Of a DNA stretch of 64,000 nucleotides, positions 1-64,000 are shown in pieces. The translations under genes were made by a program, and so were the position numbers. The stretch lies in sequence record ON529852.1, one strand, 5' to 3'. The notes beneath the pieces were generated by a model. The model worked only from the letters and a program-made list of their open reading frames with translations, did not search any database and was not told the DNA's origin. The stretch's first letter is position 1, and each line of letters starts with the position of its first letter.

Positions 1-252
1 GAAATCGTTGTAGTCCTTGAAGCGGAACCCGAAGGCGCGGCCGCGCCGGGCGTAGAAGAACGCCGTCAGTTCATCCATCTGGACCTGGCTCTTGATCCCG
101 TGGCTGACGTCATACTCGGCGCGCGTCATCGACCAGTCGATGTTGCGCTGCTCGTAGCCGGAATCGGCCGTGAAGATCGTGGTCTTGAATTTCGGGCCGC
201 CCGACGAGCCGTAGGAAATCTCCGTCGGGAAAAGCACCTCGTGAAAGGCCAT
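1..252 (-). CDS. DUF2460 distal tail protein paralog 2 (5' part, runs off window)
   Basis: ATG at 252; MAFHEVLFPTEISYGSSGGPKFKTTIFTADSGYEQRNIDW is closely similar to the N-terminus of the 595-aa ORF. Confidence 0.85.
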   Translation of the reverse strand, partial: MAFHEVLFPTEISYGSSGGPKFKTTIFTADSGYEQRNIDWSMTRAEYDVSHGIKSQVQMDELTAFFYARRGRAFGFRFKDYNDF

Positions 253-254
253 GG

Positions 255-2042
255 TTAGTCCAACTCCAGTTCGGACCAATCCCGCACTTCAACGAGGGGG
301 ATGGAGTCCCAGGACCGATAGGTCCAAAAATCATGCTTCATGTTGAGGTGATCGGTGTCGAAGCGGACCCCGATGTGGAACTCGGCGCTGTCCATCGTCA
401 GCACTTCCGGCGGGGTGAACGCCACGCCGTCGAAGTCCGTGGAATAGACGGAGGACGGGTCGATGACGGCGATGCCGCCAAAGGCGCCGACGTATTTCCG
501 GTCAGGGTCGTAAACCTGGTATTCGCCGCCGGATTCAGGGGTCCGCCGGGAGACCAGGACGCCGGACTCGGTATTGATGCTCCACATCCGGTCGCCGAAC
601 GGCGTGCCGGTGCCGCGCACCCAGCACAGTTCGCCGTTCAGCACCGTCTGGCCGTTGGTCAGGGCGTGGAAGGGCGTCAGGGACGGCGGCATACGCCGCG
701 TCCAAGCCCATTTCCCTTCCTCGGGCAGAAACAGGCCGCACCAGTAGTCGTAGCTGTAGGACGAATTGTTGATCCCCTCCTCGCCATTCCAGAAGATCAG
801 GAGCCCTTCGGTCTTCTTGTCGTAGAAGACGGCGTCGGGGCGGGCCGTGCTCGCCCCCCATTCGATCGCCGTCCACATCGTGCCGCCGAACCAGATCGAC
901 AGGGCGCATCCGTGACCCGGAGAGGAGTCGGGGAGGAAGTGCACGAAGGCGAAACCGTTCAGCTTGTAAGGGCACGCGCCACGATACCGCTGCGAGATCA
1001 GGCTGCCGCCGAACCGCCCCAGATCGGCGACCATGGTCAAGGTCTCCGTCGAGTAGATGCGCACATAGCCGAAGCTGTCGCCGTTGAGCAGGTACTGCTC
1101 ATTGGAGGACACGCATCCCGGTACGATCGGTTCCTGGATGGCGGGGTTCCAAATGGTCGCCGGAGGACCCTTGGCGACGTATTGCATCGTCCGCCCGTCC
1201 ACCTTCACCAGGGTGTTCGCCATTGTCAGGTAGACCATGCCGGCCGGGCTGACGCCGACGATGTGGTCGAAGGCCTCGCCGCCAGGCACCTGCATCGTCA
1301 GGTGGGTGGCCTGGGCGTCTTCCTTGGCTGTCGGCAGGTGGAACCGACGCAGAACGAAATAGCCCAGACCCGTGCCCGCCCAGCCTCGGACGAAAGCATG
1401 CCCGGACTCCGAGGCGTAGAACAGGACCGGTCGGGTCACCGAGCCGCTGGCGTAGCTGTTGCCGAGCAGGGCGCCGGGATCGAACGGAGGCAGGAAGGTC
1501 ACGCGCTGATAAGGCGTCGTCGCCGCGTAACGACCGCCCCACATCGGCGTGTTCAGGGTCAGCTTGCCGGTGTTGTAGTCCAGCTTGTAGTTGCGGGACG
1601 CCGAGATCGACTTCGTCAAGGTCGATCCATCGATCTGAACGCCCTTTTCGGAGTTCCACTCCACCTTCTCGATCCGGCGCGTCGTCAGGAACTCCTGACC
1701 GGTCGCCGACGTGTTCCGATATTCCTTGTGAAGCTGGTAGACGTGCGTGGCGTAGTCGCCCTGACCGAGGGTGACGTTCTCCAGCCTATAGTCGTTGAAG
1801 TCCTTGAACCGAAACCCGTAGGCCCGGCCGCACCGGTTCATGAAGAAGGTCGTCAGGGCTTCGGCCTGGGCCTGCGACTTGACGCCGTGACTGACGTCGT
1901 ATTCCGCACGGGTTTCGGGCCAGTGGTCGACCCGCGCCTCGAAGCCGGAGTCCGCTTCCCAGACCGAGGTCTTGAACTTCGGTCCGCCCGACGATCCATA
2001 GGAAATGTCCGGCGGGAAGAGGATGTCGTGGAAATCGGACAT
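255..2042 (-). CDS. DUF2460 distal tail (Dit-like) protein with large internal insertion
   Basis: N-terminal FHDILFPPDISYGSSGGPKFKT and C-terminal VRFDTDHL...WDSIPLVEVR typical of DUF2460; directly downstream of tape measure. Confidence 0.85.
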   Translation of the reverse strand: MSDFHDILFPPDISYGSSGGPKFKTSVWEADSGFEARVDHWPETRAEYDVSHGVKSQAQAEALTTFFMNRCGRAYGFRFKDFNDYRLENVTLGQGDYATHVYQLHKEYRNTSATGQEFLTTRRIEKVEWNSEKGVQIDGSTLTKSISASRNYKLDYNTGKLTLNTPMWGGRYAATTPYQRVTFLPPFDPGALLGNSYASGSVTRPVLFYASESGHAFVRGWAGTGLGYFVLRRFHLPTAKEDAQATHLTMQVPGGEAFDHIVGVSPAGMVYLTMANTLVKVDGRTMQYVAKGPPATIWNPAIQEPIVPGCVSSNEQYLLNGDSFGYVRIYSTETLTMVADLGRFGGSLISQRYRGACPYKLNGFAFVHFLPDSSPGHGCALSIWFGGTMWTAIEWGASTARPDAVFYDKKTEGLLIFWNGEEGINNSSYSYDYWCGLFLPEEGKWAWTRRMPPSLTPFHALTNGQTVLNGELCWVRGTGTPFGDRMWSINTESGVLVSRRTPESGGEYQVYDPDRKYVGAFGGIAVIDPSSVYSTDFDGVAFTPPEVLTMDSAEFHIGVRFDTDHLNMKHDFWTYRSWDSIPLVEVRDWSELELD

Positions 2043-2096
2043 GGTCAGGGGGCGGCTCGGGAGAGAACAGCCTTGATGCCACGTTGGGACCTGTTC

Positions 2097-2122
2097 GTCA
2101 AGATTTCCGGCAATGGGCGCCG
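2097..2122 (-). promoter_or_regulatory. Late-promoter motif copy 1 (GGC-N7-TGC-N4-AATCTTGAC)
   Basis: Same motif recurs upstream of five late genes. Confidence 0.6.
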
Positions 2123-2144
2123 TGAATCACGGCACCCATTACGC

Positions 2145-5100
2145 TTAGCTGAGGTTCCGGGTCGAGGCCCGCTTGAGGTCCCGGTTCTGCTGACGCTGGA
2201 TCGAGCCCTGCGACTTGCGGAAGGCGTCCGGGTTGGGCGCGATGACCGTGATGTTCGACGTCACGTTGGCGCCGCCCGAGGGAACATTGCCCATGTCGAC
2301 CGGAACCGCCCGACCGTTCGGCAGGGGGATGATGGCTTCGTTCGGGTGAACGATCGCCGGCATGCCGCCGTTGGAGGTGTTGGCGGTGCCCACGTCGTAG
2401 TGCGGCGCCTTGCCCCAGTCCATGCCGGCGTTCGAGACATAGCCGCCGTCGGCGAACTGTTTCATGACGCCGGACGCCATTTCCATGTAGGTCCCCACCT
2501 TACCCCAGGTGCCGCCGGTCAAAATGTTGGCCCCGAAGTTGATCACATCCGCGATCGGGTTGGAATGAGCGGCGATGGCGGTGGCGTCCACGGTCACGCC
2601 ACGATGCTCGCCGATGACGCCCTTGACGGCCTCGGGGTCCTTCTCAGGAGCCTTTTCCTTCTTGAACAGGTCCGCCAGGGTGCTGATCAGGGCCGCGCCT
2701 TGCATGAAGCCTGCGCCCCGCTCTTCCATGGTCCGCCCCTTGCCGAACATCTCACCGACGAACGACAGCGGACTATCCGGCTTGCCGTTCTTGCCGCGTC
2801 CGAAGACGTTCGACATGGTCGGCTTGGTGAACTTCTCGCCGAAGTTGGTCTTGGCCGAGGAGAGCATGTCGGAGAACCAACCGCCGCCCGCGAAGCCGGG
2901 GAGGCCGTCGACCAGGCCGCCGTTGGCGTAGGCCTTGCCGTTGTTGATCGCTTCAAGGAGGGCGCGATTCTGCGACGTCGCCGCCGCGTTGATGACGAAC
3001 TCGCCGTTGGACAGCCGGGCGTTGATGTCGTCCGAGCGCGGGCCGCCGCGCCCCGAGACATAGCCGCCGTCCGCGTAGAGACCGGTCAGGTCCGGGGCGA
3101 ACGACTTGCCCTCGAAGGTGAACCCTTCGGTGGCGTCGCCCAGACTCGGCTTGGCGCTAGGCTTAGCGTCGCCCTTGCCGCCGCCTTTCGCCATTACAGC
3201 CGCTGCTTTTTCCAGCTTTTTGACGGCTTCCCCAAAGGCTTCGACCTGGGTCTTGAAACCTTCGGCCGCCGTGTTGAAGGTCGTGGGGACCTGCATCAAC
3301 ATCTGCGCCGCCGTATACAGCGCCGTCGCGGCTTGATCGTAACCGGCGCCGGCGTCGTCTCCGGACAGCATGACAGGGCCAGCGGAAGGAGCCGTCCCCA
3401 TGGAGGACGTCGTGGACATCCGCTTCGTGGTTTCGCTCGTGGGGCTGGTCTCGCCGCCGATGAGATTGAAGGCCTTGCGCCAGAGCGGAGTCGTGTCGCG
3501 CTCTGCCCCGAGACCGTGCGGCGTGGCGGGGGCGTGCCCCTGAACGGCGCGGGCCGGAGTCATGCGGCCGAGCGACGACATGATCGGGCGCAAGCTGACC
3601 GGCGCCATCGGGTCCATGACCTCGCCGCCCAGCGCCGGCGACTTCAGGCCGAGCGACGTCATCGTGCGGTCCATCAGGCCCTGCACGTAATCCAGGGGTC
3701 CTGCGGGCGCCGCCGCAACAGCGGGGGCGGGCTTGTTGAGCAGGCCCGTCGAGATGGCGCCCGAACGCACGCCGCCGGCGTGATTCAGGGTGCTCTCAGC
3801 GGTGGTGTTCAACACGCGAGAGATGGCGCCGTCGGGATCGAAATAGGCGGCGATCGTCTTCAGTGCATTCGCTGCGTCGGTCAGGGCCTTGACCTCGGCG
3901 TTGATCGCATCCTGCTGATTCTTCTGAGCGTCGACCAACGCTTGCTGGGCCGCCAGGTCCGACTGCGCGTCTGCCTTGGTCTTGTCGATCATCGCCACGG
4001 CGGCGTTATACTGAGCCGTCGCCGCCTCCAGCCCGGCTTGCGCCTCCGAGCCAGGCTTCTTGACGCCCATGACGCCGAGCATGCCGCTGAGCGCGTCATC
4101 CACCGTCGCCTTCACGATCTGACGCCGGATGTTCTTGAACATCGCCTGCCAATCGACGTCTTCGCCCATCAGTTCATCGGTGATGCCGTCCGAGAGGCCT
4201 TCCATGAAGGCGCCCTTGATGTTTTCCATGCGTCGGGCGAACGGCTCCAGGCCGTCGACCCAGGCTGCGAATCCGGGCGGGTTCTCGATGGTGTGGCGGG
4301 CTTCAGCCAGGGTCTTCGCCAGCTTCGCCATGACAGGCTCCGCCGCTTCAAGCTGCGCCAGGGTCGCGTTCGGCATGTTCGTCAGATCGCGCAGGATGTC
4401 GCGATACGAGGCGCGGTATCCGCGCATCGTCTTGTCCGTCGCCGAGTCGATGCCGTCGCTCAGTTCGACGATGATCGAACGCAGGGACTCAGCCTGATCC
4501 GACATGGCCTGCACGTCGGCCGTGCGGGACAGCGCCGTCAACAGAGCCGGGTTGGCCTCGACCTGGGCGCGCTTCTGATCGAAAGTGCCGCCTTGGACCG
4601 ACTGGTTGATCAAGTCGTTCAGGTAGGTGTCGCGATTGGACACGACGCCGCTGGCCTTGCCGACGCGCATCTGCGCTTCGTTCAAGGTGTCCATCAGGCG
4701 AACCTGGGCTTCCAGGGCCTTGGTGCGGTCGCGCTCCATTTCCCACTGCTGGCGCGCCGTGTTCAGGCTTTCGACCTGAATGTCCTTGCCGGTCAGTCTC
4801 AGGCCGTTGACGTGTTCCGTCCACTTGGCCTCGTCCTGCATCAACTCGATCGGGTAGCCCTGCTCCTTCATCTCATTGATGCGCTCCTGCCACTCGGCCT
4901 CCTTGCCCATGCCTTGCAGGGTCTTGAGCGTCAGGTCGTTGGTTTCGCGCGCCAGGCGGTTCGCCTTGGAGACGGGGTTCATCGCGTCTTGCAGTTCCTT
5001 CGCCTGACGGGCGATGGCGGCCGAGATTTGGTCGCGAATCGGCGAGGTCACGAGCGCGGCGTTCGGACCGTTCTTCTTGCGCAGTTCCTCATCCGCAGCG

Positions 5101-8100
5101 GCGATGTCGTTCAGCTTCTCCAACATGGCGTCGAAGGAGGCGTTCGCCTGCGAGGCCGGGTCCGGCAAGGCGAGAATCGACTGCATCGCCTTCCAGGTGT
5201 TGAGGTGCTTGTTCTGATCCTTTTCGATGTCGTCGGCCGCTGCGGCGGCCACGCCCGTGACCCCCGACGTGTCGAAGCCCTGCCCGCTCTGACCGACCTT
5301 GCGTTGCCCCCAGTTGTAAAGTTCCTGGAGGGTCGTGGCGCCGTTCTTGAACACCGGGTTCTTGTTGTATTGGTCCTGGTTGCCGACGCGGGCCTGGGCC
5401 ACGGTCTGCGTGGGGTCCTGCGCATACTTCGCCAGCATGTTCTTGGCGCCGCTCGTTCCCAGGAAGTGGGCCAGATACTGCTCACCGGCGTTGGCGTCGC
5501 GCTTCAGCACGTCGCGCAGCGCCGCCTGGTTCTCCGCCATGTAGCGCGCCGTGGCTTCCATGTTCAGGTTGGCGTTGCGGCGCGGGTCGGCGGCACCCAT
5601 GGTGCGGCTGGTCACTTGCGGACCATCCTTCATGACGCGGTTCCACGTCCCCATGGTGAACTGGCCGAGGCCGACGGCGTCGCCGCCCGTCCCTGCAACG
5701 TCCTTGTTCCAGGTGCTTTCAGCCGCGATCAGGCGCGCCATGACAGCGGGATCGACGCCGTTTTTGGTCGCCGACGCCGTCATAGCGGCGCGGTATTGCG
5801 CAGGGACGGCCACGCCGCCCATGGCGGCGCGCTGATCCGCGTAGTCGTTGGTCATGGCGACAGTCCGCGCAGCGGTGTGCGCGGCGTAGTCGCGGTTCCA
5901 GGCCGCGCGCGTCTCTTGAGTCAGCGGCGTCGAGGACTGCGGCGCGATCATGTTGGTCGCCAGTCCCAGGGCCGGGTTCAACGTACCGGCGACGCGCAGG
6001 CCGCCGCGCACCAGAGGGTTCTGCATCAGGGCGTTGACGGAGCCCGGACGCGCCGGCGCTTCCGCGCCAGGCGGGCGCGTGCGGGTGCCGAAGTTCGGCG
6101 CCAGGGCGTTCGGCCCAGCGGCCTGATAGTGATCGAAGATCGCCTTGGCGAGGTCTTCCTGCGAACCCGCCGTCAGGCGCTTGCCGCCGATGACTTGGGT
6201 GTAGGTCTGACGCGAGCCGGCGGCGGCCGCCGTCGGCGCGGCGGCCGGCGCGGCGGCGGCCTGGGTCGCGCGCGCAGTCTCCACGTTCTGGGCGGTGCGC
6301 TGTTCAGCGGTCATGCTGGGGTTGGCGCGATCGAACGAGCCGTTCGCCAGGGCGTTGATGCGCTCCATGACCGAGTTCACGGTCGGAACCTTGAAGTTGT
6401 CCTTCAGCTTGTTGGCGGCTTCCAGTTGCAGGTTCGCGGCGCGCAGTTGATCGTCCGCCGCTTTCTGGGCCTGAAGCTGACGCTCGGCTTCGCGCAAACG
6501 CTCGGCGGCGGCTTCGTTGCTGCGCTCGCCTTCGCGACGCTTGTTTGCAGCCGTCAAGGTCGCGGTGATGCCGTCCGTCATCCGCTTCTGGATCGAGTCC
6601 ATGCCGTTGTCGGACCAGTCCTGGGCCATCGCGCCCATTTCCGCCTTGGCCCCGGCGACGTCGCCCGTGGCGGTCTTGTAGGCCGCCACCCCGAGGTGAA
6701 CCAGGACGCCGATGGTGTCGCCCAGGACTTCGCCCAGGTAGGAGAGCAGCACCGTCGTGGATTGGAAGGCCATCCCCATGGCGTCCAGCGATTCTTGTAC
6801 GCTGCCCGTGCCCAGCATCCGGCCGAACAGGTCCTGGAACCAGGTGCCCATCTTATCGCCGATGCCCGACAGCCATCCCTTCATGATGTCGCCGTACTTG
6901 ACGGTGTTGTTGCCCAGCTTGGTCGTCTCGTCCGACAGGATCGCCAGGGCCGCGCCCACGCCGACGGCGGCGACGCCCAGGGCGCCGAAGGTCACGCCAA
7001 GCGCCATCGCGCCCGTCTTGAGCGCGCCCAACGCGGCCGTCGGCGCGGCGCGCGCAGCGGTCATCGCGCCCGCGCCCAGGGTGGACATGAGCGGCGTGCG
7101 TGCGGTCTGGGTCGCCAGTCCGGCGCTGCGCATGGCGAGCACGTCGGCGGTCGCGCCCGTCGGACGGGCGATGTTGGAGAATCGCGCGCGGCGGCCGAAC
7201 CCGGACATCGGCGGGACGGCGGGCGCGGCGTTCATCTGAGCCAGGCGGCCGCCGCCAGGGGCGTGGCCGCGCGCGTTGCGCCAGTTCTGGATGTCGACCA
7301 TGGAGGCGCCGCTCAGGGCCGCGTCAGCGGCGAGCGCGGGTCCGTTGGTCTTGACCCGGCCGCGCGCAGCCGGAATCAGATCGCCGGCGATGTCGGAACC
7401 CTCGACGGCCTTCTTGGCGATCGCAAGCCCGGTGATGGCCTTGGTCAATTGCGTGATGGAGCCCATCGCCGTCATGGCGGACTGGCCCCAGGACAGGAAG
7501 GTCTTGGCGACGAACAGGGTCGCGATCGCCTTACCGGCGAACATGACCTTGTCGAAGTTCTCCGCCAGCCAGGCGGCCGCGTCCGCCGCCTTGCGCGTCA
7601 TCGACGCTAGGTTCTGCCCCAGTTGCTTGGCGAGGTCCTGGAACTTCGGCTTCAGCTTGAAGACGCCGTTTTCGGTGGTGCCGAACATCTCGGCCAGGCG
7701 GCTGAACTGGACGCCGAGTTCAGCGATGAAGCCGGACTTGCCGATTTCCTGCTGGAAGACGGTGAAGGCCGTCTTGAGTCGGTTCAACGCAACGTCAGGA
7801 CGGTCCTTGACCAGGCCCATCAGTCCGCCGAACATAGTATTCAGTTCTTCAGCCCAAAGCTTAGTGAACTCGGGAGACATGATCTTGCCAAGACTCATCT
7901 CCTTGAAGAACTGGGCCGTGGAGACAGCTTCCCCCTTCATGCGCTCCAACGCGCGACGGCCTGCTTCAGCGTTACCGGGGATTTGCTCGCCGATCTGACG
8001 CGAAAACTCTTCGGACGACACTTTTCCTTTCTGAATCATCTGGGTAAGCCCGTACATGGCGTAACCAGTTTGCTCAGCGGAGGCGCCGACAACTTGCAGA

Positions 8101-9479
8101 GTTTGAGTAACGGAGCGGAAGATCGCCGACGAATCTTGCGCGCTCATGCCCGCCGCGCCCGCCGAGATGGTGAAGCGGCCGAAGGGCTCGGCGACCTGAT
8201 CCAGGGCCAGACCCATGTCGAAGACCGTGCCGATGAACTCCTGCGTCGCGCGCTTGGAGCCTTCAGCCGATTTCGTGGAGAAGAGCATCGCCTTCTCCAG
8301 CTTCTGGAGTTCGATGTTGGCGTCGTAGACGCCCTTGATCAGTCCGCCGATGGTGAAGGCGCCGAAGGCGTGCGTGAACAGGGTCGAGGCCTGATAGGCC
8401 AGGTCGAACCGGTGGTTCAGGCCGCGCAGGCGCTCGCCCAGGGTGTAGGAGGACTTGCCGGCCTTGTCGGCCTGGGCCGAGTAATCGCCCAGCGATCCGC
8501 CGGCCTTGCCGGCGCCCGAGGCGGTGCTGTTCAAGGTCGGGCCGTGGTCGCCGCCTCCACCGCCCGCCGCTGCTGCACCGCGCCGGCGCCCGCCGCCGCC
8601 GCCGCCCAGGTTGAACCGGCCGCCCGGCATGGCGGAGAGGGCCGCCGCCGCCCGCGTCGCCGAGGCGGCGATCAGGTCGAGGTCATGCGCGACCGCGCGC
8701 GCGTTGGGGATGGGCTTGGCCGAAGCCAGCACCTTGAACATCTTGTCGAGGCGGTCGATCGAGCCCTTGCCCGGTGCCTTGAAGCCCTCCATGGCGCGGC
8801 CGAACTCCATCAAGGAGCGGGCGGTGGCGGGATCGAACTTCAGGCGCTGCGAGCGCGCGGCGACCTCAATGAAGTCGACCCAGGACTTCAACTTGGACTG
8901 GCTGATGGCGCGGGTCTTGGCCGCGTTGTCCATCGCCTGGGCGAACATGTTGAAGCCCACCATAGCGGCGGCGCCGCCGCCACGCAGTTGCGCAGCGCGG
9001 GCGCCGACTTCGATGAACTTGACCCAGGAGGCCAACTTGGAGGAGGAAATGTCGCGGGTCTTGGCGGCGCGATCCATCACGCCGATGAAGGAGCCCATGG
9101 CGGCGACCGCGCCGCCGTCCATTTTCAGACGCGACGTCTGCGCGCCGATCTGGATGAACTTGGCCCAGGAATCGATCTTGCCCTTTTCGATTTCCTTGGT
9201 GCGCGCAACGGCGTTCATCACCTGCGCGAACTCGGCGACGGCCTTGGTGCCGTCCGAGTTGATCTTGATCTTGTTGATCGCCGCAGCGACCTGGGCGAAC
9301 CGCTCCATGTTCGCCATGGAGCCCTTGATCGCCCGATCGGCGCCGGACATGCCTTGCGACATGCCGGCCGCCATCCGGTTCGCAGCCGCTCCCGTTTCGT
9401 CGAGCGCACGCGCCAGGGCGTGCAGGTCAGCTTGCGCCGAACCCGAGTCGATTTTTACGTTAAGCGGTTGAGTATCCAT
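2145..9479 (-). CDS. Tail tape measure protein with internal lytic transglycosylase (SLT) domain
   Basis: 2444 aa, Ala-rich helical; tape-measure domain (MIQKGKVSSEEFSRQIGEQIPG); SLT motif LIAAESTWN..GLGQF..YLAHFLG; ADGGYVSGRGGPRSD motif; follows tail chaperones. Confidence 0.95.
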   Translation of the reverse strand: MDTQPLNVKIDSGSAQADLHALARALDETGAAANRMAAGMSQGMSGADRAIKGSMANMERFAQVAAAINKIKINSDGTKAVAEFAQVMNAVARTKEIEKGKIDSWAKFIQIGAQTSRLKMDGGAVAAMGSFIGVMDRAAKTRDISSSKLASWVKFIEVGARAAQLRGGGAAAMVGFNMFAQAMDNAAKTRAISQSKLKSWVDFIEVAARSQRLKFDPATARSLMEFGRAMEGFKAPGKGSIDRLDKMFKVLASAKPIPNARAVAHDLDLIAASATRAAAALSAMPGGRFNLGGGGGGRRRGAAAAGGGGGDHGPTLNSTASGAGKAGGSLGDYSAQADKAGKSSYTLGERLRGLNHRFDLAYQASTLFTHAFGAFTIGGLIKGVYDANIELQKLEKAMLFSTKSAEGSKRATQEFIGTVFDMGLALDQVAEPFGRFTISAGAAGMSAQDSSAIFRSVTQTLQVVGASAEQTGYAMYGLTQMIQKGKVSSEEFSRQIGEQIPGNAEAGRRALERMKGEAVSTAQFFKEMSLGKIMSPEFTKLWAEELNTMFGGLMGLVKDRPDVALNRLKTAFTVFQQEIGKSGFIAELGVQFSRLAEMFGTTENGVFKLKPKFQDLAKQLGQNLASMTRKAADAAAWLAENFDKVMFAGKAIATLFVAKTFLSWGQSAMTAMGSITQLTKAITGLAIAKKAVEGSDIAGDLIPAARGRVKTNGPALAADAALSGASMVDIQNWRNARGHAPGGGRLAQMNAAPAVPPMSGFGRRARFSNIARPTGATADVLAMRSAGLATQTARTPLMSTLGAGAMTAARAAPTAALGALKTGAMALGVTFGALGVAAVGVGAALAILSDETTKLGNNTVKYGDIMKGWLSGIGDKMGTWFQDLFGRMLGTGSVQESLDAMGMAFQSTTVLLSYLGEVLGDTIGVLVHLGVAAYKTATGDVAGAKAEMGAMAQDWSDNGMDSIQKRMTDGITATLTAANKRREGERSNEAAAERLREAERQLQAQKAADDQLRAANLQLEAANKLKDNFKVPTVNSVMERINALANGSFDRANPSMTAEQRTAQNVETARATQAAAAPAAAPTAAAAGSRQTYTQVIGGKRLTAGSQEDLAKAIFDHYQAAGPNALAPNFGTRTRPPGAEAPARPGSVNALMQNPLVRGGLRVAGTLNPALGLATNMIAPQSSTPLTQETRAAWNRDYAAHTAARTVAMTNDYADQRAAMGGVAVPAQYRAAMTASATKNGVDPAVMARLIAAESTWNKDVAGTGGDAVGLGQFTMGTWNRVMKDGPQVTSRTMGAADPRRNANLNMEATARYMAENQAALRDVLKRDANAGEQYLAHFLGTSGAKNMLAKYAQDPTQTVAQARVGNQDQYNKNPVFKNGATTLQELYNWGQRKVGQSGQGFDTSGVTGVAAAAADDIEKDQNKHLNTWKAMQSILALPDPASQANASFDAMLEKLNDIAAADEELRKKNGPNAALVTSPIRDQISAAIARQAKELQDAMNPVSKANRLARETNDLTLKTLQGMGKEAEWQERINEMKEQGYPIELMQDEAKWTEHVNGLRLTGKDIQVESLNTARQQWEMERDRTKALEAQVRLMDTLNEAQMRVGKASGVVSNRDTYLNDLINQSVQGGTFDQKRAQVEANPALLTALSRTADVQAMSDQAESLRSIIVELSDGIDSATDKTMRGYRASYRDILRDLTNMPNATLAQLEAAEPVMAKLAKTLAEARHTIENPPGFAAWVDGLEPFARRMENIKGAFMEGLSDGITDELMGEDVDWQAMFKNIRRQIVKATVDDALSGMLGVMGVKKPGSEAQAGLEAATAQYNAAVAMIDKTKADAQSDLAAQQALVDAQKNQQDAINAEVKALTDAANALKTIAAYFDPDGAISRVLNTTAESTLNHAGGVRSGAISTGLLNKPAPAVAAAPAGPLDYVQGLMDRTMTSLGLKSPALGGEVMDPMAPVSLRPIMSSLGRMTPARAVQGHAPATPHGLGAERDTTPLWRKAFNLIGGETSPTSETTKRMSTTSSMGTAPSAGPVMLSGDDAGAGYDQAATALYTAAQMLMQVPTTFNTAAEGFKTQVEAFGEAVKKLEKAAAVMAKGGGKGDAKPSAKPSLGDATEGFTFEGKSFAPDLTGLYADGGYVSGRGGPRSDDINARLSNGEFVINAAATSQNRALLEAINNGKAYANGGLVDGLPGFAGGGWFSDMLSSAKTNFGEKFTKPTMSNVFGRGKNGKPDSPLSFVGEMFGKGRTMEERGAGFMQGAALISTLADLFKKEKAPEKDPEAVKGVIGEHRGVTVDATAIAAHSNPIADVINFGANILTGGTWGKVGTYMEMASGVMKQFADGGYVSNAGMDWGKAPHYDVGTANTSNGGMPAIVHPNEAIIPLPNGRAVPVDMGNVPSGGANVTSNITVIAPNPDAFRKSQGSIQRQQNRDLKRASTRNLS

Positions 9480-9500
9480 TGGCCCTAAAGGGGATCACCC

Positions 9501-10327
9501 CTAGTGAGGGTTACCCAAAGCGTTGGTGCGCTGTTTAGAAGGTGGGGGCTTGTTGCCGTGTTTCTGCGCTTCCTTTTCTTGGGACTCCTTGACGAAGCCC
9601 ATATACTTCTCGTCGAGTCGCTCGACGTAGAAGAGGAAATCTTGAGACTGCTCGTAGCTGAACCGACGGAGGCGGCAGTAAGCTTCGACTTCAGTGATCG
9701 GGATGCGCTGTGGGCCGGAAAAGCCAATGGGCCGCACGTTCGAGAGCCGCCAGAAGCCGTCCATTGCCCAGCGGAGGTCGTCGTAGACCGGAACCGGGGG
9801 AGGACCCTCGGGCTCAAGGGGAGGGAGCCCCTTGAGCGCGCGAGCCTCGTTTTTGAACGCCAGGGCCTTGAGGTCCTGGGGGGTGGACTTCAGCGTGCTT
9901 TCGAGCGCGCTTAGGAGTTTCCCACCCCGCCCTCGCGGGCCTCGTCCTTGAAGTTCTGCGCTTCGAGCGAGAACTGGATGACGAAGTTCGCCATCTTGGG
10001 CAGGGCCTTCAGAATGGCGTAGGCTTCATCGGCGGTGTAGGGGACGATGACGCCGTCGGCGTTCTTCACGTTCTTCCAGTCGGCGATGACGGCGCCGGCC
10101 AGGACCCGCAGGCCGATTTCTTCGTTCTTGTCTTCGGGAATCTTGGAGCCGACGCGCACCAGTTGCGCGTAGGGCTTCATCAGGTCGTCGCGCAGATCGG
10201 ACACGACCTTGGCGCCGAAGGCCCGAATCTTGAAGGCGGTGCCGGAGCCGAGTTCGACCCAGCGGCCGTGCTCTTCGCTCTCCTTGTTGGAGGCGAAGAT
10301 GTCGAAGAGGTTCAGAGCGTCGCTCAT
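9501..10327 (-). CDS. Tail assembly chaperone, long (-1 frameshift) product
   Basis: The -1 frame from G GGA AAC is open (GKLLSALESTLKS...) and continuous with ORF 9501..9764. Confidence 0.8.
9911..10327 (-). CDS. Tail assembly chaperone, short product (138 aa, MSDALNLF...)
   Basis: Lies between tail tube and tape measure; SD-like AGGA upstream of ATG 10327. Confidence 0.85.
   Translation of the reverse strand: MSDALNLFDIFASNKESEEHGRWVELGSGTAFKIRAFGAKVVSDLRDDLMKPYAQLVRVGSKIPEDKNEEIGLRVLAGAVIADWKNVKNADGVIVPYTADEAYAILKALPKMANFVIQFSLEAQNFKDEAREGGVGNS
9917..9923 (-). other. -1 ribosomal frameshift slippery site GGGAAAC
   Basis: X XXY YYZ heptamer in the correct phase two codons before the stop. 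Confidence 0.8.
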
Positions 10328-10533
10328 GAGGTTTTCCTTAAAGTCAGGGAGAGGAAAAGAGGGGCGCGTCCCTGGGGTACAGCGGGCAGCCGGGACGCGA
10401 AGCTGGCCGTGATCTTGTTCGAGCACCCTCGGGGAAGGGTGGGCGGTGCTGGCCCCGACTCCTGCACCGCCCTGCTCACGCGTGAGACTTTCGATGCCCG
10501 AAGGCGATCTCTGGTCTGTCGGGGAAAGAGGGG

Positions 10534-10564
10534 AGAGTCACGTTAGCCTGGCTAACGTGACTCT
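10534..10564. repeat. GAGTCACG-N13-CGTGACTC palindrome copy 1
   Basis: Perfect 13-bp inverted repeat just after the tail-tube stop codon. Confidence 0.7.
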
Positions 10565-10568
10565 AAGA

Positions 10569-12404
10569 TTACGCCGTGGTCGCCAGGATCGACGAGTAGC
10601 GGTCGATCTGGATTTCGCAGCCGGTGACCGCGTCACGCTTGGCGCCGAACTCCATGTTCTCCATGACGTCCTGGTTGCCGCCGGGCGGGTTCACGGTGTC
10701 GGTGGTGAAGTTCGCGGCCGGCACGGTGTATTCGTAGTGGTTGCCCAGAACGTCTTCGATCGAGAACTCGATCGACACGGTGCGGTGCTCGATGAACTTG
10801 TCCCACAGCGAGCCGTCGGCGAAGTAGGCCACCAGGTTGCCCGTGATTTCCATGCGGCCCGCGCCGATGCCGGCGGGGAACTTGTAGGAAACCGCGTTCT
10901 GGTCACGCAGGTTGTTGTTGCCGTTCATCGTGATCGACTGGATCGCGGTGGACAGTTCTTCACCGTTGATGATGATGGCGCCGACGTTGACGGTCGCGTT
11001 GGCGACCGGGGTCGAGGTCGTCTCCAGGACGGTGTAGGGGGCGGCGCCCAGCTTGGTGGTGCCCTGACGCTTGGTCTGGCGGCCGTTGAAGCCGAACGAG
11101 CCGGTCAGGATCGAGTTCGACGCGATGTTGTAGCTGAAGGTGCCGACGCGCAGGCCGTCGGTGATCCAGTATTGGTCGACGTCTTCGAAGCCGGTCTCGA
11201 TGGTGAACGACTGCGGCGTGATCTCGTCGGCGTCCGACGGGTTGCGCAGCATCGAGCCCTTGATCGTGACCTTCAGTTCGGCGGCGTTGTCGAACGTCGC
11301 CGGCGACGGCGTGACCGTGATCTTGTCGTCGGTCATGGTGTCGATCTTGAAGACGCCGTGCAGGGTGGCGTCGCCGCCCGCGAAGTCGACGACCGCGATG
11401 GCGTTGCCCGAATCCAGGGTCTCCAGCATCTGACCGCCGGTGCGCAGCAGGTTCTTGATGGTCACGACGCCCAGGGCGACCGTGGCCGAGACTTGCAGTT
11501 CGCCGCGCACGCGCTTGGCGTTCAGTTCCGCAGCGAACAGAGCCGCTTGCGTGGCGGCGTCCGTGCCCAGGCCGACGGCTTCAGCCGAGGGCGGGACCGA
11601 TCCGCCGAACTGGAAGACCAGGGTCTTGTCGCCGTCCGAGACCGTAACGCGCGAACCCACGGCGGGGACCGCCGAGAAGGTGATCGTGCCGGTTTCGATG
11701 CCCAGGCCGTCGATGAACAGCTTCTGGCCGACGTGCAGTTGACCCGCAGCGATGGCGCCGGCGAAGGCGTTGGTGCCGTTGGAGTCGAAGGCCGATTCGC
11801 CGGCCGTGCCTGCACGAATGTCGGTGTTGTTCAGCACGATGACGTCGTTGGCGTCGATCATGGCGGTGTAGGCGGAGCCGTTCTCGGCCTCACCGGTCGT
11901 TTCGGCGACCGTGATCTCGGTGCGGTTGGCGCCGGCGTTCCAGGTGATCGCGTCGATCTGCCAGTAGGCGTTGTTCGCCGACTTCAGGAAGCCCGAGGTC
12001 TTGATGCGGCGGCCCGTGAAGAAGTAGTTGGTGACGTCCACGCCCTTGACGTGCAGCATCGACGCCGAGGCCCAGGCCAGGGCGGTGCCCTTGACCGAGT
12101 CGAAGGTCATCGGGCGCGTCCAGGCGCCGTAGACGAAGGCTTCCATCAGGTCGTCGTGCGAGCCGGCCGAATATTCGATGTTGATTTCACCGGCCGAGCG
12201 CGCGCCCGTTTCGATGTAGTCAGCCACCATGCGGTCAGCCCGGATTTCTTCCGAGGTCGCGGTCTCTTTGTTGGCGTTGATGGTCGAGCCGGTGTAGCGC
12301 ACTTCACGAGTGCGGCCGGCAGCGGGAGTGGTGCCCCAGGCGTTGTCGTCTTCCTTCAGCATGCGAAGACGGGCGCGGTTGGAGTCAGCGAAGATTTGGA
12401 CCAT
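10569..12404 (-). CDS. Major tail tube protein with inserted domain
   Basis: 611 aa; N-terminal EVRYTGSTI..SEEIRADRMVAD and C-terminal SFTIETGFEDVDQY..NNNLRDQNAV tail-tube-like segments; upstream of chaperones. Confidence 0.85.
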   Translation of the reverse strand: MVQIFADSNRARLRMLKEDDNAWGTTPAAGRTREVRYTGSTINANKETATSEEIRADRMVADYIETGARSAGEINIEYSAGSHDDLMEAFVYGAWTRPMTFDSVKGTALAWASASMLHVKGVDVTNYFFTGRRIKTSGFLKSANNAYWQIDAITWNAGANRTEITVAETTGEAENGSAYTAMIDANDVIVLNNTDIRAGTAGESAFDSNGTNAFAGAIAAGQLHVGQKLFIDGLGIETGTITFSAVPAVGSRVTVSDGDKTLVFQFGGSVPPSAEAVGLGTDAATQAALFAAELNAKRVRGELQVSATVALGVVTIKNLLRTGGQMLETLDSGNAIAVVDFAGGDATLHGVFKIDTMTDDKITVTPSPATFDNAAELKVTIKGSMLRNPSDADEITPQSFTIETGFEDVDQYWITDGLRVGTFSYNIASNSILTGSFGFNGRQTKRQGTTKLGAAPYTVLETTSTPVANATVNVGAIIINGEELSTAIQSITMNGNNNLRDQNAVSYKFPAGIGAGRMEITGNLVAYFADGSLWDKFIEHRTVSIEFSIEDVLGNHYEYTVPAANFTTDTVNPPGGNQDVMENMEFGAKRDAVTGCEIQIDRYSSILATTA

Positions 12405-12499
12405 AGGTCGAAAGGTTCCACGAGGTTGGAGACAGGCGGGCAGCGACCGCCCCGGTCTACGCCTCGAATGCGTGGACCCTACTCGAAAAGACCTTCAAT

Positions 12500-12525
12500 G
12501 TCAAGATTTCAGGCATTGACTGCCG
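12500..12525 (-). promoter_or_regulatory. Late-promoter motif copy 2
   Basis: GGCAGTCAATGCCTGAAATCTTGACA-17-TAGGGT. Confidence 0.65.
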
Positions 12526-12543
12526 CGTTTCGCGGCAGTAGCC

Positions 12544-13023
12544 TTAGGCGCGGAAGTCGCTTGCCTGCGGATCGCGATGGTAGAAGTGGAACGTGCCGTC
12601 GCAGATGATCTGGAAGTAGCCGTTCTTGGCCCCCGTGAACGGGGTCTTCACATTCGACACCAGCAGCTTCAAGTGGCCGTCGGGAGCCACCTCTTTCTCG
12701 CGCCGGTTCATCTCACGGCGGATGGCGTCGGCGATGGTGATGCCAGGGCCGGACCCGATCGCCTCGGGCACCATGATGTCGAACTGGTAGATGCCGACGG
12801 TCATTTCGAAGCCGCGCCGGCCGCCGAGTTCGGCCTGGCGGGACCCGCCGGTGCGGAACCAGAAGGAGGCGTAGATCGCCGCCTTCTCGCTGCCCTTCTT
12901 CACCGGAGGCTTGGTGAAGGGCTCGTTCATCAACTCCACGCGCGTGCCGTCGAGGCCGCCTTTGAGGGCGGCCTGAAGAGCGGCTTTATCGAGCACGCGG
13001 CGCAGGCTGTTGAAGACGTCCAT
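12544..13023 (-). CDS. Putative tail terminator/completion protein (159 aa, MDVFNSL...)
   Basis: Position before tail tube; GIYQFDIMVP..G.G motif of tail-completion folds. Confidence 0.55.
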   Translation of the reverse strand: MDVFNSLRRVLDKAALQAALKGGLDGTRVELMNEPFTKPPVKKGSEKAAIYASFWFRTGGSRQAELGGRRGFEMTVGIYQFDIMVPEAIGSGPGITIADAIRREMNRREKEVAPDGHLKLLVSNVKTPFTGAKNGYFQIICDGTFHFYHRDPQASDFRA

Positions 13024-13051
13024 GAGAGTTCCTTGACTGCAAGTTCCGGGC

Positions 13052-13543
13052 CTAGAAGACCCCGGCCTGCACCTCTGCGATCGCCAGCCGCACAATGCCC
13101 TTTTTCGAGCGGGACAGTTCCGGGGTCGGCAGTTGGCCGTACTCCAGCCCGACGGCGCTGTCGGAGGTGTTGGTGAGATAGATGTCGACCGGCGTCTTGG
13201 CCTTCAGCGCCGCCGCCAACGAGCGCCGGGGGCGCTGTTCGTTGACCTTGCGGCGCGGTTCGTCGCCCAGGGCCATGGAGTTGGTCGGTCCAGGATCGAT
13301 GCCGCCGCCGCGCGGCGCTTCGTGGGCGGTGTCCGGACGCAGGGTCGACCAGCGCCAGTTCAGGATCGTGTCGCCCTCCCAGACCGGGGTGTTCGCCAGG
13401 ATGCGCTCGTTCAGCGCCACCAGGATGGCGTCCGCCTTGCGATCATAGGTGGTCTCGACGTGGTCGAAGAACTTCTCGAACGTGTGGGCGAAGGGATTGT
13501 TGATCTGGACCCCGACCTTGGTCCCGCTCCGGGAAAAGGACAC
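13052..13543 (-). CDS. Putative neck/tail completion protein
   Basis: TPVWEG..W..S and LEYG motifs (HK97 gp10-like); synteny. Confidence 0.5.
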   Translation of the reverse strand: MSFSRSGTKVGVQINNPFAHTFEKFFDHVETTYDRKADAILVALNERILANTPVWEGDTILNWRWSTLRPDTAHEAPRGGGIDPGPTNSMALGDEPRRKVNEQRPRRSLAAALKAKTPVDIYLTNTSDSAVGLEYGQLPTPELSRSKKGIVRLAIAEVQAGVF

Positions 13544-13918
13544 CTAGCTGGCCCGGCACTGAAGTTTCGCCAGAAGCGAGGCCGGATCGGTGAGGACCCG
13601 GATGATCTGCCACTTCAAGCCATTGTCGTCGGTGAGGATGTCGGTGTCCTTGGGGAAGACGCCCAGTTCGTCCATGGGGAACAGGACCTTGGTGTCGGTC
13701 ACGACGATCAAGGGGTCGGCCTCCTTCTCTTTCGAGGAGAAGGAGGTGAAGACGACCATGTTCAGGGTCTTGTCGGTATAGCCCTGGGTCACCTCTCCGG
13801 CGTCCAGGTCCCGCACCGGCGAGGCGCCGGCGATATGATAGGTCGCCTTACGCGGGACGTCGTCCAACGCAAGGAAGGCTTGCCGCACGGCGCGGCGAAG
13901 GGTCGCCTTCAACGCCAT
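13544..13918 (-). CDS. Putative head closure protein
   Basis: 124-aa beta protein directly after the head-tail adaptor. Confidence 0.55.
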   Translation of the reverse strand: MALKATLRRAVRQAFLALDDVPRKATYHIAGASPVRDLDAGEVTQGYTDKTLNMVVFTSFSSKEKEADPLIVVTDTKVLFPMDELGVFPKDTDILTDDNGLKWQIIRVLTDPASLLAKLQCRAS

Positions 13919-13923
13919 GGCGG

Positions 13924-14454
13924 TTAGGTCCGGACAATGCGCTTGAAGCCGGGACGACGGCCGGTCTTGGCGCCGCCCAGGTCCTCCAGCATCGCCAGCA
14001 GGAACTCCGGCATGACGCCTTCACGCTCGCCGCTGTCCTTGAACTTGACCTGGATGACGTCGACCTTGATTTCGCTGAACTCACCCGAGCCGCCGTCGGC
14101 GTTGGCGCGGGTCCAGTCCGAGGTCATCAGATAGGCGGCGAACTCCGCCGTCGCTTCCTTGAGCAGACGAGGGATCACATTGTCCGGGATCATCACCCCG
14201 TCCAGGGTGACGCCGGCGCGCGGCCAGGCCAGACCGGAGTCTGGCTCGACGCGCGTGCCGTGCCATTTGAAACGGATGTCCAGCACCTTGGAGGCGCGGA
14301 CGAGGAGGCGCTGCTTGTCCTCCTCTTCCTGATCGAGCCACTCGGCCGAGATGTGGCCGTTCGCCTCGATGTAGTCGTCGGCGAATTCAACCGTGCAGTA
14401 GGAGTTGGCCTGGGGGTCGCCTTGACCCTCCTCGACCACAAAGTTGAATGCCAT
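13924..14454 (-). CDS. Head-tail adaptor (DnaT-like family)
   Basis: ANSYCTVEFADDY..W..K..LL.RA..LD..W.G.R..L.WPR signature. Confidence 0.7.
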   Translation of the reverse strand: MAFNFVVEEGQGDPQANSYCTVEFADDYIEANGHISAEWLDQEEEDKQRLLVRASKVLDIRFKWHGTRVEPDSGLAWPRAGVTLDGVMIPDNVIPRLLKEATAEFAAYLMTSDWTRANADGGSGEFSEIKVDVIQVKFKDSGEREGVMPEFLLAMLEDLGGAKTGRRPGFKRIVRT

Positions 14455-14475
14455 TCTGGGAAAGTGCTCCGATTA

Positions 14476-14504
14476 GAGTCACGCTTCGTAGGGAAACGTG
14501 ACTC
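14476..14504. repeat. GAGTCACG-N13-CGTGACTC palindrome copy 2
   Basis: Same arms and 13-nt spacer as copies 1 and 3. Confidence 0.7.
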
Positions 14505-14505
14505 C

Positions 14506-15333
14506 TTAACGCGCCGCAGAGTGCACGAAACCGGGCAAACTGTCAAGGTTTCCGTGGCCCGCCGCCTGGGCTTCCTGAGCCGCCTTGCGCACGCGGTTGC
14601 GGTGCGAGATGGCCTTGACCCACTTCTTCGCCATTTCCGAACGGACCACGTCGTCCTCGGTGAACTCGACGATGTCCATGATCTCCCAGTCGTCGGAGAT
14701 GTTGACGATCTCTTCCAGGCCGGAGTTGTGGATGTCGATCTGCGAGTGGTCGCCGGCGACGACGACCTGGGTGCCGTTGCCCGTGCGGGTCAGCAGCAGG
14801 TAGAGGTCGTCGAACTCGGCGTTCTGGGCTTCGTCCAGGATGACGCAGGCGTTGTCGAAGGTGCGGCCGCGCATGTATTCGAACGGCACGATCTCGAACT
14901 TGCCCTCCGACTTCCACATTTCCAGTTGGGTCTTGGAGACCTCGGCGCGGATGCCCTCGATGACCGGCGTCAGCCAGGGCGCCATCTTGGCTTCGATGTT
15001 GCCCGGCAGGAAGCCGATCTGGTGTCCCTTCTTGGAGGCGGTCACCCGGCTGATGATGATCTTTTCGATGTCGCCCTTGAGCATGCGCTGGGCGGCGATC
15101 CGGGCGGCGAGGTAGGTCTTGCCCGTGCCCGCCGGGCCGATGGCGAAGACCGAATCGCCTTCCTTCAGCACTTCCAGGTAGTCCGCCTGGTTCTCGGTCT
15201 TGGGGACCAACGGCTTGGCCGTGTGCTTGGTCTGCTTGGCGGAGCGTTCTGCGCGGCGAGCCGCGCGTGCCTGAGCCTTGGTGAGGGGCCGTTCGTGCAT
15301 CGGTTCGAACGGGGTGTAGGCGGGTTCAGTCAA
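14506..15333 (-). CDS. phoH: PhoH family ATPase
   Basis: GPAGTGKTYLA Walker A; IGFLPG; YMRGRTF; ILDEAQN; GDHSQID. Confidence 0.95.
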   Translation of the reverse strand: MTEPAYTPFEPMHERPLTKAQARAARRAERSAKQTKHTAKPLVPKTENQADYLEVLKEGDSVFAIGPAGTGKTYLAARIAAQRMLKGDIEKIIISRVTASKKGHQIGFLPGNIEAKMAPWLTPVIEGIRAEVSKTQLEMWKSEGKFEIVPFEYMRGRTFDNACVILDEAQNAEFDDLYLLLTRTGNGTQVVVAGDHSQIDIHNSGLEEIVNISDDWEIMDIVEFTEDDVVRSEMAKKWVKAISHRNRVRKAAQEAQAAGHGNLDSLPGFVHSAAR

Positions 15334-15360
15334 GCAACTGTCCTGGGCTATGGCTGGGTC

Positions 15361-15612
15361 TCAGCCGGATGTGGCCTCCAGACGGATCGCGCTGGCGGCC
15401 TGACAGTGGAGAAGGTTGGAGCGGAAATGCTCCACCAGTTCTCCGAGGATCGCCATGCTTTCGGGAGTGAGGTCCTCCAGGAGCATGTCGTTCATCGCGG
15501 CGGCGCCGCGAATCATGTCCATGTGCCGGGCTTCGATGTCCGCGCTGGGCGACTCCACCGCCTGGACGAATGCCGCCACGGGCGGGAACGTAGGAGCGAG
15601 TGCGGCGTTCAT
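15361..15612 (-). CDS. Hypothetical protein (83 aa)
   Basis: Co-oriented ORF, GAGG upstream. Confidence 0.6.
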   Translation of the reverse strand: MNAALAPTFPPVAAFVQAVESPSADIEARHMDMIRGAAAMNDMLLEDLTPESMAILGELVEHFRSNLLHCQAASAIRLEATSG

Positions 15613-15714
15613 CGGGGTTCCCTCAGAGGAAATGCTTAACTGAGGGGAACCTAACCCGACCTTAGGGTGTTGCGCAAGGACGGTCTGGGAACAATCCCCT
15701 ACCGCGTGAGTGGT

Positions 15715-16161
15715 TTAGCCCGCTCCCGTAACCATGGTTACAATGGCGCCGACGACCGCCGCCAGCAGGGCCGAGCCCCCGGCGGTCAACGGACCGATGA
15801 TGATCTCCATCCGCGTCAGGCGCTTTTCCAGCGCCAGCTTGTCGGCGGTGAACTCACGCTCCAGGCGGTCCAGTTCGTCCGCCGCCTCTTTTTCGACGCG
15901 GGCCGTTTCCTGGGCGGCGGCCTTGAGGTCGCGTTCCAGGTTGGCGATTTTCTGCGGCTGATCCTGAGCCTCGATGCGCGTCAGGCGATCGCGCACGTCC
16001 TTCATGTCTTCGCGGAATCCGTCGAAACGGGTGTCGACCTTGTCGACAAGCCGATCCATCTTGTCGTTGAGCGTCGTGAAGAGACGGTCCACGGCGTCGC
16101 GGAACCGGTCTTCGGGCGTCATGCCCACGGCCGGAATGGGAATGTTACCGGCCATCGACAT
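15715..16161 (-). CDS. Coiled-coil protein with C-terminal transmembrane anchor
   Basis: Heptad-rich body, then IIIGPLTAGGSALLAAVVGAIVTMV; the true start may be slightly downstream. Confidence 0.7.
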   Translation of the reverse strand: MSMAGNIPIPAVGMTPEDRFRDAVDRLFTTLNDKMDRLVDKVDTRFDGFREDMKDVRDRLTRIEAQDQPQKIANLERDLKAAAQETARVEKEAADELDRLEREFTADKLALEKRLTRMEIIIGPLTAGGSALLAAVVGAIVTMVTGAG

Positions 16162-16645
16162 AGACCTCCTCGATCTGAGCGATGCCGCACACCGCGACCA
16201 CGTCCCCGTTCACCATGATGGGCCACTTCCACCCCGCGAAGCGCAGCAGAGCGCCGCTGGAGGCATGCGGAATGACGCCGTCGACCTGGATCGTGCGGCG
16301 CTCGATGACGCATTGGAGGTCTTCGTCCTCAAAGGCGCTGGCGTCGCCGTTGTCCCAGATGGCGTGATCCGGCTGCGCCAGGTAGTCGAGCGCGGTCACG
16401 CCCGTCATGGCGGTATAGGGTCGGTTGACGTGAACCATCACGAACGATCCGTCCGCTTGCAAGGCCTTGATCCAGGCCGGCAGGGGCATGTGTTCGAAGA
16501 AGCCCGTCATCAGGAGGCAAGGGTCCTCCGAACGGCACTCTTCGGCGGCGTCACGCAAAATGTTGAGCAGGGCTTCCACGTCTTGACGCGGTTTCTGCGG
16601 GATACCCGTCGGTTGGGCCGAAGGGCTGCTGTCGTTGTTCGACAC
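16145..16645 (-). CDS. Stand-alone PAS-domain protein
   Basis: FFEHMP.PAWIK....F.MV.VN..Y....G......L...D..IW....A..F..ED..C.......G....WKWPI...G.VVAVCGIA (PAS_4 pattern). Confidence 0.75.
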   Translation of the reverse strand: MSNNDSSPSAQPTGIPQKPRQDVEALLNILRDAAEECRSEDPCLLMTGFFEHMPLPAWIKALQADGSFVMVHVNRPYTAMTGVTALDYLAQPDHAIWDNGDASAFEDEDLQCVIERRTIQVDGVIPHASSGALLRFAGWKWPIMVNGDVVAVCGIAQIEEVYVDGR

Positions 16646-16710
16646 GGCCTTCGTCCCCGACGGTTAGCGCGTTGATATTGACGCGGAGGCTACGCGCAAA
16701 CCCCTTGAAA

Positions 16711-16736
16711 GTCAAGATTTTTGGCAACGATTGCCA
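16711..16736 (-). promoter_or_regulatory. Late-promoter motif copy 3
   Basis: GGCAATCGTTGCCAAAAATCTTGACT-17-TAGCCT. Confidence 0.65.
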
Positions 16737-16875
16737 GCCAATAAATTCCTTGACGAAGCGCAGCGCCGGAATCACAACGCCCCGCACCGGACGGGGGCCA
16801 GTGCGGGGCGCTGCTTGACGACGGAGGACCGCGTCAGCCGGACAAAGCCCCGTGGCTGACTGCGACGCTGTGCGG

Positions 16876-16904
16876 GATGTAGAGGACTGCGCGGTGCGTG
16901 TCAA
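16876..16904 (-). promoter_or_regulatory. sigma70-type promoter
   Basis: TTGACA-16-CTACATC, matching Caulobacter TTGAC..GCTANAWC. Confidence 0.6.
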
Positions 16905-16921
16905 CCCTCTCGGTCAGATAA

Positions 16922-17002
16922 TGGCGGGGACGGAGGGAATCGAACCCCCTGGATGACGCCTTCGGAGGGCGTTGCCTACATTCCGGTCGGCACTTCGCCC
17001 CC
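16922..17002 (-). tRNA. tRNA-Arg(CCG), atypical D arm
   Basis: GGGGGCG/CGTCCCC acceptor, ACGCC-CTCCGAA-GGCGT, GGTTCGATTCC, CCA. Confidence 0.8.
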
Positions 17003-17035
17003 GAGGCGGTGGGCCGGACAGGCCGGCAGAAAGAG

Positions 17036-17117
17036 TGGCGCCCAAGGCAGGATTTGAACCTGCGTTTGCAACTCCGCTACGGATAAGGCCTTCGTAGGAC
17101 CCCTCGGTTACTTGGGC
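17036..17117 (-). tRNA. tRNA-Arg(ACG)-like, no D stem, branched variable region
   Basis: GCCCAAG/CTTGGGC acceptor, GGGTC-CTACGAA-GGCCT, T arm GCAGG-TTCAAAT-CCTGC, CCA. Confidence 0.6.
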
Positions 17118-17120
17118 ATT

Positions 17121-17204
17121 TGGCTCCTATGAGAGGACTCGAACCTCTAAGTCTTGCGACGGTCGATTAACAGTCGACTGCGTTTACCATTCCGCCACAT
17201 AGGA
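17121..17204 (-). tRNA. tRNA-Asn(GTT) with long variable arm
   Basis: GTCGA-CTGTTAA-TCGAC; variable hairpin GTC-GCAA-GAC; CCA. Confidence 0.9.
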
Positions 17205-17229
17205 ACAAACTGAATACTGATATTTTACC

Positions 17230-17303
17230 TGGTTCTGGCTCTAGGAATCGAACCTAAATCTCGGAGACCAAAACTCCGCGTGATACCGTTACACTAAGCC
17301 AGA
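17230..17303 (-). tRNA. tRNA-Gln(TTG)
   Basis: CGGAG-TTTTGGT-CTCCG; full cloverleaf; CCA. Confidence 0.9.
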
Positions 17304-17314
17304 TCAGGAAAACT

Positions 17315-17392
17315 TGGTAGGAGGTACTGGATTCGAACCAGTGAAATGTCGGTATGTGAAACCGATGCCTTGGGCCGCTTGGCGAACCTCCC
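17315..17392 (-). tRNA. tRNA-Val(CAC)
   Basis: TCGGT-TTCACAT-ACCGA; G1.U72; CCA. Confidence 0.85.
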
Positions 17393-17436
17393 ATGCAAGA
17401 GCAGCGTATCTCCACCGCTCAGGGACAAAGTAAAGT

Positions 17437-17513
17437 TGGTCCTAGCACCAGGATTTGAACCTGGGACCGAGCGGTTATCGACCGCGCGCTCTACCAAACT
17501 GAGCTATGCTAGG
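17437..17513 (-). tRNA. tRNA-Ile(GAT)
   Basis: GCGG-TCGATAA-CCGC (C33); CCA. Confidence 0.9.
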
Positions 17514-17517
17514 GCTG

Positions 17518-17592
17518 TGGTAGCGGATACAGGAATCGCACCTGTGCATGTCGGCGTGTCATACCGATGCCTTTCTACTTGGCTAATCCGCC
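17518..17592 (-). tRNA. tRNA-Val(GAC)
   Basis: TCGGT-ATGACAC-GCCGA; T loop TGCGATT; CCA. Confidence 0.85.
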
Positions 17593-17605
17593 ACACAGAA
17601 AAGTG

Positions 17606-17680
17606 TGGCCCACCCAGGAGCGCTCGCATCTCCGTCTCGGGGATTTCACTCCCGCGCTAATCTGTCTCAGCTATGAGTGG
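17606..17680 (-). tRNA. tRNA-Phe(GAA), divergent
   Basis: CGGGA-GTGAAAT-CCCCG; weak T arm; CCA. Confidence 0.7.
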
Positions 17681-17681
17681 G

Positions 17682-17765
17682 TGGTGGGAAGGGAGAGAAT
17701 TCGCACTCTCACAGCTTGCGCGGGGGATTTACAGTCCCTTGGGCTCACTCGTGCCCAGCCTGCCC
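17682..17765 (-). tRNA. tRNA-Tyr(GTA)
   Basis: AGGGA-CTGTAAA-TCCCC; class II variable arm; CCA. Confidence 0.9.
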
Positions 17766-17832
17766 AAAATGTTACGGCTCAGTCGCCGCCGGTCATGGTG
17801 ATCTCCTGGATCAGATGAAGGTGTTGAAACGG

Positions 17833-17868
17833 AAAAGGCCCGCCTGGCGGAAACCAGGCGGGCCTTCG
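17833..17868 (-). terminator. Intrinsic terminator (attenuator) upstream of tRNA array 1
   Basis: GAAGGCCCGCCTGG-TTTCCG-CCAGGCGGGCC followed by TTTT. Confidence 0.8.
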
Positions 17869-17897
17869 AAACTTGGGAGTTCTAAGTGGGTATCAGA

Positions 17898-17993
17898 TCA
17901 AATCTGCGTCCCACCATCGCCCATGCACGAATGGCCCGCCCGGTTAAACCGGACGACCTGAATTTGCTGCACGTTGTTGCGATAGGTGAACAT
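17898..17993 (-). CDS. Leader peptide 1, MFTYRNNVQQIQVVRFNRAGHSCMGDGGTQI (probably leaderless mRNA)
   Basis: ATG lies 7 nt after the -10 box; 16 of codons 2-18 are read by array-1 tRNAs. Confidence 0.8.
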   Translation of the reverse strand: MFTYRNNVQQIQVVRFNRAGHSCMGDGGTQI

Positions 17994-18000
17994 GAGAAGA

Positions 18001-18029
18001 CGTTTACTACAGGCGGCGACCAGTGTCAA
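18001..18029 (-). promoter_or_regulatory. Promoter of leader 1 / tRNA array 1
   Basis: TTGACA-17-TAAACG. Confidence 0.6.
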
Positions 18030-18031
18030 CA

Positions 18032-18247
18032 TTATTGTCGCCGATGGACCCAAGTTTTTTCGAGGGCGCTGTCCCAGGTCCCCCAGTTGCAGGGGTCAGG
18101 GTAGTCCCGATAGCGCCAGCCGCCGCAATAGCGGCACATGGCTTCAGTCTGATGGGCCTCGGCGGGGTGCGGTTCACAGTCCCCCGAGACGTCGCACAGC
18201 GGCCAGCCGTCGGGTCCCAGGGTAGGATCGTCGTCCGGGTCCGTCAC
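18032..18247 (-). CDS. Small Cys-rich hypothetical protein (MTDPDDDP...)
   Basis: GTG start overlaps upstream TGA; CxxxxxC, CxxC motifs. Confidence 0.55.
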   Translation of the reverse strand: MTDPDDDPTLGPDGWPLCDVSGDCEPHPAEAHQTEAMCRYCGGWRYRDYPDPCNWGTWDSALEKTWVHRRQ

Positions 18248-18552
18248 AGAGTGTAGTCGACCGCCGGGTCGGGCATCCAGACCTCTTCCAGCATGTGCAT
18301 CTGCGGGCGTGGCTGCCACTGGGCTTCGTGGTTCCAGGACAGGATCACGCCGGACCGCGTTTCGCTGCCGTCGGTCAGCGTCGCGCAGCCGTAGACATCA
18401 AAGGGCGGCGCGCCATCATAGGAATGGTGGCGCAAGGTATAGAGATGGGGACCGTTGCCGCCGCACCAGCGCACCAGAACTTTCGCTCCGTCGGGGAGGG
18501 CGCGGATTTCGGCCGGGGTCAGCCTGGGGGTGTCGGGGACGGCGTGGGTCAT
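18244..18552 (-). CDS. Hypothetical protein (102 aa)
   Basis: Translationally coupled ORF. Confidence 0.65.
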   Translation of the reverse strand: MTHAVPDTPRLTPAEIRALPDGAKVLVRWCGGNGPHLYTLRHHSYDGAPPFDVYGCATLTDGSETRSGVILSWNHEAQWQPRPQMHMLEEVWMPDPAVDYTL

Positions 18553-18815
18553 CAGGCGCGGTTCGGCGGCGTATACGGCATGGGGCGCAGCCGAGGCTCG
18601 GCGCGCGGATGACTGATTCCGGTCGGCATGATGTTCAATTGCAGCCCGGCGCCCCGACGCAGCAGCATCATGAGATCATGGGCGCGCACCGCCTCGGCCG
18701 GCGCGGCGAATGTCAGTTCGATCAGCACGCGATTGCTGTCGGTGCTGCACGCGGTCGCGATCTGGTCAGGCTCCAGGTCCAGAGCCTGCGTGGGACTGAT
18801 GTTGAGCCGGCTCAT
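18552..18815 (-). CDS. Hypothetical protein (87 aa, MSRLNISP...)
   Basis: ATGA overlap with def stop; only the 3' part of the listed 316-aa ORF is plausible. Confidence 0.6.
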   Translation of the reverse strand: MSRLNISPTQALDLEPDQIATACSTDSNRVLIELTFAAPAEAVRAHDLMMLLRRGAGLQLNIMPTGISHPRAEPRLRPMPYTPPNRA

Positions 18816-19354
18816 GCGCGTGTCATCCGACGCACGTTGTCCTGGTGCTTCTTCAGCAGCATCGCCCGCTTCAGCGACGAGACCCGGTCGATGTTGCGCA
18901 CCCCGTCCAGGTGGTCCATCTCGTGCTGAAGGCAGATGGCCTTGTAACCCTTGCCCGACACGGTCTGCATACGGCCGTGAATGTCCTGGTATTCGACCGT
19001 CACTTCCCGATGCCGTCGCACGCGGAAAAAGACGCCCGGCATGGACAGGCATCCCTCCGGCATCTCGATCATGTCCTCGGACTTGTCGATGAACGTGGGG
19101 TTGATCAGGATCAGTTTGGGGCGATCGACCATGACGTCTTGCACCGGCAGTCCGGTGTCGGGCAGGTCGATCATGGTGAAGATGCGCAAGGGCACGCCGA
19201 CCTGAACGGCGGCGAGCCCCGCGCCCTCGGCCATCAACATGGTGTCGACCATGTCGAAGCAAAGCGCCCGCACCTCGTCGGTGATCTCGAAGACCGTATC
19301 GGAGGGCTTCGTCATCAAGGCGTCGGTGCAGGGAATGATCTGACGCAGGGACAT
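18812..19354 (-). CDS. def: Peptide deformylase
   Basis: GAGLAAVQVG, EGCLS and HEMDH motifs. Confidence 0.97.
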   Translation of the reverse strand: MSLRQIIPCTDALMTKPSDTVFEITDEVRALCFDMVDTMLMAEGAGLAAVQVGVPLRIFTMIDLPDTGLPVQDVMVDRPKLILINPTFIDKSEDMIEMPEGCLSMPGVFFRVRRHREVTVEYQDIHGRMQTVSGKGYKAICLQHEMDHLDGVRNIDRVSSLKRAMLLKKHQDNVRRMTRA

Positions 19355-19587
19355 CAGGGCAGGCTCCCCAGGCCGCCGGCTGCGGACGCCCGCCCATCAC
19401 GCCAACGGCCGACGGCGCTGACCATTCGATCGGCCTGGTCCTCGACGTTTTCCAAGACGTCGATCGCCTGCATGAGCGCCATGCGCGCGTCTTCCAAGTC
19501 AAGGTCCTGGAGTTTGACGATGCGGCCCCGCACCACGACCTGATAGTCGTGGTACGGCGCCCGTTCGGCCGCGACGGAGTCGGACAT
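19354..19587 (-). CDS. Hypothetical protein (77 aa)
   Basis: Coupled ORF. Confidence 0.6.
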   Translation of the reverse strand: MSDSVAAERAPYHDYQVVVRGRIVKLQDLDLEDARMALMQAIDVLENVEDQADRMVSAVGRWRDGRASAAGGLGSLP

Positions 19588-19590
19588 GGG

Positions 19591-19884
19591 TCAGATTTCG
19601 CCGAGCGCGCTCAGGTACAGGTCCAGGATGGCGTCTTCTTCCTGGCGCTTGGCCTTGTCCTGCTTGCGCAGGCGCAGCACCTTACGCAGAATCTTCACGT
19701 CGTAGCCTTCGCCCTTGGCTTCGGCGAAGACTTCCTTCATGTCGACCATGACGGCCTGCTTGTCCTCTTCGAGGCGCTCCAGCCGCTCGATGATCGAGCG
19801 CAGGCGGCCCTGGGCGGAGGCGGTCAGGGCGTCGTCGGCCGACATGGCGTTGGCGGGCTCGACGCCGGGGGTGTTCTCGGACAT
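19591..19884 (-). CDS. gapR: GapR/DUF2312 nucleoid-associated protein
   Basis: LRSIIERLERLEEDK...MKEVFAEAKGEGYDVKILRKVLRLRKQD...EEDAILDLYLSALG. Confidence 0.95.
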   Translation of the reverse strand: MSENTPGVEPANAMSADDALTASAQGRLRSIIERLERLEEDKQAVMVDMKEVFAEAKGEGYDVKILRKVLRLRKQDKAKRQEEDAILDLYLSALGEI

Positions 19885-19909
19885 GGGTCTCTCGGGTTAG
19901 GTCGCCGGT

Positions 19910-20155
19910 TTATCCGGTGACGAGGTAACGAAGGACCGCGAGAAGTTCGCGGTCCGCATCAGGCTGTCGGGCCTTCTGGTCGATAAGGCGCAGGGCGGCG
20001 TTCTTTCGCGCCTGCTTCTTGGCGAGGGGGACGCCGAGCGTTCGCGCCAAGTCGCGCATCTCAGCCTCGTCCACATAGGCGCCAAGGGCGTCGCCGTAGC
20101 GACGGTTGGCGGGGTAGGTGGCGTAGTCCGGGGCCAGCGGCGGGAGGTCGCTCAT
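19910..20155 (-). CDS. Hypothetical protein (81 aa, MSDLPPL...)
   Basis: Coupled ORF. Confidence 0.55.
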   Translation of the reverse strand: MSDLPPLAPDYATYPANRRYGDALGAYVDEAEMRDLARTLGVPLAKKQARKNAALRLIDQKARQPDADRELLAVLRYLVTG

Positions 20156-20331
20156 CACATGTCTCCGCAAGGATCGTGCAGGGTGTCTCCCTGGTCGATG
20201 TCTTCGACGAAGGCGCCGTTCAGGAAGCGGCCCGTCGTGGTCTGGCCGTTGAGCCGCCGCACGACCCGCAACTGATGGTCCAGCCAGTAGTAGGGCACGC
20301 CCCACGCCTCGCGATAGACCGGCTCGGTCAC
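20155..20331 (-). CDS. Hypothetical protein (58 aa, MTEPVYREAWG..., absent from ORF track)
   Basis: GTGA and TGATG overlaps with both neighbours. Confidence 0.55.
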   Translation of the reverse strand: MTEPVYREAWGVPYYWLDHQLRVVRRLNGQTTTGRFLNGAFVEDIDQGDTLHDPCGDM

Positions 20332-20588
20332 GAGTAGGTCGCGCCCGAAGCCCGGACCACCAGGTCGGCGACGGGTTTGCCGTGAGCGACGATCATCTCG
20401 TCGTAGGTGTTGATGTGGAAGCGCATCAGGGCGTTGTCGACCGTCTGCCAGGCATAGGCCTTCCAGGCGTCTCGGGCGTCTTCGCGACGGGTGAAAGACC
20501 CCACGAAGATGATCTTGCGCGGATCGCGGAAGGCTTCCTCGCGGGGGTGGGGGTGCTCGCCCCCATAGACGTAATAGGTGTCAGGCAT
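20328..20588 (-). CDS. DUF4170-like protein
   Basis: YVYGGE...VGSF...DA..AWKA.A..TVDNALMRFHI. Confidence 0.7.
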   Translation of the reverse strand: MPDTYYVYGGEHPHPREEAFRDPRKIIFVGSFTRREDARDAWKAYAWQTVDNALMRFHINTYDEMIVAHGKPVADLVVRASGATYS

Positions 20589-20590
20589 GC

Positions 20591-21478
20591 TTACAAAGTC
20601 ACGATCAGGCGGGGATTGAAGTTCGGGTTCAGTTCATGCCCGACATAGCCGCGAGGATTGCAGATCACGCGGGTTTCTCCGATCTGGTAGTCGCTGCTGT
20701 CATGCATGTGACCATGCACCCACAAGGCGGGCTCCCACTCCAACATCAGCGGCTCCAGCCGCGACGCATAGGCGGGGTTCAGCAGCGAACCCCGATAACG
20801 GGGATGGCTCGACTGCTCCGACGGCGCATGGTGGGAGATCACCACGGTCGGGCCGTCATGCGGGACCCGCAGCGTTTCCGTCAGGAAGAAGCGGCTTTCC
20901 AGATGGAGGCGTCGCGTATCTTCCGCCGTCAGGCGCTGCTGCTGCTTCAGTTCGATCTGCTGATAGTCGTTCATGTCCGACTGGGCATGCCGGATCGACA
21001 AGGGCCAGGTCCCATAGAGATCGAAGTCGGTCCACAAGGTGGAACCGAGGAAACGCACGTCGCCCACATGGACCTGCTCGTTATCCATGACGAAGACGCA
21101 GGCGGGCGCCAGTTCGTCAGCCTTGGCCTTCATCTTCTCGATGTGGCGGTGGTAGCGCCGCTTGCCGTAGAACTCGTGGTTGCCCGGCACATAGAGGCAG
21201 GGGACGTCGGGGAAATGACGCGCCAGCCAGATCACACCGACGACGCCCGTCGCCAGGTCGCCGGCGGCGATGACCACGTCGATCTCATCAGCCGTGGGCG
21301 CCGTCCAGGTGCGCCGGTCCATGCCGCCGAACTCCAGATGGAGGTCCGACAGGATCAGGGCGCGCAACGGCCGTCGTCCGGGCGTTCGCCGCGCCAGGCC
21401 GGCTTCGATGTCAGCCTGCATGTCGGCCGCAGCCGCCACAGTGAACTCCATCTCGGCCTTGCTCCACTCTGTCTCCAT
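20591..21478 (-). CDS. Calcineurin-like metallophosphoesterase
   Basis: SDLHLE, AGD, GNHE, HH, HGHMH motifs; start moved to ATG 21478 so it does not overlap the RNA gene. Confidence 0.92.
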   Translation of the reverse strand: METEWSKAEMEFTVAAAADMQADIEAGLARRTPGRRPLRALILSDLHLEFGGMDRRTWTAPTADEIDVVIAAGDLATGVVGVIWLARHFPDVPCLYVPGNHEFYGKRRYHRHIEKMKAKADELAPACVFVMDNEQVHVGDVRFLGSTLWTDFDLYGTWPLSIRHAQSDMNDYQQIELKQQQRLTAEDTRRLHLESRFFLTETLRVPHDGPTVVISHHAPSEQSSHPRYRGSLLNPAYASRLEPLMLEWEPALWVHGHMHDSSDYQIGETRVICNPRGYVGHELNPNFNPRLIVTL

Positions 21479-21499
21479 CGTGGAGCATCCTTGAAAATC

Positions 21500-21618
21500 T
21501 GGAGCGGGTGGACAGACTCGAACTGCCGCCTCCGGGTTAGCCACCCGGCGCTCCTGGGTCCACGCGAACCCCCGACGATGATTCGCGTGATCATCGTCGG
21601 CCCTAGAGCCTCACCCGC
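21500..21618 (-). ncRNA. tRNA-like RNA (GCT at anticodon position) with two extra hairpins in the D loop
   Basis: GCGGGTG/CACCCGC acceptor + CCA, D stem GCTC/GAGC, CCGGG-TGGCTAA-CCCGG, T arm GGCAG-TTCGAGT-CTGTC; 119 nt. Confidence 0.75.
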
Positions 21619-21856
21619 ATAAGTTGGCAGGAGTTTTCAGATATGGCGAACCATACCCAGGGCGACCCTCCTGCCAGGAACCCCCGTCTCGGTTTCTTTC
21701 ACTGGCCCCGACACGAGCACCTGTCAAAGCCTATCTAGCCGCCAGGCTTGCGGAACGTCACGGGCGATTAGGCGCCTCGGGATGAACAGCGTTGCGGACG
21801 GCGTAGCATCGGCTTGCCGTGATTACTGGCAGACGGCGCCACTGGTGTCAACAATG

Positions 21857-21887
21857 AAAAACGCCCCGACCTTTCGATCGGGGCGTT
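21857..21887 (-). terminator. Intrinsic terminator
   Basis: AACGCCCCGATC-GAAA-GGTCGGGGCG followed by TTTTT. Confidence 0.8.
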
Positions 21888-21889
21888 CT

Positions 21890-22201
21890 TCACAGGTTCG
21901 TCATCCACTGCTTGCGGCAGCGGGTGTGATCCTTCCAGGACTTGCCGCCAGGACGCGACGCCATGAGGTCGTCGTAGGACGAGGGAAGGATCATGCGGCG
22001 CCCACGAGCGCGGTAGAGGCGGTCGTGGGCCTCGCCGGTGTTGCGCCGCCGCTCCTGCATGGTGCGGGGACAGCGGTGCATGTGACGCCAGCGGTGGCGG
22101 AAGCGCCGGCAGCGGTAGGGTTCGCCGGGCTCCAGGTAGAGGACGCGCCAGCCCACGAAGTAGAAGCCGGAGTGGGTGACGCGTTCGAATTGGGGCTTCA
22201 T
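21890..22201 (-). CDS. Basic hypothetical protein (103 aa)
   Basis: GGAGG upstream; LPSSYDD...KSWK...KQW pattern recalled from other phage ORFs. Confidence 0.65.
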   Translation of the reverse strand: MKPQFERVTHSGFYFVGWRVLYLEPGEPYRCRRFRHRWRHMHRCPRTMQERRRNTGEAHDRLYRARGRRMILPSSYDDLMASRPGGKSWKDHTRCRKQWMTNL

Positions 22202-22301
22202 GTCAGCCTCCTGCTAGGTTGAGTACCTAGCGGGTGCTGTATTCCAGGTAGAACTTGATCATGGGATCATCCTAGCCCAAGCGGGGCTGTTCGTCCAGGA
22301 A

Positions 22302-22390
22302 TGGCGGATGGGGCAGGGATCGAACCCGCGTAACCCTTTCGGGTGTCGACCGCTTAGCAAGCGGCTGCCTTACCTCTCGGCCACCCATCC
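22302..22390 (-). tRNA. tRNA-Ser(GCT)
   Basis: CCGC-TTGCTAA-GCGG; long variable arm; CCA. Confidence 0.95.
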
Positions 22391-22397
22391 GGGGTGT

Positions 22398-22482
22398 TGG
22401 CGGTGCGCCAGGGAATCGAACCCTCAACCTTGCGGTCGGCGACGGTTTTCAAGGCCGCTTGTCCCCATGGACGCTGCGCACC
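22398..22482 (-). tRNA. tRNA-Ser(TGA)
   Basis: Loop CTTGAAA; class II; CCA. Confidence 0.9.
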
Positions 22483-22487
22483 GAAGG

Positions 22488-22578
22488 TGGCGGACGGCAC
22501 GCGATTCGAACGCGTGGGACCCAGGGGGTCCGCCTGCCTTCCAAGCAGGTGCCTTAAGCCGGGCTCAGCCAGCCGTCC
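22488..22578 (-). tRNA. tRNA-Ser(GGA)
   Basis: CCTGC-TTGGAAG-GCAGG; class II; CCA. Confidence 0.92.
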
Positions 22579-22583
22579 GGTGT

Positions 22584-22801
22584 TGGTGGAGGCGAGGGGA
22601 TTCGAACCCCCGTAGACGCCGAACCCTCGCATTACCAAGGGCCGATCTCAGGTTTAGAACGCGTGTGCCGCCCTGACCATCTTCCGCAGGCCAGGGGGTC
22701 TATCGTAACGACCCCGTCGATCGGTTGCCTCTGCGTCCCGGATTTACCCGGACCGTTGCTCTGTTCCACGGTGCTCATGCCGAAACCCGAGCGACGCCCC
22801 C
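22584..22801 (-). ncRNA. ssrA: Compact one-piece tmRNA
   Basis: 5' GGGGGCG pairs with 3' CGCCTCC-ACCA giving G3.U70; GGGTTTCGGC D-loop analog; T arm GGGGG-TTCGAAT-CCCCT; internal GCA-start frame 22734..22654. Confidence 0.8.
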
Positions 22802-22810
22802 GTGAAGATA

Positions 22811-22898
22811 TGGAGGATGGTGTGGGATTCGAACCCACGGAACCTTGCGGTCCACCGGTTTTCGAAACCGGCGCGATCGGCCTCTCCGCCAACCATCC
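22811..22898 (-). tRNA. tRNA-Ser(CGA)
   Basis: CCGGT-TTCGAAA-ACCGG; class II; CCA. Confidence 0.93.
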
Positions 22899-22905
22899 AG
22901 AACAG

Positions 22906-23094
22906 TCAGGCCGAGGCCGGACTGTAGTTGTCGATGTCGTCGACCCGGATCGCCGTGCCCGCCGCAATCTGGCGGTCGGCGCTCAACAGTTCGGCGACCA
23001 GGTCGTCGGCCGTGACGGCGGAGCCGGAGGTGGCGAACTTCACGTTCACCAGGCGGCCGTCAGCGAACATCTCGTCGATCGCGGCGCGATCCAT
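22906..23094 (-). CDS. Hypothetical protein inside tRNA array (62 aa, MDRAAIDEMF...)
   Basis: AGAAAGG upstream; fills the gap between tRNA-Ala and tRNA-Ser. Confidence 0.6.
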   Translation of the reverse strand: MDRAAIDEMFADGRLVNVKFATSGSAVTADDLVAELLSADRQIAAGTAIRVDDIDNYSPASA

Positions 23095-23127
23095 GATAGA
23101 CCTTTCTGCCGGCCTCGCCGGCGGTGA

Positions 23128-23198
23128 TGGTGGAGACAGTGGGGCTCGAACCCACCAAGGCTTCCTTGCAAAGGATGCCTGCGCCCTGCGCTGTCCCC
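23128..23198 (-). tRNA. tRNA-Ala(TGC), 3-nt D loop
   Basis: G3.U70; loop TTTGCAA; D arm GCGC-AGG-GCGC. Confidence 0.88.
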
Positions 23199-23235
23199 TT
23201 AGGGGTTGAGTGCCAGCCATGCTGACAATCAGTGT

Positions 23236-23311
23236 TGGTCCTGGCACTCAGATTCGAACTGAGCCATCGTGCTCCACAAACACGCGCCTCCACCGCAGAG
23301 GCTTTACCAGG
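23236..23311 (-). tRNA. tRNA-His(GTG), no G-1, A73
   Basis: CGTGT-TTGTGGA-GCACG; CCTGGTA/TGCCAGG acceptor. Confidence 0.88.
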
Positions 23312-23313
23312 GT

Positions 23314-23401
23314 TGGTCGCGACGACAGGGATCGAACCTGCCCGGCCTTTCGGCCACTACCACCTCAAGGTAGCGCGTCTACCAGACTCCGCCACGTCGC
23401 G
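23314..23401 (-). tRNA. tRNA-Leu(GAG)
   Basis: CTACC-TTGAGGT-GGTAG; class II. Confidence 0.93.
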
Positions 23402-23410
23402 ATCGAATGT

Positions 23411-23496
23411 TGGTGCCCGTCCCCGGACTCGAACCGGGACGCCGCGAGGGCCACGCCTTTTGAGGGCGCTGCGTCTACCTTTCCGTCCAGACGGGC
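23411..23496 (-). tRNA. tRNA-Leu(CAA)
   Basis: GCGCC-CTCAAAA-GGCGT; class II. Confidence 0.93.
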
Positions 23497-23506
23497 AGTT
23501 GAAAAA

Positions 23507-23592
23507 TGGTGCGGGCGAGAGGATTCGAACCTCCCCGGCACAAGGCCACGAGTACCTGAGACTCGCGCGGCTACCAACTTCGCCACGCCCGC
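23507..23592 (-). tRNA. tRNA-Leu(CAG)
   Basis: CGAGT-CTCAGGT-ACTCG; class II. Confidence 0.93.
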
Positions 23593-23596
23593 ATTT

Positions 23597-23678
23597 TGGA
23601 GAACCCTGGTGGAGTCGAACCACTTGCGCCTGGATTAAAAGCCCAATCCCGGCCACCCGGATTTAACGCTCAAGGTCC
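23597..23678 (-). tRNA. tRNA-Lys(TTT), atypical D region
   Basis: TTGGG-CTTTTAA-TCCAG; displaced D hairpin TCCGG-GTGG-CCGGG. Confidence 0.75.
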
Positions 23679-23691
23679 CCTAAAGTTATGT

Positions 23692-23782
23692 TGGTGAACG
23701 TGGTCGGACTCGCACCGACGATGAAGGTTGTAACCTAACGGGATTAAGAGCCCCGGCCTCTCGCTACTGAGGTGACACGTCC
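23692..23782 (-). tRNA. tRNA-Lys(CTT) with long variable arm
   Basis: CGGGG-CTCTTAA-TCCCG; variable AGGT-TACA-ACCT; T loop TGCGAGT. Confidence 0.85.
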
Positions 23783-23818
23783 AAAACTGTTGTTCTTCTC
23801 CTGAAGACTTGATATGGA

Positions 23819-23889
23819 TGGAGCCGGCGGACGGTGTCGAACCGTCCCATGTCCACTACGAAAGGTCAGCCCTGCCACCAGGCGCCGGC
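23819..23889 (-). tRNA. tRNA-Thr(CGT), weak anticodon stem
   Basis: G1-C72/C2-G71 Thr identity; loop TT-CGT-AG with only 3 WC pairs in the stem; ACG occurs three times in leader 2. Confidence 0.65.
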
Positions 23890-23895
23890 GTTGTT

Positions 23896-23966
23896 TGGTG
23901 CCAAGGGAGGGAGTCAAACCCTCGCTGAACCCATACCAAGGGCTCGACCGATCACCCGGCCTTGGC
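23896..23966 (-). tRNA. tRNA-Thr(GGT)
   Basis: AGCCC-TTGGTAT-GGGTT; CCA. Confidence 0.85.
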
Positions 23967-23978
23967 GTTGATGTTAGT

Positions 23979-24053
23979 TGGTCGGAACACCAGGATTCGA
24001 ACCTGGGACCCCTAGCTTCCCGAGCCAGTGCGCTACCGCTGCGCTACATTCCG
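23979..24053 (-). tRNA. tRNA-Pro(GGG)
   Basis: CTGGC-TCGGGAA-GCTAG (C33); CCA. Confidence 0.9.
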
Positions 24054-24062
24054 AGTTGATGA

Positions 24063-24139
24063 TGGTCGGCGAGGGAGGATTCGAACCTCCGATCCCTCCG
24101 ACCCGAACGGAGTGACTTACCAGACTTGCCCACACGCCG
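24063..24139 (-). tRNA. tRNA-Pro(CGG)
   Basis: CTCCG-TTCGGGT-CGGAG; CCA. Confidence 0.93.
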
Positions 24140-24148
24140 ATGGAAACG

Positions 24149-24183
24149 AAAAAAAGGCCCCGGAGGCTTTGCGCCTGGGGCCT
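24149..24183 (-). terminator. Intrinsic terminator (attenuator) 10 nt upstream of tRNA array 2
   Basis: AGGCCCCAGGC-GCAA-AGCCTCCGGGGCC followed by TTTTTTT. Confidence 0.85.
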
Positions 24184-24255
24184 GAAACATCTGCTGTTTT
24201 GGGGTTCAGCAGGTGATCGGCCCCTTAGGGCGCCTCACCTGCTTGGTGCCTGTTG

Positions 24256-24387
24256 TTACAGGAAACCTTCCAGGGAGACGCCACCGGTGGTGGGGGACTT
24301 CGTCGACAGTTTCGGCGCATGCGCGAGCGTCGACAGCGCCGTGGCGGCGGTCGAAAGCGGGCTCAGCTTGTGCGACAAGGTGGTCAC
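24256..24387 (-). CDS. Leader peptide 2, MTTLSHKLSPLSTAATALSTLAHAPKLSTKSPTTGGVSLEGFL
   Basis: GTG start; codons 2-34 are all T/L/S/H/K/P/A, exactly the amino acids of array-2 tRNAs. Confidence 0.82.
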   Translation of the reverse strand: MTTLSHKLSPLSTAATALSTLAHAPKLSTKSPTTGGVSLEGFL

Positions 24388-24440
24388 GATGAAGGTCCAG
24401 TCCGAAGAAGGAGCGCAAGTGCGCTGTGATGAAGTCTGAT

Positions 24441-24469
24441 CTTCTACAGGAAGCTTGAGCGTATGTCAA
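24441..24469 (-). promoter_or_regulatory. Promoter of leader 2 / tRNA array 2
   Basis: TTGACA-17-TAGAAG. Confidence 0.7.
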
Positions 24470-24653
24470 GAACTTCAGAAGAAAAAAAGTTGAGGAGCGA
24501 TGTGTGCGTCCCGCTCGAAACGTCTTGTGCCAGGATCAACGGCAGACGTCAACAGGAAAATGCACGCGCGCGGCCGAGGGGGAGCGGAAGACCGCGCGCG
24601 TGCCGGCAGACCGTCGGGGGACGGGGCCTGGGGTCGTCGGGGGACGGGGAGGG

Positions 24654-24890
24654 TCAGCCGGCGCGGCGCTTGAGCGTCTCGTGCAGCGGCGGATAGGGGA
24701 CCGGGGCGTAGATCACCTCGACCAGGCGAGGGCGGCGGCCGGTGCGGATTTTGGCAGGCAGGGGCACGTTGCGGCGCCGCAGTTCGGCGGCGGCGGCGGC
24801 GCTCGCCAGGGAGCCCGACAGGTAGACGCCGATCAGTTCAGCGACCGTCAGGGTCATCATGCGCTGGGCGCGGGTGGTGTTGTGAGCCAC
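24654..24890 (-). CDS. Hypothetical protein (78 aa)
   Basis: GGAGA upstream. Confidence 0.5.
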   Translation of the reverse strand: MAHNTTRAQRMMTLTVAELIGVYLSGSLASAAAAAELRRRNVPLPAKIRTGRRPRLVEVIYAPVPYPPLHETLKRRAG

Positions 24891-24989
24891 GAGGGTCTCT
24901 CCATCTGGATGTGATCCAGGCGAGAGACACGGGCGCGCGCTAGGCGGCCGCGAAGGGTCTCCGTCCTGGAAGTTACCAGATGCGAGAGA

Positions 24990-25181
24990 TTAGTCGGAGG
25001 GCTTGGCCCCGAAGACCGAGGCGATCGCCGTCAAAGCCTTCTTGACCCGGTTGGGTCGTTGGGTCAGCGCCGAGGCGCAGACCTTCTTGATTTCGTCAAG
25101 GGTGAGCGAGGCCGGGTCACGCAGGCCGCGCGCGGCGATCGAGCCGACGCTGGCGGAGGTGACTTCGGTGGTGGTGCTCAT
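24990..25181 (-). CDS. Hypothetical protein (63 aa)
   Basis: GAGG upstream; directly after tRNA-Asp. Confidence 0.65.
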   Translation of the reverse strand: MSTTTEVTSASVGSIAARGLRDPASLTLDEIKKVCASALTQRPNRVKKALTAIASVFGAKPSD

Positions 25182-25191
25182 GGAAAACCTC

Positions 25192-25266
25192 TGGCGAGTC
25201 CAAGGGGAGTTGAACCCCTCTCTCCACCGTGACAGGGTGGTGTCCTAACCGATAGACGATGGACCC
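25192..25266 (-). tRNA. tRNA-Asp(GTC)
   Basis: CCACC-CTGTCAC-GGTGG; CCA. Confidence 0.95.
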
Positions 25267-25297
25267 GTATCAGAGGGTCGATCCGCAGGAAGATGCT

Positions 25298-25375
25298 TGG
25301 AAGGGCGCCGGAGACTCGAACTCCGCTCACTTGGTTGAAAGCCAAGTATCCTGCAAACCGCTAGACGAGCGCCCC
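25298..25375 (-). tRNA. tRNA-Glu(TTC)
   Basis: CTTGG-CTTTCAA-CCAAG; CCA. Confidence 0.92.
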
Positions 25376-25409
25376 ATAAAGCACAGGGCGTCGAACACGA
25401 GAGCCGCGA

Positions 25410-25475
25410 TTAGGCGGCGGTCGTATCTCGGCCCTGGAAGGCCTCTCGTTCGTAGCTGGTCAGACGGTAGGTCAT
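25410..25475 (-). CDS. Possible leader peptide 3, MTYRLTSYEREAFQGRDTTAA
   Basis: ATG 6 nt after TTGACA-17-TACAAG; precedes Glu/Asp tRNAs. Confidence 0.45.
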   Translation of the reverse strand: MTYRLTSYEREAFQGRDTTAA

Positions 25476-25506
25476 TTGTCGCTTGTATCAGAACTGTCGG
25501 TGGGTG

Positions 25507-25686
25507 TCAAGAAGGACGGCGAATCTTTTTGGACCTTGCATGGGGTCGGTCTTCCTCGGCCTCAGGCTCGGCCGCGTCCCAGGCCATCCACAGGGCCGCG
25601 AGAAAAGCAGGCGGACCCATCAAGTCTTCCAACCGCTTCAAGGCCCGGTCGTTGGCCGCCAGGAAGGCGTCGCCGTATTCAAGCAT
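25507..25686 (-). CDS. Hypothetical protein (59 aa, MLEYGDAF..., absent from ORF track)
   Basis: GAGG SD, phage-like codon use. Confidence 0.6.
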   Translation of the reverse strand: MLEYGDAFLAANDRALKRLEDLMGPPAFLAALWMAWDAAEPEAEEDRPHARSKKIRRPS

Positions 25687-26136
25687 CGTGACCTCGGGAG
25701 ATTTCAGGGGGCCGGCTTTGGCGCGCGGCGTTTAACCGCCGGCGCCTAGACGGAGGCAGCGTGCCAGCCCTGCTCGACTGGCCCAGCCCCCTCAAGGCGA
25801 TGAGTGCCAGGAAAGGCGGCAATGGTCAAGGGGAAATGCGGTGGGTACAGCTTCAACCGGCCTTGCGGCCTGCGGGTCTTTCGGGCGTCCTGCCCACCGC
25901 GCCTACTACGACGCCTTTTTCGGCCCCGGCGCGCCGGAGAGAAAAAATCGACGGGTGACCGCTACCGGCCTCGCCTGCTGGCCCGTCCCAGCGCCTGACC
26001 TTCTCTTCGCGACGCCCTTGTGGGCGTTATGGCCTTCCCGTCCGAAGACAGACGCCGTGAAGGGTCAGCGGGACCGCATGATCGTCAGCCGCACGGCCAG
26101 CGCGGCGAGCGGATCAGAGGCCTGTCCCGGAAAGAA

Positions 26137-26210
26137 TGGAGCGACTGGTCGGAATCGAACCGACGTCCCCAGGGTGGAAACCTAGTGCTAAGCCTCTCAG
26201 CTACAGCCGC
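26137..26210 (-). tRNA. tRNA-Gly(TCC)
   Basis: CTAGG-TTTCCAC-CCTGG; U73; CCA. Confidence 0.92.
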
Positions 26211-26224
26211 AGTATAAAAGAGGG

Positions 26225-26300
26225 TGGAGCGACTCTCGGGACTCGAACCCGACCCTGCGCGTTGGCAACGCGTTGTACCCACCCATAATACGTGAGTCGC
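26225..26300 (-). tRNA. tRNA-Gly(GCC)
   Basis: CGCG-TTGCCAA-CGCG; CCA. Confidence 0.88.
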
Positions 26301-26313
26301 AGTGGTTAATAAA

Positions 26314-26395
26314 TGGCACGGGTGGAGGGATTCGAACCCCCGACGTATGCTGGTTTTGGAGACCAGTGCCTTGAGCCAGACTTGGCGACACCCGT
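26314..26395 (-). tRNA. tRNA-Trp(CCA)
   Basis: CTGGT-CTCCAAA-ACCAG; CCA. Confidence 0.92.
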
Positions 26396-26408
26396 GTAAA
26401 CTTGAAAG

Positions 26409-26933
26409 CTACTTATAACGCTCTTGAATGAACTTGACAACCCGCTGCGGCGTACTTTCGTCGGCGGTGGTGCGAAAATCGATCCGATCCCCCAGCAGGG
26501 CCAGCAGCTTCTGATCCACCTCCAGGGCTTCCGCCTCGTTGTGGTGGCGGCCGTAGGTCTGATAGGCGGACGCCGGGCGATCGAGCCAGACGTTGACGTT
26601 CTCGTAGGAATCGAAAAGGTCGAAGACCTCCTGATGGAACTCCGGCTGGGCGTAGTCGCCCTGGCCGTAGACGCAGCCCAACAGCAGGGGACTGTCGGTC
26701 AAAATCCAATCGACGTGACCGAGGAACCGTTTCAGCCGGGACGCCTGTTTCCAGGTGACGCGGCGCTGATCGGCCAAGGTCGCCCAGTCCTGACTGACGG
26801 AGCGCTCGGTGGCGTACTCCTCGACCTGGGCGGCGCGGTATCCGCCGATCTTCAGGTGAAAGAAGGTCCCGGCCTTGACCGTCGACTTACCGCCGCACGG
26901 GCCAGACCAGAAGTTCAGGACACGCGTCGTCAT
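26409..26933 (-). CDS. P-loop NTPase (AAA_28 / NadR-Ttd14-like)
   Basis: GPCGGKST Walker A; EEYA; ILTDSPLL. Confidence 0.8.
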   Translation of the reverse strand: MTTRVLNFWSGPCGGKSTVKAGTFFHLKIGGYRAAQVEEYATERSVSQDWATLADQRRVTWKQASRLKRFLGHVDWILTDSPLLLGCVYGQGDYAQPEFHQEVFDLFDSYENVNVWLDRPASAYQTYGRHHNEAEALEVDQKLLALLGDRIDFRTTADESTPQRVVKFIQERYK

Positions 26934-27001
26934 GCAGCAAACGGACTTTCAACCGGCTGAAGGGATTCAGATTGTGGGGGTGGCGCAATGCGCCGGCAGG
27001 T

Positions 27002-27301
27002 TTAGCTGCGCCAGCTTCCGTCGGCGTCGTCAACGACGTCCGGGGCATCCAGATCGGCTTCGACCGTCCGGCGCTGTCGACCTCGACCTCGTCCGCGCGG
27101 CGCCTCTTGGGCGTCTTCGGGCTCAGCCTGCACGATCAGGGCCTCGACGGCATCGACGACGATCTCAACCGGAGGGGCGACTTCGACACGGGTCCAGGGC
27201 GTGCGCGACCATCCGTGCTGAAGCACGAGGGAGCCGGCCTTCGCCGAGGGAACGTCGAAGGGTTCGCAAGTTTCCGGGTGATAAACGCGCTCGGTAGCCA
27301 T
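27002..27301 (-). CDS. Hypothetical protein (99 aa)
   Basis: Own TTGACA promoter near 27332-27337. Confidence 0.65.
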   Translation of the reverse strand: MATERVYHPETCEPFDVPSAKAGSLVLQHGWSRTPWTRVEVAPPVEIVVDAVEALIVQAEPEDAQEAPRGRGRGRQRRTVEADLDAPDVVDDADGSWRS

Positions 27302-27350
27302 AAGGAGGGACCTTATACGAACTCTGCGCGATTGTCAATTATTACGGCAG

Positions 27351-28136
27351 TCAGTCGAGCGCCCAGTTGAACCACACCGCCTTTTTCTCGCCCGGCGCCT
27401 CAGCGTATTCGGGCTCCAGCGGCGTGACGAAGTCGTTGAGGAAGACGCCGTTCAAGAAGTCGCCGGTTGCGCGGTGGCCGTGAATGAAGCGCGGCTCCCC
27501 GCCGGCGCCATAGGCGTCAAACCCCTGGCCGAGTCGCCAGCCGTTGATACGGCGAACCGTCCGCGCCTCCTGGGTCCACAGGTAAGCGCGATAGGCCCCG
27601 CGCCGCAGGCGCGTGTTGAGCGCGAGCCGCAGCATGACGCCGTTAAGCGGGGCCTCCTCGATATGCGAGAAGACGAGATGGTCGGCGGAATCGTAGAGAC
27701 CGATCCGCACGGCGCCTGCGCCCGCGCTCAGCCATACCCCCGCCTCGGTCAGCCGAATCGTGTCCGAGGCGACGTGGAAGGTCTCGAACAGGATCGTCTC
27801 GGCCGGCAAGTCGGCTTCTTCCGGTGCGCCATCGAACGCCAGTCCCGGCACCGCAAATCCCCCAGGAGGAGCGTCCACCGCCACGACCCCATCGACGACA
27901 GCCAGGGGCGCCAGGTCGGGGTCCCAGGTCAGGACGCCGGCTTTTCGCGACAGCGGCGCGCCTTGCGGCCCCGTCGCGGGGGCCACGCCGGAGGCGGCTG
28001 ACGGCAGATGGATGGATTCAGGACGGCCGTCGACGCGCAGGTGCAGCCTGCGGTCCGCCGTATTGTGCCCTACCTGCCCCGGCAGCAGGTGAGGTCGGGC
28101 GTTCGGCGTGGCCGAGTGTTTGTTCTGGATCGCCAT
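27351..28136 (-). CDS. Putative virion fibre/adhesin accessory protein (261 aa)
   Basis: N-terminal IQNKHSATPNARPHLLPGQVGHNTADRRL (Mtd_N-like); C-terminal beta domain like the C-terminus of the 3019-aa ORF. Confidence 0.55.
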   Translation of the reverse strand: MAIQNKHSATPNARPHLLPGQVGHNTADRRLHLRVDGRPESIHLPSAASGVAPATGPQGAPLSRKAGVLTWDPDLAPLAVVDGVVAVDAPPGGFAVPGLAFDGAPEEADLPAETILFETFHVASDTIRLTEAGVWLSAGAGAVRIGLYDSADHLVFSHIEEAPLNGVMLRLALNTRLRRGAYRAYLWTQEARTVRRINGWRLGQGFDAYGAGGEPRFIHGHRATGDFLNGVFLNDFVTPLEPEYAEAPGEKKAVWFNWALD

Positions 28137-28762
28137 CAGAGGAACCGCAGGGAAACAACGTGGTGTTGAGGAATGGACGACCAGGGCGACATGGTCTGGA
28201 CATGCTCCACAATCAGGTTCGACGTCGTGGGCGTCGTCTCGATCGTATAATGCCCCGGCTCCAGCCAGCGGTCGAAACCTGGCTCCAGGGTCATGGCGCC
28301 GTTGATCGCGAAGTCGTGCGTTTCGAGCAGGAGCCCTTTCACATCGAACAGACGCGCAGTGAGCGTGCCCGTGCCGCCGTTGCTGCGCAGCCGCATCGCG
28401 ATCAGTCGAGCCGGCTCGGCCAGAGCGATCGTCGTCGTGCGGACAATGCCGCCGAAGGGCAGGAAGCCGACCGCCACCGGCGCGCAGCCCGGCAGCACCC
28501 AGACCTTGCGGTCCATGGGACGCCCGCCGCCGCCTGCCTGAAGCGGGCCATGCTCGACGCCTTCGGGCGTCATCAGGCGGACGTCGTCGCCCCCCAGGGC
28601 GCGTTCCGGCAGAAGCGGCACGCTCATGTCAAAGGAGTCCTGACCGACGCCCAGGATGCGCGCTTCTCGGTCAATCGTCAGTTCGCCCGGCGCGCGAGGC
28701 TCGACCGGGCTCACCTCGAACGGCGTGAGGTAGATGGTATCAGGCATCAGGCGGTCGCCCAC
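28136..28762 (-). CDS. Putative virion fibre accessory protein (about 203-208 aa)
   Basis: Coupled to both neighbours; similar C-terminal beta domain. Confidence 0.5.
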   Translation of the reverse strand: MGDRLMPDTIYLTPFEVSPVEPRAPGELTIDREARILGVGQDSFDMSVPLLPERALGGDDVRLMTPEGVEHGPLQAGGGGRPMDRKVWVLPGCAPVAVGFLPFGGIVRTTTIALAEPARLIAMRLRSNGGTGTLTARLFDVKGLLLETHDFAINGAMTLEPGFDRWLEPGHYTIETTPTTSNLIVEHVQTMSPWSSIPQHHVVSLRFL

Positions 28763-31700
28763 ACATAGGCCAGAGCCGACGCCTCGCGGGAGGTCGGCGT
28801 CGGCGCGTCCAACAAGGAGCCCGTATCGGGCGCGGCGGGATCACCCACCATCGTCATATCAGCGGCGAAGGCCGTCGGGCCGCGTCGGGCCGACAGCGTG
28901 GGAGCGGCGCCGGTGACGGCGATCATGGCGGCGTGCCACCCTGCTTCCAGCACCACGTCCTGGTCCACGGACTTCGGTCCGGTAGGTCCGGAGGCCGACA
29001 CCTGCACGCTCACGGCGACATCGCCGGGCATTTGAAGCGCCTGGTCCCAACGACAGACGCCGAACCGGATCGTGCCGGCCGACGCCGCAGTGATCGTGAC
29101 GCCGAAACGGGTGAACCGGGTCGTGCGCGGCAGGAAGAACGGACGATAGACCACCTTGCCGACGGGCGGCTGGTTGGCCGAAGCGTCCATGCCGAAGTCG
29201 GTCAGATAGCGATCGCCCGCGCGCGCCGGCAACAGCACCGGCGCATCGTAGACGGGGTCCGGCGCGCGCCAGGTTCCGTCCGCATAGAGGATGTCCCCAG
29301 GCTCGCCGCCCTCGGGAGCCACGCCGCCCAACGCGATACGGCCCAGGGGCCGCGCCTGCATGACGCCGTAACCGTCGGTCGCGAAGAGGAGACCATCCGT
29401 CTCGTTCAGCGCAATTTCCAGCGGCTCAAGCGCGATGGGGACATTGCCGCGCACCAGGGTGCGCTTGTAGCGGATGACCACGCCGCCCGACCCCGAGACG
29501 TGCACCCCGTCATCATCTTCGACATAGCCTTCGACCGGTTGGAGATAGACCGTCGGCAAGGGCGCCGACGCCGAGGTTCCGCCCGCGCCTTCCGATTCCG
29601 GCGGAGAGACGAGGATGACGGAATCACTCAGGTCGCCGTCGACGACCGCCGCCGTCAGTTCGGCGGCGAAACCGCGCGGCGGCGTCACGTAGATGCGGTC
29701 GAAGTAGTTGATGCGGACGGTGGCGCTGCGGCTGAACGAGGCCAGCGGCGTGCCGACCAGGATCAGACCGAGGTCGCGAGACACGCTCGCGGTCACTTCG
29801 ACCAGGGGGTCTCCGTTCATGCCGACCGCGATCGTGACGAGAGGACCGCCCTGAGGCCCCGCACTGACGATGGCGTTGGCCGCGCCCGTCGCGTCGCCCG
29901 TGGCGAAGGCGATCGTGATGTCGTTCTCGAACGGCTCGGTGGTGTAAGGAATGGGCAGTTCGCCCAACCCTGCCAGCGGCACGATCTGAACCGGCGCGCC
30001 GAAATCGCCGTCGGCCGTTTCATCGGGGCCGTTCAGGTCGCCCTGCGGCGCCTGGAGCGTAACCACGCCCAGGAACTGGCCGGGCTGAGGCGCCCAACCG
30101 GCGTCGCCCTCGGCGAAGCCTTCAGGCGCCGTCAGCGGGATGACGCTGTCGATCTCGCCGATCCACATGTCGGCGACGCCCATCTCGCCCTCAATCCCGG
30201 AGACACCGATGACCAGGGGATCGAACATCTCGAAGCCGTTGCCGAGAATGTAATTCATCGGCTGGAGCGTGACCGTCAGGGTCTGATCCAGCTTGAGATC
30301 GACGCCGGCCTCCAGGCCCACGGACGGCGGGAAGGGATAGGCGAGGTCCTCGCCGATCCCCGTCACCACCAGGGCGTCGTTCTGAGGCTGACCGCCCAGA
30401 TCACCCGAGACGTAGATGGTCGGCAAATAGGCGCCGATGCCGCCTGCGGCCTTGGCCTGCGGGTCCATCATCAGGATGGATTCGCCCAGGTCACCCGAAC
30501 CTTGAGCGCCCATGGCGATGGCGCCGACCGGCGGAACGACGGTGACGACCGGCAAGGAACCGACCGCGTCTCCGGCTTTCGACCCCTCGCCCGATCCCGA
30601 CGCCGAGGTCACCAGAACCGTGCCGATCTGCGTGACGTTGAACGTCACCGGGATGGACAGTTCACCCTCGAACACCGACAGAGCGGCCAGGCCAGGCCCG
30701 CCCGCCATGCCGGGCACGATGGCGAAGTTGGGCACCCCGCCCAGGCCGACGCCGGACTGATACACCGGATTGGTGGTCCCAGCAGGCGTGCCCGTCGCGG
30801 ACGTCTCCGTGACCCCCTCCAAGAGGAGGTCGCCCAGGAAGCCGGAGCCGCCGCCGGCTGATCCCGACGTCGATCCGCTGTTGAGCGCGCCGCCGCCGCC
30901 GCCGTAGTAGCCGCCGCCGCCGCCTGCGCCGGTCGCACCCACGCCGCTCGCACCCACGACGCTTTCGCTGCCGTCGATCTGGAACCCGTCGCCGCCGCGA
31001 AGATAGGCCCCGTTGCCGTTGCCGTTGGTGTTCGACGCGCCTACGCCGCCCGTTGACTGCGTGCCGCCCGTGCCCATGCCTTGCGCCGTGCCGACGCCGT
31101 TGCCGCCGGACAGGCCGCCACCGAAACCGCCGCGACGGGCCGCCGTCGCCGCCCCCGCGCCGCCTCCGCCGACGACCGCCACCAAGACGCCATTACGCCA
31201 GACGCGGGTCGAGCCGCCGCCCGCACCGCCGCCGTAGGTTCCCGGTCCGCCGCCGCCGCCGTCGGGCCAACCGCCCAGGCTGCCCGTGAAGTTGCCAGGC
31301 GAAGAGCCGCCTTGGCCCACTTCAATGCGAATGAGGTCGCCCGGCTGGAACATGACGACGCCGGTCAAGTGACCGCCCGCGCCGCCGATCGAGTCCTGGG
31401 CGATCGTGTTGGTGTAAAGCTGCGAGCCTGCGCCGCCGCCGCCCCACAGGTTCAGATTGACGCCGCCGCTGAAGGTGGTGATGAAATCACGGGGACCATA
31501 AACGTCACCCAGCAGCGAGAGCGCGCCTTCCGGCAACGGCGCGATCGATGCGCCGGGCGTAAAGTCGAGAACCGCCCGGCCGTCGCCGCCAGGAAGGATC
31601 GCCGCCTTCGTCGCCTGAACGCCGCCCACGCCCACGCCCGCCGCATAATCAGCGTCGCCCGTCGCCGGGGGATTGGCTCCGACGCCGCTCGCGAGGCGGT

Positions 31701-34700
31701 AGTTGAGCGCCAAGGGGCCGCCGTAGCTGGAACCGCCGCCGGCGCCCCCGGCCGAGGTCGCCGCCAGATTGGTGCCAGCGGCTCCGCCGTAATAGCCGCC
31801 GCCGCCGCCCGGACCTGCGTTAAGGCCTGCGGCCGTATCAGGGGTCGATCCATCCGGATAGCCCTGCCCGCCCGACAGATATGCGCCGGACGAAATCGAG
31901 CCCACCGCCCGCCCGCGCAGAAGCCCGCCACGATAATCTCGGCCGCCGTTGCCGACGGTGGTCGCCGGACCCGCGCCGGGAAGGCCGATACGACCGCCGG
32001 CCGCACCGCCGTCGCCCGGCACAGCAGCCGAATACCAGCTATTGGCTCCGCCGCCGCCGCCTGCGACGAGTTGCAGCACGCCGTTGATCCAGACCCGCGA
32101 GGAGCCGCCGCCCGAGCCCGCCAGGCTGGTGCCGGCGGCTTCATACTTGCCGCCCCGTCCGCCGTCGGGCCAGCCGCCAAGGCCAGAGACCGTATCCGTG
32201 GGCGCCGGGACGCCGCCGCCCGAGGCGACATCCACACGGACCACGTCGCCCGGCTTGACCAGGAACTCCGCGAGGCTGAAGGCGCCCGCACCGGCGACCG
32301 AGGGCGTGGTCACCGAGGGGCGAACGGCGGCGGAGCCGCCAGCGCCCCACAGCTTGACCTTGAGGAGACCGGCGGTGGTGACGTTGAACAGGCGTTCAGA
32401 ACGGTTCGAACCATACGCGGTCTTGCCGGTCGGCAGATCGACCGGAACCAGGTAGTTGAGGATCGCGAGACCGTCGCCGCCAGGCGCGGGGTTCTGCGCC
32501 AGCGTGGACGTTCCGGCGGAGCCCTGGGCCGTGCCCAGCACGAAGCCCGGCACGGCGGTTCCGCCCAGGCCGACGACGCTTTCGCCGTTGGCGGGCGTCA
32601 GGTGAGAGCCGCCCCCAGCCGAGCCGGCGGCCGTCGCCGCATTCAAGGAGGAGCCGCCGCCGCCGCCGTAGTAGCCGCCGCCGCCGCCCGGACCCATGCC
32701 CAGGCCGATGCCGTTAGAGCCGAGGCTGTATCGGGCGTTGCCGACGCCGAAGCCGTTGCCGCCCCGGAGGCTGGAGCCTGCGTAGGTGGTGTCGGTCGGA
32801 TAACCCGTGTTGACGCCGCCGGAGACCTGAGTGCCGCCGGTTCCGGGCTTCAGATTGGCGTTGCTCGCCGGTCCGCCGTCCGCGCCGCCGCCGGCGCCGC
32901 CAGCCACTGCGACACTGGAGCCGCCGCCACCGCCGCCACCGCCGCCGGCCACCATGACCAGGACGTCGTTCTTGTAAAGCCGCGTGGAGCCGCCGCCGCC
33001 GCCGTAACCCGTCAGGGCGGAGATGCGCGCGCCGTCGCCGCCGTCGGGCCAACCGCCTTGACCGCCGCCCGACGTCGCGAAGGGACGACCGCCTTGTCCG
33101 ACTTCAACCCGCAGCGTGTCGCCGGGCACGACTTCAATGGCGGCGCGCGTGTAGCCTCCGTCGCCGCCAGGGCGGAAGGTGCCGACCGTCGCGCCGGAGC
33201 CGGCGCCGCCCCACAGGTTGACGTTGACCGTCCCCTTCTGGGAGATGGTGATGGTCCGGGCCGTCGCCGTGTGGCCGAAGACGTTGTTGCCCAGAACCAG
33301 GGTCGTCGGCTGGAGCGGGATCGCCGCCGGGGTCTCATCAAAGCGGATGAAGACCTGACCATCGCCGCCCTCAGTCACCCAGGGCTGGGTCAGCGTCGCC
33401 GATGCGCTGGCCGGACGCGCAACGCCCGAGACGTATTCCGGCAGGTCCGCGCTGGGAGGGGTGAACCCGCTGCCGGCCGCATTGGTGCCGTTGAGCGGGG
33501 TCAGCGACGAGCCGCCGCCCGCACCGCCCGCACCCGTGACGGCGCCTGCGACCGTGTCGCAGCCGCCGGCTCCGCCGTAATAGCCGCCGCCGCCGCCGGG
33601 GCCGGTGCCCTCGCCGACCGAAGCGTTGGAGCCCCCGACCGGATAGCCGTGACCGCCCTTCAGGTAGTCGCCGGCGTAGGAGGCGTCCGTCGTGTAAAGC
33701 TTGTTGACGCCGCCCGCCGTCTGCGTGCCGCCGCCACCGACGGCGAAGTTGGCGTTGGAGGCCGGAGCACCATCCTGACCCGTCTCGCCGCCGCCTGCGC
33801 CGCCCTGGGCCGTATTGATGCCCGCGCCGCCCGCACCGCCGCCGGCGGCGACCGCCAGCAGACTGCTGTTGAGATAGACGCGGGTCGAGCCGCCGCCGCC
33901 GCCCCAACCGATCGCCGCCGAGCCCATGCCGCCGTTGCCGCCGTCGGGCCAGCCGCCCAGGCCGCCGGTCGTTGCCGTGGGGCCTCGACCGCCCTGCGCC
34001 ACCTGGAAGCTGAGCGTGTCGCCGGGCACGACGTCGCGCGTGAACGAGACCATGCCGGCCGCGCCGCCGTTGGCGAGCGTTCCCGTGCCCGCGACGCCGC
34101 CGGCGCCGCCGCCCCAGGCGCGGACCGTCACCTTGCCAGGCTTGGTGGCGACCCAGGTCTGATTGACGGCTCCGGCGTAAAGCAGGGTCCGTTCAGGTGC
34201 GACCGTTTGCTGCGCGACCAGTGCCAGGACCGCAAGACCATTGCCGCCGTGCGTCGTCGACGAGAGGTTGGACGTGCCGTTGCCGCTGGCCGCGACGCCG
34301 GCGACGTAGTCGGGGTCCGAAACGTTCGGAACGCCGTTGGAACCCGTGTTGTTCGCGGCTCCTGCCTCGGTTCCACCGGCCTTGCCGTTGTTCCAGCGCC
34401 GCGTGTAGCCGTCGTAGCCCGCATGGATGTAACTGGAGCCGCCGCCGGAGCCCGCGCCCGATCCACCCGAACCGCCGCCATAGTAACCGCCGCCGCCGCC
34501 GCCGCCGTTGCGCGTGTCCGCCGTGGTCCGGTTTTGCCCGACGCCGTATCCGTGACCGCCGCGCAGCAGGCCGCCCGTCGCGGCCGCATCACCGTAGCGA
34601 CCGACCGCATAGCCGCCCGCCGCCTGGGTGCCGCCCGCGCCGTAGTTGCTGCTGCCGCCGTGTTCGCCGTAGTAGTAGCCGCCGGAGCCGCTGAAGAAGG

Positions 34701-37700
34701 CGCCGCCGACGCCGCCGCCCGCACCAGCGACCGCGACCAGAACGTCGTTGACGTAGATGCGCGTCGAGCCGCCGCCGCCGCCACCGCAATAGGTCGAGGA
34801 GGCGTAGCCGCCGTCGCCGCCGTCGGGCCAGCCGCCGAGGCCGCCTTCGGTGGTCACCGACGGCTTGCGCCCGCCTTGCCCGACTTCAACCCGGACCGTG
34901 TCGTTGGCCTTGACGGGGATGGCGACATGCGTGAAGCCGCCCGCGCCCGCATAGCGCGTGCCGGAGTTGGCGTAGCCGCCGGCTCCGCCGCCGCCCCACA
35001 ACTTGGCCTCCAGAATGCTGTCGGCCGCGACCTTGTATTCAACCGGCGCGCCCCGGAAGGCGAGCGAAATCTTGGAGGGGAGTTCCGGCGTAGCGGCCGG
35101 AGGGCCGAGGTCGAGAACCGCGCGGCCGTTGCCGCCGGGCAGAGCCTGGTCAGTGGGTCCGCCCTGGACGGAGCCGGCCGCGACGCCCGTGACGTAGTCC
35201 GGGTCCAGCGCCCGAGGGGGGTTCTGGGCCAGGCCCATCTCGGTGACGCCGTTATCGACAGCCGGGTGCAGGAAGGACGAGCCGCCGCCCGCGCCGCTGG
35301 AGGTCGAGGACGCCAGGCCAGACGAACCGCCGCCGCCGTAGTAGCCGCCGCCGCCGCCCGCGCCGACGGTGCCCGAGGCGTTGGAGACTTCGACCGGCAC
35401 TGAGGTGCTGCCGCCCGAGCCGCCCCGGAGGTATCCGCCCGAAGAGACCGCATCAGCCCCCCGCGCCATGCAGACGCCGCCGGCCGTCTGTGATCCGCCC
35501 GTTCCACGCACGCCGCCGGCCTCATCGCCGTCGGCCCCCGTCAGGCCGCCGCCCGCGCCGCCGTAACCGCGCGAGGCGGTCGTATTCTCGTGGACGTTGC
35601 CGCCGCCGCCGCCGGCCGCGACCGCCACCAGGGCGCCGTTCTTGTAGATGCGCGTGGAGCCGCCGCCCGCGCCCGCAGACCGCGAGGTGGCGAAGAACCC
35701 GCCAGGGCCGCCATCAGGCCAGCCGCCGACCGACGGCCCGGAACCGATGGCCCCCGTGTTGGCGCCGCCCGCGCCGACTTCCACCGTCAGGATGTCGCCG
35801 GCCTTAAACCGAATCACGCCCGACACGAAGCCGCCAGGGCCGCCGTAACTCAGCGGTCGGGTAGCGACAATCGACGCCCCGGAGCCCCCGCCGCCCCACA
35901 GTTTGAACGCGAGGTCCGAGGTCTCGGTGACCTCGTAGGATTTGGCGAAGCCTTCAAAGGGCAGCACGAACTTGCCGCGCCCCACGGGGGTCGGCGGATC
36001 GATCGCCATGACGACCACGCGGCCGTCGCCGCCGGGGACGCCGACGCCGCGATTGCTGCCGAATGCGGCGCGACCGGCCGCCTTGCCGCCGCGATCCGAA
36101 TCCGAAGCCGCGCCAGGCGCGCCCGTCGTGATGACGCCCGTTTCCGTCAGGCCGTCGACCACGGAGGGATGAATATAGGAAGAGCCGCCGCCCGCGCCGC
36201 CGCCGGGGATGAAGGTGCCGGTGCTGGCGCTGCCCGAGCCGCCGTAGTAGCCGCCGCCGCCGCCCGCGCCGGAGTTGACGGAGTTCGAGGAAATCGTCTC
36301 CCCTACGGTCGAGTCGTAGCCGTCGCCGCCGCGTGCGCCGACGCCGTTGAACGCCGGTTTGAACGGGCTGACCCCAGGTCCGGTTTGCGAGCCGCCGATG
36401 CCGCGATAGGAATCGTTGGTGTAGTCAAGCGTGGCGTTGTTGGCTGCGTAGCCGTTCTGCCCGATCAGCCCGCCGCCGGGGCCGCCGTAGCCGCCGCTGG
36501 CGTAGCCCATGCCGGAGCCGCCGCCGCCGCCCGCGACCAGCATGATGACGCCGTTGACCTTGACGATCGTCGCGCCGCCGCCGCCGCCGAGTTGCCCGAC
36601 GGTGAAATACTTGGCGCCGTTGCCGCCGTTCGGCCAGCCGCCAAAGCCGCCGCGCTCGGAACCGGTGCGGCCGTCGCCACCCTGCCCGCCCTGGGCGACG
36701 GAAATCTCGACCAGGTCGCCCGTGACAAGCGCGATCTTACCACGCACGAAGCCGCCGCCGCCCGACGCGCCGCCGAGCGCTGCGCTGCCGTCCGAACGGT
36801 GAGCCGGCGCACCGGCGCCGCCCCAGGCCTTGATGTCGAGCGTGGTGTTGCGGTCCGCCACGAAGGACTTGACCGCGCCCGTGAAGTCCAGGGTGGTCTT
36901 GCCCGGCGGAATCGGCGGGATGACCACGGCCGCGATGGTGAGCACCGCCAGGCCGTTGCCGCCAGGCAGCGCCATGACGCCCGTCGAGCCGTTGTCCGCG
37001 CCAACGGCGACGCCCGCGACGTAATCCGCATCATCCGTCTTGGGCGCAGTCTTGCCCGCGCCGGCGACGTTGAGCGGGGTCGCGACCGTCGCGTGGAGGA
37101 AGGATGAGCCGCCCCCGGCGCCCGAGGACAGGTTGGTGGTCCACTGACCGGCGCCGGCGCCGCCGCCATAGTAGCCGCCGCCGCCGCCGCCGCCGTTGCG
37201 GTTGTCGGCGTTGGCGACGAATCCGGAGCCGCCGCGCAGAGAACCGCCCTGCTTGGCGGGCATATTGCTGGGATTGGAGAAGCCGCCGGCCGACTGCGTG
37301 CCGCCAAGGCCGGCCCAACCCGCCTGGCCGAAGCCGTCTTGACCCACGAGGCCGCCGCCAGCGCCGGAGTAACCCAGGGCCACCGTCGTGCCGGTCTCGT
37401 TGTGGTTGGCCCCGCCGCCGCCGCCCGCAACCGCGACGAGGACATTGTTCACATAGAGGCGCGTGGAGCCGCCGCCGCCGCCTGCGGCGCGAATAGTGAA
37501 AGCGTATCCGCCCACGCCGCCGTCGGGCCAACCGCCGGGGGAGACCGCAGCGCCCGTGAGAGGATCAGTCCGCCCGCCGCCGCCGACTTCGATCTTGATC
37601 GTGTCGCCCGCCGCCACCACGACCTCGCCCGACACAAAGCCGCCGGCGCCGCCGTAGCCGACGCGAGGCGCGATGTTGGAGGCGTTGGAGCCGCCGCCGG

Positions 37701-37806
37701 CGCCGCCCCACAGCTTGAACGACAGGGCTCCGCCCGTGGCGATCGTGTAGGTCTGCGCCACGCCCGAGTAGGGATGCGAAGACTTACCGGAGGGGAGATC
37801 AGCCAT
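28747..37806 (-). CDS. Giant glycine-rich virion protein: 8 tandem ALK/LTK-type GRD modules, Pro/Val/Gly-rich stalk, C-terminal anchor
   Basis: 8 copies each of GGWP(D/N)GG and GGGGGYYGG, each module opening with (L/A)WGG(A/G)G-like motifs; ~295-aa period. Confidence 0.85.
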   Translation of the reverse strand: MADLPSGKSSHPYSGVAQTYTIATGGALSFKLWGGAGGGSNASNIAPRVGYGGAGGFVSGEVVVAAGDTIKIEVGGGGRTDPLTGAAVSPGGWPDGGVGGYAFTIRAAGGGGGSTRLYVNNVLVAVAGGGGGANHNETGTTVALGYSGAGGGLVGQDGFGQAGWAGLGGTQSAGGFSNPSNMPAKQGGSLRGGSGFVANADNRNGGGGGGGYYGGGAGAGQWTTNLSSGAGGGSSFLHATVATPLNVAGAGKTAPKTDDADYVAGVAVGADNGSTGVMALPGGNGLAVLTIAAVVIPPIPPGKTTLDFTGAVKSFVADRNTTLDIKAWGGAGAPAHRSDGSAALGGASGGGGFVRGKIALVTGDLVEISVAQGGQGGDGRTGSERGGFGGWPNGGNGAKYFTVGQLGGGGGATIVKVNGVIMLVAGGGGGSGMGYASGGYGGPGGGLIGQNGYAANNATLDYTNDSYRGIGGSQTGPGVSPFKPAFNGVGARGGDGYDSTVGETISSNSVNSGAGGGGGYYGGSGSASTGTFIPGGGAGGGSSYIHPSVVDGLTETGVITTGAPGAASDSDRGGKAAGRAAFGSNRGVGVPGGDGRVVVMAIDPPTPVGRGKFVLPFEGFAKSYEVTETSDLAFKLWGGGGSGASIVATRPLSYGGPGGFVSGVIRFKAGDILTVEVGAGGANTGAIGSGPSVGGWPDGGPGGFFATSRSAGAGGGSTRIYKNGALVAVAAGGGGGNVHENTTASRGYGGAGGGLTGADGDEAGGVRGTGGSQTAGGVCMARGADAVSSGGYLRGGSGGSTSVPVEVSNASGTVGAGGGGGYYGGGGSSGLASSTSSGAGGGSSFLHPAVDNGVTEMGLAQNPPRALDPDYVTGVAAGSVQGGPTDQALPGGNGRAVLDLGPPAATPELPSKISLAFRGAPVEYKVAADSILEAKLWGGGGAGGYANSGTRYAGAGGFTHVAIPVKANDTVRVEVGQGGRKPSVTTEGGLGGWPDGGDGGYASSTYCGGGGGGSTRIYVNDVLVAVAGAGGGVGGAFFSGSGGYYYGEHGGSSNYGAGGTQAAGGYAVGRYGDAAATGGLLRGGHGYGVGQNRTTADTRNGGGGGGGYYGGGSGGSGAGSGGGSSYIHAGYDGYTRRWNNGKAGGTEAGAANNTGSNGVPNVSDPDYVAGVAASGNGTSNLSSTTHGGNGLAVLALVAQQTVAPERTLLYAGAVNQTWVATKPGKVTVRAWGGGAGGVAGTGTLANGGAAGMVSFTRDVVPGDTLSFQVAQGGRGPTATTGGLGGWPDGGNGGMGSAAIGWGGGGGSTRVYLNSSLLAVAAGGGAGGAGINTAQGGAGGGETGQDGAPASNANFAVGGGGTQTAGGVNKLYTTDASYAGDYLKGGHGYPVGGSNASVGEGTGPGGGGGYYGGAGGCDTVAGAVTGAGGAGGGSSLTPLNGTNAAGSGFTPPSADLPEYVSGVARPASASATLTQPWVTEGGDGQVFIRFDETPAAIPLQPTTLVLGNNVFGHTATARTITISQKGTVNVNLWGGAGSGATVGTFRPGGDGGYTRAAIEVVPGDTLRVEVGQGGRPFATSGGGQGGWPDGGDGARISALTGYGGGGGSTRLYKNDVLVMVAGGGGGGGGGSSVAVAGGAGGGADGGPASNANLKPGTGGTQVSGGVNTGYPTDTTYAGSSLRGGNGFGVGNARYSLGSNGIGLGMGPGGGGGYYGGGGGSSLNAATAAGSAGGGSHLTPANGESVVGLGGTAVPGFVLGTAQGSAGTSTLAQNPAPGGDGLAILNYLVPVDLPTGKTAYGSNRSERLFNVTTAGLLKVKLWGAGGSAAVRPSVTTPSVAGAGAFSLAEFLVKPGDVVRVDVASGGGVPAPTDTVSGLGGWPDGGRGGKYEAAGTSLAGSGGGSSRVWINGVLQLVAGGGGGANSWYSAAVPGDGGAAGGRIGLPGAGPATTVGNGGRDYRGGLLRGRAVGSISSGAYLSGGQGYPDGSTPDTAAGLNAGPGGGGGYYGGAAGTNLAATSAGGAGGGSSYGGPLALNYRLASGVGANPPATGDADYAAGVGVGGVQATKAAILPGGDGRAVLDFTPGASIAPLPEGALSLLGDVYGPRDFITTFSGGVNLNLWGGGGAGSQLYTNTIAQDSIGGAGGHLTGVVMFQPGDLIRIEVGQGGSSPGNFTGSLGGWPDGGGGGPGTYGGGAGGGSTRVWRNGVLVAVVGGGGAGAATAARRGGFGGGLSGGNGVGTAQGMGTGGTQSTGGVGASNTNGNGNGAYLRGGDGFQIDGSESVVGASGVGATGAGGGGGYYGGGGGALNSGSTSGSAGGGSGFLGDLLLEGVTETSATGTPAGTTNPVYQSGVGLGGVPNFAIVPGMAGGPGLAALSVFEGELSIPVTFNVTQIGTVLVTSASGSGEGSKAGDAVGSLPVVTVVPPVGAIAMGAQGSGDLGESILMMDPQAKAAGGIGAYLPTIYVSGDLGGQPQNDALVVTGIGEDLAYPFPPSVGLEAGVDLKLDQTLTVTLQPMNYILGNGFEMFDPLVIGVSGIEGEMGVADMWIGEIDSVIPLTAPEGFAEGDAGWAPQPGQFLGVVTLQAPQGDLNGPDETADGDFGAPVQIVPLAGLGELPIPYTTEPFENDITIAFATGDATGAANAIVSAGPQGGPLVTIAVGMNGDPLVEVTASVSRDLGLILVGTPLASFSRSATVRINYFDRIYVTPPRGFAAELTAAVVDGDLSDSVILVSPPESEGAGGTSASAPLPTVYLQPVEGYVEDDDGVHVSGSGGVVIRYKRTLVRGNVPIALEPLEIALNETDGLLFATDGYGVMQARPLGRIALGGVAPEGGEPGDILYADGTWRAPDPVYDAPVLLPARAGDRYLTDFGMDASANQPPVGKVVYRPFFLPRTTRFTRFGVTITAASAGTIRFGVCRWDQALQMPGDVAVSVQVSASGPTGPKSVDQDVVLEAGWHAAMIAVTGAAPTLSARRGPTAFAADMTMVGDPAAPDTGSLLDAPTPTSREASALAYVWATA

Positions 37807-37971
37807 CAGCAGGACTCAGACGCAGAAAAGCGCCCGGCGCGAAAACGCCGGACGCAAGAAGGTGTGGGATGAGCGGAGAAGTCGCGCCGTCACAGCAAAC
37901 CAAAGGGAACCGAAGCCCGCCTTGTACCACAAGACGGGCTCGATTGCCAGGAATTACGGCGTTGTCTGCTT

Positions 37972-38385
37972 TTAGTTCTGGAAGCGCAGGGGCGCCGAGA
38001 AGGTCACGGCGAACGAGGCGTTCGTCGACGAGATTTCCTGGTTGAAATCGACGTAGGCGACCAGAGGGTTGGCGGTGGCGACGCCGGCGGCGAAGTAGAT
38101 CACCGCGCCGCGCGCCGTGACGGTGGCGTTGGACCAGGCCACGTTCGAGAAGGACAGGTCGACGCGGTTGCCGACGTTGTCCTTGGAGACCGTGACGGTG
38201 GTGCCCTGGCCGCCGGCGGTGTAGCCGGTGCCGGTCACTTCATTGGTGACGTCCGACATGCGCGTGTGCGACTTCACGGCGTTATAGCCAGCGCCGACCA
38301 ACGCGACCTTGAAGCCGGTGACATCGAACTCAAGGTCCCCTTTGCAGAGGTCCTCGATCATGGAGTTGTAAACGAGAGAGGCCAT
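37972..38385 (-). CDS. Small virion structural protein (137 aa)
   Basis: DLEFD..FKVALV..GY.AGG..FSNVAW..ATVTARGAVIY..LVAYVDF pattern of phage fibre subunits. Confidence 0.6.
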   Translation of the reverse strand: MASLVYNSMIEDLCKGDLEFDVTGFKVALVGAGYNAVKSHTRMSDVTNEVTGTGYTAGGQGTTVTVSKDNVGNRVDLSFSNVAWSNATVTARGAVIYFAAGVATANPLVAYVDFNQEISSTNASFAVTFSAPLRFQN

Positions 38386-38437
38386 GGGGTTTCTGTCTCC
38401 TAGAGGCCGTTAAAGTTGGGTTCCGACCGGCCCCCGG

Positions 38438-39127
38438 TCAGAAAGTTCCGCCGTCAATCTTGACGTTGGTGAGGGTCACGCCATCCAGGATTCCACCCGT
38501 GACGTTGATGTTGTCGGCGTCTTGGAGCGCCATGGTGCCGAGATCGTCGGGGTTGCCCGACCCTGAGCCCACGCCGGTCTCGCCGATGTAGCGGTAGGCC
38601 TCGAAGTAGACGCCGTGACTGGCGACGGAGACCGCGCCGGACCCGATCGTGGCGGTCTTGCCCGCCGGGATCGTGCCGGTGAAAATGAGGACGCCGGCGG
38701 CGTAGTCGAACACCCACTCTTCGTCGGTGGTGTCCGGGAAGATGCGCGCCGCCGGGCCGACGTTGGGATCGCCGACGAAGACCTTGACCGCGTAGCCGGA
38801 GCCGAAGGTGGGGGCGATGAAGTTGATCGCGCGCGTCTCGACGTCGCCATGCGTGGTCGTCGCCAGCCAGGCCACGTTCGCCGGCGAAGTCGGATCAACC
38901 GTCGCCCGAATGCGCTGGGCGCCGGCGTAGGCCTGAATGAAGGCGTTCTCCACCGGCGTCGCCGGAATGTCGTCGCCCTGCTGCCAGACCGTCGACGGCA
39001 GGACCGGAGACGGCGACGCGATCGTTTCGTTCGAGCCGAACTTGAGCGCGGCGCTGGCCGTCTTGGAGACGCCGAAGATGATCTTCTTCCAGAGGAAGTC
39101 GATCTTTTCGCTATCAATGATCGCCAT
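38438..39127 (-). CDS. Virion protein, paralog of the N-terminal domain of the 723-aa ORF
   Basis: MAIIDSEKIDFLWKKI vs MAIVDSEKLDLLWKKI; identical GPAAR.FPDTT.EEWVFDYAAGVL. Confidence 0.75.
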   Translation of the reverse strand: MAIIDSEKIDFLWKKIIFGVSKTASAALKFGSNETIASPSPVLPSTVWQQGDDIPATPVENAFIQAYAGAQRIRATVDPTSPANVAWLATTTHGDVETRAINFIAPTFGSGYAVKVFVGDPNVGPAARIFPDTTDEEWVFDYAAGVLIFTGTIPAGKTATIGSGAVSVASHGVYFEAYRYIGETGVGSGSGNPDDLGTMALQDADNINVTGGILDGVTLTNVKIDGGTF

Positions 39128-39137
39128 CGTCCGCGCC

Positions 39138-41309
39138 CTAGTTCGTGAACGACAGGGCCGTGATCGCCTGCCCGGCGTTCAGCCGGAACCGGACCAGGAT
39201 TTCGTTGCCGGTGGCGTTGGTCGACGACTGCGTGCCGAAGGTGATCTGGAAGGCGCCGGTCGCTCCGGTCATCACCGAGCCCAGGGCGCAACCCGCATCC
39301 GCATCGCCCGCTTCACCAGGGACGCCTGCGCCGTCATAGGGCTTGAAGGCGTTCCACCAGCCGTTGGGGGCATTCGGCGCACTATCCGACGCGCCCGGCA
39401 GCTTGATGCGGCAGTCGGCGTAGGTGCCGGTGACGTTGATCTTGAAGGCTGACAGAGCCGAGCGGTTGAAGCTGAAGGTGACGTATTGCTCGCCCGAACG
39501 GCCGACTGACATGTTGGGGCCGGCGGGCAGGTAGGCGCTGTAGTCGGTCTGGTCGTGCTTCAGCACGCCGCCGACCACCAGGGCTTCGTGGGTCGCCGGC
39601 GTCGGCGTGGAGTCCCAGGTGGCGGCCCCGCCCGCAGGGGTCGGCCCCGCCGCGAGCGACTTGCGCACGGCGGCGTTGCCGTTGGGCGCCGCGCCCAGGC
39701 CGGTGACCGGAACCGACATCTCATTGATGCGGCTGCCGGACGTGCCGCGCTTGACCAGGATATTCTTGGCCTGGATGGTGGTGGCGGCCGTCGCGCCGTT
39801 GACATTGCGGGCCGTCGCCTGGAGGACGCCGACATTGTGGACATTGGTCCCGTCGATCGCCACGGTGGCGGGCGTGATGGCGACCGCAGCGACGTCGCCG
39901 CGCGCCATCGGCGTGGTGATGCCCAGGGCGGCGTAGGCCAGCGTGTCGGACGAGATGATTCCGTTGGTGCCCGAAATCACCAGCGGGTCCGCCCCGCCGT
40001 AATAGGTCTCGCCGGGGACGAGATTGGCGAGCGTCAGGCCGACCGTCAGGGTCGCGCCGTCGCCGTAGTGGGGGACGCCCGAGGAATAGGCCAGGGTTCC
40101 GGCGGTGGCCTGAACGACCGTCCCTGCCGAAATCGTCGGATTGCCGGCACCGGCGTCGCGGACGAAGAAGACCTCGTTCGTCTGACCCGCGCCGGTGTGC
40201 GCGATACGGGCCTTATTGACCCCGATCTGAGCGGCGAAACCCGTCAGGCTGACGTCGATCGATTTCCAGAAGCCCGGCGTGGAGAGGGGGAAGTCTTTCT
40301 GATCCGCGATCGTCAGACCGTCGACCGTGCCGTTGTCGGCCGTGCCCGTCAGGACCTTGGTCGCGACCACGGCGCCGTTGAGCGAGGCGGTGATGGTGCC
40401 CACGTCGCCCGGACCCACGTCGCCGAACACGTTGGAGTTCACGCCGGCGCCGGTGATCCGCGTGACGGCGTCGCCGGCCGCCAGGGTCGAGGCGGCGTGA
40501 TCGGTCACGCCGGTCGCCAGGCGCGGCGAAGAGCCGGCGGCGTTCGCCACCGACAGGGTCCCGTTCGGGAACATGGGGGGTTGGCTCGGGACCAGCTTGC
40601 CCAGGACCTCATTGAGGCGGTCGACGGCTTCCGAGACCGGGGTCTCGTCGTCGAGCGGCACCGCGCCGGGCGTCCACGACCCGTCGCCGTGCGCGACGAT
40701 GTCACCCAGGGGGAGTTCGAATCCGTCCGAGGCCCCCGACTTCGGGATGCCCCGCAGGCCTTGATACTGGCAGGCTTCAATGAAGATGCCCGAGGTGGCG
40801 ATGTCGACGTTGCCGGTGCCGATGGTGGCGGGCTTGGCCGCCGGGATGGTCGAGGCGAACAGCAGGACGCCGGCGGCGTAGTCGAACACCCACTCCTCGT
40901 TGGTGGTGTCCGGGAACAGGCGCGCGGCCGGGCCGACCTCAGGGTCGCCGATGAAGACGCGCGCGGCGTAGCTGGACCCGAAGGTCGGCGGGATGAAGTC
41001 GGTCAGACGCGTGGTGATGTCGCCCTGGGTCTCGGTCGCCAGCCAGGTCAGGTTGGGCGTCGAGGTCGGATCAGTGGTGGCGGCGATGCGCGACGCGCCC
41101 GTGCGCACCTTGACTTCAGGCGTGTCTGCGGCCGGCGCGAAGTCCGGGATCAGGTCCGTCGCGCCCCAGATCGATTCCGGGTAGACCGGCGAGGGAGAGG
41201 GGATGGTCTCGTTGGAGCCCGCCTTGTCCGCCGCCTTGGCCGACTTGGTCGTGCCGAAGCCGATCTTCTTCCACAGAAGGTCCAGCTTCTCAGAGTCTAC
41301 AATCGCCAT
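39138..41309 (-). CDS. Virion protein (723 aa), mosaic of the 229-aa and 680-aa paralogs
   Basis: Shares HGDGSWTPGAVPL...PSQPPMFPNGTL through ...ALSFTN with the 680-aa ORF. Confidence 0.75.
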   Translation of the reverse strand: MAIVDSEKLDLLWKKIGFGTTKSAKAADKAGSNETIPSPSPVYPESIWGATDLIPDFAPAADTPEVKVRTGASRIAATTDPTSTPNLTWLATETQGDITTRLTDFIPPTFGSSYAARVFIGDPEVGPAARLFPDTTNEEWVFDYAAGVLLFASTIPAAKPATIGTGNVDIATSGIFIEACQYQGLRGIPKSGASDGFELPLGDIVAHGDGSWTPGAVPLDDETPVSEAVDRLNEVLGKLVPSQPPMFPNGTLSVANAAGSSPRLATGVTDHAASTLAAGDAVTRITGAGVNSNVFGDVGPGDVGTITASLNGAVVATKVLTGTADNGTVDGLTIADQKDFPLSTPGFWKSIDVSLTGFAAQIGVNKARIAHTGAGQTNEVFFVRDAGAGNPTISAGTVVQATAGTLAYSSGVPHYGDGATLTVGLTLANLVPGETYYGGADPLVISGTNGIISSDTLAYAALGITTPMARGDVAAVAITPATVAIDGTNVHNVGVLQATARNVNGATAATTIQAKNILVKRGTSGSRINEMSVPVTGLGAAPNGNAAVRKSLAAGPTPAGGAATWDSTPTPATHEALVVGGVLKHDQTDYSAYLPAGPNMSVGRSGEQYVTFSFNRSALSAFKINVTGTYADCRIKLPGASDSAPNAPNGWWNAFKPYDGAGVPGEAGDADAGCALGSVMTGATGAFQITFGTQSSTNATGNEILVRFRLNAGQAITALSFTN

Positions 41310-41321
41310 GCCAGGGCCGCC

Positions 41322-43364
41322 TTAGTTCGTGAAGGAGAGCGCGGAGATCGCCTGGCCCTGGACCAGCTTGAACCGCACGAGGATGAGGTTGTCGGTCGCG
41401 TTCGTTGACGACTGCGTGCCGAAGGTGATGGTGAAGGCGCCGGTCGAGCCCGACATGACCGTGCCGGAGGCGCAGCCCGCCAGCGGGTCGCCGGCTTCGC
41501 CGGGCACGCCCGCGCCGTCGTAGGGCTTGAAGCCGTCCCACCAGCCGCCAGGGGCGTTCGGCTGCTGATCGGACACGCCCGGCAGCTTGACCCAGCATCC
41601 GGCGTAGGCGCCGGTGACGTTGATCTTGAAGGCCGAGCGCGCGGCGCGGCGGAAGGCGAAGGTGACGTACTGGGCGCCGTCGCGGCCGACCGACAGGTCC
41701 GGTCCCGCCGGCAGATGGCCCTGGGCGTAGTTGGTGCGGTTGTGCGCCAGGACGCCGGCGACGACCGCTGCTTCGTAGGTCGGCAGGACCGCTGTGGCGT
41801 CCCAGGCCGCATGCGCCGCAGCCGGCGTGTCGCCAGCCGCCGTAGACACCCGCACGGCGTTGAGCGCGTTGGGCAGGGCGCCGAGACCCGTGACCGGCAC
41901 GCTCATCTCGTCCAGGCGGGCGCCGGCCGCGCCGCGCTTGATCAGAATGGTCGGACCGCCGAGATCGGTGGTGACGGAGCCGTTGACGTTGCGAGCGACG
42001 CCGGAGACCTTGCCGGACACATGGCCCGAACCGTCGACCGCGATCGTCTGCGGGCTCACCGCCTGCGCCGACAGGGTGTTGCGCGCCAACGGCGCGTCGA
42101 TGCCAGTCGCCGGCACGTAGCCGAAGGTCTTGGTCGCGATGACGGGTCCCGAGAACTGAACGGGATCGCCGCCGCCGTAGTAGGTTTCGCCCGCCAGATT
42201 GGCGATCGACATGGAGACCGTCAGGCTCGCGCCGTCGCCGTAGTGAGGCACGCCCGAGGAATAGGCCAGCGTCCCCGCCGAGGCCTGGGTCACCGATCCG
42301 GCCGAGATGACGGGCGAGGCCGTCATGTCGTCACGCATGAAGACGACGGGATTGGTGATCCCCGCCTGGCTGTGCGCCATCTGGACCGAGTTCAGTCCGT
42401 AGGGGGCAGGCAGGAGGTTCAAGCTGACGTCGATCGACTTCCAGAAGCCCGGCGTCTCGACCGGGAAGTCCTTCTGGTCCGCAATCACGAGCCCGGCGTA
42501 GGACCCGTTGTCGCCCTCACCCGTCAGCGTGCGGCTGGCGACCACGGCGCCGTTCAGGCTGACGGCGATCAGGCCGGCGTCGCCCGGCCCGACGTCACCG
42601 AACACAAACGACGAGAAACCGGCGGCCGTGATGCGGCTGACGGCGGTGCCCGGCGTGAGGGATGCGCTGAAGTTGTTGGTGTACCCCTGGGTCAGGCGCG
42701 GCGAGGCACCGGCGCCGTTGGCGATCGCCAGGGTCCCGTTCGGGAACATCGGCGGCTGCGAAGGGATCAGCTTGCCCAACACTTCATTGAGGCGGTCCAC
42801 CGCTTCGGACACCGGCGTGGCGTTCTCCAGCGGCACAGCGCCCGGCGTCCAGGACCCGTCACCGTGCTCTACGATGTCGCCCAGAATGACGTGGAAGCCG
42901 TCCAGGTTGTCGATCTTGTCGGCAGCGTCCTGGAGGCGGACGTTGACCTTCGAGATCGCCGTGGCGACGTCAGTGGTCTCGTCCAGTTCGACCGCGCCGG
43001 TCTCCCACAGACCTTCGCCCGAGATCGGATCGATGCGGTCGCCCAGGGGGATGTTGATCCCGATGGGGGAGAAGTTCGCGAGGGCCAGGTTCAGGCGCTG
43101 GAGCGCCTCGGCCATATTGTCGGTGGGCTCCAGCACCACCAGACCGCCGGTCCAGTCGGTGTTGTCGCCCAGCAGGATTTCGTCGGCGTCGCGCGCCTCG
43201 GCGACGACGACGCTGACCGAGCCGTCAGCCCCGTATTCGCCCGCGAACAGCAGCCCGCAGGTGTACCCCTCGTCTTCCGGCGGGGTCTTGGCGAAGAGGG
43301 GGAACGCCCGGTGGGTTTCGACGTCGACTGCGACATCGCCCGTGACGTCGACGAGCAGAGCCAT
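41322..43364 (-). CDS. Virion protein (680 aa), paralog of the 723-aa ORF
   Basis: ~500-aa shared C-terminal region; internally repeated LGD.I...GEG.W..GAV.L motif. Confidence 0.75.
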   Translation of the reverse strand: MALLVDVTGDVAVDVETHRAFPLFAKTPPEDEGYTCGLLFAGEYGADGSVSVVVAEARDADEILLGDNTDWTGGLVVLEPTDNMAEALQRLNLALANFSPIGINIPLGDRIDPISGEGLWETGAVELDETTDVATAISKVNVRLQDAADKIDNLDGFHVILGDIVEHGDGSWTPGAVPLENATPVSEAVDRLNEVLGKLIPSQPPMFPNGTLAIANGAGASPRLTQGYTNNFSASLTPGTAVSRITAAGFSSFVFGDVGPGDAGLIAVSLNGAVVASRTLTGEGDNGSYAGLVIADQKDFPVETPGFWKSIDVSLNLLPAPYGLNSVQMAHSQAGITNPVVFMRDDMTASPVISAGSVTQASAGTLAYSSGVPHYGDGASLTVSMSIANLAGETYYGGGDPVQFSGPVIATKTFGYVPATGIDAPLARNTLSAQAVSPQTIAVDGSGHVSGKVSGVARNVNGSVTTDLGGPTILIKRGAAGARLDEMSVPVTGLGALPNALNAVRVSTAAGDTPAAAHAAWDATAVLPTYEAAVVAGVLAHNRTNYAQGHLPAGPDLSVGRDGAQYVTFAFRRAARSAFKINVTGAYAGCWVKLPGVSDQQPNAPGGWWDGFKPYDGAGVPGEAGDPLAGCASGTVMSGSTGAFTITFGTQSSTNATDNLILVRFKLVQGQAISALSFTN

Positions 43365-43365
43365 A

Positions 43366-43737
43366 CTAGCGGAGACGGACCTGGATGTGGTCCTGCGGGA
43401 TGATGATCCCCTGACCGGCTTCGGTGGCCCGCGACGTGCGCAGACGGCCGTAGAGAACCATGTCCCCAGCGGCGTCGAAGATCGCGAAGTAGTTGACCTG
43501 GACCCAGTCGTTGAGCGCGGGGCCGAAGGCCAGCGGGCCGACCGAGGTCAGGTTGGTGATGCCGGCGGCGACGGTCTTGGCGAGCGTGATCGGACGGCGC
43601 TCGTAACCGAGGTCGGCCGCCGGCTCGACGATCAGCGTGCCGTCAGGCTCGGGTGCGGACGCGAGCAGGCCCAGGGTGAGATCATCACCCCAGGCCGCGA
43701 GGATCGCGTCGTGAGTCTTGTACGACAGGTTGGGCAC
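43366..43737 (-). CDS. Small virion structural protein (123 aa)
   Basis: LGLLASAP...YERRPITL...FGPA..DW..VNYFAIFDAAG..LYG pattern of phage fibre subunits. Confidence 0.6.
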   Translation of the reverse strand: MPNLSYKTHDAILAAWGDDLTLGLLASAPEPDGTLIVEPAADLGYERRPITLAKTVAAGITNLTSVGPLAFGPALNDWVQVNYFAIFDAAGDMVLYGRLRTSRATEAGQGIIIPQDHIQVRLR

Positions 43738-43748
43738 GGTGGCGGGCC

Positions 43749-44297
43749 TTACTTGGCCTTGCGACCGCGACGGGGAGTCTTGGAGACGGTGGTCGTGTCG
43801 GCGGCTTCGGCGACAGCCGAAACGTCGATGGCGTCTTCGTTGTCCAGGTCCGACGAGTCGTCGGCCGGGGCGGCGGAGAAGTCCTTCACCTCGGGCTCCG
43901 GCAGGTGGGCGGCGGCGGCCGCAGCAGCGGCGGCCTTGGCCTGCACTTCAGCCTGGGCAGCCGCAGCAGCTTGTGCGGCGGCGGCTTCCAGAGCCTGCTG
44001 CTGAGCGATCGCGGCGGCCATGGCGGCTTGCTGCTGTTGCAGGGCCTGGGCGGCCTGCGACGCGGCCGGGGACTGCCCGTTCTCGTCCTTGCCGGTGGCG
44101 CGGTCGAGCACGCGCTGCGACGGCGCGGGGCCTTCCGGCGGGGTCACAGTGGCGAAGGGCGCGTAGGCGGCCGGGTTCGCCGGAACGAAGCGAGTCCACG
44201 AATAGCCGGCGCCGACGACGAGGTCACGCGCGTTGGGGCGGGTGTGACGTTCGGGGTTGCCGTTGGAGTCGTAGATGATGACGGTGTTGTCGGCCAT
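43749..44297 (-). CDS. Hypothetical Ala/Gln-rich protein (182 aa, MADNTVII...)
   Basis: Downstream of a late-promoter motif; low-complexity QQQQAAMAAA. Confidence 0.7.
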   Translation of the reverse strand: MADNTVIIYDSNGNPERHTRPNARDLVVGAGYSWTRFVPANPAAYAPFATVTPPEGPAPSQRVLDRATGKDENGQSPAASQAAQALQQQQAAMAAAIAQQQALEAAAAQAAAAAQAEVQAKAAAAAAAAAHLPEPEVKDFSAAPADDSSDLDNEDAIDVSAVAEAADTTTVSKTPRRGRKAK

Positions 44298-44389
44298 GTG
44301 CGGCGTAAATCCTGCGTATCGGGTAGATGCGAAAAAGGGCGCAGTCGAGCCGCGCGAGACTAGGCTTTCTGGCATGAATCCTGCTCAAA

Positions 44390-44415
44390 GTCAAGATTTC
44401 CAGCACTGAGCGCCA
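44390..44415 (-). promoter_or_regulatory. Late-promoter motif copy 4
   Basis: GGCGCTCAGTGCTGGAAATCTTGACT-17-CAGAAA. Confidence 0.65.
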
Positions 44416-44497
44416 GGAATCGCGGCAATCAGAGTCCCCTTGACGAGCGATCTAATCTCGATCTAAATCCGATCGTCTTTAGATCGAGAGGAAACCC

Positions 44498-44668
44498 ATG
44501 GACAAACTGTATAGCTGGTCGAGCAAGCGCGCCGGCGGCCGCATCACCATCAAACATGCAACCGGAAAGATCGTGAACGTGGACGTGATCGAACCCATCA
44601 ACGGCAAGGTCGTCGCGATCGACAAGGACGGCCGCTCCTATGAACTGGTCGTCGCACCGCCCGTTTAA
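44498..44668 (+). CDS. Small plus-strand protein (56 aa, MDKLYSWSSKRAGG..., absent from ORF track)
   Basis: TTGACG-16-TCTAAATC promoter at 44441; GAGAGGA SD. Confidence 0.7.
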   Translation: MDKLYSWSSKRAGGRITIKHATGKIVNVDVIEPINGKVVAIDKDGRSYELVVAPPV

Positions 44669-44747
44669 TCCACATATCCACAACAGCAGCGCTTCTGTGG
44701 ATAAGTCAGGATTCCTGATTGACGGTCCAGGGCAGCCCGGCTACATC
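44666..44747 (+). promoter_or_regulatory. Three DnaA-box-like 9-mers plus sigma70 promoter
   Basis: TAATCCACA 44666, ATATCCACA 44674, TGTGGATAA 44696; TTGACG 44719 and GCTACATC 44740. Confidence 0.7.
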
Positions 44748-44751
44748 CCTA

Positions 44752-45225
44752 ATCGTCGCTTCGGAAACGGAGCGGCCGGCAACCGGGCCTCGGCCCTACT
44801 AGCCGGGCTTCCAAGGGTATGCAGCCTACGGGCTGATCCCACGGGAGTTGAGACCGGACGCCGGGGTGACCCGGTCCATCCGCCGAGACATGGTATCTCA
44901 AGGCTGCCGCAGCCCAAGAGACCACCCCTCGGACCGCCCGAGGCCGTAAGGCTGGAGGTCAGGAGTCTCAGGAGATCGGTCAGCAATGATCCGGTCGACC
45001 CTAAGGCGTCGCGGACTTCGCACCCTCGGGTGCGGGAGCCAAGATGTAGAGATGCGGGTCTAGGCGTCACAGCTTCGACCTTCAGGTATGAGCCCCTCCA
45101 CGGCGACGTGAAGGAAGCGTCAGCCTCACCTTCTTCGGGGAAACCTGATGCCCTGGTGAACTCTCCTGCCCAGACTGTAACGGTCGAAAGCAGGCGCGAA
45201 GTCGGACCAGAACCAGATTGTCGGG
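44752..45225 (+). ncRNA. Candidate large structured ncRNA (~480 nt)
   Basis: Bounded by promoter and terminator; no credible ORF; many stems with GNRA/UNCG loops and nested long-range helices. Confidence 0.65.
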
Positions 45226-45264
45226 AAGGCCCGCCTCGTATCTTCGGATGCAGGCGGGCCTTTT
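45226..45264 (+). terminator. Intrinsic terminator of the plus-strand RNA
   Basis: AAGGCCCGCCT...TTCG...AGGCGGGCCTTTT. Confidence 0.85.
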
Positions 45265-45280
45265 GCGTTTCAGCCTAAAG

Positions 45281-45308
45281 AAAAGGGCCGCCCCGAGAGG
45301 CGGCCCTT
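45281..45308 (-). terminator. Convergent intrinsic terminator of the capsid operon
   Basis: AAGGGCCGCC-TCTCGG-GGCGGCCC followed by TTTT. Confidence 0.8.
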
Positions 45309-45313
45309 GTGGT

Positions 45314-46249
45314 TCAGGTCGACACCGTGAACGTCACCTCGACGGGCGGCGAGGTTCGCGTGATGGTGGTCGCGGTCAGGGTGACCGTGAAGTCGCCGCC
45401 GACGTAGCCGTGGCGGTAGAACGACAGGCGCTGGATGTTCTGATAGACGAAGCCATCCGTCGTGCCGTCGACAATGTCGATGCCCTCGGCCGGATTCTCC
45501 AGGTGGACCTTACCGGCGGCGTCGGTGCGCAGCGTCAGCACCAGGTCGTTTTCCGGAGCCTTGGCGGTCACGGTCAGCGTGATCGCATAGAGTTCCGTCA
45601 ACTTTTTGCCCGAGACCTTGTTGGTCAAGCCGAAGCTGAACGGGATGATCCAGTCGCGCCCGGCGGCGTTCGGCAGGGCGTATACGCCCTCGACCGGCGT
45701 GACGACCGTCAGATCGTTCGGGTAGCGGGCGGCTCCGGCCAGTTCGATCTCGCCGTTCGAGGCGACCGTCATCCCGCCGATCGGATTGCCGGAACCGTGG
45801 GTCAGGTAGCCTTCGGGCGACTGGAAGGCCGGCTCCGCGTCCGGCGTCACCTCAGGCTCGACAAGTTCAGCCGCCGCGACAACGGGGATCGCGTAGATTT
45901 CCGCGACCGTTTCCAAGCCGTTATGGGCGCGGACCGTGACGGACAGCGGGTCCAGGGCGGAGGTTTCGACCGCGCCCGCCACAAAGCGGGTCCCATCCAG
46001 GGCGATGCGCCCGCCGGCGTCGTCGATCAGGGTCAGGGTGGCTTCGGGGTCGGACAGGTAGACTTCGCCGACCGGCGCCCCCGCCTCGGATTCCGCCGCC
46101 AGCGTGCCGCCGCTGTAGAACAGGCGCAAGGGCAGCCGGCCCTGGCTTCCAGCGCCGCTCATGCGGCCCGAGATACGGCGCGGCGTGGGGTCGCCCGGAG
46201 AGGCTTTCGCCAGGGCCGAGAGATTGATACGGCGAGTACGCACAGCCAT
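45314..46249 (-). CDS. Hypothetical virion-associated protein (311 aa)
   Basis: Downstream of capsid genes; beta-rich. Confidence 0.65.
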   Translation of the reverse strand: MAVRTRRINLSALAKASPGDPTPRRISGRMSGAGSQGRLPLRLFYSGGTLAAESEAGAPVGEVYLSDPEATLTLIDDAGGRIALDGTRFVAGAVETSALDPLSVTVRAHNGLETVAEIYAIPVVAAAELVEPEVTPDAEPAFQSPEGYLTHGSGNPIGGMTVASNGEIELAGAARYPNDLTVVTPVEGVYALPNAAGRDWIIPFSFGLTNKVSGKKLTELYAITLTVTAKAPENDLVLTLRTDAAGKVHLENPAEGIDIVDGTTDGFVYQNIQRLSFYRHGYVGGDFTVTLTATTITRTSPPVEVTFTVST

Positions 46250-46404
46250 GATGAGTTTCCTTGTCGCGTTGAAAGTGGTGATCGGCCGATACCCGATCCG
46301 ACGTCGTTCGACCTTATGTCCTGGCCGACGTCCGCGCTGCGCGGTCCCACAGACCTCGCGATCTGCTCCATATTTACCCAGCGCGGGGCGTAAGCGCGCT
46401 GCAT

Positions 46405-46432
46405 GAAAAAGGCCGCCCCTTTCGAGGCGGCC
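46405..46432 (-). terminator. Intrinsic terminator after decoration gene
   Basis: AGGCCGCCTC-GAAA-GGGGCGGCC followed by TTTTT. Confidence 0.8.
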
Positions 46433-46462
46433 TCAATCGTTACCCGAAGGTGAAGGCCTGGA

Positions 46463-46891
46463 TTAGGCCTTCGAGTTCGGGGCGGCGAACGCGTAGTACG
46501 ACACCGTGCCCGTGGTCGGCTCGACGTCGGCGAAGACGCGGATGCCGGCGGCGTCGGCGTCAGCCGCAGCCAGGGTGGCGGGATCGAACTTCAGCACGAA
46601 GGTCTTGCCGGCGACGGCAGTGACCGTGCCACCGGGGGCGTCGACCGGGTTGGCGCCAGCGGCGTCAACGGTCTGGACCTTGAGGGTGGCGTCCGTGGCG
46701 GCGTCGACGACGATGACGACGTCGAACGGCGTTTGGCCGTACAGGTTCTTCAGGTCGCCGCGACCAGCGGTCAGGCGGTGAAGGTCGACGACCAGGCCGC
46801 CGGGGCCATCAGCCGTGACGGCGGTGGCGCGATCATCGATCGAACGGAGCGCCAGAAGGGCGTCATAACCGTGCTTGATCTTGGAGTTCAT
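46463..46891 (-). CDS. Putative minor capsid/decoration protein (142 aa, MNSKIKHGYDALL...)
   Basis: Immediately after the major capsid gene; GGAC SD. Confidence 0.6.
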   Translation of the reverse strand: MNSKIKHGYDALLALRSIDDRATAVTADGPGGLVVDLHRLTAGRGDLKNLYGQTPFDVVIVVDAATDATLKVQTVDAAGANPVDAPGGTVTAVAGKTFVLKFDPATLAAADADAAGIRVFADVEPTTGTVSYYAFAAPNSKA

Positions 46892-46967
46892 CTTGAGATG
46901 TCCGTTTCGAAGGTTTTGTAGAGAGAAAGCCGGGGTGGCCGAAGCCACCCCTTAGCCATCATCGCCC

Positions 46968-47903
46968 TTAGGCGACGACGGCAGCCTTCTTGATGCCCCA
47001 GACGCGAGCGGCGGCGCGGCCCGACAGCACCGCGAGGCTGATCAGCCACTCGATGCGGGTACGGTAGACCGGCTTGTCGTTGACTTGGCCGAGGTCGTCG
47101 ACTTCCATCACGCCGTTTTGCAGGCCCATGACGCCCGAGTCGCCGATGTTCACGACGTAGATCGAGGTGCCGACAGCGGCGCCGCCACCGGGGTTCGCTT
47201 CATTGAAGTCGATGACCTGGGTGTTGGTGTCGTCGTAGTCGGTGGTCAGGATGGGCAGGTCGTTGTAGAACGCGATGCGCTCGCCGAACTCGTTCTTGTC
47301 CCAGGTGATGAAGCCGGCAACCGACGTCTGGCGCGAAGCGGCCGACAGCAGGTTACGCATGCGCTTCGACATGATCAGGTGCGTGGCACCGTCAACGGCG
47401 TCGATGGCTTCGTCCAGGACTTGCAGCGACAGAGCGTCGCCGCCGGCCGAGGCGCCAGCCGGGATCAGTTGGTCGCCGACGATGCGCTTGCGCAGGCCGT
47501 CGAATTCACGCGGATCAGCTTCCGAGTCGCCGGTGATGATCTTGCCAGCCAGGAACAGCGAGAGGGCCTTGACCTTCATCTTTTCCTGCATGGTGCGGAT
47601 GTTCGCGCCATGGGTCTTGATCAGCGCCTTGTCGACGTCCAGGTCGCCGCCGACGATCTTCAGAACTTCGACCTGCGAGTTGATGACGCCGACGCCGTTG
47701 CCGTAAGCTTCGTTGAAGCCACGGAACGCAACGCCCGGCAGTTGGCCTTCCTGGGTGTAGGTGTACGAGCCACCCGGAACATCCATGAACGGCAGGACCT
47801 TCAGGAGGTCCGGATAGGCGAAGAGTTCGATGATCGCCGAACGCTTGACCTCGTCGTTGCCCATCGCCAGATCGGCGGCTTCGAGCAGAGTGAGAGCAGC
47901 CAT
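46968..47903 (-). CDS. Major capsid protein (HK97 fold)
   Basis: 311 aa; LPFMDVPGGSYTY..E..LPGVAFRGFNE; LKIVGGDLDVD; FDGLRKRI; phiCbK-like position after scaffold. Confidence 0.9.
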   Translation of the reverse strand: MAALTLLEAADLAMGNDEVKRSAIIELFAYPDLLKVLPFMDVPGGSYTYTQEGQLPGVAFRGFNEAYGNGVGVINSQVEVLKIVGGDLDVDKALIKTHGANIRTMQEKMKVKALSLFLAGKIITGDSEADPREFDGLRKRIVGDQLIPAGASAGGDALSLQVLDEAIDAVDGATHLIMSKRMRNLLSAASRQTSVAGFITWDKNEFGERIAFYNDLPILTTDYDDTNTQVIDFNEANPGGGAAVGTSIYVVNIGDSGVMGLQNGVMEVDDLGQVNDKPVYRTRIEWLISLAVLSGRAAARVWGIKKAAVVA

Positions 47904-48008
47904 GCTACTGTATCCTCAGAGTTTTTAATGGTGGTCGCGATTGAGGAGGCGGCCCCCGCCTCGGGCTCCCCCTCGGACCGACCACCGGCACCCGAGGGAA
48001 TGAGTGAG

Positions 48009-48037
48009 GAGTCATGTTTCCCAAGGAAACGTGACTC
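48009..48037. repeat. GAGTCAYG-N13-CGTGACTC palindrome copy 3
   Basis: GGAGTCATGTTTC-CCAAG-GAAACGTGACTCC. Confidence 0.7.
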
Positions 48038-48221
48038 CGTTCTTGTTTCGCGGATCGCCATGCGGGCGCTCGACGCGGAAAGTGGGTTGCCCATTCGGGC
48101 GAAATCTGTGCCGGCAGTTTACGAGGGCCGGCGGCTCGGCGGGCTGTTTAAGGAGAGCCCGCAGTCTCCGATCGACGGTGCCGCCGATCACCTCTTGGCG
48201 GAGAGGAACCCGTGGGCGGCC

Positions 48222-49016
48222 TTAGTTCAGGCGCGCACCCTTGTCGCCGTTCGCCAGGGCCAGCTTGTCGTTGGCCGACATGCCGCGCATCTCGGCGGTC
48301 GTCTTGCCGAGCGGGCCGCGCTGGTCGCTACCGCCACCACCGCCAGCGCCGCCGCCGTGCGTGCCCTTGAACATGTGCGGGGCTTCGTCCTTCAGCTTCA
48401 TGATCCACTCCTTGGGCGTCAGCGGCGAGCCGCCGTCAGCACCGTACAGTTGCAGATCGCCTTGGAACGCCAGCACACGGCCGTCGTCTTGGGCGCGCCA
48501 CACATCGGCTGCGCGGGACAGGATGTCGCGAACCGCCGAGGGCTGGACACCGAGTTCCGGGTCGATGATGGCGTCCTTGATCGCGGTCGACACCAGCGTG
48601 CGCTTGTGAACACCTTCGATCTCGCCGGCCTTGGTCTTCCAGAGCGCGCCTTCCTTCTGGGCGGCGCGAATCTGGTCCTCCAGGACCTTCTTCATGTCTT
48701 CAGTACGACGGATGACTTCTTCTTCGATCCGGCGGCTGTCGGTCAGTTGACCGTCTTTGACGCGCTGCGAGGTGGCCCGCAGTTCAGTCAGTTCGTTGGT
48801 GAAAGCGGTGGGGTCGTCGCCGACGATCGGCGCCAGGACCTCAACGGCCTTCTTGAGTTCGTCGCGCTCTTTGACGAGCCCGATGTTGGTTTCGCGGAAC
48901 TCGTCCATCTTGTCCTGGGGGACCAGATTGATTTGGACCTTATCGCCGTCGGCCTTGGCGTAGCTGCGCAGGGCGTCCGGGATAGCGTCGAGCGAGTCGA
49001 ACGTGAAAATCGGCAT
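48222..49016 (-). CDS. Capsid scaffold protein
   Basis: Coiled-coil; C-terminal PHMFKGTHGGGAGGG...MSANDKL; precedes capsid gene. Confidence 0.75.
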   Translation of the reverse strand: MPIFTFDSLDAIPDALRSYAKADGDKVQINLVPQDKMDEFRETNIGLVKERDELKKAVEVLAPIVGDDPTAFTNELTELRATSQRVKDGQLTDSRRIEEEVIRRTEDMKKVLEDQIRAAQKEGALWKTKAGEIEGVHKRTLVSTAIKDAIIDPELGVQPSAVRDILSRAADVWRAQDDGRVLAFQGDLQLYGADGGSPLTPKEWIMKLKDEAPHMFKGTHGGGAGGGGGSDQRGPLGKTTAEMRGMSANDKLALANGDKGARLN

Positions 49017-49156
49017 AAGTGGATGTGTCTCTTGGACCCTGGACCCCAGGGCATGGCGCTACGACCCGTGCGTCGCGAGATGATGTGTGCGGACGTCGCC
49101 TCGGGAGCGCAGTCCTATTCGGGATGAGCGGGACCCTAACAAAAAAGATCGCCATT

Positions 49157-49182
49157 GTCAAGATTCTCAGCAAATAACGCTT
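49157..49182 (-). promoter_or_regulatory. Late-promoter motif copy 5, embedded in a 15-bp inverted repeat (49146-49204)
   Basis: AGCGTTATTTGCTGAGAATCTTGACA-17-TAGGGT. Confidence 0.6.
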
Positions 49183-49235
49183 GCAATCCTGACAATGGCG
49201 ATCTACAGATGGGGGTTTGCCGGAAGTTCGGCGGA

Positions 49236-49805
49236 TTATTCGGCGAGACGCTGCTTCAGAGTCTTGACAGGTTTGCGGTTCTTCCGATCAATAACGAAGC
49301 CGTAGCGGGCCATGTCGTTTTTAGATTTCTCCTTGTGGCATGGGTCCTTACACAGTATCTGGACGTTCTCCGGCTCCCAGAACGACCAATCCCCAAACGC
49401 CATGAAGAGGGGGATTACGTGATCAGCCTCCCATGCGTCGGACATATACTTCCAGACAGTACCGCACTCGGCGCATTCACCTTGGTCGCGGAAGAAGACA
49501 TGCTGGCGCATGACCGCAGGATCAGATCGGAGCAAGTAGTTGCCGACGCAACGCTTCGAACACCACGACCGCCGCAGGTTGAGCGTGCCATCCTTCTTCA
49601 GAATCCGGACGCCGCACCAGCGGCAATGTCCGGGCGGCTGGCGGTTGATCTTGCTGGGGTGGGTGCGGTGGTTATAGGACACAGGCAGTTTCGAGCCGCG
49701 CGGCTTCTTGGCGCGGCGAGGCCGGCGCGAGGATGAGCGGCGGCGGCTAACAGTACGGGACGGCGTCTTCGGAGGAGAGGCGCGCCGCGCGGGGCGGCGG
49801 GCCAT
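49236..49805 (-). CDS. HNH endonuclease
   Basis: CRWCG..CSKRC; CAECG..WEADHVIP..NVQILCKDPCH..K. Confidence 0.85.
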   Translation of the reverse strand: MARRPARRASPPKTPSRTVSRRRSSSRRPRRAKKPRGSKLPVSYNHRTHPSKINRQPPGHCRWCGVRILKKDGTLNLRRSWCSKRCVGNYLLRSDPAVMRQHVFFRDQGECAECGTVWKYMSDAWEADHVIPLFMAFGDWSFWEPENVQILCKDPCHKEKSKNDMARYGFVIDRKNRKPVKTLKQRLAE

Positions 49806-49928
49806 CAGACGGTCTTCGGCTTTCGCCGGCTCCAGAAGAGGGCCGCCGTCTCGCGATGCGGCGAGCGGTCAAGCACCTTCTGCATCTCAGTCGCCAGGCG
49901 CGCGGCGCCCGGAAGGGTAGGGTCGTAG

Positions 49929-50381
49929 TCAGTCATCAGTGAAGAGGTGACGCAGCGCCATCGCGTCCCAGTAGGCGTTGTGCTGGACGGCGCCCTCCAA
50001 CGTGGTCGGATAGGCCTGGGCGCGGATCATCTCGAAGGTGAGGTGGCGCTTGGAGATCATCTCGCCCGGACCGGTCATCAGGGCGCGGCAGAAGTAGGCG
50101 ATGTCGTCGGGCCAGTCCGAGATGATGTGGGGGCGCTCATCGCCCAGCAGGAAGGCGGCGATGGTGCGGGCGGCGTTGGCCGGCGTCAGGTGATCCCAGA
50201 TGGTCTGGGTCTCGGGGACGGCGCCCATCAGCGGCTTGACGTTCTCTTCCACCCAGGGCGTGCAGGGCTGATAGGCCCGCTCCAGGATGATGTAGAGGGC
50301 GCGGCCGTCCTGGCGCACCAGGGCCAGGCTCAAGAGGTCGCCGCCGAAGCCGTCGAACTCGCAGTCGAGGAAGTAGTTCAC
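49929..50381 (-). CDS. DEDD-type 3'-5' exoribonuclease-like protein
   Basis: YFLDCEF; SDWPDDIAYF; HNAYWDA. Confidence 0.75.
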   Translation of the reverse strand: MNYFLDCEFDGFGGDLLSLALVRQDGRALYIILERAYQPCTPWVEENVKPLMGAVPETQTIWDHLTPANAARTIAAFLLGDERPHIISDWPDDIAYFCRALMTGPGEMISKRHLTFEMIRAQAYPTTLEGAVQHNAYWDAMALRHLFTDD

Positions 50382-50626
50382 AGGAAGTAAATCCGTTGCT
50401 CTCGACCAGGAGAGAGCAGGGTGGGAAGCATCTCCACCAGCCAGCGCGAATAGCCGTCGCGGGCGTCCTGGGTTTTCAGGCGGTGCTCCGGCGGCGATAC
50501 CACCAGGATGGTGTCAAACCGGGCAGCGGTGCAGGCCCCGACGACGAACACCTTGATGTCGTCGCCCAGGGCCGGCGCCAGCCGATCAGCCAGTTTCGCG
50601 TCCCAGTGAAAAAGCGCGGTCTTCAC
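50378..50626 (-). CDS. Hypothetical protein (82 aa)
   Basis: GTGA-coupled ORF. Confidence 0.55.
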   Translation of the reverse strand: MKTALFHWDAKLADRLAPALGDDIKVFVVGACTAARFDTILVVSPPEHRLKTQDARDGYSRWLVEMLPTLLSPGREQRIYFL

Positions 50627-50895
50627 GTCAGCTTCCCCTTCAGCGCCGCCAGGTGGGCCAGGTTGTCGTGGTGGATGCGCATCGCGTCGAGCAGCGCTTC
50701 GTAGGCCGTGACGGCATGCAGCCGGAGGTTCTCCAGGTCCGTGCCGCTGCGCCGGCCCTTGGCGGGCGCTTCGGTCATGGCGCTGTTGTAGGCGTTGTGG
50801 GCCAGGGCCTGTTCGCGGTGCACGATCGTGATCTGGGCCAGGGAGACCTTGGCCTGGTGGATCGCCTCGCGCAGCTTGTCCTTGCGGGTGCTCAC
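50623..50895 (-). CDS. Hypothetical helical protein (90 aa)
   Basis: GTGA-coupled ORF. Confidence 0.55.
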   Translation of the reverse strand: MSTRKDKLREAIHQAKVSLAQITIVHREQALAHNAYNSAMTEAPAKGRRSGTDLENLRLHAVTAYEALLDAMRIHHDNLAHLAALKGKLT

Positions 50896-51329
50896 AGGCG
50901 GGTGTCCTCGTCGCCGTCGTCGCCCGTATAGAGGGGAAAGCCGCGCCAATCCGCAGGCGGGGTCGGCAGGACCTCGATCTGGGCGCCCGGCGGACCGACC
51001 CACTCGGCGAACCGAACCTCATGCGGGAACCGGGCGCGGCAGTCGGCGGCGGTCTTGTCGTCGCCCTGCACGAACAGGGTCTTCAGGTCGTCCAGCGTCC
51101 ACGGTCCCGTGGGGTTTTCCAGCAGGATGTCGGACATCTCAGGCGTCACTTCATAGCCCAGCCGTTCCAGCGTGGTGCGCAACGTGAGGGGCGACGCCAT
51201 GTCTGCCGTCAGGTGAATTGTGCCTGGCTCGGTGCGCACCAGGGCGTCGTAGAGTTCCGGGTCCGACAGATAGAGGGCGCGTTCGTCCCGCTCGGCGGCG
51301 ATCTCGCCCAGGGTCTTGTCAGCCGACAT
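50892..51329 (-). CDS. Hypothetical protein (145 aa, MSADKTL...)
   Basis: GAAGAAGAG upstream. Confidence 0.6.
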   Translation of the reverse strand: MSADKTLGEIAAERDERALYLSDPELYDALVRTEPGTIHLTADMASPLTLRTTLERLGYEVTPEMSDILLENPTGPWTLDDLKTLFVQGDDKTAADCRARFPHEVRFAEWVGPPGAQIEVLPTPPADWRGFPLYTGDDGDEDTRL

Positions 51330-51744
51330 GGCGGTGCTCTTCTTCAACTTCAGCTTCTTGCTCAGCCTTTGGGCCGAGGGTGGCGCGGACCTGTTCGATC
51401 CAGGCGCGGTTATCTTCCGCCGTCGCGGCGCGCGGCGGCAGGTGAGGACGAAAGCCGACGACTTCATGGGAGCCAGGGGCGTAGACGATCTCGACCGCCT
51501 CCGCGTGAGCGATGTCGCTCTCCAGTTCCTCGGCCGGGCCGGCGATCTCAAGAATCGCCAGCGCCAGCCTGCGCGCCAGGCGACGGTCGAACAGCATCGT
51601 GTTCTGCCCGGTCACGATCTCCACACAGCGACCGTCGGGGTTGCCGATCGTGCGGAAGACGTAGTGGAACCGGGGGTCCATCGCTTCGGTGCAGCGCCAG
51701 ACCATGAGACCGGCCTGGATGGTCACGCTGAAGTCGTCGACCAA
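51319..51744 (-). CDS. Hypothetical protein (start uncertain, possibly frameshifted from ATG 51890)
   Basis: The open frame extends upstream of TTG 51744. Confidence 0.55.
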   Translation of the reverse strand: MVDDFSVTIQAGLMVWRCTEAMDPRFHYVFRTIGNPDGRCVEIVTGQNTMLFDRRLARRLALAILEIAGPAEELESDIAHAEAVEIVYAPGSHEVVGFRPHLPPRAATAEDNRAWIEQVRATLGPKAEQEAEVEEEHRHVG

Positions 51745-51900
51745 CGTCGTCAGCGCCGCGAGATCGGCTGCAAGGCGGTGGTGTTCATCAAGGCGCTGCG
51801 CAGCGTCTTGTAGACCGGGACTTCGTAGACCTTCGGCGGAGCGCCGGTGCTGAAGTCATCGACGTAGGTGTATTGGATGGGGTCGGTCATGGGGGTCTCG

Positions 51901-52131
51901 TTAACGGGGTTGGATGTTGTGGCGGCGTTGGGCGCGCCGGCGACTTTCCTGGTCGCCCAGGTCGAGCCAGCGCAGGAAGGCGAGCAGGGAAAGGCACAGG
52001 CTGAGCGCCGCGCCCAGTTCGACGCCCATCGACGAAGGCGGGGTCATGGACCCGAAGATCACGAACAGGCTGGACGCCAGCGCGATCAACGAGGTCACCA
52101 GCCACAGGGCACGATTGCTCATCGGAACCAC
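51901..52131 (-). CDS. Small two-TM membrane protein
   Basis: Two hydrophobic segments. Confidence 0.6.
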   Translation of the reverse strand: MVPMSNRALWLVTSLIALASSLFVIFGSMTPPSSMGVELGAALSLCLSLLAFLRWLDLGDQESRRRAQRRHNIQPR

Positions 52132-52367
52132 CGGCCGAACACGAACTCAGCCAGCAGATAGAGCCCGGCCGCGACAGGCGGGATCGCCGCGAAGATCGAG
52201 ACGGGCAGGATCATCACGGCGAAGTCGTGCTTCCACAGGGCGAACGGCAGCGAGAAGATCGCGCCGACCAAGGCGCCCAAGAAGGCCAGGGCCACAGCGG
52301 CGCCGAGGAAGGCCAGGCCGACGAGGAAGGTGAGCGCGCCTTTATCGATGACGGGGGCAGCGGCCAT
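52119..52367 (-). CDS. Small membrane protein
   Basis: Two hydrophobic segments. Confidence 0.6.
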   Translation of the reverse strand: MAAAPVIDKGALTFLVGLAFLGAAVALAFLGALVGAIFSLPFALWKHDFAVMILPVSIFAAIPPVAAGLYLLAEFVFGRWFR

Positions 52368-52368
52368 G

Positions 52369-53112
52369 TCATTCGCCTCCGTCGAGCAGATGTTGGACGC
52401 GGACCCAGCCCGCCGTGTCGATCTTGGAGATCGCCGCCAGCAGCAGGCCGACCAGGGTGTCCTTGTGGACCTGGGGTCCCGCCATGCCGTGCACGGGCGG
52501 CTGGCCGCGTGGCGCGATGATGCCGGCCCAGGTCTCTTCCTGGTTGAACTTCTTCATCACCGTCAGGGTGACGCCGTGGCCCCGGCTCTCGTGGTAGCGG
52601 CGCTTCGGGAAGCTGTAGGTCGCGCCGGCGCGCAGCACTTCGATGCCGTCGATGTGGAGGTCGACGCCTTTCTGGCGGATGGTCGGTTCGGCCGCGCCGA
52701 GATGGGCCGGCATGACCTCCCATTCATCGAACCGGCCGAAGCCTTCCAGAACTTCTTCGCCCGATCCGGCGGTGGTGCGCCAGCCCGGCGTGATCGACAG
52801 GAAGATGTTGGTCACGGCGCCCAGCAGCACCGTCGAGGTGAAGTCGAAGCGGTGGTCATGGCGGCAGCCGAAGGACTCCGGTTCGGTCGGCAGGTCCGGA
52901 TGCCACAGGTGCAGGCGGACGTCCTCGTTCAGATAGACCTGGGCGAAGCCGACCCCGGCGTGATAGCGCGGCTTCAACGCGCCGCTGAGCAGTCCCGCGC
53001 GGACAGTCTGGTAGAGAGGATGCGGGTCGGGCACGGAGAGGATTTCCTTGATACGGGCGTTGGCGGTCGCGCTGGCGCGTTTGAGGGTTTCGGGGGAGAC
53101 GCGCCGCGTCAC
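52369..53112 (-). CDS. Cupin-like protein (247 aa, GTG start)
   Basis: RLHLWHP..HDHRFDFTSTVL.G metal-binding cupin pattern. Confidence 0.55.
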   Translation of the reverse strand: MTRRVSPETLKRASATANARIKEILSVPDPHPLYQTVRAGLLSGALKPRYHAGVGFAQVYLNEDVRLHLWHPDLPTEPESFGCRHDHRFDFTSTVLLGAVTNIFLSITPGWRTTAGSGEEVLEGFGRFDEWEVMPAHLGAAEPTIRQKGVDLHIDGIEVLRAGATYSFPKRRYHESRGHGVTLTVMKKFNQEETWAGIIAPRGQPPVHGMAGPQVHKDTLVGLLLAAISKIDTAGWVRVQHLLDGGE

Positions 53113-54020
53113 CCCTCGCCCTCCCATCCGGCGGGGACGCGGAAACCAGCGGCGTTCTTGTGGCCGCCGCCGCCGAACTCGCTGGCGACCTGGGAGACGT
53201 CCACCGCCTTGGGGTCGTCCTTGTCGGAGCGCAGCGAGAACGACCGCTGGCCGTCCGAGGTGTCGAAGTAGCTGGCCGAGAAGGGCTCGCCGCGACACAT
53301 GATGTTGCCGCCCTCGGACGCGAAGATGTAGGGCAGGTTCGCGACCGGCACGTCGTAACCGCCGATCACCATGCGGCGCTTGGCGGCGCGGATGGCGCCC
53401 GAGATTTCGGCGTCCTGCTTCTTGACCAGGGCCTCGCCGATCTTCACGGCGTGGCGCATGCCCTCGTCGTCGTCGAGCGTCTGGGCCATGTCCATCCAGC
53501 TATCGAAGTCCAGCGGAGCCAGGCCCATCCAGGCGCAGACCGCCTTGGCGTTGGGCAGCGCCCAGGTCCACAGATCGCGATCCTGGACGTAGCGGATGAG
53601 CGCCGGCGCGCCTTCGTCGTCTTTCAGGTCCCACACGGCCGCGACACCGTCTTCACCGCCGAAGCAGAACTCCCACGACAGCATGGCGCCCGACTTGGTC
53701 ATGTCGAAGACACCCATGATCGTGCCGTCGGCGATCAGCGGCTCCAGAAGGCGCTGGGCCGAGACGTGGTGATCCAGGATGGTCACCGAGGCGGCCTCGG
53801 ACACGATCTGCAACGTCGCGTCGGGCTTGTAGGAGAAGTCGACGATCAGGACGTGCTTGCCGGCGACGTCCGGCAGGCTGTCGGCCTGGTAGACGCCGGG
53901 GACCATCTTGCAGTTCGGCCAGCGAAGCTGCACGGCCCAGGCGGCGGTGAAACCGTCCGCGCAAGGGTGGTGATAGATGCAGACGTCGGGCTCGTAGCCA
54001 TAGGGGGCGTGGTAGGCCAT
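53109..54020 (-). CDS. DHH/DHHA1 phosphoesterase (NrnB-like nanoRNase)
   Basis: YHHPCADG, IVDFS, ILDHH, DRDLW, GGGHKNAAGF. Confidence 0.9.
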   Translation of the reverse strand: MAYHAPYGYEPDVCIYHHPCADGFTAAWAVQLRWPNCKMVPGVYQADSLPDVAGKHVLIVDFSYKPDATLQIVSEAASVTILDHHVSAQRLLEPLIADGTIMGVFDMTKSGAMLSWEFCFGGEDGVAAVWDLKDDEGAPALIRYVQDRDLWTWALPNAKAVCAWMGLAPLDFDSWMDMAQTLDDDEGMRHAVKIGEALVKKQDAEISGAIRAAKRRMVIGGYDVPVANLPYIFASEGGNIMCRGEPFSASYFDTSDGQRSFSLRSDKDDPKAVDVSQVASEFGGGGHKNAAGFRVPAGWEGEG

Positions 54021-54286
54021 CAGGCTTCGTCCCCGAAACCGTCAGCGTCTTCGTCTTCATCCACGGCGAGATTTTCGATCTCTTCCACGGCGCGCTCGAT
54101 CAGGTCGTGCGTGACGGGCGTGGTGGCCGAGGAGGCGACGTAGATTTCGTCGTCGTCGGTCAGGCCGATGACGACGACCTGCTCCAGGTCAGCGTCCAGG
54201 GCGCCTTCCAGCACCTGGTGGACCGGGACGCGGAACTGCGGGCCTTCGCGCACAATGCGCTGGCGGGTGAACTTCTTGGAACTCAT
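54020..54286 (-). CDS. Acidic hypothetical protein (88 aa)
   Basis: Coupled ORF. Confidence 0.6.
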   Translation of the reverse strand: MSSKKFTRQRIVREGPQFRVPVHQVLEGALDADLEQVVVIGLTDDDEIYVASSATTPVTHDLIERAVEEIENLAVDEDEDADGFGDEA

Positions 54287-54504
54287 GGGAGGGTCTCAGG
54301 GAACAGGTCGTATTGGCGGGGGACGAACCCGGCGCCCTTGCAGGTTTTGCAAGGAACGGTGCGGGCGCGCAGGGTGTAGGAATCGATGTCGTCGGGGTCT
54401 GGCGCGATCCATCCGGCCTGACAGCCGGCGAGGCAGACGGCGTGTTTGTCGTGGTAGGCCTCGGTCATGGCCTTGAGGTCGGCCCTAGTGATCCGGTGAC
54501 GCAT
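54283..54504 (-). CDS. Small DnaJ-type zinc-finger protein
   Basis: CLAGCQAG and CKTCKGAG. Confidence 0.6.
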   Translation of the reverse strand: MRHRITRADLKAMTEAYHDKHAVCLAGCQAGWIAPDPDDIDSYTLRARTVPCKTCKGAGFVPRQYDLFPETLP

Positions 54505-54856
54505 CGAGCGGCAGGCCGGTCTTGAGGTCGAAGGTCAGACCGGCGGCCTTGGCCTCTTCCATCTTGCGCTTGACGTGGGTGAACTCGCAGCACGCGAACT
54601 GGAAGCCGTGGACCACGTCGGCGTAGACGAAGATCGGCAGTTCGCCCGCCAGCTTGGCGGCCGCGAAACGTGACTCCCACGCCGCCTTCAGGCGCACGAT
54701 GTCCAGCGGCGACTCCTTGACCGCCAGATAGTCGGTCTTTTCGGTCGCGAAGGTCGTGTGGACCAGGGTGCGGGCGGTGGAGCCGGGGCGCGCCGAGACG
54801 ATCTGCTCCGGCGCGACGTAGGCATGCTCGCCGGTGGTGAGGGTGAGGCGGATCAT
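54485..54856 (-). CDS. FlbD/SwrD-like protein A (123 aa)
   Basis: MIRLTLTTGE..YVAPEQI..VKESPLDIVRLKAAW. Confidence 0.5.
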   Translation of the reverse strand: MIRLTLTTGEHAYVAPEQIVSARPGSTARTLVHTTFATEKTDYLAVKESPLDIVRLKAAWESRFAAAKLAGELPIFVYADVVHGFQFACCEFTHVKRKMEEAKAAGLTFDLKTGLPLDASPDH

Positions 54857-55170
54857 GCGTGTGCGAGTTCGAAGACGATTTCTTCTTCGCCTTCCCCACT
54901 GAAGTGCGCATACAGCGGGGCGTCGGACACAGCCACGTAAATCTCGCGACGCTCCCACGCAGCCTTGAGTCGCACGACCACGTCGGGCGTTTCGATTACG
55001 TCGATCGGGTCGTGTCCGCCCGACATCAGGACGAAGGTGCGCTCGACGGCGCCCTCTGTCCCTACCGGCACGGAGAAACCGCGCTCGTCGCAGGTATAGG
55101 TCCCGACTTCCTGAATGAAGGCGGGGTTCAACAGGCGCTTGAGGCCGTCAAGCAGGGTCACTTGAATCAC
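54853..55170 (-). CDS. FlbD/SwrD-like protein B (105 aa)
   Basis: MIQVTLLDG...LNPAFI..VIETPDVVVRLKAAW; paralog of A. Confidence 0.5.
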   Translation of the reverse strand: MIQVTLLDGLKRLLNPAFIQEVGTYTCDERGFSVPVGTEGAVERTFVLMSGGHDPIDVIETPDVVVRLKAAWERREIYVAVSDAPLYAHFSGEGEEEIVFELAHA

Positions 55171-55643
55171 AGGATCACCGTCGGCGCCCCAGGCGCCACG
55201 TAGCAGTGGATGGAGTCGCGGAGCCATTCGTCGAAGGCTTCGCGGGTGATGAGGTCGCCTTCACGGGGCGGGATCACGACCAGGGCGCGGAAGTTCTCCT
55301 GCCGGCGGCCGACATAGGTCAGGCCCTTCGCGCCGTAGGGAATGACGCGAACGCCGTCGTGCGCCTCGGTCGGGAAGGACGTCACCAGAGGGATCAGGGC
55401 CTCGGCCTGGGCGTGGCTCGCCACTGCAAAGGCCAGGGCGCCGACCCGCTCCGGGTGGGTGGAGATGGGCCGCGTGAAGCCACCCAGCTTGTAGGCGTCC
55501 ATCTGGGCCTGGGTCGGCTCATGCAGGAAGCGCAGGTGCGTCGGGTAGACGTGCCCGTTGCCGCATCGATCGTTCCCGCCAGGTCGGCGCTCCCGCGAAT
55601 GTCCGCCGTCGCCGCAGACGGGGCAGTAGCCGAGCAGGCTCAT
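55167..55643 (-). CDS. Hypothetical protein with N-terminal Zn ribbon (158 aa)
   Basis: GYCPVCG..RERRPGGNDRCGNGH. Confidence 0.65.
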   Translation of the reverse strand: MSLLGYCPVCGDGGHSRERRPGGNDRCGNGHVYPTHLRFLHEPTQAQMDAYKLGGFTRPISTHPERVGALAFAVASHAQAEALIPLVTSFPTEAHDGVRVIPYGAKGLTYVGRRQENFRALVVIPPREGDLITREAFDEWLRDSIHCYVAPGAPTVIL

Positions 55644-55996
55644 TTCTGAGCCCACGAGACATCGAAGGAGGCGGAGCCGTGATGGCCGCCCTGATTGAAG
55701 CTGACCGCGTATCCGGCTTTCACCAGGGCGCGGTGCGTCGCCACGCGACATTCGTTGATGTAGGACGACGTCAACTGGCCGTCGTGTCGGGGCAGGACGC
55801 TGATGATGTCGACCTGGTCCTTACCAACGCGGGCGGCCGCCACGATCAGGGCTTCGATACGCTCCAGGGCTTCGTCGAGGTCGAAGACGGGCATGAGGCC
55901 GCGCACGGCGTCCGCCGAAGCGATGCCGTTGATGCGCTTGAGGCTCGGTCGTTCCATAGTCGGCTCCGGTTCAGGGCGCGGCGTCGAAGCCCACAT
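55640..55996 (-). CDS. Hypothetical protein, paralog of next ORF
   Basis: Shared VDI..P..AGY.V..SWA. Confidence 0.6.
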   Translation of the reverse strand: MWASTPRPEPEPTMERPSLKRINGIASADAVRGLMPVFDLDEALERIEALIVAAARVGKDQVDIISVLPRHDGQLTSSYINECRVATHRALVKAGYAVSFNQGGHHGSASFDVSWAQK

Positions 55997-56319
55997 CAGG
56001 CGTCGGCCGTTTCCGCCCACGAGAGGTTGATGAAGCCGCGCTTGGCGGGCGAGCCCTCGAAGGTCTCGACCTGATAGCCGGCGTCGGCGAGGGTTTCGAT
56101 CAGCCCCAGGACCGTGGCGTTGCCGGCGATCTTGCCGGTCATCCAAGCGCCCGAGTTGGGCTGGGGGACGATCGTCGAGATGTCGACATGGTCGCGGCCG
56201 AGCGAGACGGCGTTGCGCACGGCGTGGTCGATCTTGGCGTAGACGCCGGTCGGGTCCAGCGCCGGCACATAGGCGCGGGCTTCGGCGGCGGACAGGAGGG
56301 GGAGGGTCTTCTTGGTCAT
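55996..56319 (-). CDS. Hypothetical protein (107 aa)
   Basis: Paralog of preceding ORF. Confidence 0.65.
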   Translation of the reverse strand: MTKKTLPLLSAAEARAYVPALDPTGVYAKIDHAVRNAVSLGRDHVDISTIVPQPNSGAWMTGKIAGNATVLGLIETLADAGYQVETFEGSPAKRGFINLSWAETADA

Positions 56320-56320
56320 G

Positions 56321-57028
56321 TTACTCGGTGGTGGTTTGGGTCGCCAGGTAGGCCTGGATCGACTCGTGGTCGCCGCGCTGGGCGGCTTCGATCTGTTCGC
56401 GGGGAAGGCCCGTCATCCGCATGAGACTGCGGATGTTCCGCTCCGCCAGTTCAGCCGGCGTCACCTCGGGGATGACGAAGGTCTGGGGGTCCTTCATCTG
56501 ACCGAACATCCAGGTCTTGATCTGGGCGCGGTGCGCGACTTCCCAGGCGCGGACCGCATCCTGGAGCAGACGCTGAAGGTCTTCTTCGGCCGTGACGTCG
56601 TCCGGGCTGCGGATGAAAATCCAATCGCCGGCCGCCTTCGTGAGGGCCGAGATCAGGGCGATCGTGGCGGCTTCAGCGTCGCCGGTCAGGCCGTCCCAGC
56701 CGTCCTCGCCCCAGCAGTCCTCATTGGCCTCCATGAAGAGGTCCAGGACTGCTTCACTGTCGAAACGAAGCGCACCGGTGGCCTGGTATTCAGCCAGCAG
56801 CGCCTGGGTGTCGAACGCCGGCGGCACGGTGGTGCGCTTGTCGGCTTCACAGACGTAAATCGTGACTCCAGGCTCAGGACCGAAGGTCGTTTCGACCGCC
56901 TGCTTGAGCGCGTGCGCCTTGGCCTCCTCGAAGCTGTCGAACGGCCCGTGGGCGTATTCGAACTCTTCGTGGTCAGCCCAGTAGAAGCGGAAGACGCCGT
57001 CGGAGGGTGAATCGTCCCAGAGCGCCAT
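56321..57028 (-). CDS. Hypothetical acidic protein (235 aa)
   Basis: Coupled ORF. Confidence 0.65.
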   Translation of the reverse strand: MALWDDSPSDGVFRFYWADHEEFEYAHGPFDSFEEAKAHALKQAVETTFGPEPGVTIYVCEADKRTTVPPAFDTQALLAEYQATGALRFDSEAVLDLFMEANEDCWGEDGWDGLTGDAEAATIALISALTKAAGDWIFIRSPDDVTAEEDLQRLLQDAVRAWEVAHRAQIKTWMFGQMKDPQTFVIPEVTPAELAERNIRSLMRMTGLPREQIEAAQRGDHESIQAYLATQTTTE

Positions 57029-57207
57029 CAGCGCGCGCCTTCCAGGGCCGCGACCAGGACGCCGATCTCGGCCCGGTGCAGGACGAAGCGGCGATCGCCC
57101 ATGTAGGTCTCGCCCGAGGTCTGCTCAACCAGGATGAAGGGCGAGTTGGGATCGCACTCGACGACGTCGCCCTGCGGATTGCAGGGATAGATGGTGAAGG
57201 CGGTCAT
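57028..57207 (-). CDS. Hypothetical protein (59 aa, absent from ORF track)
   Basis: ATGA/TGATG overlaps. Confidence 0.55.
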   Translation of the reverse strand: MTAFTIYPCNPQGDVVECDPNSPFILVEQTSGETYMGDRRFVLHRAEIGVLVAALEGAR

Positions 57208-57551
57208 GCCGCGAAATCCTTGCGCAGGGCGTAGACGACCGGGTTGGCGACGACGTCTTCGGCCTTCGCGATGGTCTCGGTGATCTGGGCGTGCGCCTTG
57301 GTGATCGCCTCGACGTCGATGTCCAGGCGCTCGGCCGGGCTGCCTTGCAGCAGGTTGTAGAGGCGCGCCTGCTCGTGGCGCAGCGAGGCGATGCCGACGC
57401 CCTTGAAGGCCAGCAGGCCCAGGCTGATGTCGCCGGCCTGGTAGCGCGCCAGCACGTCGTTGAAGCGGCCGTCCGCGTTGTTGGCGGCGATGTAGTCCAA
57501 GGCGTCCTGCTCGGACTCCGTCGGGGATTGGAGATGCGGTTGCACGGTCAT
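57204..57551 (-). CDS. Hypothetical protein (115 aa)
   Basis: Paralog of next ORF (EQDALDY vs QEDALAY). Confidence 0.65.
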   Translation of the reverse strand: MTVQPHLQSPTESEQDALDYIAANNADGRFNDVLARYQAGDISLGLLAFKGVGIASLRHEQARLYNLLQGSPAERLDIDVEAITKAHAQITETIAKAEDVVANPVVYALRKDFAA

Positions 57552-57555
57552 GGGC

Positions 57556-57795
57556 TTAGAGGGCTCGCGGCGTGAAGTAGATCACCGGCTGGGCGATCGA
57601 GATTTCAGCCTGTTTGATGATGTCGTCGTACTTGCCCAGGACGTTCGCCTGCTTGAGGATGTGCAGGCTCGGACCGAGGTAGCGGATGATGCCGACGTTG
57701 ATCTTGCCGGCGGCGTAATCTTCCAGAGTCTGGTCGTAGACTCCGGTCTGGTTGTTCGCCCGCATGTACGCGAGGGCGTCTTCCTGGTTGGTCAT
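57556..57795 (-). CDS. Hypothetical protein (79 aa)
   Basis: Paralog of preceding ORF. Confidence 0.6.
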   Translation of the reverse strand: MTNQEDALAYMRANNQTGVYDQTLEDYAAGKINVGIIRYLGPSLHILKQANVLGKYDDIIKQAEISIAQPVIYFTPRAL

Positions 57796-57803
57796 GGTAC
57801 TCG

Positions 57804-58193
57804 TTACTTGGCAGGATAACTCGGCGCAGTCCGCTGGCTTTGATCCGTCGCGTCGTAGCGGCAGACCGCGCCTTCGAACGGCGGCGTGGTGTGGCGATAG
57901 GTGGTCGGCGCGCTGACCTCAGCCTGGACCAGGATCGCCTCGATCAGGTCCTTGACCGCGACGCCCGCGTCGACGGCCGCCGCAATCACCATACGGGCCA
58001 GTTCCGGCGCCTTGGGCTTGATGGGCGGGGCGGCGGTGATGGTGGTATCCGGCGTGCACAGGTTGTTGATGAGGTTGGCCTGGGCGGCGCTGCCGATCAC
58101 GAGGGCCTGGTCAGGCCGCAGGCCGGAGACGCCGCCTCGGGCGTAACGATCGCGCGCGACCTCGCGCTCAACCTGGGCGAAGATGTCGGTCAT
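57804..58193 (-). CDS. Hypothetical protein (129 aa)
   Basis: Coupled ORF. Confidence 0.6.
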   Translation of the reverse strand: MTDIFAQVEREVARDRYARGGVSGLRPDQALVIGSAAQANLINNLCTPDTTITAAPPIKPKAPELARMVIAAAVDAGVAVKDLIEAILVQAEVSAPTTYRHTTPPFEGAVCRYDATDQSQRTAPSYPAK

Positions 58194-59176
58194 CAGTGCC
58201 GCCCCACGACGGAATGGATCGCCGTGCCGTGCCAGGGGTAGGACGGCGGAGAAGCGGGGTTGGCCCGGCGGAAACCTTCCACGTATGCGGCAGGTGCGTC
58301 ATTATGTGGCGTGGCGTAGGCTTCGCCGGGCTTGGGGAACACGCCCTGGGTCAGGTACGCGTAACGGTGCAGGAACCGCAGGCGCGCTTCGAGCGGCGAC
58401 CAGGGTTCGATGGTGAAGGGGAGCGGCTCGACGTCGCGCAGCATCGTCCAGACGGCGTCATCGTCGGCGCGGCGCGGCATCAGATCGCGCTTCTCGGTCG
58501 CCAGCATCACCAGGTCGATCGCCTTGACCTCGGGGCTCAAGGTGGTCGGCACGCCGAAGGTGGTGAAGATGCAGTTCTCGACGCGGGCCTCGACCGTCTT
58601 GTAGCAAGGCAGAAGCTGCTTCAGCGGGCTCGACATATCGCCGATGACGCTCTCGGCGCCGTCGTGCAGCAAGGCCGCCAACTCATGACCGGGTTCGCAG
58701 TTCTCGCTCGCCAGGACCGAATGCTGGGCGATCGTGTAGATCGCGTCGTATGGGACGTGGTCGCCAAGCTGGCCCGTGAAACGACACAGCCGTGACAGGC
58801 CGGCGGCGATGTCCTCGATCGACAGAGGGGTGTCGCACGGGTTGAGGAAGTCGAAGTAGACGCCCGAAGCCAACTGGATCGACGGATACATCTTCAGCGG
58901 GGCGGTGGTCTTGGCGCGGGCGTTGATCGCCGCGACGTGAAGAGCGTTCTGGTCGTCCCGGTTCGCCTTCACCAGATCGAGATAGGCCTGGGCGACCAGG
59001 GCGGCGTCAGTGCCGGGATCGGAGGCGCCCGAGCGGTAATCCGCGCCGCCGATCCGCGTCTTCATGGTCAAGCGGAACGCGGCGCGCTCAAGTTGGACCT
59101 CGGTCATCGACAGGCGGTTGTTGTCCACTTGGACGTCGCGCTCTCGATTGTTGCGGGCGGTGTCGGAAAGGGGCAC
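58193..59176 (-). CDS. HD-domain hydrolase (YfbR-like nucleotidase) with N-terminal extension
   Basis: IEDIA.GLSRLCRF.G; YTIAQHSV; LLHDGAE..IGDMSSPLK; DLVMLATEKRDL. Confidence 0.88.
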   Translation of the reverse strand: MPLSDTARNNRERDVQVDNNRLSMTEVQLERAAFRLTMKTRIGGADYRSGASDPGTDAALVAQAYLDLVKANRDDQNALHVAAINARAKTTAPLKMYPSIQLASGVYFDFLNPCDTPLSIEDIAAGLSRLCRFTGQLGDHVPYDAIYTIAQHSVLASENCEPGHELAALLHDGAESVIGDMSSPLKQLLPCYKTVEARVENCIFTTFGVPTTLSPEVKAIDLVMLATEKRDLMPRRADDDAVWTMLRDVEPLPFTIEPWSPLEARLRFLHRYAYLTQGVFPKPGEAYATPHNDAPAAYVEGFRRANPASPPSYPWHGTAIHSVVGRH

Positions 59177-59268
59177 TGGTGCAGGGTCCAGATATGGTTA
59201 ACGCCAGTCGTTGTGTCACGACTGGCGTCCCATGTCAACAATACTGGCAATCAATGTTGCCGAAGGAG

Positions 59269-59634
59269 TCAGTCACAACCCCCGCCGCCGTCACCGCCGC
59301 TGCTGCCTCCACCGGACGAGCACGAACCGCCCGAATGATAGCTGCCGCTGCTGGACGAGGCGCCGTACTCGACATAGCCGAAGTCCACGATCTCCGACCG
59401 GTAGGGCGTTCGGGATGCGGCGGACGGCTTGCGGTAGACATCGGCTTTGGCGGTCTGGAACGACGGCGAGGGCTCGCGCGTGTGACGGGCGCGGGCCGCC
59501 GAAGCGGACGCCGCCACGTTGGCGCGCACTTGCGCCTCGTGTCGACGATTGGCGGCGGCGATCGCGCCGCGCGCCCACAGGATCAAGGCGATGGTGAGGG
59601 CGATGACGACCCCGATGGTGATGGCGAGCCCCAT
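59269..59634 (-). CDS. N-terminally anchored membrane protein with Ser/Gly-rich tail
   Basis: TM segment then SSGSYHSGGSCSSGGGSSGGDGGGGCD. Confidence 0.7.
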   Translation of the reverse strand: MGLAITIGVVIALTIALILWARGAIAAANRRHEAQVRANVAASASAARARHTREPSPSFQTAKADVYRKPSAASRTPYRSEIVDFGYVEYGASSSSGSYHSGGSCSSGGGSSGGDGGGGCD

Positions 59635-59655
59635 GCTCGTCTCCTTATGTTACGG

Positions 59656-59994
59656 TCAAAAAGGACGCCGACGGCGCACGGCCGTTCCGCCCGAGGGTGC
59701 GGCCTTGTCGGAGCCGCCGCGAGGTTGGTAGCCTCGGCCCCGTCCGCACCCCAGGGCGACGCTCAGGATCAGCAAGGCGAGGATGCAGGTCAGCAACCAC
59801 ATCGGTTCAACTCCATTCCGGCATGGTCAGCGTCAGGTAGGTCAGGCCGCCCGCCACGAACAGGGCGATGGCGCCCAGGATCACATTGATCGCCCACATC
59901 AGCGACGTCCTTCCGAAGGCAGCCACAGCACCGAGGCGACTTCCACGGCGGTGGCGGCGAGCAGCACGAACAGGATCAGGTGCGGCAGCGTCAT
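59656..59994 (-). CDS. Three tiny coupled single-TM ORFs (59899-59994, 59807-59899, 59656-59802)
   Basis: MTLPHLILFVLLAATAVEVASVLW.., MWAINVILGAIALFVAGGLTYLTL.., MWLLTCILALLILSVALGC.. Confidence 0.55.
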
Positions 59995-60287
59995 CAGAGT
60001 CGCCCCGACATGAAGGCGCGGTGCAGCCCCATGACCTGGGCGTCGGTCGCCTTCTTGGTCTGGGCCGGCAGGAGGCGGCGGCACATGGCGATGATCTGGG
60101 CGTCGCGCGCTTCGCCGTCCGGCTCGGGAGCAGTGTCGTACTGGGTGAAGCGGGCGATGTAGGCGCGGCTGGTCATGGCCCCGGAGGCCTTGGCGCGATC
60201 CTCTTCCACCTTCGGATTGATGCGGGTCGGCCGCACCGGCGATTGCGCGGCGTCCGGGCGCGGCTTGCGTTCAGTCTGTCGGCTCAA
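59994..60287 (-). CDS. Hypothetical protein (start uncertain)
   Basis: TTG overlapping upstream TGA, or ATG 60176. Confidence 0.5.
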   Translation of the reverse strand: MSRQTERKPRPDAAQSPVRPTRINPKVEEDRAKASGAMTSRAYIARFTQYDTAPEPDGEARDAQIIAMCRRLLPAQTKKATDAQVMGLHRAFMSGRL

Positions 60288-60703
60288 AGGATCAGGCTCC
60301 GAATGGGACCGCCGGAATGGATGTCCAGCTTGATGGCGGCCTCGACCGCCTCGACCGCTGAGGCGCCGGCCAGCATTGCGCCCATCGCCAGGTCGCCGCC
60401 GGAACCGAACGCCACCACGCCGGTGGTGTTGATCCAGGGACCTTGCGAGCCCCAGACGACCATGGTGCCGTCCGGCGCGATGACGAAGCCGTTGGCGTTG
60501 TTGCTGCCCTCGACCGGGCACTTGCCCCGCATGCCGCCGCGCACCCATTCAGAGAAACGGTGGCAGATGGCGGTGCAGCCGGCCCCGCCGATCAGCACAC
60601 GACCATGCCGCCAAATCTTCTGCGAGAACCCGTCCCGCTGCCCGCCGGACGTCACGAGGGAATCGGCGGCGAGCACGCCGTCCTTGAATGCTATCGTTGT
60701 TAT
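60284..60703 (-). CDS. Ntn-hydrolase/HslV-like protein, apparent ATA start
   Basis: (M)TTIAFKDGVLAADS, GSG..A.GAM..GASA.EAV.AA..D..SGG. Confidence 0.7.
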   Translation of the reverse strand: MTTIAFKDGVLAADSLVTSGGQRDGFSQKIWRHGRVLIGGAGCTAICHRFSEWVRGGMRGKCPVEGSNNANGFVIAPDGTMVVWGSQGPWINTTGVVAFGSGGDLAMGAMLAGASAVEAVEAAIKLDIHSGGPIRSLIL

Positions 60704-61149
60704 GATCCTCCCTCCATGTAACGCAGGAGTAGCCGGACCTCTTCAACCGTAGCATCCTTTTTCAATTGATTGGCACGGTTACTAATGACGCGGACGTTAT
60801 CCGGCGTGTATCCTTTCGCATTATCGAAACGATCCACACTGGGACTGTCATGCAAACCCGTAGCATTTCCGGAGCGCCCCAAGACGAGAGGAATGCCCAG
60901 AACGGGACAAATCTCAGGGACGATCAGATCGGCACCAACCAGGGTGCATTCGAAGCCGCGCTTTTTGGCGCGGTGACGTAGGCGGGGGAGAATCTGCACG
61001 CCCCACTGCTGCGGGTCGGCGCGGCGGCGTTGAGTTGCCGCTTTCTCGGCCTCCCGCCATGTGCGTCGAAGCATCTTCTTCCGCTCGGCGTACTCAGGGC
61101 GCCGCGCTATATCGTAGGCGCGGCGGGCTTCTTTTGCCTCGGAAGACAT
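60700..61149 (-). CDS. HNH-type homing endonuclease
   Basis: CPVLGIPL..PSVDRFDNAKGYTPDNVRVISNRAN..K; visibly lower GC. Confidence 0.85.
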   Translation of the reverse strand: MSSEAKEARRAYDIARRPEYAERKKMLRRTWREAEKAATQRRRADPQQWGVQILPRLRHRAKKRGFECTLVGADLIVPEICPVLGIPLVLGRSGNATGLHDSPSVDRFDNAKGYTPDNVRVISNRANQLKKDATVEEVRLLLRYMEGGS

Positions 61150-61155
61150 ACTTTA

Positions 61156-61443
61156 CTAGGTTCGCGGTTTGATGTTGCGGAAGTCCGCAGGCAGAGGCCA
61201 GCAGGTGATCAGGATGTCGTCGACGAACACATAGAGATGTCCGGCGTGGACCCGCATGTTGTTGGCGGTCCGCTCGCGCAGATAGACCCCGTCCAGGTAA
61301 CGCCGAAACTTGCCGGAGAACTGACTGTGGGTCGCGCCCTTCTCCAGGGCGGCGGCGGCCTGCCGTTCAACGGCGCGGCGGGGTAGACCCAGGCGTTTCC
61401 GCACTCTCAGGTCCGCGTGGTCGGTCACTTGAACATCGGTCAT
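61156..61443 (-). CDS. Hypothetical protein (95 aa)
   Basis: VTDHA..R.RKRLG pattern; own TTGACA promoter near 61473. Confidence 0.65.
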   Translation of the reverse strand: MTDVQVTDHADLRVRKRLGLPRRAVERQAAAALEKGATHSQFSGKFRRYLDGVYLRERTANNMRVHAGHLYVFVDDILITCWPLPADFRNIKPRT

Positions 61444-61482
61444 GCTGCATTGTCAGCTATCCCGGCATTCAGTGTCAAGGAT

Positions 61483-61677
61483 TCAGTGATCCGGGGAGAG
61501 CGTTTTCGCCGGCGTCGTTTCGGCCAGCGCCTTGTAGTCCTCCTCGGACATCAGGACGTAACGGTGGTAGCCGTCCACGATCACCAGGGGCTCGACATAG
61601 GCCTTGCGGGCGAAGTTCGACCAGTGGTCGCGAATCTGGCCGGCGGAGATGCGCAGCAGGCCGTTGAAGCTGATCAT
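61483..61677 (-). CDS. Phd/YefM-like antitoxin (orphan)
   Basis: ISAGQIRDHWSNFARKA..EPLVIV.....YVLMS.EDY..L. Confidence 0.65.
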   Translation of the reverse strand: MISFNGLLRISAGQIRDHWSNFARKAYVEPLVIVDGYHRYVLMSEEDYKALAETTPAKTLSPDH

Positions 61678-61913
61678 TGCGGACGATCCTTGAAACCGAA
61701 CTGGGCGGGGGCGCCGTAGTTGGGGGCGTAGGCCGAGTAATCCTGATCATTCAGGATCACCCCATGGAAGTTGCGCATGTAGCGCCGATAGAAGATGTGG
61801 GCGCTCTTGGCGTCGTCTTCATCGAAAGCCAACTGCCGGCCGTTGACCTGGGCGCCGAACGCCTCCAGCTTGGCCGTGCCGGACGGGTTGAGCGTGAAGA
61901 TGAACCGGGTCAC
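61674..61913 (-). CDS. Hypothetical protein (79 aa)
   Basis: Coupled ORF. Confidence 0.6.
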   Translation of the reverse strand: MTRFIFTLNPSGTAKLEAFGAQVNGRQLAFDEDDAKSAHIFYRRYMRNFHGVILNDQDYSAYAPNYGAPAQFGFKDRPQ

Positions 61914-62080
61914 ATCGTCTCCGCGATGAACTGTTCATCCCACTCGCCGATTCCCATCGTCGCCGGCCAGTGGTCAGGGTCCAGCGCGTTGTGGGCGCGC
62001 CACTTGTCGGCGAAGGCGGTGATCTCGGCCTGAAGGCGCGCGACGTACTGATCCAGTGTGAGTTCGGTCGGCTCAGGCAT
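61910..62080 (-). CDS. Hypothetical protein (56 aa)
   Basis: GGAGA upstream. Confidence 0.55.
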   Translation of the reverse strand: MPEPTELTLDQYVARLQAEITAFADKWRAHNALDPDHWPATMGIGEWDEQFIAETM

Positions 62081-62273
62081 CAGGCGTCTCCAGTTCGGCC
62101 TGCTTCTGACGGCGGGCGTGGTGTCCGGCGATGCGGGCCTGTCGGTCCCGCTCTTCACGCCAGTATTTGAGGCGGATCACCAGCCGCGCCATCTGCTCCT
62201 CCATGGAGGCGACCTGGTTCTCCAGGACGATGCAGCGCTGCGCGGCGGCGGCCGAGAGGATGGTGTCGCTCAT
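62073..62273 (-). CDS. Small coiled-coil protein
   Basis: Coupled ORF. Confidence 0.55.
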   Translation of the reverse strand: MSDTILSAAAAQRCIVLENQVASMEEQMARLVIRLKYWREERDRQARIAGHHARRQKQAELETPDA

Positions 62274-63070
62274 TCCGGGTCCCGATACGAAACGGCGCCG
62301 TCGGCCGCGATGACGCAGACCTTGCCCAGCGCGGCCTGGGCGGTCATTTTGGCTGCATCGACCTTGGTGACGCCAGGGTGATACTGAAGGGTCGCATCGT
62401 GCTCCGGATGCCAGCGCTCCATCGCCACGGCGCAGCCGACCGCTTCACGCAAGGTTTCGAACGGAGTGTTGGGTGAGCCGTTCTTGGTCCGGAATCCGGC
62501 GACCGAGAACAGCGGCTTGCCGGCGATCGAGGCCGAATGGCAAATGATCGAGGCGATCTTCACATCATCTTCAGGCATGTGGATGTCGAACGTCGGCAGG
62601 GACTTCGAATGGGTCGCGTTCATCACCCGGTATCCTGGGGAGGACGCAACGAGGGCTTCCACTTCCGCCAGCAGAGGTGTGTCCAGCGCGGGCTGGACGG
62701 ACTTGTGCCGGGTTCGCTCCAACTCATTCTTGTACGCGGCAGCCTGCTGCCGCTTGAGGTCAACGGCGTCGCGAAGGGCCTGAATTTGATCTTCGATCTC
62801 ATCCACCTCAACCGTACCCGCGAGTTGTTGGCGGTGAAGGGCCTTGGAATGCTGTAGAAGCGCTGCGCGATATTCGGGCGCGGCCTCATTTGACGCCTGT
62901 TCGCTCAGCGCATCAAGGCCGGCGACTGCGCGTCGGAGTTGCTGCACTCGCTCTTGAGTCTTGAAGAGGCGCAGTTCCAACCTGGCGCTCTCTGCGCGGT
63001 GGTCTCGGATGGCGTACAGAAGGCCGGCGATGTAATCGCTCAGCATGCACGAGGTTTCGTAGGGGCTCAC
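62270..63070 (-). CDS. Coiled-coil hypothetical protein (266 aa)
   Basis: Heptads; AT-richer middle segment. Confidence 0.65.
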   Translation of the reverse strand: MSPYETSCMLSDYIAGLLYAIRDHRAESARLELRLFKTQERVQQLRRAVAGLDALSEQASNEAAPEYRAALLQHSKALHRQQLAGTVEVDEIEDQIQALRDAVDLKRQQAAAYKNELERTRHKSVQPALDTPLLAEVEALVASSPGYRVMNATHSKSLPTFDIHMPEDDVKIASIICHSASIAGKPLFSVAGFRTKNGSPNTPFETLREAVGCAVAMERWHPEHDATLQYHPGVTKVDAAKMTAQAALGKVCVIAADGAVSYRDPE

Positions 63071-63357
63071 TTCGGTTCCCCCTCCAGCGCGACCTTGGTC
63101 AGGCGCGCGAGGTCTTCAGCGCGGAGGCCTGCCGCATTGACGGTGATGGTCGACTTGACCTCGACGGTCTTGTTGTCCTTGGTCGCGACCAGGATCACGC
63201 CGGCCAGGCCCGATCCAACGCCGCAGATCAGTTCGACGTGCTCGGGCTGCACGACGACGCCGAACGCCGCCAGCAGGGCGATGACGCCGAGCCAGGTCGA
63301 GCGCTCAGTGGCTCGGGCGAGGGCCGTGGCCCAGAGGATGTTCCAGTCGATGGTCAT
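63067..63357 (-). CDS. Two-TM holin-like membrane protein
   Basis: ERSTW.G...L..A.G....PE..E.I...G..LAG.I.V.T.D pattern. Confidence 0.5.
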   Translation of the reverse strand: MTIDWNILWATALARATERSTWLGVIALLAAFGVVVQPEHVELICGVGSGLAGVILVATKDNKTVEVKSTITVNAAGLRAEDLARLTKVALEGEPK

Positions 63358-64000
63358 GCGGTGGTTCCGGGTTTGGCGGCGCCCGTCAGCAAGGCGGCGG
63401 CGTTGACCGCCTGGGGCTTGGCCTGGGGCACGCCGAAGCGGATGTGGGAGAGGTCCAGCTTCGGTGCAGCGGGCTCATCCAGGATCGCCAGGACCCTGTC
63501 AGGCGTCATCGGCTCGGGGATCGGGGCCTGGTCCATCTCCGGGTGATAAGCCTGCGTCAGCCGCAGCGCCTGGGTCTCGCGATCCAACGGCCCCTTCGGC
63601 TCATTGATCCCGTAGGGCAGGCCGGCGAGCAGGGGCGCATAGGCGTTGTCGACGTAGAAGCGGGCCAGGCCGGTCGGCAGTTCGACGTCGATCTGGGTGA
63701 AATACTCGCCCGACCCGCAAGCCGCGACCTTGAGGCCGGCGTCCGACGCCAGGCGCGCGTAGGCGATGATCAGATGATCGTAGTCCTCGCGCAACTTCAG
63801 CGCGGCGTCGTTGGCGCCCTTCAGGTCATCCTTCAGGGTGAGGTTTTCCTGGGTGGCGGCCGCCAGGGCGGCTTCGGCGCGCTTGGCCCGTTGCAGGTTC
63901 TCATCCGCTTCCGCCCGAATCTCCTGAGCCGCCTTGGCCTGCGCCTCGTAGGCGCGATCCCGCTGCGCGATCGCGGCGCGGTATTGCTCCGGGGTCAGTT
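63354..64000 (-). CDS. Coiled-coil protein, 5' end outside window
   Basis: Frame is open to the window edge (LTPEQYRAAIAQRDRAYE...). Confidence 0.65.
   Translation of the reverse strand, partial: LTPEQYRAAIAQRDRAYEAQAKAAQEIRAEADENLQRAKRAEAALAAATQENLTLKDDLKGANDAALKLREDYDHLIIAYARLASDAGLKVAACGSGEYFTQIDVELPTGLARFYVDNAYAPLLAGLPYGINEPKGPLDRETQALRLTQAYHPEMDQAPIPEPMTPDRVLAILDEPAAPKLDLSHIRFGVPQAKPQAVNAAALLTGAAKPGTTA

Follow-up and report, generated by a model that had tools for sequence, protein, structure and literature searches.

A likely leader-peptide attenuator ahead of a nine-tRNA array in the Brevundimonas jumbo phage Kabachok

A short leader open reading frame (ORF) and a terminator/antiterminator element precede a block of nine tRNA genes in the Brevundimonas jumbo phage Kabachok (ON529852.1), 64 kb of which make up the window analyzed here. 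This arrangement is likely (probability about 0.75) to be a ribosome-mediated, or leader-peptide, transcription attenuator, although its transcription start, the translation of the leader, and the regulation of readthrough are inferred without experiments. The tRNAs of this block, array 1, would probably be made only when ribosomes read their codons slowly, an inference drawn in silico without experimental data. The sequence elements, the statistical match between leader codons and array, the conservation of this match, and three helices together with their covariation are shown below. Leader-peptide attenuation is a classic mode of control, known from amino-acid biosynthesis and from a small number of synthetase operons. 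The element in Kabachok is a variation on this theme in which the target, tRNA genes, is the new part, not previously described in the literature searched; no account of leader-peptide attenuation of tRNA genes, either in cells or in phages, was found there.

The tRNA Genes of Array 1

Default ARAGORN calls five of the nine tRNA genes in array 1, the addition of Rfam brings the count to seven, and relaxed ARAGORN together with the annotation of relatives brings it to nine (Table 1). Rfam contributes both Arg tRNAs at 32.1 bits each, and its scan did not find the Tyr and Phe-like tRNAs of the array. The Tyr, Arg(ACG), Arg(CCG), and Phe genes are annotated at matching places in relatives. The acceptor and anticodon stems of the Phe-like tRNA covary among orthologs, and a canonical tRNA-Phe occupies its position in phiCbK and Rogue; the Phe-like molecule itself is structurally odd, and it is possible that it fails to decode. 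The anticodon of the first Arg tRNA is taken as ACG because the loop YTACGAA is conserved on a covarying stem (9/12 aligned arrays) and the tRNA is so annotated in CcrPW. Three Bertelyviruses are unalignable at this tRNA, yet theirs are called or annotated ACG. Alignment led to the rejection of two ARAGORN calls, the anticodon CCT for the first Arg tRNA and “Ile(aat)” where the phages of the phiCbK group have tRNA-Asn. Several tRNAs of the arrays, among them Tyr, the Phe-like tRNA, and Arg, are missing or wrongly called in the sequence record and in the output of default tRNA finders.

Table 1. Positions of the leader, switch, and tRNA features within the Kabachok window.
Feature	Position	Strand	Basis
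-35 hexamer TTGACA	18024..18029	(-)	direct reading
-10-like hexamer TAAACG	18001..18006	(-)	direct reading; 7 nt upstream of ATG
Leader ORF, 31 codons + TGA, MFTYRNNVQQIQVVRFNRAGHSCMGDGGTQI	17898..17993	(-)	direct reading
Control-codon run, codons 4-18	17940..17984	(-)	15/15 cognate to array
Helix 1:2 core (anti-antiterminator), TCGTCCGGT / ACCGGGCGG	17936..17956	(-)	9 bp, 3-nt loop, 17956-17948/17944-17936
Segment 2, antiterminator strand, AACCGGGCGGGCC-A-TTCG	17928..17945	(-)	pairs with 17869-17852
Hairpin enclosing stop codon (GGTGGG..CAGAT-TTG-ATCTG..CCCACT)	17885..17915	(-)	MFE
Intrinsic terminator, tail TTTTCCGTTT	17826..17867	(-)	-31.3 kcal/mol; pattern scanner finds core
tRNA-Tyr(GTA), long variable arm	17682..17765	(-)	relaxed ARAGORN; annotated tRNA-Tyr at same place in Kikimora, Gurke, Bajun
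tRNA-Phe(GAA)-like, non-canonical D and T loops	17606..17680	(-)	relaxed ARAGORN
tRNA-Val(GAC)	17518..17592	(-)	ARAGORN + Rfam
tRNA-Ile(GAT)	17437..17513	(-)	ARAGORN + Rfam
tRNA-Val(CAC)	17315..17392	(-)	ARAGORN + Rfam
tRNA-Gln(TTG)	17230..17303	(-)	ARAGORN + Rfam
tRNA-Asn(GTT)	17121..17204	(-)	ARAGORN + Rfam
tRNA-Arg(ACG), unusual architecture	17036..17117	(-)	Rfam tRNA 32.1 bits; relaxed ARAGORN finds gene
tRNA-Arg(CCG)	16922..16999	(-)	Rfam tRNA 32.1 bits; relaxed ARAGORN; annotated Arg(CCG) in CcrPW
Leader 2, ahead of array 2	24387..24256		

Promoter and Leader ORF

The TTGACA hexamer starts directly after the stop codon of the upstream gene and is followed by a 17-nt spacer, TAAACG, 7 nt (TCTTCTC), and the ATG at 17993. 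All 12 orthologs have its first five letters, TTGAC, unchanged at a distance of 30-31 nt from the ATG, and the spacer sequence diverges. The -10-like hexamers of the orthologs (TAAAAG, TAGACA, TATAAG, TAGGGT, TAGTTT, and GACACA) differ, with the ATG always 7 nt away. By E. coli rules the -10 hexamer of leader 1 is weak, and a simple sigma-70 scanner did not call the leader promoter because TAAACG lacks a T at position 6; the promoter call is therefore supported by conservation only. Between the terminator and the first tRNA (tRNA-Tyr), a TTGAC-type promoter is absent.

No Shine-Dalgarno or GGAG-like motif occurs in the 7 nt before the leader ATG, which are pyrimidine-rich in most orthologs. 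The fixed 7-nt gap from -10 to ATG and the lack of a Shine-Dalgarno sequence are common to all 12 orthologs. Since this sequence is missing, the leader mRNA is presumably leaderless, with its start site inferred. The record annotates the leader ORF as part of a 44-aa hypothetical protein, KABACHOK_04190, and the upstream extension of that frame meets an in-frame stop in Kikimora, as read by hand. Leader peptides 1 and 2 gave zero PHROG matches, and the Pfam search left the 31-aa leader peptide without a family, returning only a sub-threshold DUF1830 match (E = 0.15; 12.5 bits against a cut-off of 25).

Codon Match Between Leader 1 and Array 1

Among codons 2-18 of the leader, 16 of 17 are cognate to array 1 and all nine anticodons are used. 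The contiguous run of codons 4-18 reads TAT CGC AAC AAC GTG CAG CAA ATT CAG GTC GTC CGG TTT AAC CGG; codon 2 (TTC) is cognate as well, and coverage of the nine anticodons is complete once it is counted. Given that the cognate set makes up 28.7% of codons in likely genes, the chance of at least 16 cognate codons in 17 is P = 2.6e-8. A six-frame scan of the whole 64 kb, comprising about 92,600 stop-free windows of 17 codons, reached 16 at just one other locus. That locus, at 37225, was rejected as a leader: it lies within a Gly-rich 3019-aa ORF (28747..37806) and is an off-frame run of Arg codons representing four tRNA classes as opposed to nine. Minor codons are preferred in the control run, with TAT, ATT, TTT, and CAA accounting for 28%, 12%, 8%, and 19% of their synonymous families, respectively; TAT, ATT, and TTT are read by G:U wobble.

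The original prediction, made from the nucleotide letters without database searches, had already proposed much of this layout. Direct minus-strand reading upheld its TTGACA-17-TAAACG-7-ATG arrangement and the ORF at 17993..17898, and the conserved 7-nt spacing without a Shine-Dalgarno sequence in 12/12 orthologs is consistent with the leaderless ATG that it proposed, the start site again being inferred. Its count of nine tRNAs held, with all nine recovered only by relaxed ARAGORN and the annotation of relatives, as did its Arg(ACG) call (conserved loop and CcrPW annotation) and its Val(CAC) call (ARAGORN and Rfam). The claim that 16 of 17 codons are cognate, with all nine tRNAs represented, was likewise confirmed, and its naive chance of 4e-7 became stronger on recomputation, at the 2.6e-8 given above.

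Conservation Across Dolichocephalovirinae

The leader and terminator are present in about 47 Dolichocephalovirinae records, from which 12 orthologs were compared in detail; these cover four named genera and unassigned Brevundimonas phages and include the model phage phiCbK. In all 12 the leader ORF is intact, with 31-32 codons and its start and stop at fixed places, and the only two indels are of 3 nt each. Every ortholog carries a contiguous run of 13-15 codons cognate to its own array. Alternative codon states within the run remain in the array codon set in 21 of 24 cases (mutational-neighbour null, 0.384; P about 1e-6), and 14 of these 21 alter the amino acid. The in-set exchanges include the non-conservative V/R, N/F, N/Y, and F/V/N as well as a reordering of TTT-AAC to AAT-TTC. 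The matched DNA of Kabachok and Kikimora is about 70% identical; over the 26 codons of the ORF that can be aligned, the two phages show seven amino-acid changes and no synonymous change. It is likely, judging from these codon changes among orthologs, that selection on the run acts on codon class and not on peptide sequence.

The match between leader and array is imperfect in some phages, since CcrPW and Colossus encode an Arg(CCG) tRNA and CGG is missing from the run. In the Bertelyviruses, which lack an Arg(CCG) tRNA, the run retains one CGG and also uses CGT, CGC, and CGA, and some arrays carry extra tRNAs (Arg TCT and Gly TCC) without a leader codon. A pattern scan of IMG/VR for segment 2 and the terminator recovered seven known isolates and no new environmental relatives; two further matches were false positives in antisense collagen-like repeats. 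The Sphingobium phage Lacusarx has only tRNA-Tyr in common with this array, and its own array is organized differently.

Three Mutually Exclusive Helices

The leader transcript can form three mutually exclusive helices, an anti-antiterminator (1:2), a 17-bp antiterminator (2:3), and a terminator (3:4), and in silico each is supported by compensatory changes. In helix 1:2, codons 13-15 pair with segment 2, and the helix reaches 17984-17915 in the MFE structure. The full-length MFE consists of helix 1:2 plus the terminator; helix 1:2 is present in 11/12 orthologs, the MFE of CcrSC being different. When the transcript is cut before the 3' arm of the terminator, the MFE is instead the antiterminator, again in 11/12 orthologs (-53 to -62 kcal/mol), with the cut misplaced in CcrSC. 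The antiterminator contains one bulged A. The terminator has a 15-bp stem (17867-17853/17848-17834), a loop (17852-17849), and a T-tract running to 17826, and a rho-independent terminator is annotated here in phiCbK and Colossus.

On the alignment (RNAalifold consensus, pair counts), helix 1:2 has 91.7% of cells paired with three compensatory pairs, and the terminator has 98.7% of cells paired, also with three compensatory pairs. Taken together, these two helices are 95.7% paired with double changes in seven pairs, a level reached by 0/500 shuffles. For the antiterminator, 88.2% of cells are paired and double-sided changes occur in five pairs and 11 cells; its pairing was matched by 0/500 shuffles, and slid controls gave 30-54%. 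The linked columns 44-58-139-157 change from G/C/G to A/U/A in CcrSC and BL9 and to A/U/G in Bajun. An Rfam cmscan of 16000-27500 at E <= 1 returned tRNA-type and chance matches only, with no leader, T-box, or riboswitch family; weak matches to ctRNA_pGA1 and Hrs10 over the terminator lie far under their gathering scores and were treated as chance.

The effect of a ribosome was modeled by masking. A mask extending to position 43-46 flips the full-length MFE to the antiterminator, and a ribosome on codons 17-25 blocks helix 2:3. Segment 2 is separated by 28 nt from the leader stop codon downstream of it, a geometry unlike that of textbook trp; in the orthologs, too, a hairpin encloses the stop codon, although its sequence differs among them. 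In silico, segment 2 stays unmasked when the ribosome sits at the stop (17900-17898), and the branch in which the absence of a stall leads to termination is therefore inferred to need the re-forming of helix 1:2 or suitable timing. At equilibrium, before the 3' arm is made and without a ribosome, helix 2:3 outcompetes 1:2, which makes the default state a matter of folding kinetics.

These folds uphold the terminator of the original prediction (placed at 17833-17868, here mapped at 17867..17826) and its 13-bp pairing of 17941-17928 with 17868-17856, which extends to 17 bp across the bulged A. Its description as a textbook antiterminator held in part, the antiterminator being supported and the stop-codon geometry not being trp-like. 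The pairing of codons 13-15 with segment 2, the third helix, had been overlooked. The best stall sites are inferred to be, probably, codons 10-13 and not all 17 codons.

Leader 2 and Array 2

A second leader ahead of array 2 matches its array in 31/33 codons (P = 8e-12, hand count), a figure that assumes a Thr(GGT) tRNA identified by eye and called by no tool. In phiCbK, BL10, and Bajun, leader 2 is kept and draws on the same alphabet of seven amino acids; its amino-acid set is complementary to that of leader 1, as had been predicted. It folds into a complex structure that does not resolve into three clear helices, and 54 nt separate its GTG start from its TTGACA-type promoter; leader 2 is therefore used for codon composition only and not for mechanism. 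On codon composition alone, leader 2 and array 2 are likely to be an independent repeat of the codon-matching logic. The earlier claim that the two arrays are separately wired is supported in silico by the complementary leaders, without experimental evidence.

Proposed Mechanism

In the proposed mechanism, whose transcription start, leader translation, stall-dependent readthrough, and physiological signal are all inferred, host RNA polymerase would start from the TTGACA promoter at or beside the A of the start codon. Lacking a 5' UTR as a result, the leader mRNA would be translated leaderless. The ribosome would then meet the first 18 codons, nearly all of which are read by the nine downstream tRNAs. 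In the off fold, codons 13-15 and their upstream neighbors would pair with segment 2 as helix 1:2, the terminator 3:4 would form, and transcription would stop before the tRNAs. In the on fold, the 17-bp helix 2:3 would occupy the 5' arm of the terminator and the polymerase would enter the array. When charged cognate tRNAs are ample, the ribosome would pass, segment 2 would be either covered by the ribosome or recaptured behind it by segment 1, and the array would be off as the terminator forms. Slow decoding would stall the ribosome over segment 1, with about codons 10-13 as the best place, leaving segment 2 free to form helix 2:3, and the tRNAs would be made. The control codons are read by the very tRNAs that the array encodes, and the circuit would therefore act as a negative feedback on decoding capacity for that subset of the code. 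Leader 2 would do the same job for array 2 and the complementary subset.

A bolder reading, taken as one joint claim and tentative enough that we think it slightly more apt to fail than to hold, is that Dolichocephalovirinae possess a modular decoding-capacity sensor. The genetic code would be split among separately attenuated arrays, each gated by a leaderless mini-gene written in exactly the codons of its own tRNAs. Ribosome speed would tell each module whether its part of the code can still be decoded, and replacement tRNAs would be switched on only upon failure of that part, whether because host tRNAs decay after shut-off, because codon usage is mismatched, or because anticodon-nuclease defenses of the host cleave tRNAs.

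Alternative Explanations

The closest rival keeps the same switch and stall and takes the signal to be amino-acid starvation or general translation stress, sensed as uncharged tRNA, with no feedback of the array on its own products. A stalled ribosome cannot tell scarce from uncharged tRNA, and leader 1 spans seven amino acids, like the multivalent ilv and thr leaders. The classical attenuators (the trp, his, phe, thr, ilv, and leu leaders) all read charging. However, extra tRNA is no cure for amino-acid starvation, and the pairing of leader and product would therefore serve no obvious purpose. The leader codon set also follows anticodons and not merely amino acids, as seen in the Bertelyviruses and in the preference for minor codons read by G:U wobble, and the two leaders divide the code exactly as the two arrays do. 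We regard this rival as unlikely.

Two further explanations are considered very unlikely. The ORF could encode a small functional protein, with the terminator belonging to the upstream (peptide deformylase) operon, the array independently transcribed, and the codon match a by-product of composition. In favor of this, the record annotates a 44-aa hypothetical protein here and the peptide is recognizably conserved across genera. Against it, the codon match has P of about 3e-8 and is independently repeated at leader 2, and substitutions are non-conservative yet stay inside the tRNA-defined set, with seven replacements and no synonymous change between Kabachok and Kikimora. The C-terminal third varies freely and tracks the hairpin, the 44-aa start is not conserved, and the peptide has no Pfam or PHROG family. 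Moreover, the conserved TTGAC lies upstream of the terminator with no similar motif between terminator and tRNA-Tyr, and the antiterminator covaries. The other possibility is a translation-independent RNA switch in which the alternative helices respond to a bound protein, small molecule, or tRNA and the ORF has no role. For a riboswitch-like or protein-controlled attenuator the three helices would be enough by themselves, and translation-independent attenuation is known from the TRAP, PyrR, and T-box types. Yet the ORF is intact with fixed start and stop in 12/12 orthologs, its indels are multiples of three only, the run is under codon-class selection, and no Rfam family, T-box included, matches at E <= 1. 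A leader-peptide attenuator remains the preferred reading.

Comparison with Known Systems

Like trpL, hisL, pheL, thrL, leuL, and ilvL, the phage leader is a short ORF rich in regulatory codons, and it shares with these enterobacterial leaders the overlapping helices 1:2, 2:3, and 3:4, the last an intrinsic terminator, and, by inference for the phage, the freeing of segment 2 by a stall on segment 1. Unlike them, it is a phage element with an apparently leaderless mRNA, and its presumed targets are tRNAs in place of enzymes. Its control codons specify seven amino acids through nine anticodons in a contiguous run of 15 codons, its stop lies well past segment 2 in a hairpin of its own, and it has no Rfam leader family match. 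The pheM leader/pheST attenuator of E. coli is similar in being an autoregulatory control of a translation component through the decoding of its own cognate codons, but its target is phenylalanyl-tRNA synthetase and it reads a single amino acid; it is a chromosomal element whose ribosome-binding site is conventional. T-box riboswitches likewise make a choice between terminator and antiterminator that reports the state of specific tRNAs; they do so without translation, through direct binding of uncharged tRNA by a specifier codon and the T-box sequence, whereas T-box elements are absent from the phage leader and Rfam gives no match.

The trpL leader of Sinorhizobium meliloti (rnTrpL/peTrpL) is a ribosome-dependent attenuator in an alphaproteobacterial setting, as here. 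Trans functions of the terminated leader RNA and peptide are possible in principle (PMC6614838, PMC7968998). The S. meliloti leader regulates trpE(G), and there is no evidence of a trans role for the phage leader. Array 1 resembles the tRNA clusters of T4 and other large phages as a phage tRNA block thought to supplement or replace host tRNAs; for those clusters, no dedicated sensing leader is described in the literature searched. The phiCbK genome paper lists tRNAs and terminators and leaves them unconnected (PMC3556154).

Significance

KABACHOK_04190, CbK_gp083, and their relatives, annotated as hypothetical proteins, are better read as leader peptides, with their translation inferred. Since phiCbK carries the element and infects the genetically tractable Caulobacter crescentus, the model is directly testable, and two complementary leaders in one genome are built-in specificity controls. 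If the attenuator reading is true, phage tRNA arrays would not be constitutive supplements but would be feedback-controlled by the reading of their own codons, which bears on why phages carry tRNAs at all, be it for codon-usage compensation, the replacement of decaying host tRNAs, or escape from tRNA-targeting defenses. If the bolder reading were also true, leader-peptide attenuation of a tRNA operon would be known for the first time in any organism, and it would provide a direct read-out of why phages carry tRNAs.

Locus and Leader Architecture

The window matches Brevundimonas phage vB_BpoS-Kabachok (ON529852.1, 356 kb, Dolichocephalovirinae) at 100% identity, with record positions equal to window positions plus 248000, and the minus strand carries all genes of this locus. 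The leader locus is flanked by array 1, a group of nine tRNA genes, and by a small Cys-rich ORF located downstream of a peptide deformylase gene. In the record, five tRNAs are listed and 17898..18032 is given as KABACHOK_04190, a hypothetical protein of 44 aa. Reading the minus strand directly upheld the original prediction of TTGACA-17-TAAACG, an ATG 7 nt further on, an ORF ending at 17898 (leader 1), and a terminator; a simple promoter scanner gave no call for this promoter. The start of leader 1 is apparently leaderless, with both the transcription start site and translation being inferred. Codons 1-18 are ATG TTC ACC TAT CGC AAC AAC GTG CAG CAA ATT CAG GTC GTC CGG TTT AAC CGG, followed by GCG GGC CAT TCG TGC ATG GGC GAT GGT GGG ACG CAG ATT TGA. 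The -35 hexamer lies immediately 3' of the stop codon of a small upstream ORF (18030-18244, minus strand), whose TAA shares bases with the ATG that opens the annotated 44-aa ORF (TAATG) and whose conserved Cys-rich motif, C..C...CRYCGGWRYRDYP, is also found in Kikimora.

Coordinates of leader features in the window
Feature	Position	Strand	Remark
-35 TTGACA	18029-18024	-	Direct reading; followed by 17-nt spacer
-10-like TAAACG	18006-18001	-	Direct reading; 7 nt before ATG
Leader 1 ORF	ATG 17993, end 17898	-	Direct reading
Leader 1 terminator	17867-17826	-	GC-rich hairpin and T-tract; -31.3 kcal/mol
Leader 2 ORF	24387..24256	-	Upstream of tRNA-Pro(CGG); reads (V)TTLSHKLSPLSTAATALSTLAHAPKLSTKSPTT..
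Leader 2 terminator	~24190-24150	-	Downstream of leader 2 ORF

tRNAs of Array 1

Default ARAGORN recovered five of the nine tRNAs, Rfam contributed two further ones at 32 bits each (16925-17002 and 17039-17117), and relaxed ARAGORN detected the full nine, arranged as Tyr(GTA), Phe(GAA), Val(GAC), Ile(GAT), Val(CAC), Gln(TTG), Asn(GTT), Arg, and Arg(CCG). The claim of nine downstream tRNAs held, with the relaxed search needed for the full set and the annotation of relatives in agreement: annotated tRNA-Tyr, Arg(ACG), Arg(CCG), and Phe occupy matching positions. For the first Arg tRNA, the CCT anticodon called by ARAGORN was rejected in favor of ACG, as predicted, because a YTACGAA loop on a covarying stem is common to 9 of the 12 aligned arrays; the three Bertelyviruses are unalignable here, and theirs is called or annotated ACG.

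Several of these genes are unusual. In the tRNA-Arg(ACG) gene (17036-17117, minus strand), the D region is very short and the variable arm is long and contains CCGTAGCGG, an architecture kept in most relatives, and default tRNA finders miss the gene or miscall its anticodon. A tRNA-Phe(GAA)-like gene (17606-17680, minus strand) has neither the GG of the D loop nor the TTCGA motif of the T loop, and its positions 31 and 39 are mismatched; covariation is nonetheless seen in its acceptor and anticodon stems among Kabachok, Kikimora, CcrPW, Bajun, and BL10, and it may be a non-standard tRNA. A canonical tRNA-Phe stands at this position in phiCbK and Rogue, and the Bertelyviruses have none here and a canonical Phe at the array end instead. 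In Bambus, a close relative, the ortholog of the Val tRNA at 17315-17392 has the anticodon TAC, not CAC (relaxed ARAGORN), and the leader retains GTG, still readable by TAC.

Codon Match between Leader 1 and Array 1

Standard wobble rules assign 17 codons to the nine anticodons, a cognate set that makes up 28.7% of codons in the window's likely genes. The prediction that 16 of 17 leader codons match the array, with all nine tRNAs represented, was borne out (P = 2.6e-8), and the unbroken run of 15 cognate codons (codons 4-18) has P = 7e-9. As a look-elsewhere control, all stop-free 17-codon windows in six frames (~92,600) were scored, and only two loci reached 16: the leader, using nine tRNA classes, and 37225, using four. 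The latter was rejected as a leader, being an off-frame Arg-codon run within a 3019-aa Gly-rich ORF, and leader 1 is therefore the unique scorer in 64 kb, positioned exactly where a leader is expected. That ORF (28747-37806, minus strand) has long Gly-rich repeats with GGGGYYGG motifs, and its off-frame Arg-codon runs are the only other high scorer. Minor codons are favored in the run (TAT, 28% of Tyr; ATT, 12%; TTT, 8%; CAA, 19%) and are decoded by wobble, which would sharpen a stall sensor, a function that is itself inferred.

Conservation in Relatives

The leader-terminator region occurs in ~47 phage records across the Dolichocephalovirinae lineages in the collection, phiCbK included; an IMG/VR pattern scan found no additional relatives. 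Twelve orthologs were examined and aligned (Kabachok, Bambus, Kikimora, CcrPW, Colossus, Bajun, CcrSC, CcrBL9, RB23, phiCbK, CcrBL10, and CcrRogue), covering the genera Colossusvirus, Bertelyvirus, Shapirovirus, and Poindextervirus together with unassigned Brevundimonas phages. In all twelve, TTGAC lies 30-31 nt and a TA-rich hexamer precisely 7 nt upstream of the ATG, no GGAG-like Shine-Dalgarno (SD) sequence is present in the intervening 7 nt (pyrimidine-rich in most), and the ORF is intact at 31-32 codons with a constant stop position and, within it, only two indels across the alignment, each of 3 nt.

In 12/12 phages, 13-15 contiguous codons from Tyr onward are cognate to the phage's own array. 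The 15 run columns contain 24 alternative codon states, 21 of them inside the cognate set (P ~1e-6, since just 38% of single-nucleotide neighbors of the set remain within it), including non-conservative changes (V/R, N/F, N/Y/I/F, F/V/N) and reordering from CGG-TTT-AAC-CGG to CGG-AAT-TTC-CGG. These codon states indicate that peptide sequence is not the target of selection in the run. Kabachok and Kikimora share ~70% identity in their matched DNA; over 26 alignable leader codons, they show seven replacements and zero synonymous changes. The Bertelyviruses have no Arg(CCG), and the Arg codons of their run are CGT, CGC, and CGA. The match is imperfect in places: the CcrPW and Colossus runs lack CGG, and extra Arg(TCT) and Gly(TCC) tRNAs of some lineages are unrepresented in leader codons.

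RNA Structure and Covariation

In the predicted fold of the full-length leader, a long hairpin joins segment 1, the control-codon region, to segment 2, the antiterminator strand (helix 1:2, core TCGTCCGGT/ACCGGGCGG at 17956-17948/17944-17936), and is followed by a small stop-codon hairpin and the terminator (3:4). This arrangement is found in 11/12 orthologs, the minimum free energy fold of CcrSC being different. When the transcript is cut immediately 5' of the terminator 3' arm, mimicking RNA before the polymerase makes that arm, segment 2 forms a strong antiterminator (2:3) with the terminator 5' arm at -53 to -62 kcal/mol in 11/12 orthologs, CcrSC not being covered. The predicted 13-bp antiterminator pairing held and is included in a 17-bp Kabachok helix (17945-17928 with 17869-17852) with one bulged A.

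Covariation supports both states. In the aligned orthologs, pairing reaches 95.7% for helix 1:2 plus the terminator, where seven pairs have changes in both partners (0/500 shuffles equal the pairing or covariation score; slid controls, 28-63%), and 88.2% for the antiterminator, where five pairs do (0/500 shuffles reach the observed values; slid controls, 30-54%). One chain of columns runs through 1:2, 2:3, and 3:4: column 58 is the partner of column 44 in 1:2 and of column 139 in 2:3, and column 139 in turn is the partner of column 157 in 3:4. CcrSC and BL9 carry A, U, A in place of G, C, G at columns 58, 139, and 157, a joint change of all three; Bajun has A, U, G there, preserving the antiterminator pair and leaving a wobble pair in the terminator helix. 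CcrPW departs from the chain and requires a bulge.

Proposed Switch Mechanism

Ribosome masks were placed on the Kabachok leader before folding. With the ribosome's leading edge at position ~43-46 (A site near codons 10-13), the full-length equilibrium structure flips to the antiterminator; with the edge more 5', the local 1:2 hairpin and terminator prevail. A mask on codons 17-25 covers segment 2 and makes 2:3 impossible, and a mask at the stop codon leaves segment 2 uncovered. From these results, the likely model is classical attenuation with a twist. A ribosome stalled on segment 1 would permit readthrough into the tRNAs, and an untranslated leader would adopt 1:2 and the terminator. A free-running ribosome would give termination because segment 2 would first lie under the ribosome and afterwards be recaptured by segment 1 behind it. 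All evidence is in silico: the elements, their statistics, and their covariation are observed directly in the sequences, and the default folding pathway hinges on folding kinetics, which were inferred and not simulated. We consider a ribosome-mediated attenuator of a tRNA operon likely (probability ~0.75).

Leader 2 and Array 2

The second tRNA array carries Pro, Thr, Lys, Leu, His, Ala, and Ser tRNAs, and its leader is composed of T, L, S, H, K, A, and P, the same amino acids. By hand count, 31/33 codons are cognate (background 0.368, P = 8e-12), presuming a Thr(GGT) tRNA at ~23975-23900 that was read by eye and called by no tool. Records of relatives list its orthologs as hypothetical proteins (CbK_gp083 in phiCbK, CcrBL10_gp078, CcrRogue_gp083, and BAJUN_02440); those of phiCbK, CcrBL10, and Bajun differ in sequence and retain the seven-letter alphabet. 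The two runs have disjoint codon sets, neither holding the other's, and the claim that the leader 1 amino-acid set is complementary to array 2 held. On codon composition, and with Thr(GGT) presumed, leader 2 is an independent repeat in the same genome. Unlike leader 1, it starts with a GTG 54 nt from a TTGACA-type promoter and folds in a more complex way, giving no clean three-helix model.

Several tRNA-like genes of array 2 (22398-22724 and 23597-23975, minus strand) are missed or oddly labeled by default tools: relaxed ARAGORN alone finds Lys(CTT), Lys(TTT), and Thr(CGT), and Rfam scores Ser(TGA) as tRNA-Sec-like. At 22584-22715, an element of 130 nt has a partial tmRNA match (32 bits).

Neighboring Small ORFs

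Between the leader 1 terminator and tRNA-Tyr (17779-17807, minus strand), a canonical SD sequence, AGGAGA (17807-17802), precedes a mini-ORF, ATG ACC GGC GGC GAC TGA (17796-17779), encoding MTGGD, which would be present only on the inferred readthrough transcripts. Kikimora has the SD and MTGGD; CcrPW, Colossus, BL10, and Rogue encode MNNGG; RB23 encodes MTGN without a canonical SD; the mini-ORF of CcrSC and BL9 is longer and extends into the tRNA; and phiCbK and Bajun have no mini-ORF ATG. A third arrangement, TTGACA-17-TACAAG-6-ATG (25408-25515, minus strand), lies ahead of tRNA-Glu and tRNA-Asp. Its complete ORF, MTYRLTSYEREAFQGRDTTAA, begins like leader 1 (M-T-Y-R) and has just three Glu/Asp codons, with no obvious terminator ahead of the tRNA; it is possibly a degenerate or different kind of leader.

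Relation to Known Attenuators

The leader 1 element fulfils, in silico, the structural criteria of leader-peptide attenuators and would operate in the manner of the leaders of trp, his, phe, thr, leu, and ilv. It differs from that class in targeting tRNA genes, in its multivalent, anticodon-matched run, in its apparently leaderless start, in the placement of its stop codon, and in residing in a phage. Closest in logic is the pheST attenuator, where a translation component is regulated via its own codons. Identity as a T-box or a curated Rfam leader was rejected, as an Rfam scan at E <= 1 gave no leader or T-box family, and Pfam and PHROG hold no family for the leader peptides. The phiCbK genome paper gives tRNAs and terminators, unlinked, and states that Tyr and Thr tRNAs are absent (PMC3556154).

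The physiological signal is inferred; negative feedback on decoding capacity would be the simplest reading, since the genes under control encode the very tRNAs that decode the control codons. With neither tRNA-gene attenuation nor these leaders described in the literature searched, the system would represent a known mechanism class with a new target, attenuation placed before tRNA genes.

What the first reader, a model, noticed from the sequence alone, without database searches (positions are those of the whole stretch)
21500..21618. tRNA-shaped RNA with two hairpins in its D loop whose loops are complementary (internal kissing loop)
SEEN: complete acceptor stem with CCA, D stem, anticodon arm (UG-GCU-AA, so G33 instead of U33) and T arm. 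It has a short variable loop, whereas tRNA-Ser needs a long arm for SerRS. The D loop holds an 11-bp perfect hairpin CCGACGATGAT-CACGCGA-ATCATCGTCGG and a 6-bp hairpin GGGTTC-GCGT-GGACCC. CACGCGAA in hairpin 1 is the exact reverse complement of TTCGCGTG in hairpin 2. A canonical Ser(GCT) exists at 22302, so this RNA is not needed for decoding. INFERENCE: a tRNA mimic or decoy (for an anticodon nuclease, T-box, RelA or synthetase), a D-loop intron, or a rigid appended domain that binds a protein such as the adjacent metallophosphoesterase.
Basis: partly seen in the sequence, partly recalled or inferred. Interest (0 to 1): 0.8.

Follow-up and report, generated by a model that had tools for sequence, protein, structure and literature searches.

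The report
Phage tRNA mimic with kissing hairpins
Large Caulobacter and Brevundimonas phages carry an unannotated tRNA-shaped RNA gene whose D loop holds two hairpins with tips that have stayed complementary through evolution, which makes it a real and apparently undescribed tRNA-derived RNA of unknown function.

Summary
Window 21500-21618 (minus strand; Brevundimonas phage Kabachok) folds as a full tRNA cloverleaf with an encoded CCA. A 45-nt, two-hairpin insert sits in the D loop just after the conserved GG.

ARAGORN, Rfam and every GenBank record miss it. With the two hairpins deleted in silico, ARAGORN calls it a tRNA.

I found 11 distinct versions: 9 phage isolates giving 4 sequence types, plus 7 metagenomic types. 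Ten lie just upstream of a metallophosphoesterase operon inside a tRNA island; the eleventh, L094, lies two genes further up.

- All four cloverleaf stems covary, and so does the 8-14 tertiary pair.
- Every insert folds as a long hairpin followed by a short one.
- The hairpin tips differ between lineages but stay complementary within each: 5-8 nt, mean 6.5, against 3.9 for mismatched partners (0 of 20000 permutations).
- The anticodon is not conserved (GCU, GUU, GAU, AAU). Residue 33 is rarely U. The discriminator does not fit the anticodon.
- Canonical tRNAs with the same anticodon occur in the three genomes where I looked (Kabachok, CcrColossus, contig L074).

Best reading: a non-decoding tRNA mimic. 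By geometric inference its tips pair between molecules rather than within one. Function is untested. No link to the neighbouring phosphoesterase is supported.

The parts
21500..21618 (-). Whole tRNA-like RNA gene, 119 nt. RNA position p corresponds to window 21619 - p.
   Evidence: Fold. CM R1 scores it 119.7 bits, against 59 bits or less for ordinary tRNAs. ARAGORN calls it tRNA-Ser(GCU) only after the hairpins are deleted in silico. It is unannotated in all records.
21612..21618 (-). Acceptor stem, 5' strand (GCGGGUG).
   Evidence: Pairs with 21504-21510. Across 11 homologues 96% of cells are paired and 13 cells changed on both sides.
21606..21611 (-). Residues 8-9 (AG) and D stem 5' strand (GCUC).
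   Evidence: A8 goes with U14 in 9 members and U8 with A14 in 2, so the tertiary 8-14 pair covaries. The D stem is 100% paired.
21601..21605 (-). D-loop residues U14 A15 G G G, holding the G18/G19 equivalents.
   Evidence: UAGGG or AAGGG is conserved in 10 of 11 members, directly before the insert.
21572..21600 (-). Hairpin h1: 11-bp stem with loop CACGCGA.
   Evidence: A long first hairpin (8-14 bp) is present in all 11 members, with unrelated sequences.
21556..21571 (-). Hairpin h2: stem GGGUUC/GGACCC with loop GCGU. It follows h1 with a 0-nt linker.
   Evidence: A short second hairpin (5-8 bp) is present in all 11 members.
21582..21589 (-). h1 tip CACGCGAA, complementary to the h2 tip.
   Evidence: Exact 8-nt complement. 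Duplex energy -11.3 kcal/mol.
21561..21568 (-). h2 tip UUCGCGUG, complementary to the h1 tip.
   Evidence: RNAalifold on the MAFFT alignment returns this tip-tip helix as the consensus, with compensatory changes.
21550..21555 (-). Last D-loop residues (AG) and D stem 3' strand (GAGC).
21532..21548 (-). Anticodon arm CCGGG-UGGCUAA-CCCGG. The anticodon GCU is at 21539-21541 and G33 at 21542.
   Evidence: The stem covaries: 96% paired, 12 cells changed on both sides. Loop consensus in ten members is Y32 N33 R34 N35 U36 A37 A38.
21511..21531 (-). 4-nt variable loop (AGGC) and T arm GGCAG-UUCGAGU-CUGUC.
   Evidence: The T stem covaries. The T loop is UUCGAGU in 9 of 11 members, UUCAAGU in Kikimora and UUCGAUU in L094.
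21500..21510 (-). Acceptor stem 3' strand (CACCCGC), discriminator U73 and encoded CCA.
   Evidence: An NCCA end is present in 9 of 11 members. All 20 canonical tRNAs of the window also encode CCA.
21623..21692 (-). Conserved leader motif just upstream. It probably lies on the same transcript but is separable from the tRNA-like RNA.
   Evidence: Found in 13 loci. Its outer stem covaries. It is retained in L072, L075 and L076, which lack the tRNA-like RNA. No Rfam match.
21821..21851 (-). Conserved promoter-like boxes: TTGACA, 17 nt, then CAGTAATC.
   Evidence: Conserved in Kabachok, Gurke, Colossus, L072, L073, L075, L079 and L090. The sigma-70 consensus scan did not call it, so promoter function is an inference.
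20591..21478 (-). Downstream metallophosphoesterase gene, first gene of the operon. It is context only, not shown to be part of the element.
   Evidence: Pfam Metallophos domain at residues 39-260. Synteny.

Best explanation
Window 21500-21618 (minus strand) encodes a 119-nt tRNA-derived RNA that does not act as an ordinary decoder.

Shown:
- It has a complete, covarying cloverleaf with tRNA-type tertiary signatures: an 8-14 pair that covaries, GG before the insert, a canonical T loop and an encoded CCA.
- Between the D-loop GG and the last D-loop residues it carries a long hairpin (h1) followed within 0-6 nt by a short one (h2).
- Every lineage has different tip sequences, and within each lineage the h1 and h2 tips stay Watson-Crick complementary.

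Inferred:
- It is transcribed with the leader of the phosphoesterase-DUF4170-GapR-deformylase operon, from conserved upstream boxes.
- It is released by the host tRNA-end enzymes: RNase P at position 1 and 3' trimming to CCA.
- A 6-8-bp helix that uses nearly all of two small loops stacks end-to-end with both stems. That would put the two hairpin bases about 55-60 A apart, while they are joined by 0-3 nt in ten of eleven members (6 in L094). The result would be dimers or rings of tRNA-shaped units.
- The RNA then serves as a tRNA mimic: a multivalent decoy or scaffold for a tRNA-binding protein, such as a host tRNA-targeting defence nuclease or a processing or modification enzyme.
- The invariant U36-A37-A38 half of the anticodon loop is the likeliest recognition site.
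For: Structure:
- MFE is the cloverleaf plus two hairpins, z = -3.1.
- ARAGORN finds no gene in any of the 11 intact sequences. It calls a tRNA-type gene in all 11 once the hairpins are removed; L094 gets no assignable anticodon.
- RNAalifold recovers all four arms, and 20 of 29 pairs show double changes.
- The four cloverleaf stems are 96-100% paired and the tip-tip helix 82%, against 7-76% when partners are slid. At most 2 of 2000 column shuffles reach the observed value.
- A8/U14 swaps to U8/A14 in two members.

RNA level and strand:
- 30 of 190 hairpin pairs are G-U on this strand.
- The sense strand folds better than the antisense in all 11 full elements.

Loop-loop pairing:
- Cognate tips share 5-8 nt of perfect complement, mean 6.5. 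Non-cognate tips average 3.9. None of 20000 permutations reaches the observed mean.
- Kabachok, L077 and L094 have tips that are complementary but not identical. Pairing is therefore what is kept, not a repeated site.

Architecture is constant: h1 8-14 bp, linker 0-6 nt, h2 5-8 bp.

Not a normal decoder:
- Anticodons are GCU, GUU, GAU and AAU, and one member has a 6-nt loop.
- N33 is G, C, A or U.
- The discriminator is U in 10 of 11. The same phage's tRNA-Ser(GCU) and tRNA-Asn have G73 and its tRNA-Ile has A73.
- There is no long variable arm for a Ser identity.
- Acceptor pairs 1-3 are not conserved.
- Canonical tRNAs with the same anticodon sit nearby: Ser(GCU) in Kabachok, Asn in Colossus and Asn(GUU) in L074.

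Family status:
- One copy per genome. CM scores are 73-120 bits, against 59 or less for tRNAs.

Precedent:
- Phage RNAs near tRNA islands assemble through intermolecular kissing loops. One such loop had earlier been read from covariation as a tertiary contact (bioRxiv 10.1101/2024.12.08.627333).
Against: - There are no expression, processing, aminoacylation or oligomerisation data of any kind.
- The intermolecular reading rests only on a back-of-envelope geometric argument.
- The conserved U36-A37-A38, Y32 and 7-nt loop are also what a real ANN-decoding tRNA would keep.
- This phage lineage tolerates odd features in apparently working tRNAs: C33 in tRNA-Ile and tRNA-Pro, extra arms in tRNA-Asn and tRNA-Lys, and a mini-hairpin at the same D-loop site in a tRNA-Arg-like gene (L074:5439-5526).
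- Member L090 has GUU plus G73. From textbook E. coli identity rules, that matches an Asn identity.
- No target protein is identified.
- Relatives lacking the RNA keep the operon, so it is dispensable for operon expression.
Confidence: 0.5

Rival explanations
1. A working, aminoacylated tRNA with a decorated D loop. It decodes AGY, AAY or AUY depending on the phage. The two-hairpin module acts as a shield or handle, for example against a host nuclease that cuts the corresponding host tRNA, or as a binding site for a phage factor.
For: - Complete cloverleaf, tertiary pairs, 7-nt anticodon loop with Y32 and U36-A37-A38, and an encoded CCA like all other phage tRNAs.
- It lies in a tRNA island.
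- The lineage has other decorated or C33 tRNAs, and a tRNA-Arg-like gene with a small hairpin at the same D-loop site.
- L090 combines GUU with G73.
Against: - The anticodon switches between three amino-acid families, while the discriminator stays U and acceptor pairs 1-3 drift.
- The GCU version lacks the long variable arm that SerRS needs (textbook identity rule).
- The GUU versions lack the U1-A72 seen in the phage's own tRNA-Asn.
- Canonical isoacceptors are present in the same genomes.
- N33 is not U in 8 of 10 members.
- A 45-nt domain at the elbow is likely to clash on the ribosome (inference).
Confidence: 0.2
2. The same non-decoding RNA, but the tips pair within one molecule. An internal kissing loop or pseudoknot would then make a rigid appended domain at the tRNA elbow.
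For: - The complementarity is conserved, and covariation cannot tell cis from trans.
- h1 is always 2-6 bp longer than h2 in the MFE folds. A side-by-side packing (h2 plus kiss roughly equal to h1) might require that, whereas a symmetric dimer does not.
Against: - The linker between the hairpins is 0-3 nt in 10 of 11 members. The loops are 6-8 nt and almost fully consumed by the duplex.
- A coaxial loop-loop helix would separate the hairpin bases by about 55-60 A (my estimate, not modelled).
- Both stems covary, so neither is likely to be melted.
- 6 of 11 tip pairs are palindromes. That is unnecessary for cis pairing but allows homotypic trans pairing.
Confidence: 0.3
3. A cis-acting processing or stability signal. 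The tRNA shape only recruits RNase P and 3' processing enzymes. That would separate the leader from the operon mRNA or give the mRNA a defined, protected 5' end.
For: - It sits between a conserved leader and the first ORF, 21 nt before the annotated start in Kabachok.
- No terminator lies between it and the operon.
- tRNA-mRNA cotranscripts are known in bacteria and phages (general knowledge).
Against: - It does not explain selection on the anticodon arm, on U36-A37-A38, on the 8-14 pair or on the two hairpins and their tips.
- Relatives express the same operon without it (L072, L075, L076).
- In L094 two ORFs lie between it and the phosphoesterase gene.
Confidence: 0.12
4. A tRNA gene disrupted by an intron or a selfish palindromic insertion, so a pseudogene. 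Or the palindromes act at the DNA level, as a protein site or cruciform.
For: - Deleting the insert restores a sequence that ARAGORN calls a tRNA.
- Many tips are restriction-site-like GC palindromes.
Against: - The inserts are unalignable in sequence, yet all keep the same two-hairpin layout and complementary tips. The cloverleaf also keeps compensating.
- G-U pairs and the sense/antisense energy asymmetry point to RNA-level selection.
- There is no bulge-helix-bulge, and 45 nt is too small to self-splice.
- The three non-palindromic pairs are complementary rather than identical.
Confidence: 0.04

Closest known systems
Canonical bacterial or phage tRNA (Rfam RF00005)
   Same: Seven-bp acceptor stem, D, anticodon and T arms, the 8-14 pair, GG in the D loop, a UUCGAGU T loop and an encoded CCA. 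It is located in a phage tRNA island.
   Different: - A 45-52-nt two-hairpin insert sits in the D loop, which is normally 7-11 nt.
- It is invisible to ARAGORN and below the Rfam threshold.
- The anticodon is not conserved across orthologues.
- The discriminator and acceptor pairs do not match the anticodon's identity set.
YrlA, the tRNA-mimicking Y RNAs of bacteria and phages (Chen et al. 2014, PMC4201824)
   Same: A non-coding RNA with tRNA-like D and T arms, recognised by tRNA enzymes. It is reported in phages, including CcrColossus according to PMC12135203.
   Different: - YrlA is circularly permuted. Its ends form a Ro60-binding stem where the anticodon arm would be, and its acceptor stem is closed by a loop.
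- YrlA is encoded next to rsr (Ro60).
- The RNA here has open acceptor ends with CCA and an intact anticodon hairpin.
- No Ro60 gene is annotated in the 49 kb around it in Colossus or in 49 kb of the Kabachok window.
   Same: A phage RNA carrying two loops that are complementary to each other. The loops covary among related phages yet pair between molecules to build a ring.
   Different: - pRNA has no tRNA fold and uses 4-nt loop pairing.
- It docks on the portal for DNA packaging.
- Nothing links the present RNA to packaging.
ROOL and GOLLD RNAs (bioRxiv 10.1101/2024.12.08.627333)
   Same: Phage or prophage non-coding RNAs found near tRNA islands. They self-assemble through intermolecular kissing loops that covary.
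   Different: - They are large RNAs (many GOLLD exceed 800 nt), have no tRNA fold and form cages of many subunits.
- There is no sequence or structural homology, and no Rfam hit for them in the window.
tmRNA and viral 3' tRNA-like structures (TYMV type)
   Same: tRNA mimicry with an acceptor/T-arm module and a CCA end.
   Different: - tmRNA lacks an anticodon arm and carries an mRNA-like tag. ARAGORN, which searches for tmRNA genes too, reported none.
- Plant viral tRNA-like structures have pseudoknotted acceptor stems at a genome end.
- Neither has a D-loop two-hairpin module.
Archaeal or eukaryal tRNA genes with non-canonical introns in the D loop
   Same: Extra sequence interrupts the D loop of an otherwise normal tRNA gene.
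   Different: - Those introns are bounded by a bulge-helix-bulge and removed by a splicing endonuclease that bacteria lack.
- The insert here is two autonomous, covarying hairpins with selected tip complementarity.

Membership tests
Canonical decoding tRNA | Cloverleaf with a 7-bp acceptor stem, a 5-bp anticodon stem, a 7-nt loop, a T arm and a CCA end. | tested here: met
   9 of 11 members are complete. L073 and L094 have a mismatched 1-72 pair and no CCA.
Canonical decoding tRNA | Recognised by tRNA gene finders or the Rfam tRNA model. | tested here: not met
   ARAGORN finds no gene in any of 11 intact sequences. Rfam gives nothing at gathering score and only partial hits of 22-24 bits to 3' halves. 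The feature is met only after in-silico removal of the hairpins.
Canonical decoding tRNA | D loop of ordinary size (about 7-11 nt). | tested here: not met
   The D loop is 52-59 nt in all members.
Canonical decoding tRNA | Anticodon and identity elements conserved among orthologues and consistent with one amino acid. | tested here: not met
   Anticodons are GCU, GUU, GAU and AAU, and one member has a 6-nt loop. U73 occurs in 10 of 11. Acceptor pairs 1-3 vary. There is no long variable arm for Ser. The phage's own Ser(GCU) and Asn tRNAs have G73 and its Ile tRNA has A73.
Canonical decoding tRNA | U33. | tested here: not met
   G33 in Kabachok, and U33 in only 2 of 10 members. This is weak evidence, because two ordinary tRNAs of the window have C33.
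Canonical decoding tRNA | Aminoacylated and used on the ribosome. | not testable with these tools
   Needs acid gels or polysome profiling.
YrlA / Y RNA | Encoded next to a Ro60 (TROVE) gene. | tested here: not met
   No such gene is annotated among the neighbours in any locus. None is annotated in 49 kb around the element in Kabachok or Colossus. Most genes there are 'hypothetical' and were not screened for TROVE domains.
YrlA / Y RNA | Permuted tRNA-like domain, with the 5' and 3' ends forming a Ro-binding stem. | tested here: not met
   The ends form a normal acceptor stem with CCA, and the anticodon arm is a closed hairpin. No other Rfam family reaches gathering score in the window.
tmRNA | tRNA-like domain plus a tag reading frame. 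| tested here: not met
   ARAGORN, which also searches for tmRNA genes, reported none. The RNA is 119 nt with an intact anticodon arm.
tRNA intron (bulge-helix-bulge type) | Bulge-helix-bulge at the insert boundaries, plus a splicing endonuclease in the host. | tested here: not met
   Judged by inspection of the folds. The insert is two closed hairpins flanked by single-stranded D-loop residues. That bacteria lack the endonuclease is general knowledge.
   There are 9 different tip sequences, 5-8 nt of complement each, and 0 of 20000 permutations reach the observed mean.
   Only a geometric inference from linker and loop lengths.

The most novel reading that the evidence does not exclude
A natural tRNA-fold RNA that self-assembles. 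That would give the phage a multivalent tRNA decoy or scaffold, for example against tRNA-targeting host defences. As far as my searches show, this would be the first tRNA-derived RNA with a selected quaternary-structure module, and a small relative in principle of the ROOL and GOLLD assemblies.
Probability: 0.35. Interest if true: 0.85.

Novelty: new variant of a known kind. Interest (0 to 1): 0.72.

Why it matters
Phage tRNAs and tRNA mimics are now known to take part in the contest with host tRNA-cleaving defences. Phage non-coding RNAs near tRNA islands have recently been shown to build RNA-only assemblies.

This family combines the two themes in 119 nt: a fully tRNA-shaped body and a covarying pair of sticky hairpin tips at the elbow.

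- It is small enough for direct biophysics: native gels, SAXS and cryo-EM of oligomers.
- It occurs in culturable phages of laboratory hosts (CcrColossus on Caulobacter crescentus, Kabachok on Brevundimonas pondensis), so deletion and compensatory-mutation tests are feasible.
- It shows that standard tRNA finders and Rfam miss tRNA-derived genes with large D-loop inserts. Several other odd tRNA-like genes in the same island are likewise unannotated.

If it proved to be a working tRNA, it would extend what a ribosome and a synthetase can accept. If it is a decoy, it points to an unknown tRNA-directed host factor in alphaproteobacteria.

Tried and rejected
**Searches that found no further members**
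- Exact-pattern scans for the conserved 5' and 3' cores in IMG/VR returned only CcrColossus and CcrPW.
- A looser IMG/VR pattern gave 55 loci. My descriptor showed all but Colossus and PW to be chance matches.
- Two JGI metagenome scans gave 0 and 4 hits, and one GTDB genome scan gave 6. All were chance matches.
- New members came only through neighbours of the phosphoesterase protein.

**Family and annotation checks**
- Rfam at gathering and at permissive E-values gave no family for the element or the leader.
- ARAGORN found nothing on the intact sequences.
- A search for a close paralogue among the window's tRNAs found none. All are 63-70% identical to the hairpin-deleted element.

**Neighbouring genes**
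- The phosphoesterase has only generic Metallophos domains and no PDB relative by sequence. It is widespread without the RNA, so I dropped a specific partnership.
- A Ro60/YrlA connection, a lead from PMC12135203, was rejected on topology and lack of adjacency.

**Other readings considered**
- The leader's TGGCAG-N5-TTGCC looks like a sigma-54 promoter in several members. Colossus and L071 replace it with other sequences that keep the pairing, so I read it as an RNA stem.
- Literature searches for a D-loop-insert tRNA-like phage RNA found nothing.

**A step I skipped**
- I did not run the count of structure pairs, to avoid typing a long dot-bracket string. The same controls were computed in Python.
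Full report
**Where the window comes from**

The window is 100% identical to Brevundimonas phage vB_BpoS-Kabachok (ON529852, a 356-kb member of Dolichocephalovirinae). Window position equals record position minus 248000.

The finding lies on the minus strand, in a 411-bp stretch without annotation. That stretch sits between a hypothetical gene (21890-22201) and a metallophosphoesterase gene (20591-21478). It is inside an island of at least 20 minus-strand tRNA genes.

**The observation**

- a 7-bp acceptor stem, then U73 and CCA;
- D stem GCUC/GAGC;
- anticodon arm with loop UGGCUAA (G33, anticodon GCU);
- a 4-nt variable loop;
- a T arm with loop UUCGAGU;
- inside the D loop, an 11-bp hairpin (loop CACGCGA) followed directly by a 6-bp hairpin (loop GCGU);
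- CACGCGAA and UUCGCGUG as exact reverse complements.

The MFE structure is this cloverleaf plus the two hairpins: -62.3 kcal/mol, z = -3.1 against dinucleotide shuffles.

ARAGORN and Rfam, both at gathering score and at E up to 10, do not see it. None of the GenBank records annotates it.

**Homologues**

*Phage isolates.*
- The element is identical in four sister phages: Domovoi, Papperlapapp, Marchewka and Bambus.
- It is clearly diverged in Kikimora and Gurke.
- blastn also found its 3' half in Caulobacter phages CcrColossus and CcrPW. Reading those loci showed the full element, again just upstream of the phosphoesterase gene.

*Database scans.* Pattern scans of IMG/VR, JGI metagenomes and GTDB genomes gave nothing new.

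*Search through the neighbouring protein.* I searched with the neighbouring phosphoesterase protein and fetched contigs of its closer relatives. A simple cloverleaf descriptor that allows a long D loop, plus inspection, found seven more types: L071, L073, L074, L077, L079, L090 (also in L091-L093) and L094.

*Separation from ordinary tRNAs.* A covariance model built from the 11 types scores members at 73-120 bits and ordinary tRNAs at 59 bits or less. It finds one copy per genome.

*Relatives without the element.*
- L072, L075 and L076 keep the leader and the operon but lack the element.
- L078, L096 and L097 lack both the leader and the element.

**It is a tRNA fold under selection**

- With the two hairpins deleted in silico, ARAGORN calls a tRNA-type gene in all 11: Ser GCU, Asn GUU, Ile GAU or AAU, and undetermined for L094. 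With the hairpins present it calls none.
- RNAalifold on a plain MAFFT alignment recovers the acceptor, D, anticodon and T stems. 20 of 29 predicted pairs show changes on both sides.
- In my controls the four stems are 96-100% paired, against 24-76% when the 3' partner is slid by 1-3 columns. At most 2 of 2000 column shuffles reach the observed value.
- The tertiary 8-14 pair covaries. Nine members have A8 with U14, and two (L077, L094) have U8 with A14.
- The GG that normally docks on the T loop is conserved directly before the insert, and the T loop is canonical.
- G-U pairs (30 of 190 hairpin pairs) and a consistent sense-over-antisense folding advantage show that selection acts on the RNA of this strand.

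**The insert**

All 11 inserts (52-59 nt of D loop) fold on their own into a long hairpin h1 (8-14 bp, sometimes with a bulge), a linker of 0-6 nt and a short hairpin h2 (5-8 bp). The stem sequences cannot be aligned between lineages.

The tips differ as well:

| Member | h1 tip / h2 tip |
|---|---|
| Kabachok | CACGCGAA / UUCGCGUG |
| Kikimora | UCGGCCGA in both |
| Colossus | AGCGCU in both |
| PW | GAAGCGCU / AGCGCUUC |
| L071 | GGACGU / ACGUCC |
| L073, L090 | UGCGCA in both |
| L074 | ACGCG / CGCGU |
| L077 | UCGCACG / CGUGCGA |
| L079 | CGCGCG in both |
| L094 | UGUGCG / CGCACA |

- Cognate tips share on average 6.5 nt of perfect complement. Non-cognate combinations share 3.9, and shuffled tips 3.6. 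None of 20000 permutations of partners reaches the observed mean.
- RNAalifold independently reports the tip-tip helix as the conserved pairing in that region. It is 82% paired, against 7-60% when slid.
- In Kabachok, L077 and L094 the tips are complementary but not identical. What is preserved is therefore base pairing, not two copies of one site.
- Six of the eleven pairs are palindromes. That is far more than expected for random complementary hexamers (about 1 in 64), and I cannot explain it.

**Pairing within one molecule or between molecules?**

Covariation cannot tell. One ROOL quaternary kissing loop had earlier been read from covariation as a tertiary contact (bioRxiv 10.1101/2024.12.08.627333).

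My inference runs as follows.
- The duplex uses 6-8 nt of loops that are 6-8 nt long. It should therefore stack roughly coaxially with both stems, as in other fully paired kissing complexes.
- With an h1 of about 11 bp, a 6-bp kiss and an h2 of about 5 bp, the two hairpin bases would lie about 55-60 A apart.
- They are joined by only 0-3 nt in ten of eleven members.
- Both stems covary, so they are probably not melted.

Pairing in trans removes the problem. With h1 of one molecule on h2 of another and vice versa, two parallel composite helices of equal length form automatically.

I rate trans pairing somewhat more likely than cis. Two caveats apply. It is untested, and the conserved h1 > h2 asymmetry could instead reflect a side-by-side cis arrangement.

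**Is it a decoder?**

*Evidence against.*
- Orthologues carry GCU (the two Brevundimonas-phage types), GUU (six types), GAU or AAU. L094 has a 6-nt loop.
- Residue 33 is G, C, A or U.
- The discriminator is U in ten and G in one.
- Acceptor pairs 1-3 are not conserved.
- The same phage's canonical tRNA-Ser(GCU) and tRNA-Asn have G73, and its tRNA-Ile has A73.
- The GCU form has no long variable arm.
- Canonical isoacceptors are present nearby: for Kabachok, for Colossus and for L074.

*Evidence for.*
- Y32, R34, U36, A37 and A38 are invariant in ten members while the anticodon stem changes freely. That half of the loop is therefore functional. From general knowledge, it is the context of t6A37 in ANN-reading tRNAs.
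- This lineage tolerates odd tRNAs. tRNA-Ile and tRNA-Pro have C33. tRNA-Asn and a tRNA-Lys-like gene carry extra arms. A tRNA-Arg-like gene in L074 has a GCC-UUCG-GGC mini-hairpin at the same D-loop site.

I therefore keep a 0.2 probability for a decorated but working tRNA.

**Context**

- The element follows a conserved leader (window 21623-21692) and conserved promoter-like boxes (21821-21851).
- It precedes an operon encoding the phosphoesterase, DUF4170, a GapR-like protein and peptide deformylase.
- The phosphoesterase has only generic domains and no solved relative by sequence. It occurs in 190 phage records and in close relatives without the RNA. No specific partnership is supported.
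- YrlA, a tRNA-mimicking Y RNA reported for CcrColossus (PMC12135203; PMC4201824), differs in topology and lies next to Ro60. No Ro60 gene is annotated near this element.
- Gill et al. 2012 reported that Rfam found only tRNAs in Colossus (PMC3556154). Literature searches found no description of this RNA.

**Verdict**

The structure is real and conserved, and it is not in Rfam 15 or the papers I searched. It is a tRNA-derived RNA with a covarying two-hairpin module at the elbow. Its function is unknown.

The best-supported class is a non-decoding tRNA mimic that probably self-associates. Confidence in that composite reading is 0.5. Confidence that the RNA and its selected tip pairing are real is about 0.9.

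No step in this work needed to be referred.

Noticed in passing
window 21623-21692 (-); also L006:1888-1951(-), L072:2078-2145, L073:712-776, L074:2258-2323, L075:1174-1237, L077:1284-1351, L079:1276-1340, L090:981-1044, L071:2165-2224, Colossus L008 about 2355-2405: A conserved leader motif of about 65 nt. Its layout is CGGGGUU, an outer-stem 5' strand, GCCCGG, a variable hairpin, YUNAAAAC, then the outer-stem 3' strand. The outer stem covaries (CUGGCAGGAG/CUCCUGCCA; GGUGG/CCACC in Colossus; GAUGG/CCAUC in L071). CGGG could pair with CCCG as a pseudoknot. The motif is kept in relatives that lack the tRNA-like RNA. No Rfam match. It may be a new cis-regulatory element of the phosphoesterase-deformylase operon.
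   Followed up: partly
window 17437-17513 (-) and 23979-24053 (-); L075:3296-3371: The canonical phage tRNA-Ile(GAU) and tRNA-Pro(GGG) have C33 instead of the near-universal U33 (loops UCGAUAA and UCGGGAA). The Ile variant recurs in a metagenomic relative.
   Followed up: partly
window 22397-22481 (-): An unannotated tRNA-Ser(UGA)-like gene with anticodon loop CUUGAAA, lying between two annotated tRNA-Ser genes. ARAGORN and Rfam miss it here. The homologous position is annotated as tRNA-Ser only in phage Domovoi.
   Followed up: partly
window 16922-17002 (-), 23692-23782 (-), 23819-23889 (-), about 17036-17117 (-): Further unannotated cloverleaf-like sequences ending in CCA. One is Arg(CCG)-like with an extended D arm; its Colossus homologue is annotated 'tRNA-OTHER'. 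One is Lys(CUU)-like with a long variable arm and T loop UGCGAGU. Two have an acceptor stem and T arm but an odd middle.
   Followed up: partly
L074:5439-5526 (+): A tRNA-Arg(CCU)-like gene of 88 nt with a GCC-UUCG-GGC mini-hairpin inserted in the D loop right after GG. This is the same site as the two-hairpin insert. It is the best-scoring ordinary tRNA against model R1 (59 bits). It suggests that D-loop position ~20 is a recurrent insertion site in this lineage, and a possible evolutionary route to the element.
   Followed up: partly
window 17121-17204 (-): The canonical phage tRNA-Asn(GUU) is 84 nt, with an extended variable region and a U1-A72 first pair. Colossus and L074 have 88-89-nt versions. 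From general knowledge, U1-A72 is the mark used by the GatCAB transamidation route.
   Followed up: no
window 21368-21478 (-): The annotated phosphoesterase ORF of the Kabachok-type phages is 37 codons longer at its N terminus than in Kikimora, Gurke, Colossus and PW. The Pfam domain starts at residue 39. The annotated start, 21 nt after the CCA, may be too far upstream.
   Followed up: no
window 19591-19884 (-): A GapR-like DNA-binding protein (PF10073, E = 5e-32) is encoded in the same operon. It is annotated only as hypothetical. A copy also occurs in L079.
   Followed up: no
tips of h1 and h2 in 6 of 11 family members (Kikimora, Colossus, PW, L073, L079, L090): The complementary tips are identical GC-rich palindromes (CGGCCG, AGCGCU, UGCGCA, CGCGCG). 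That is far more often than expected for random complementary hexamers. It remains unexplained. It could mean homotypic pairing between molecules, or a copy mechanism between the two loops.
   Followed up: partly
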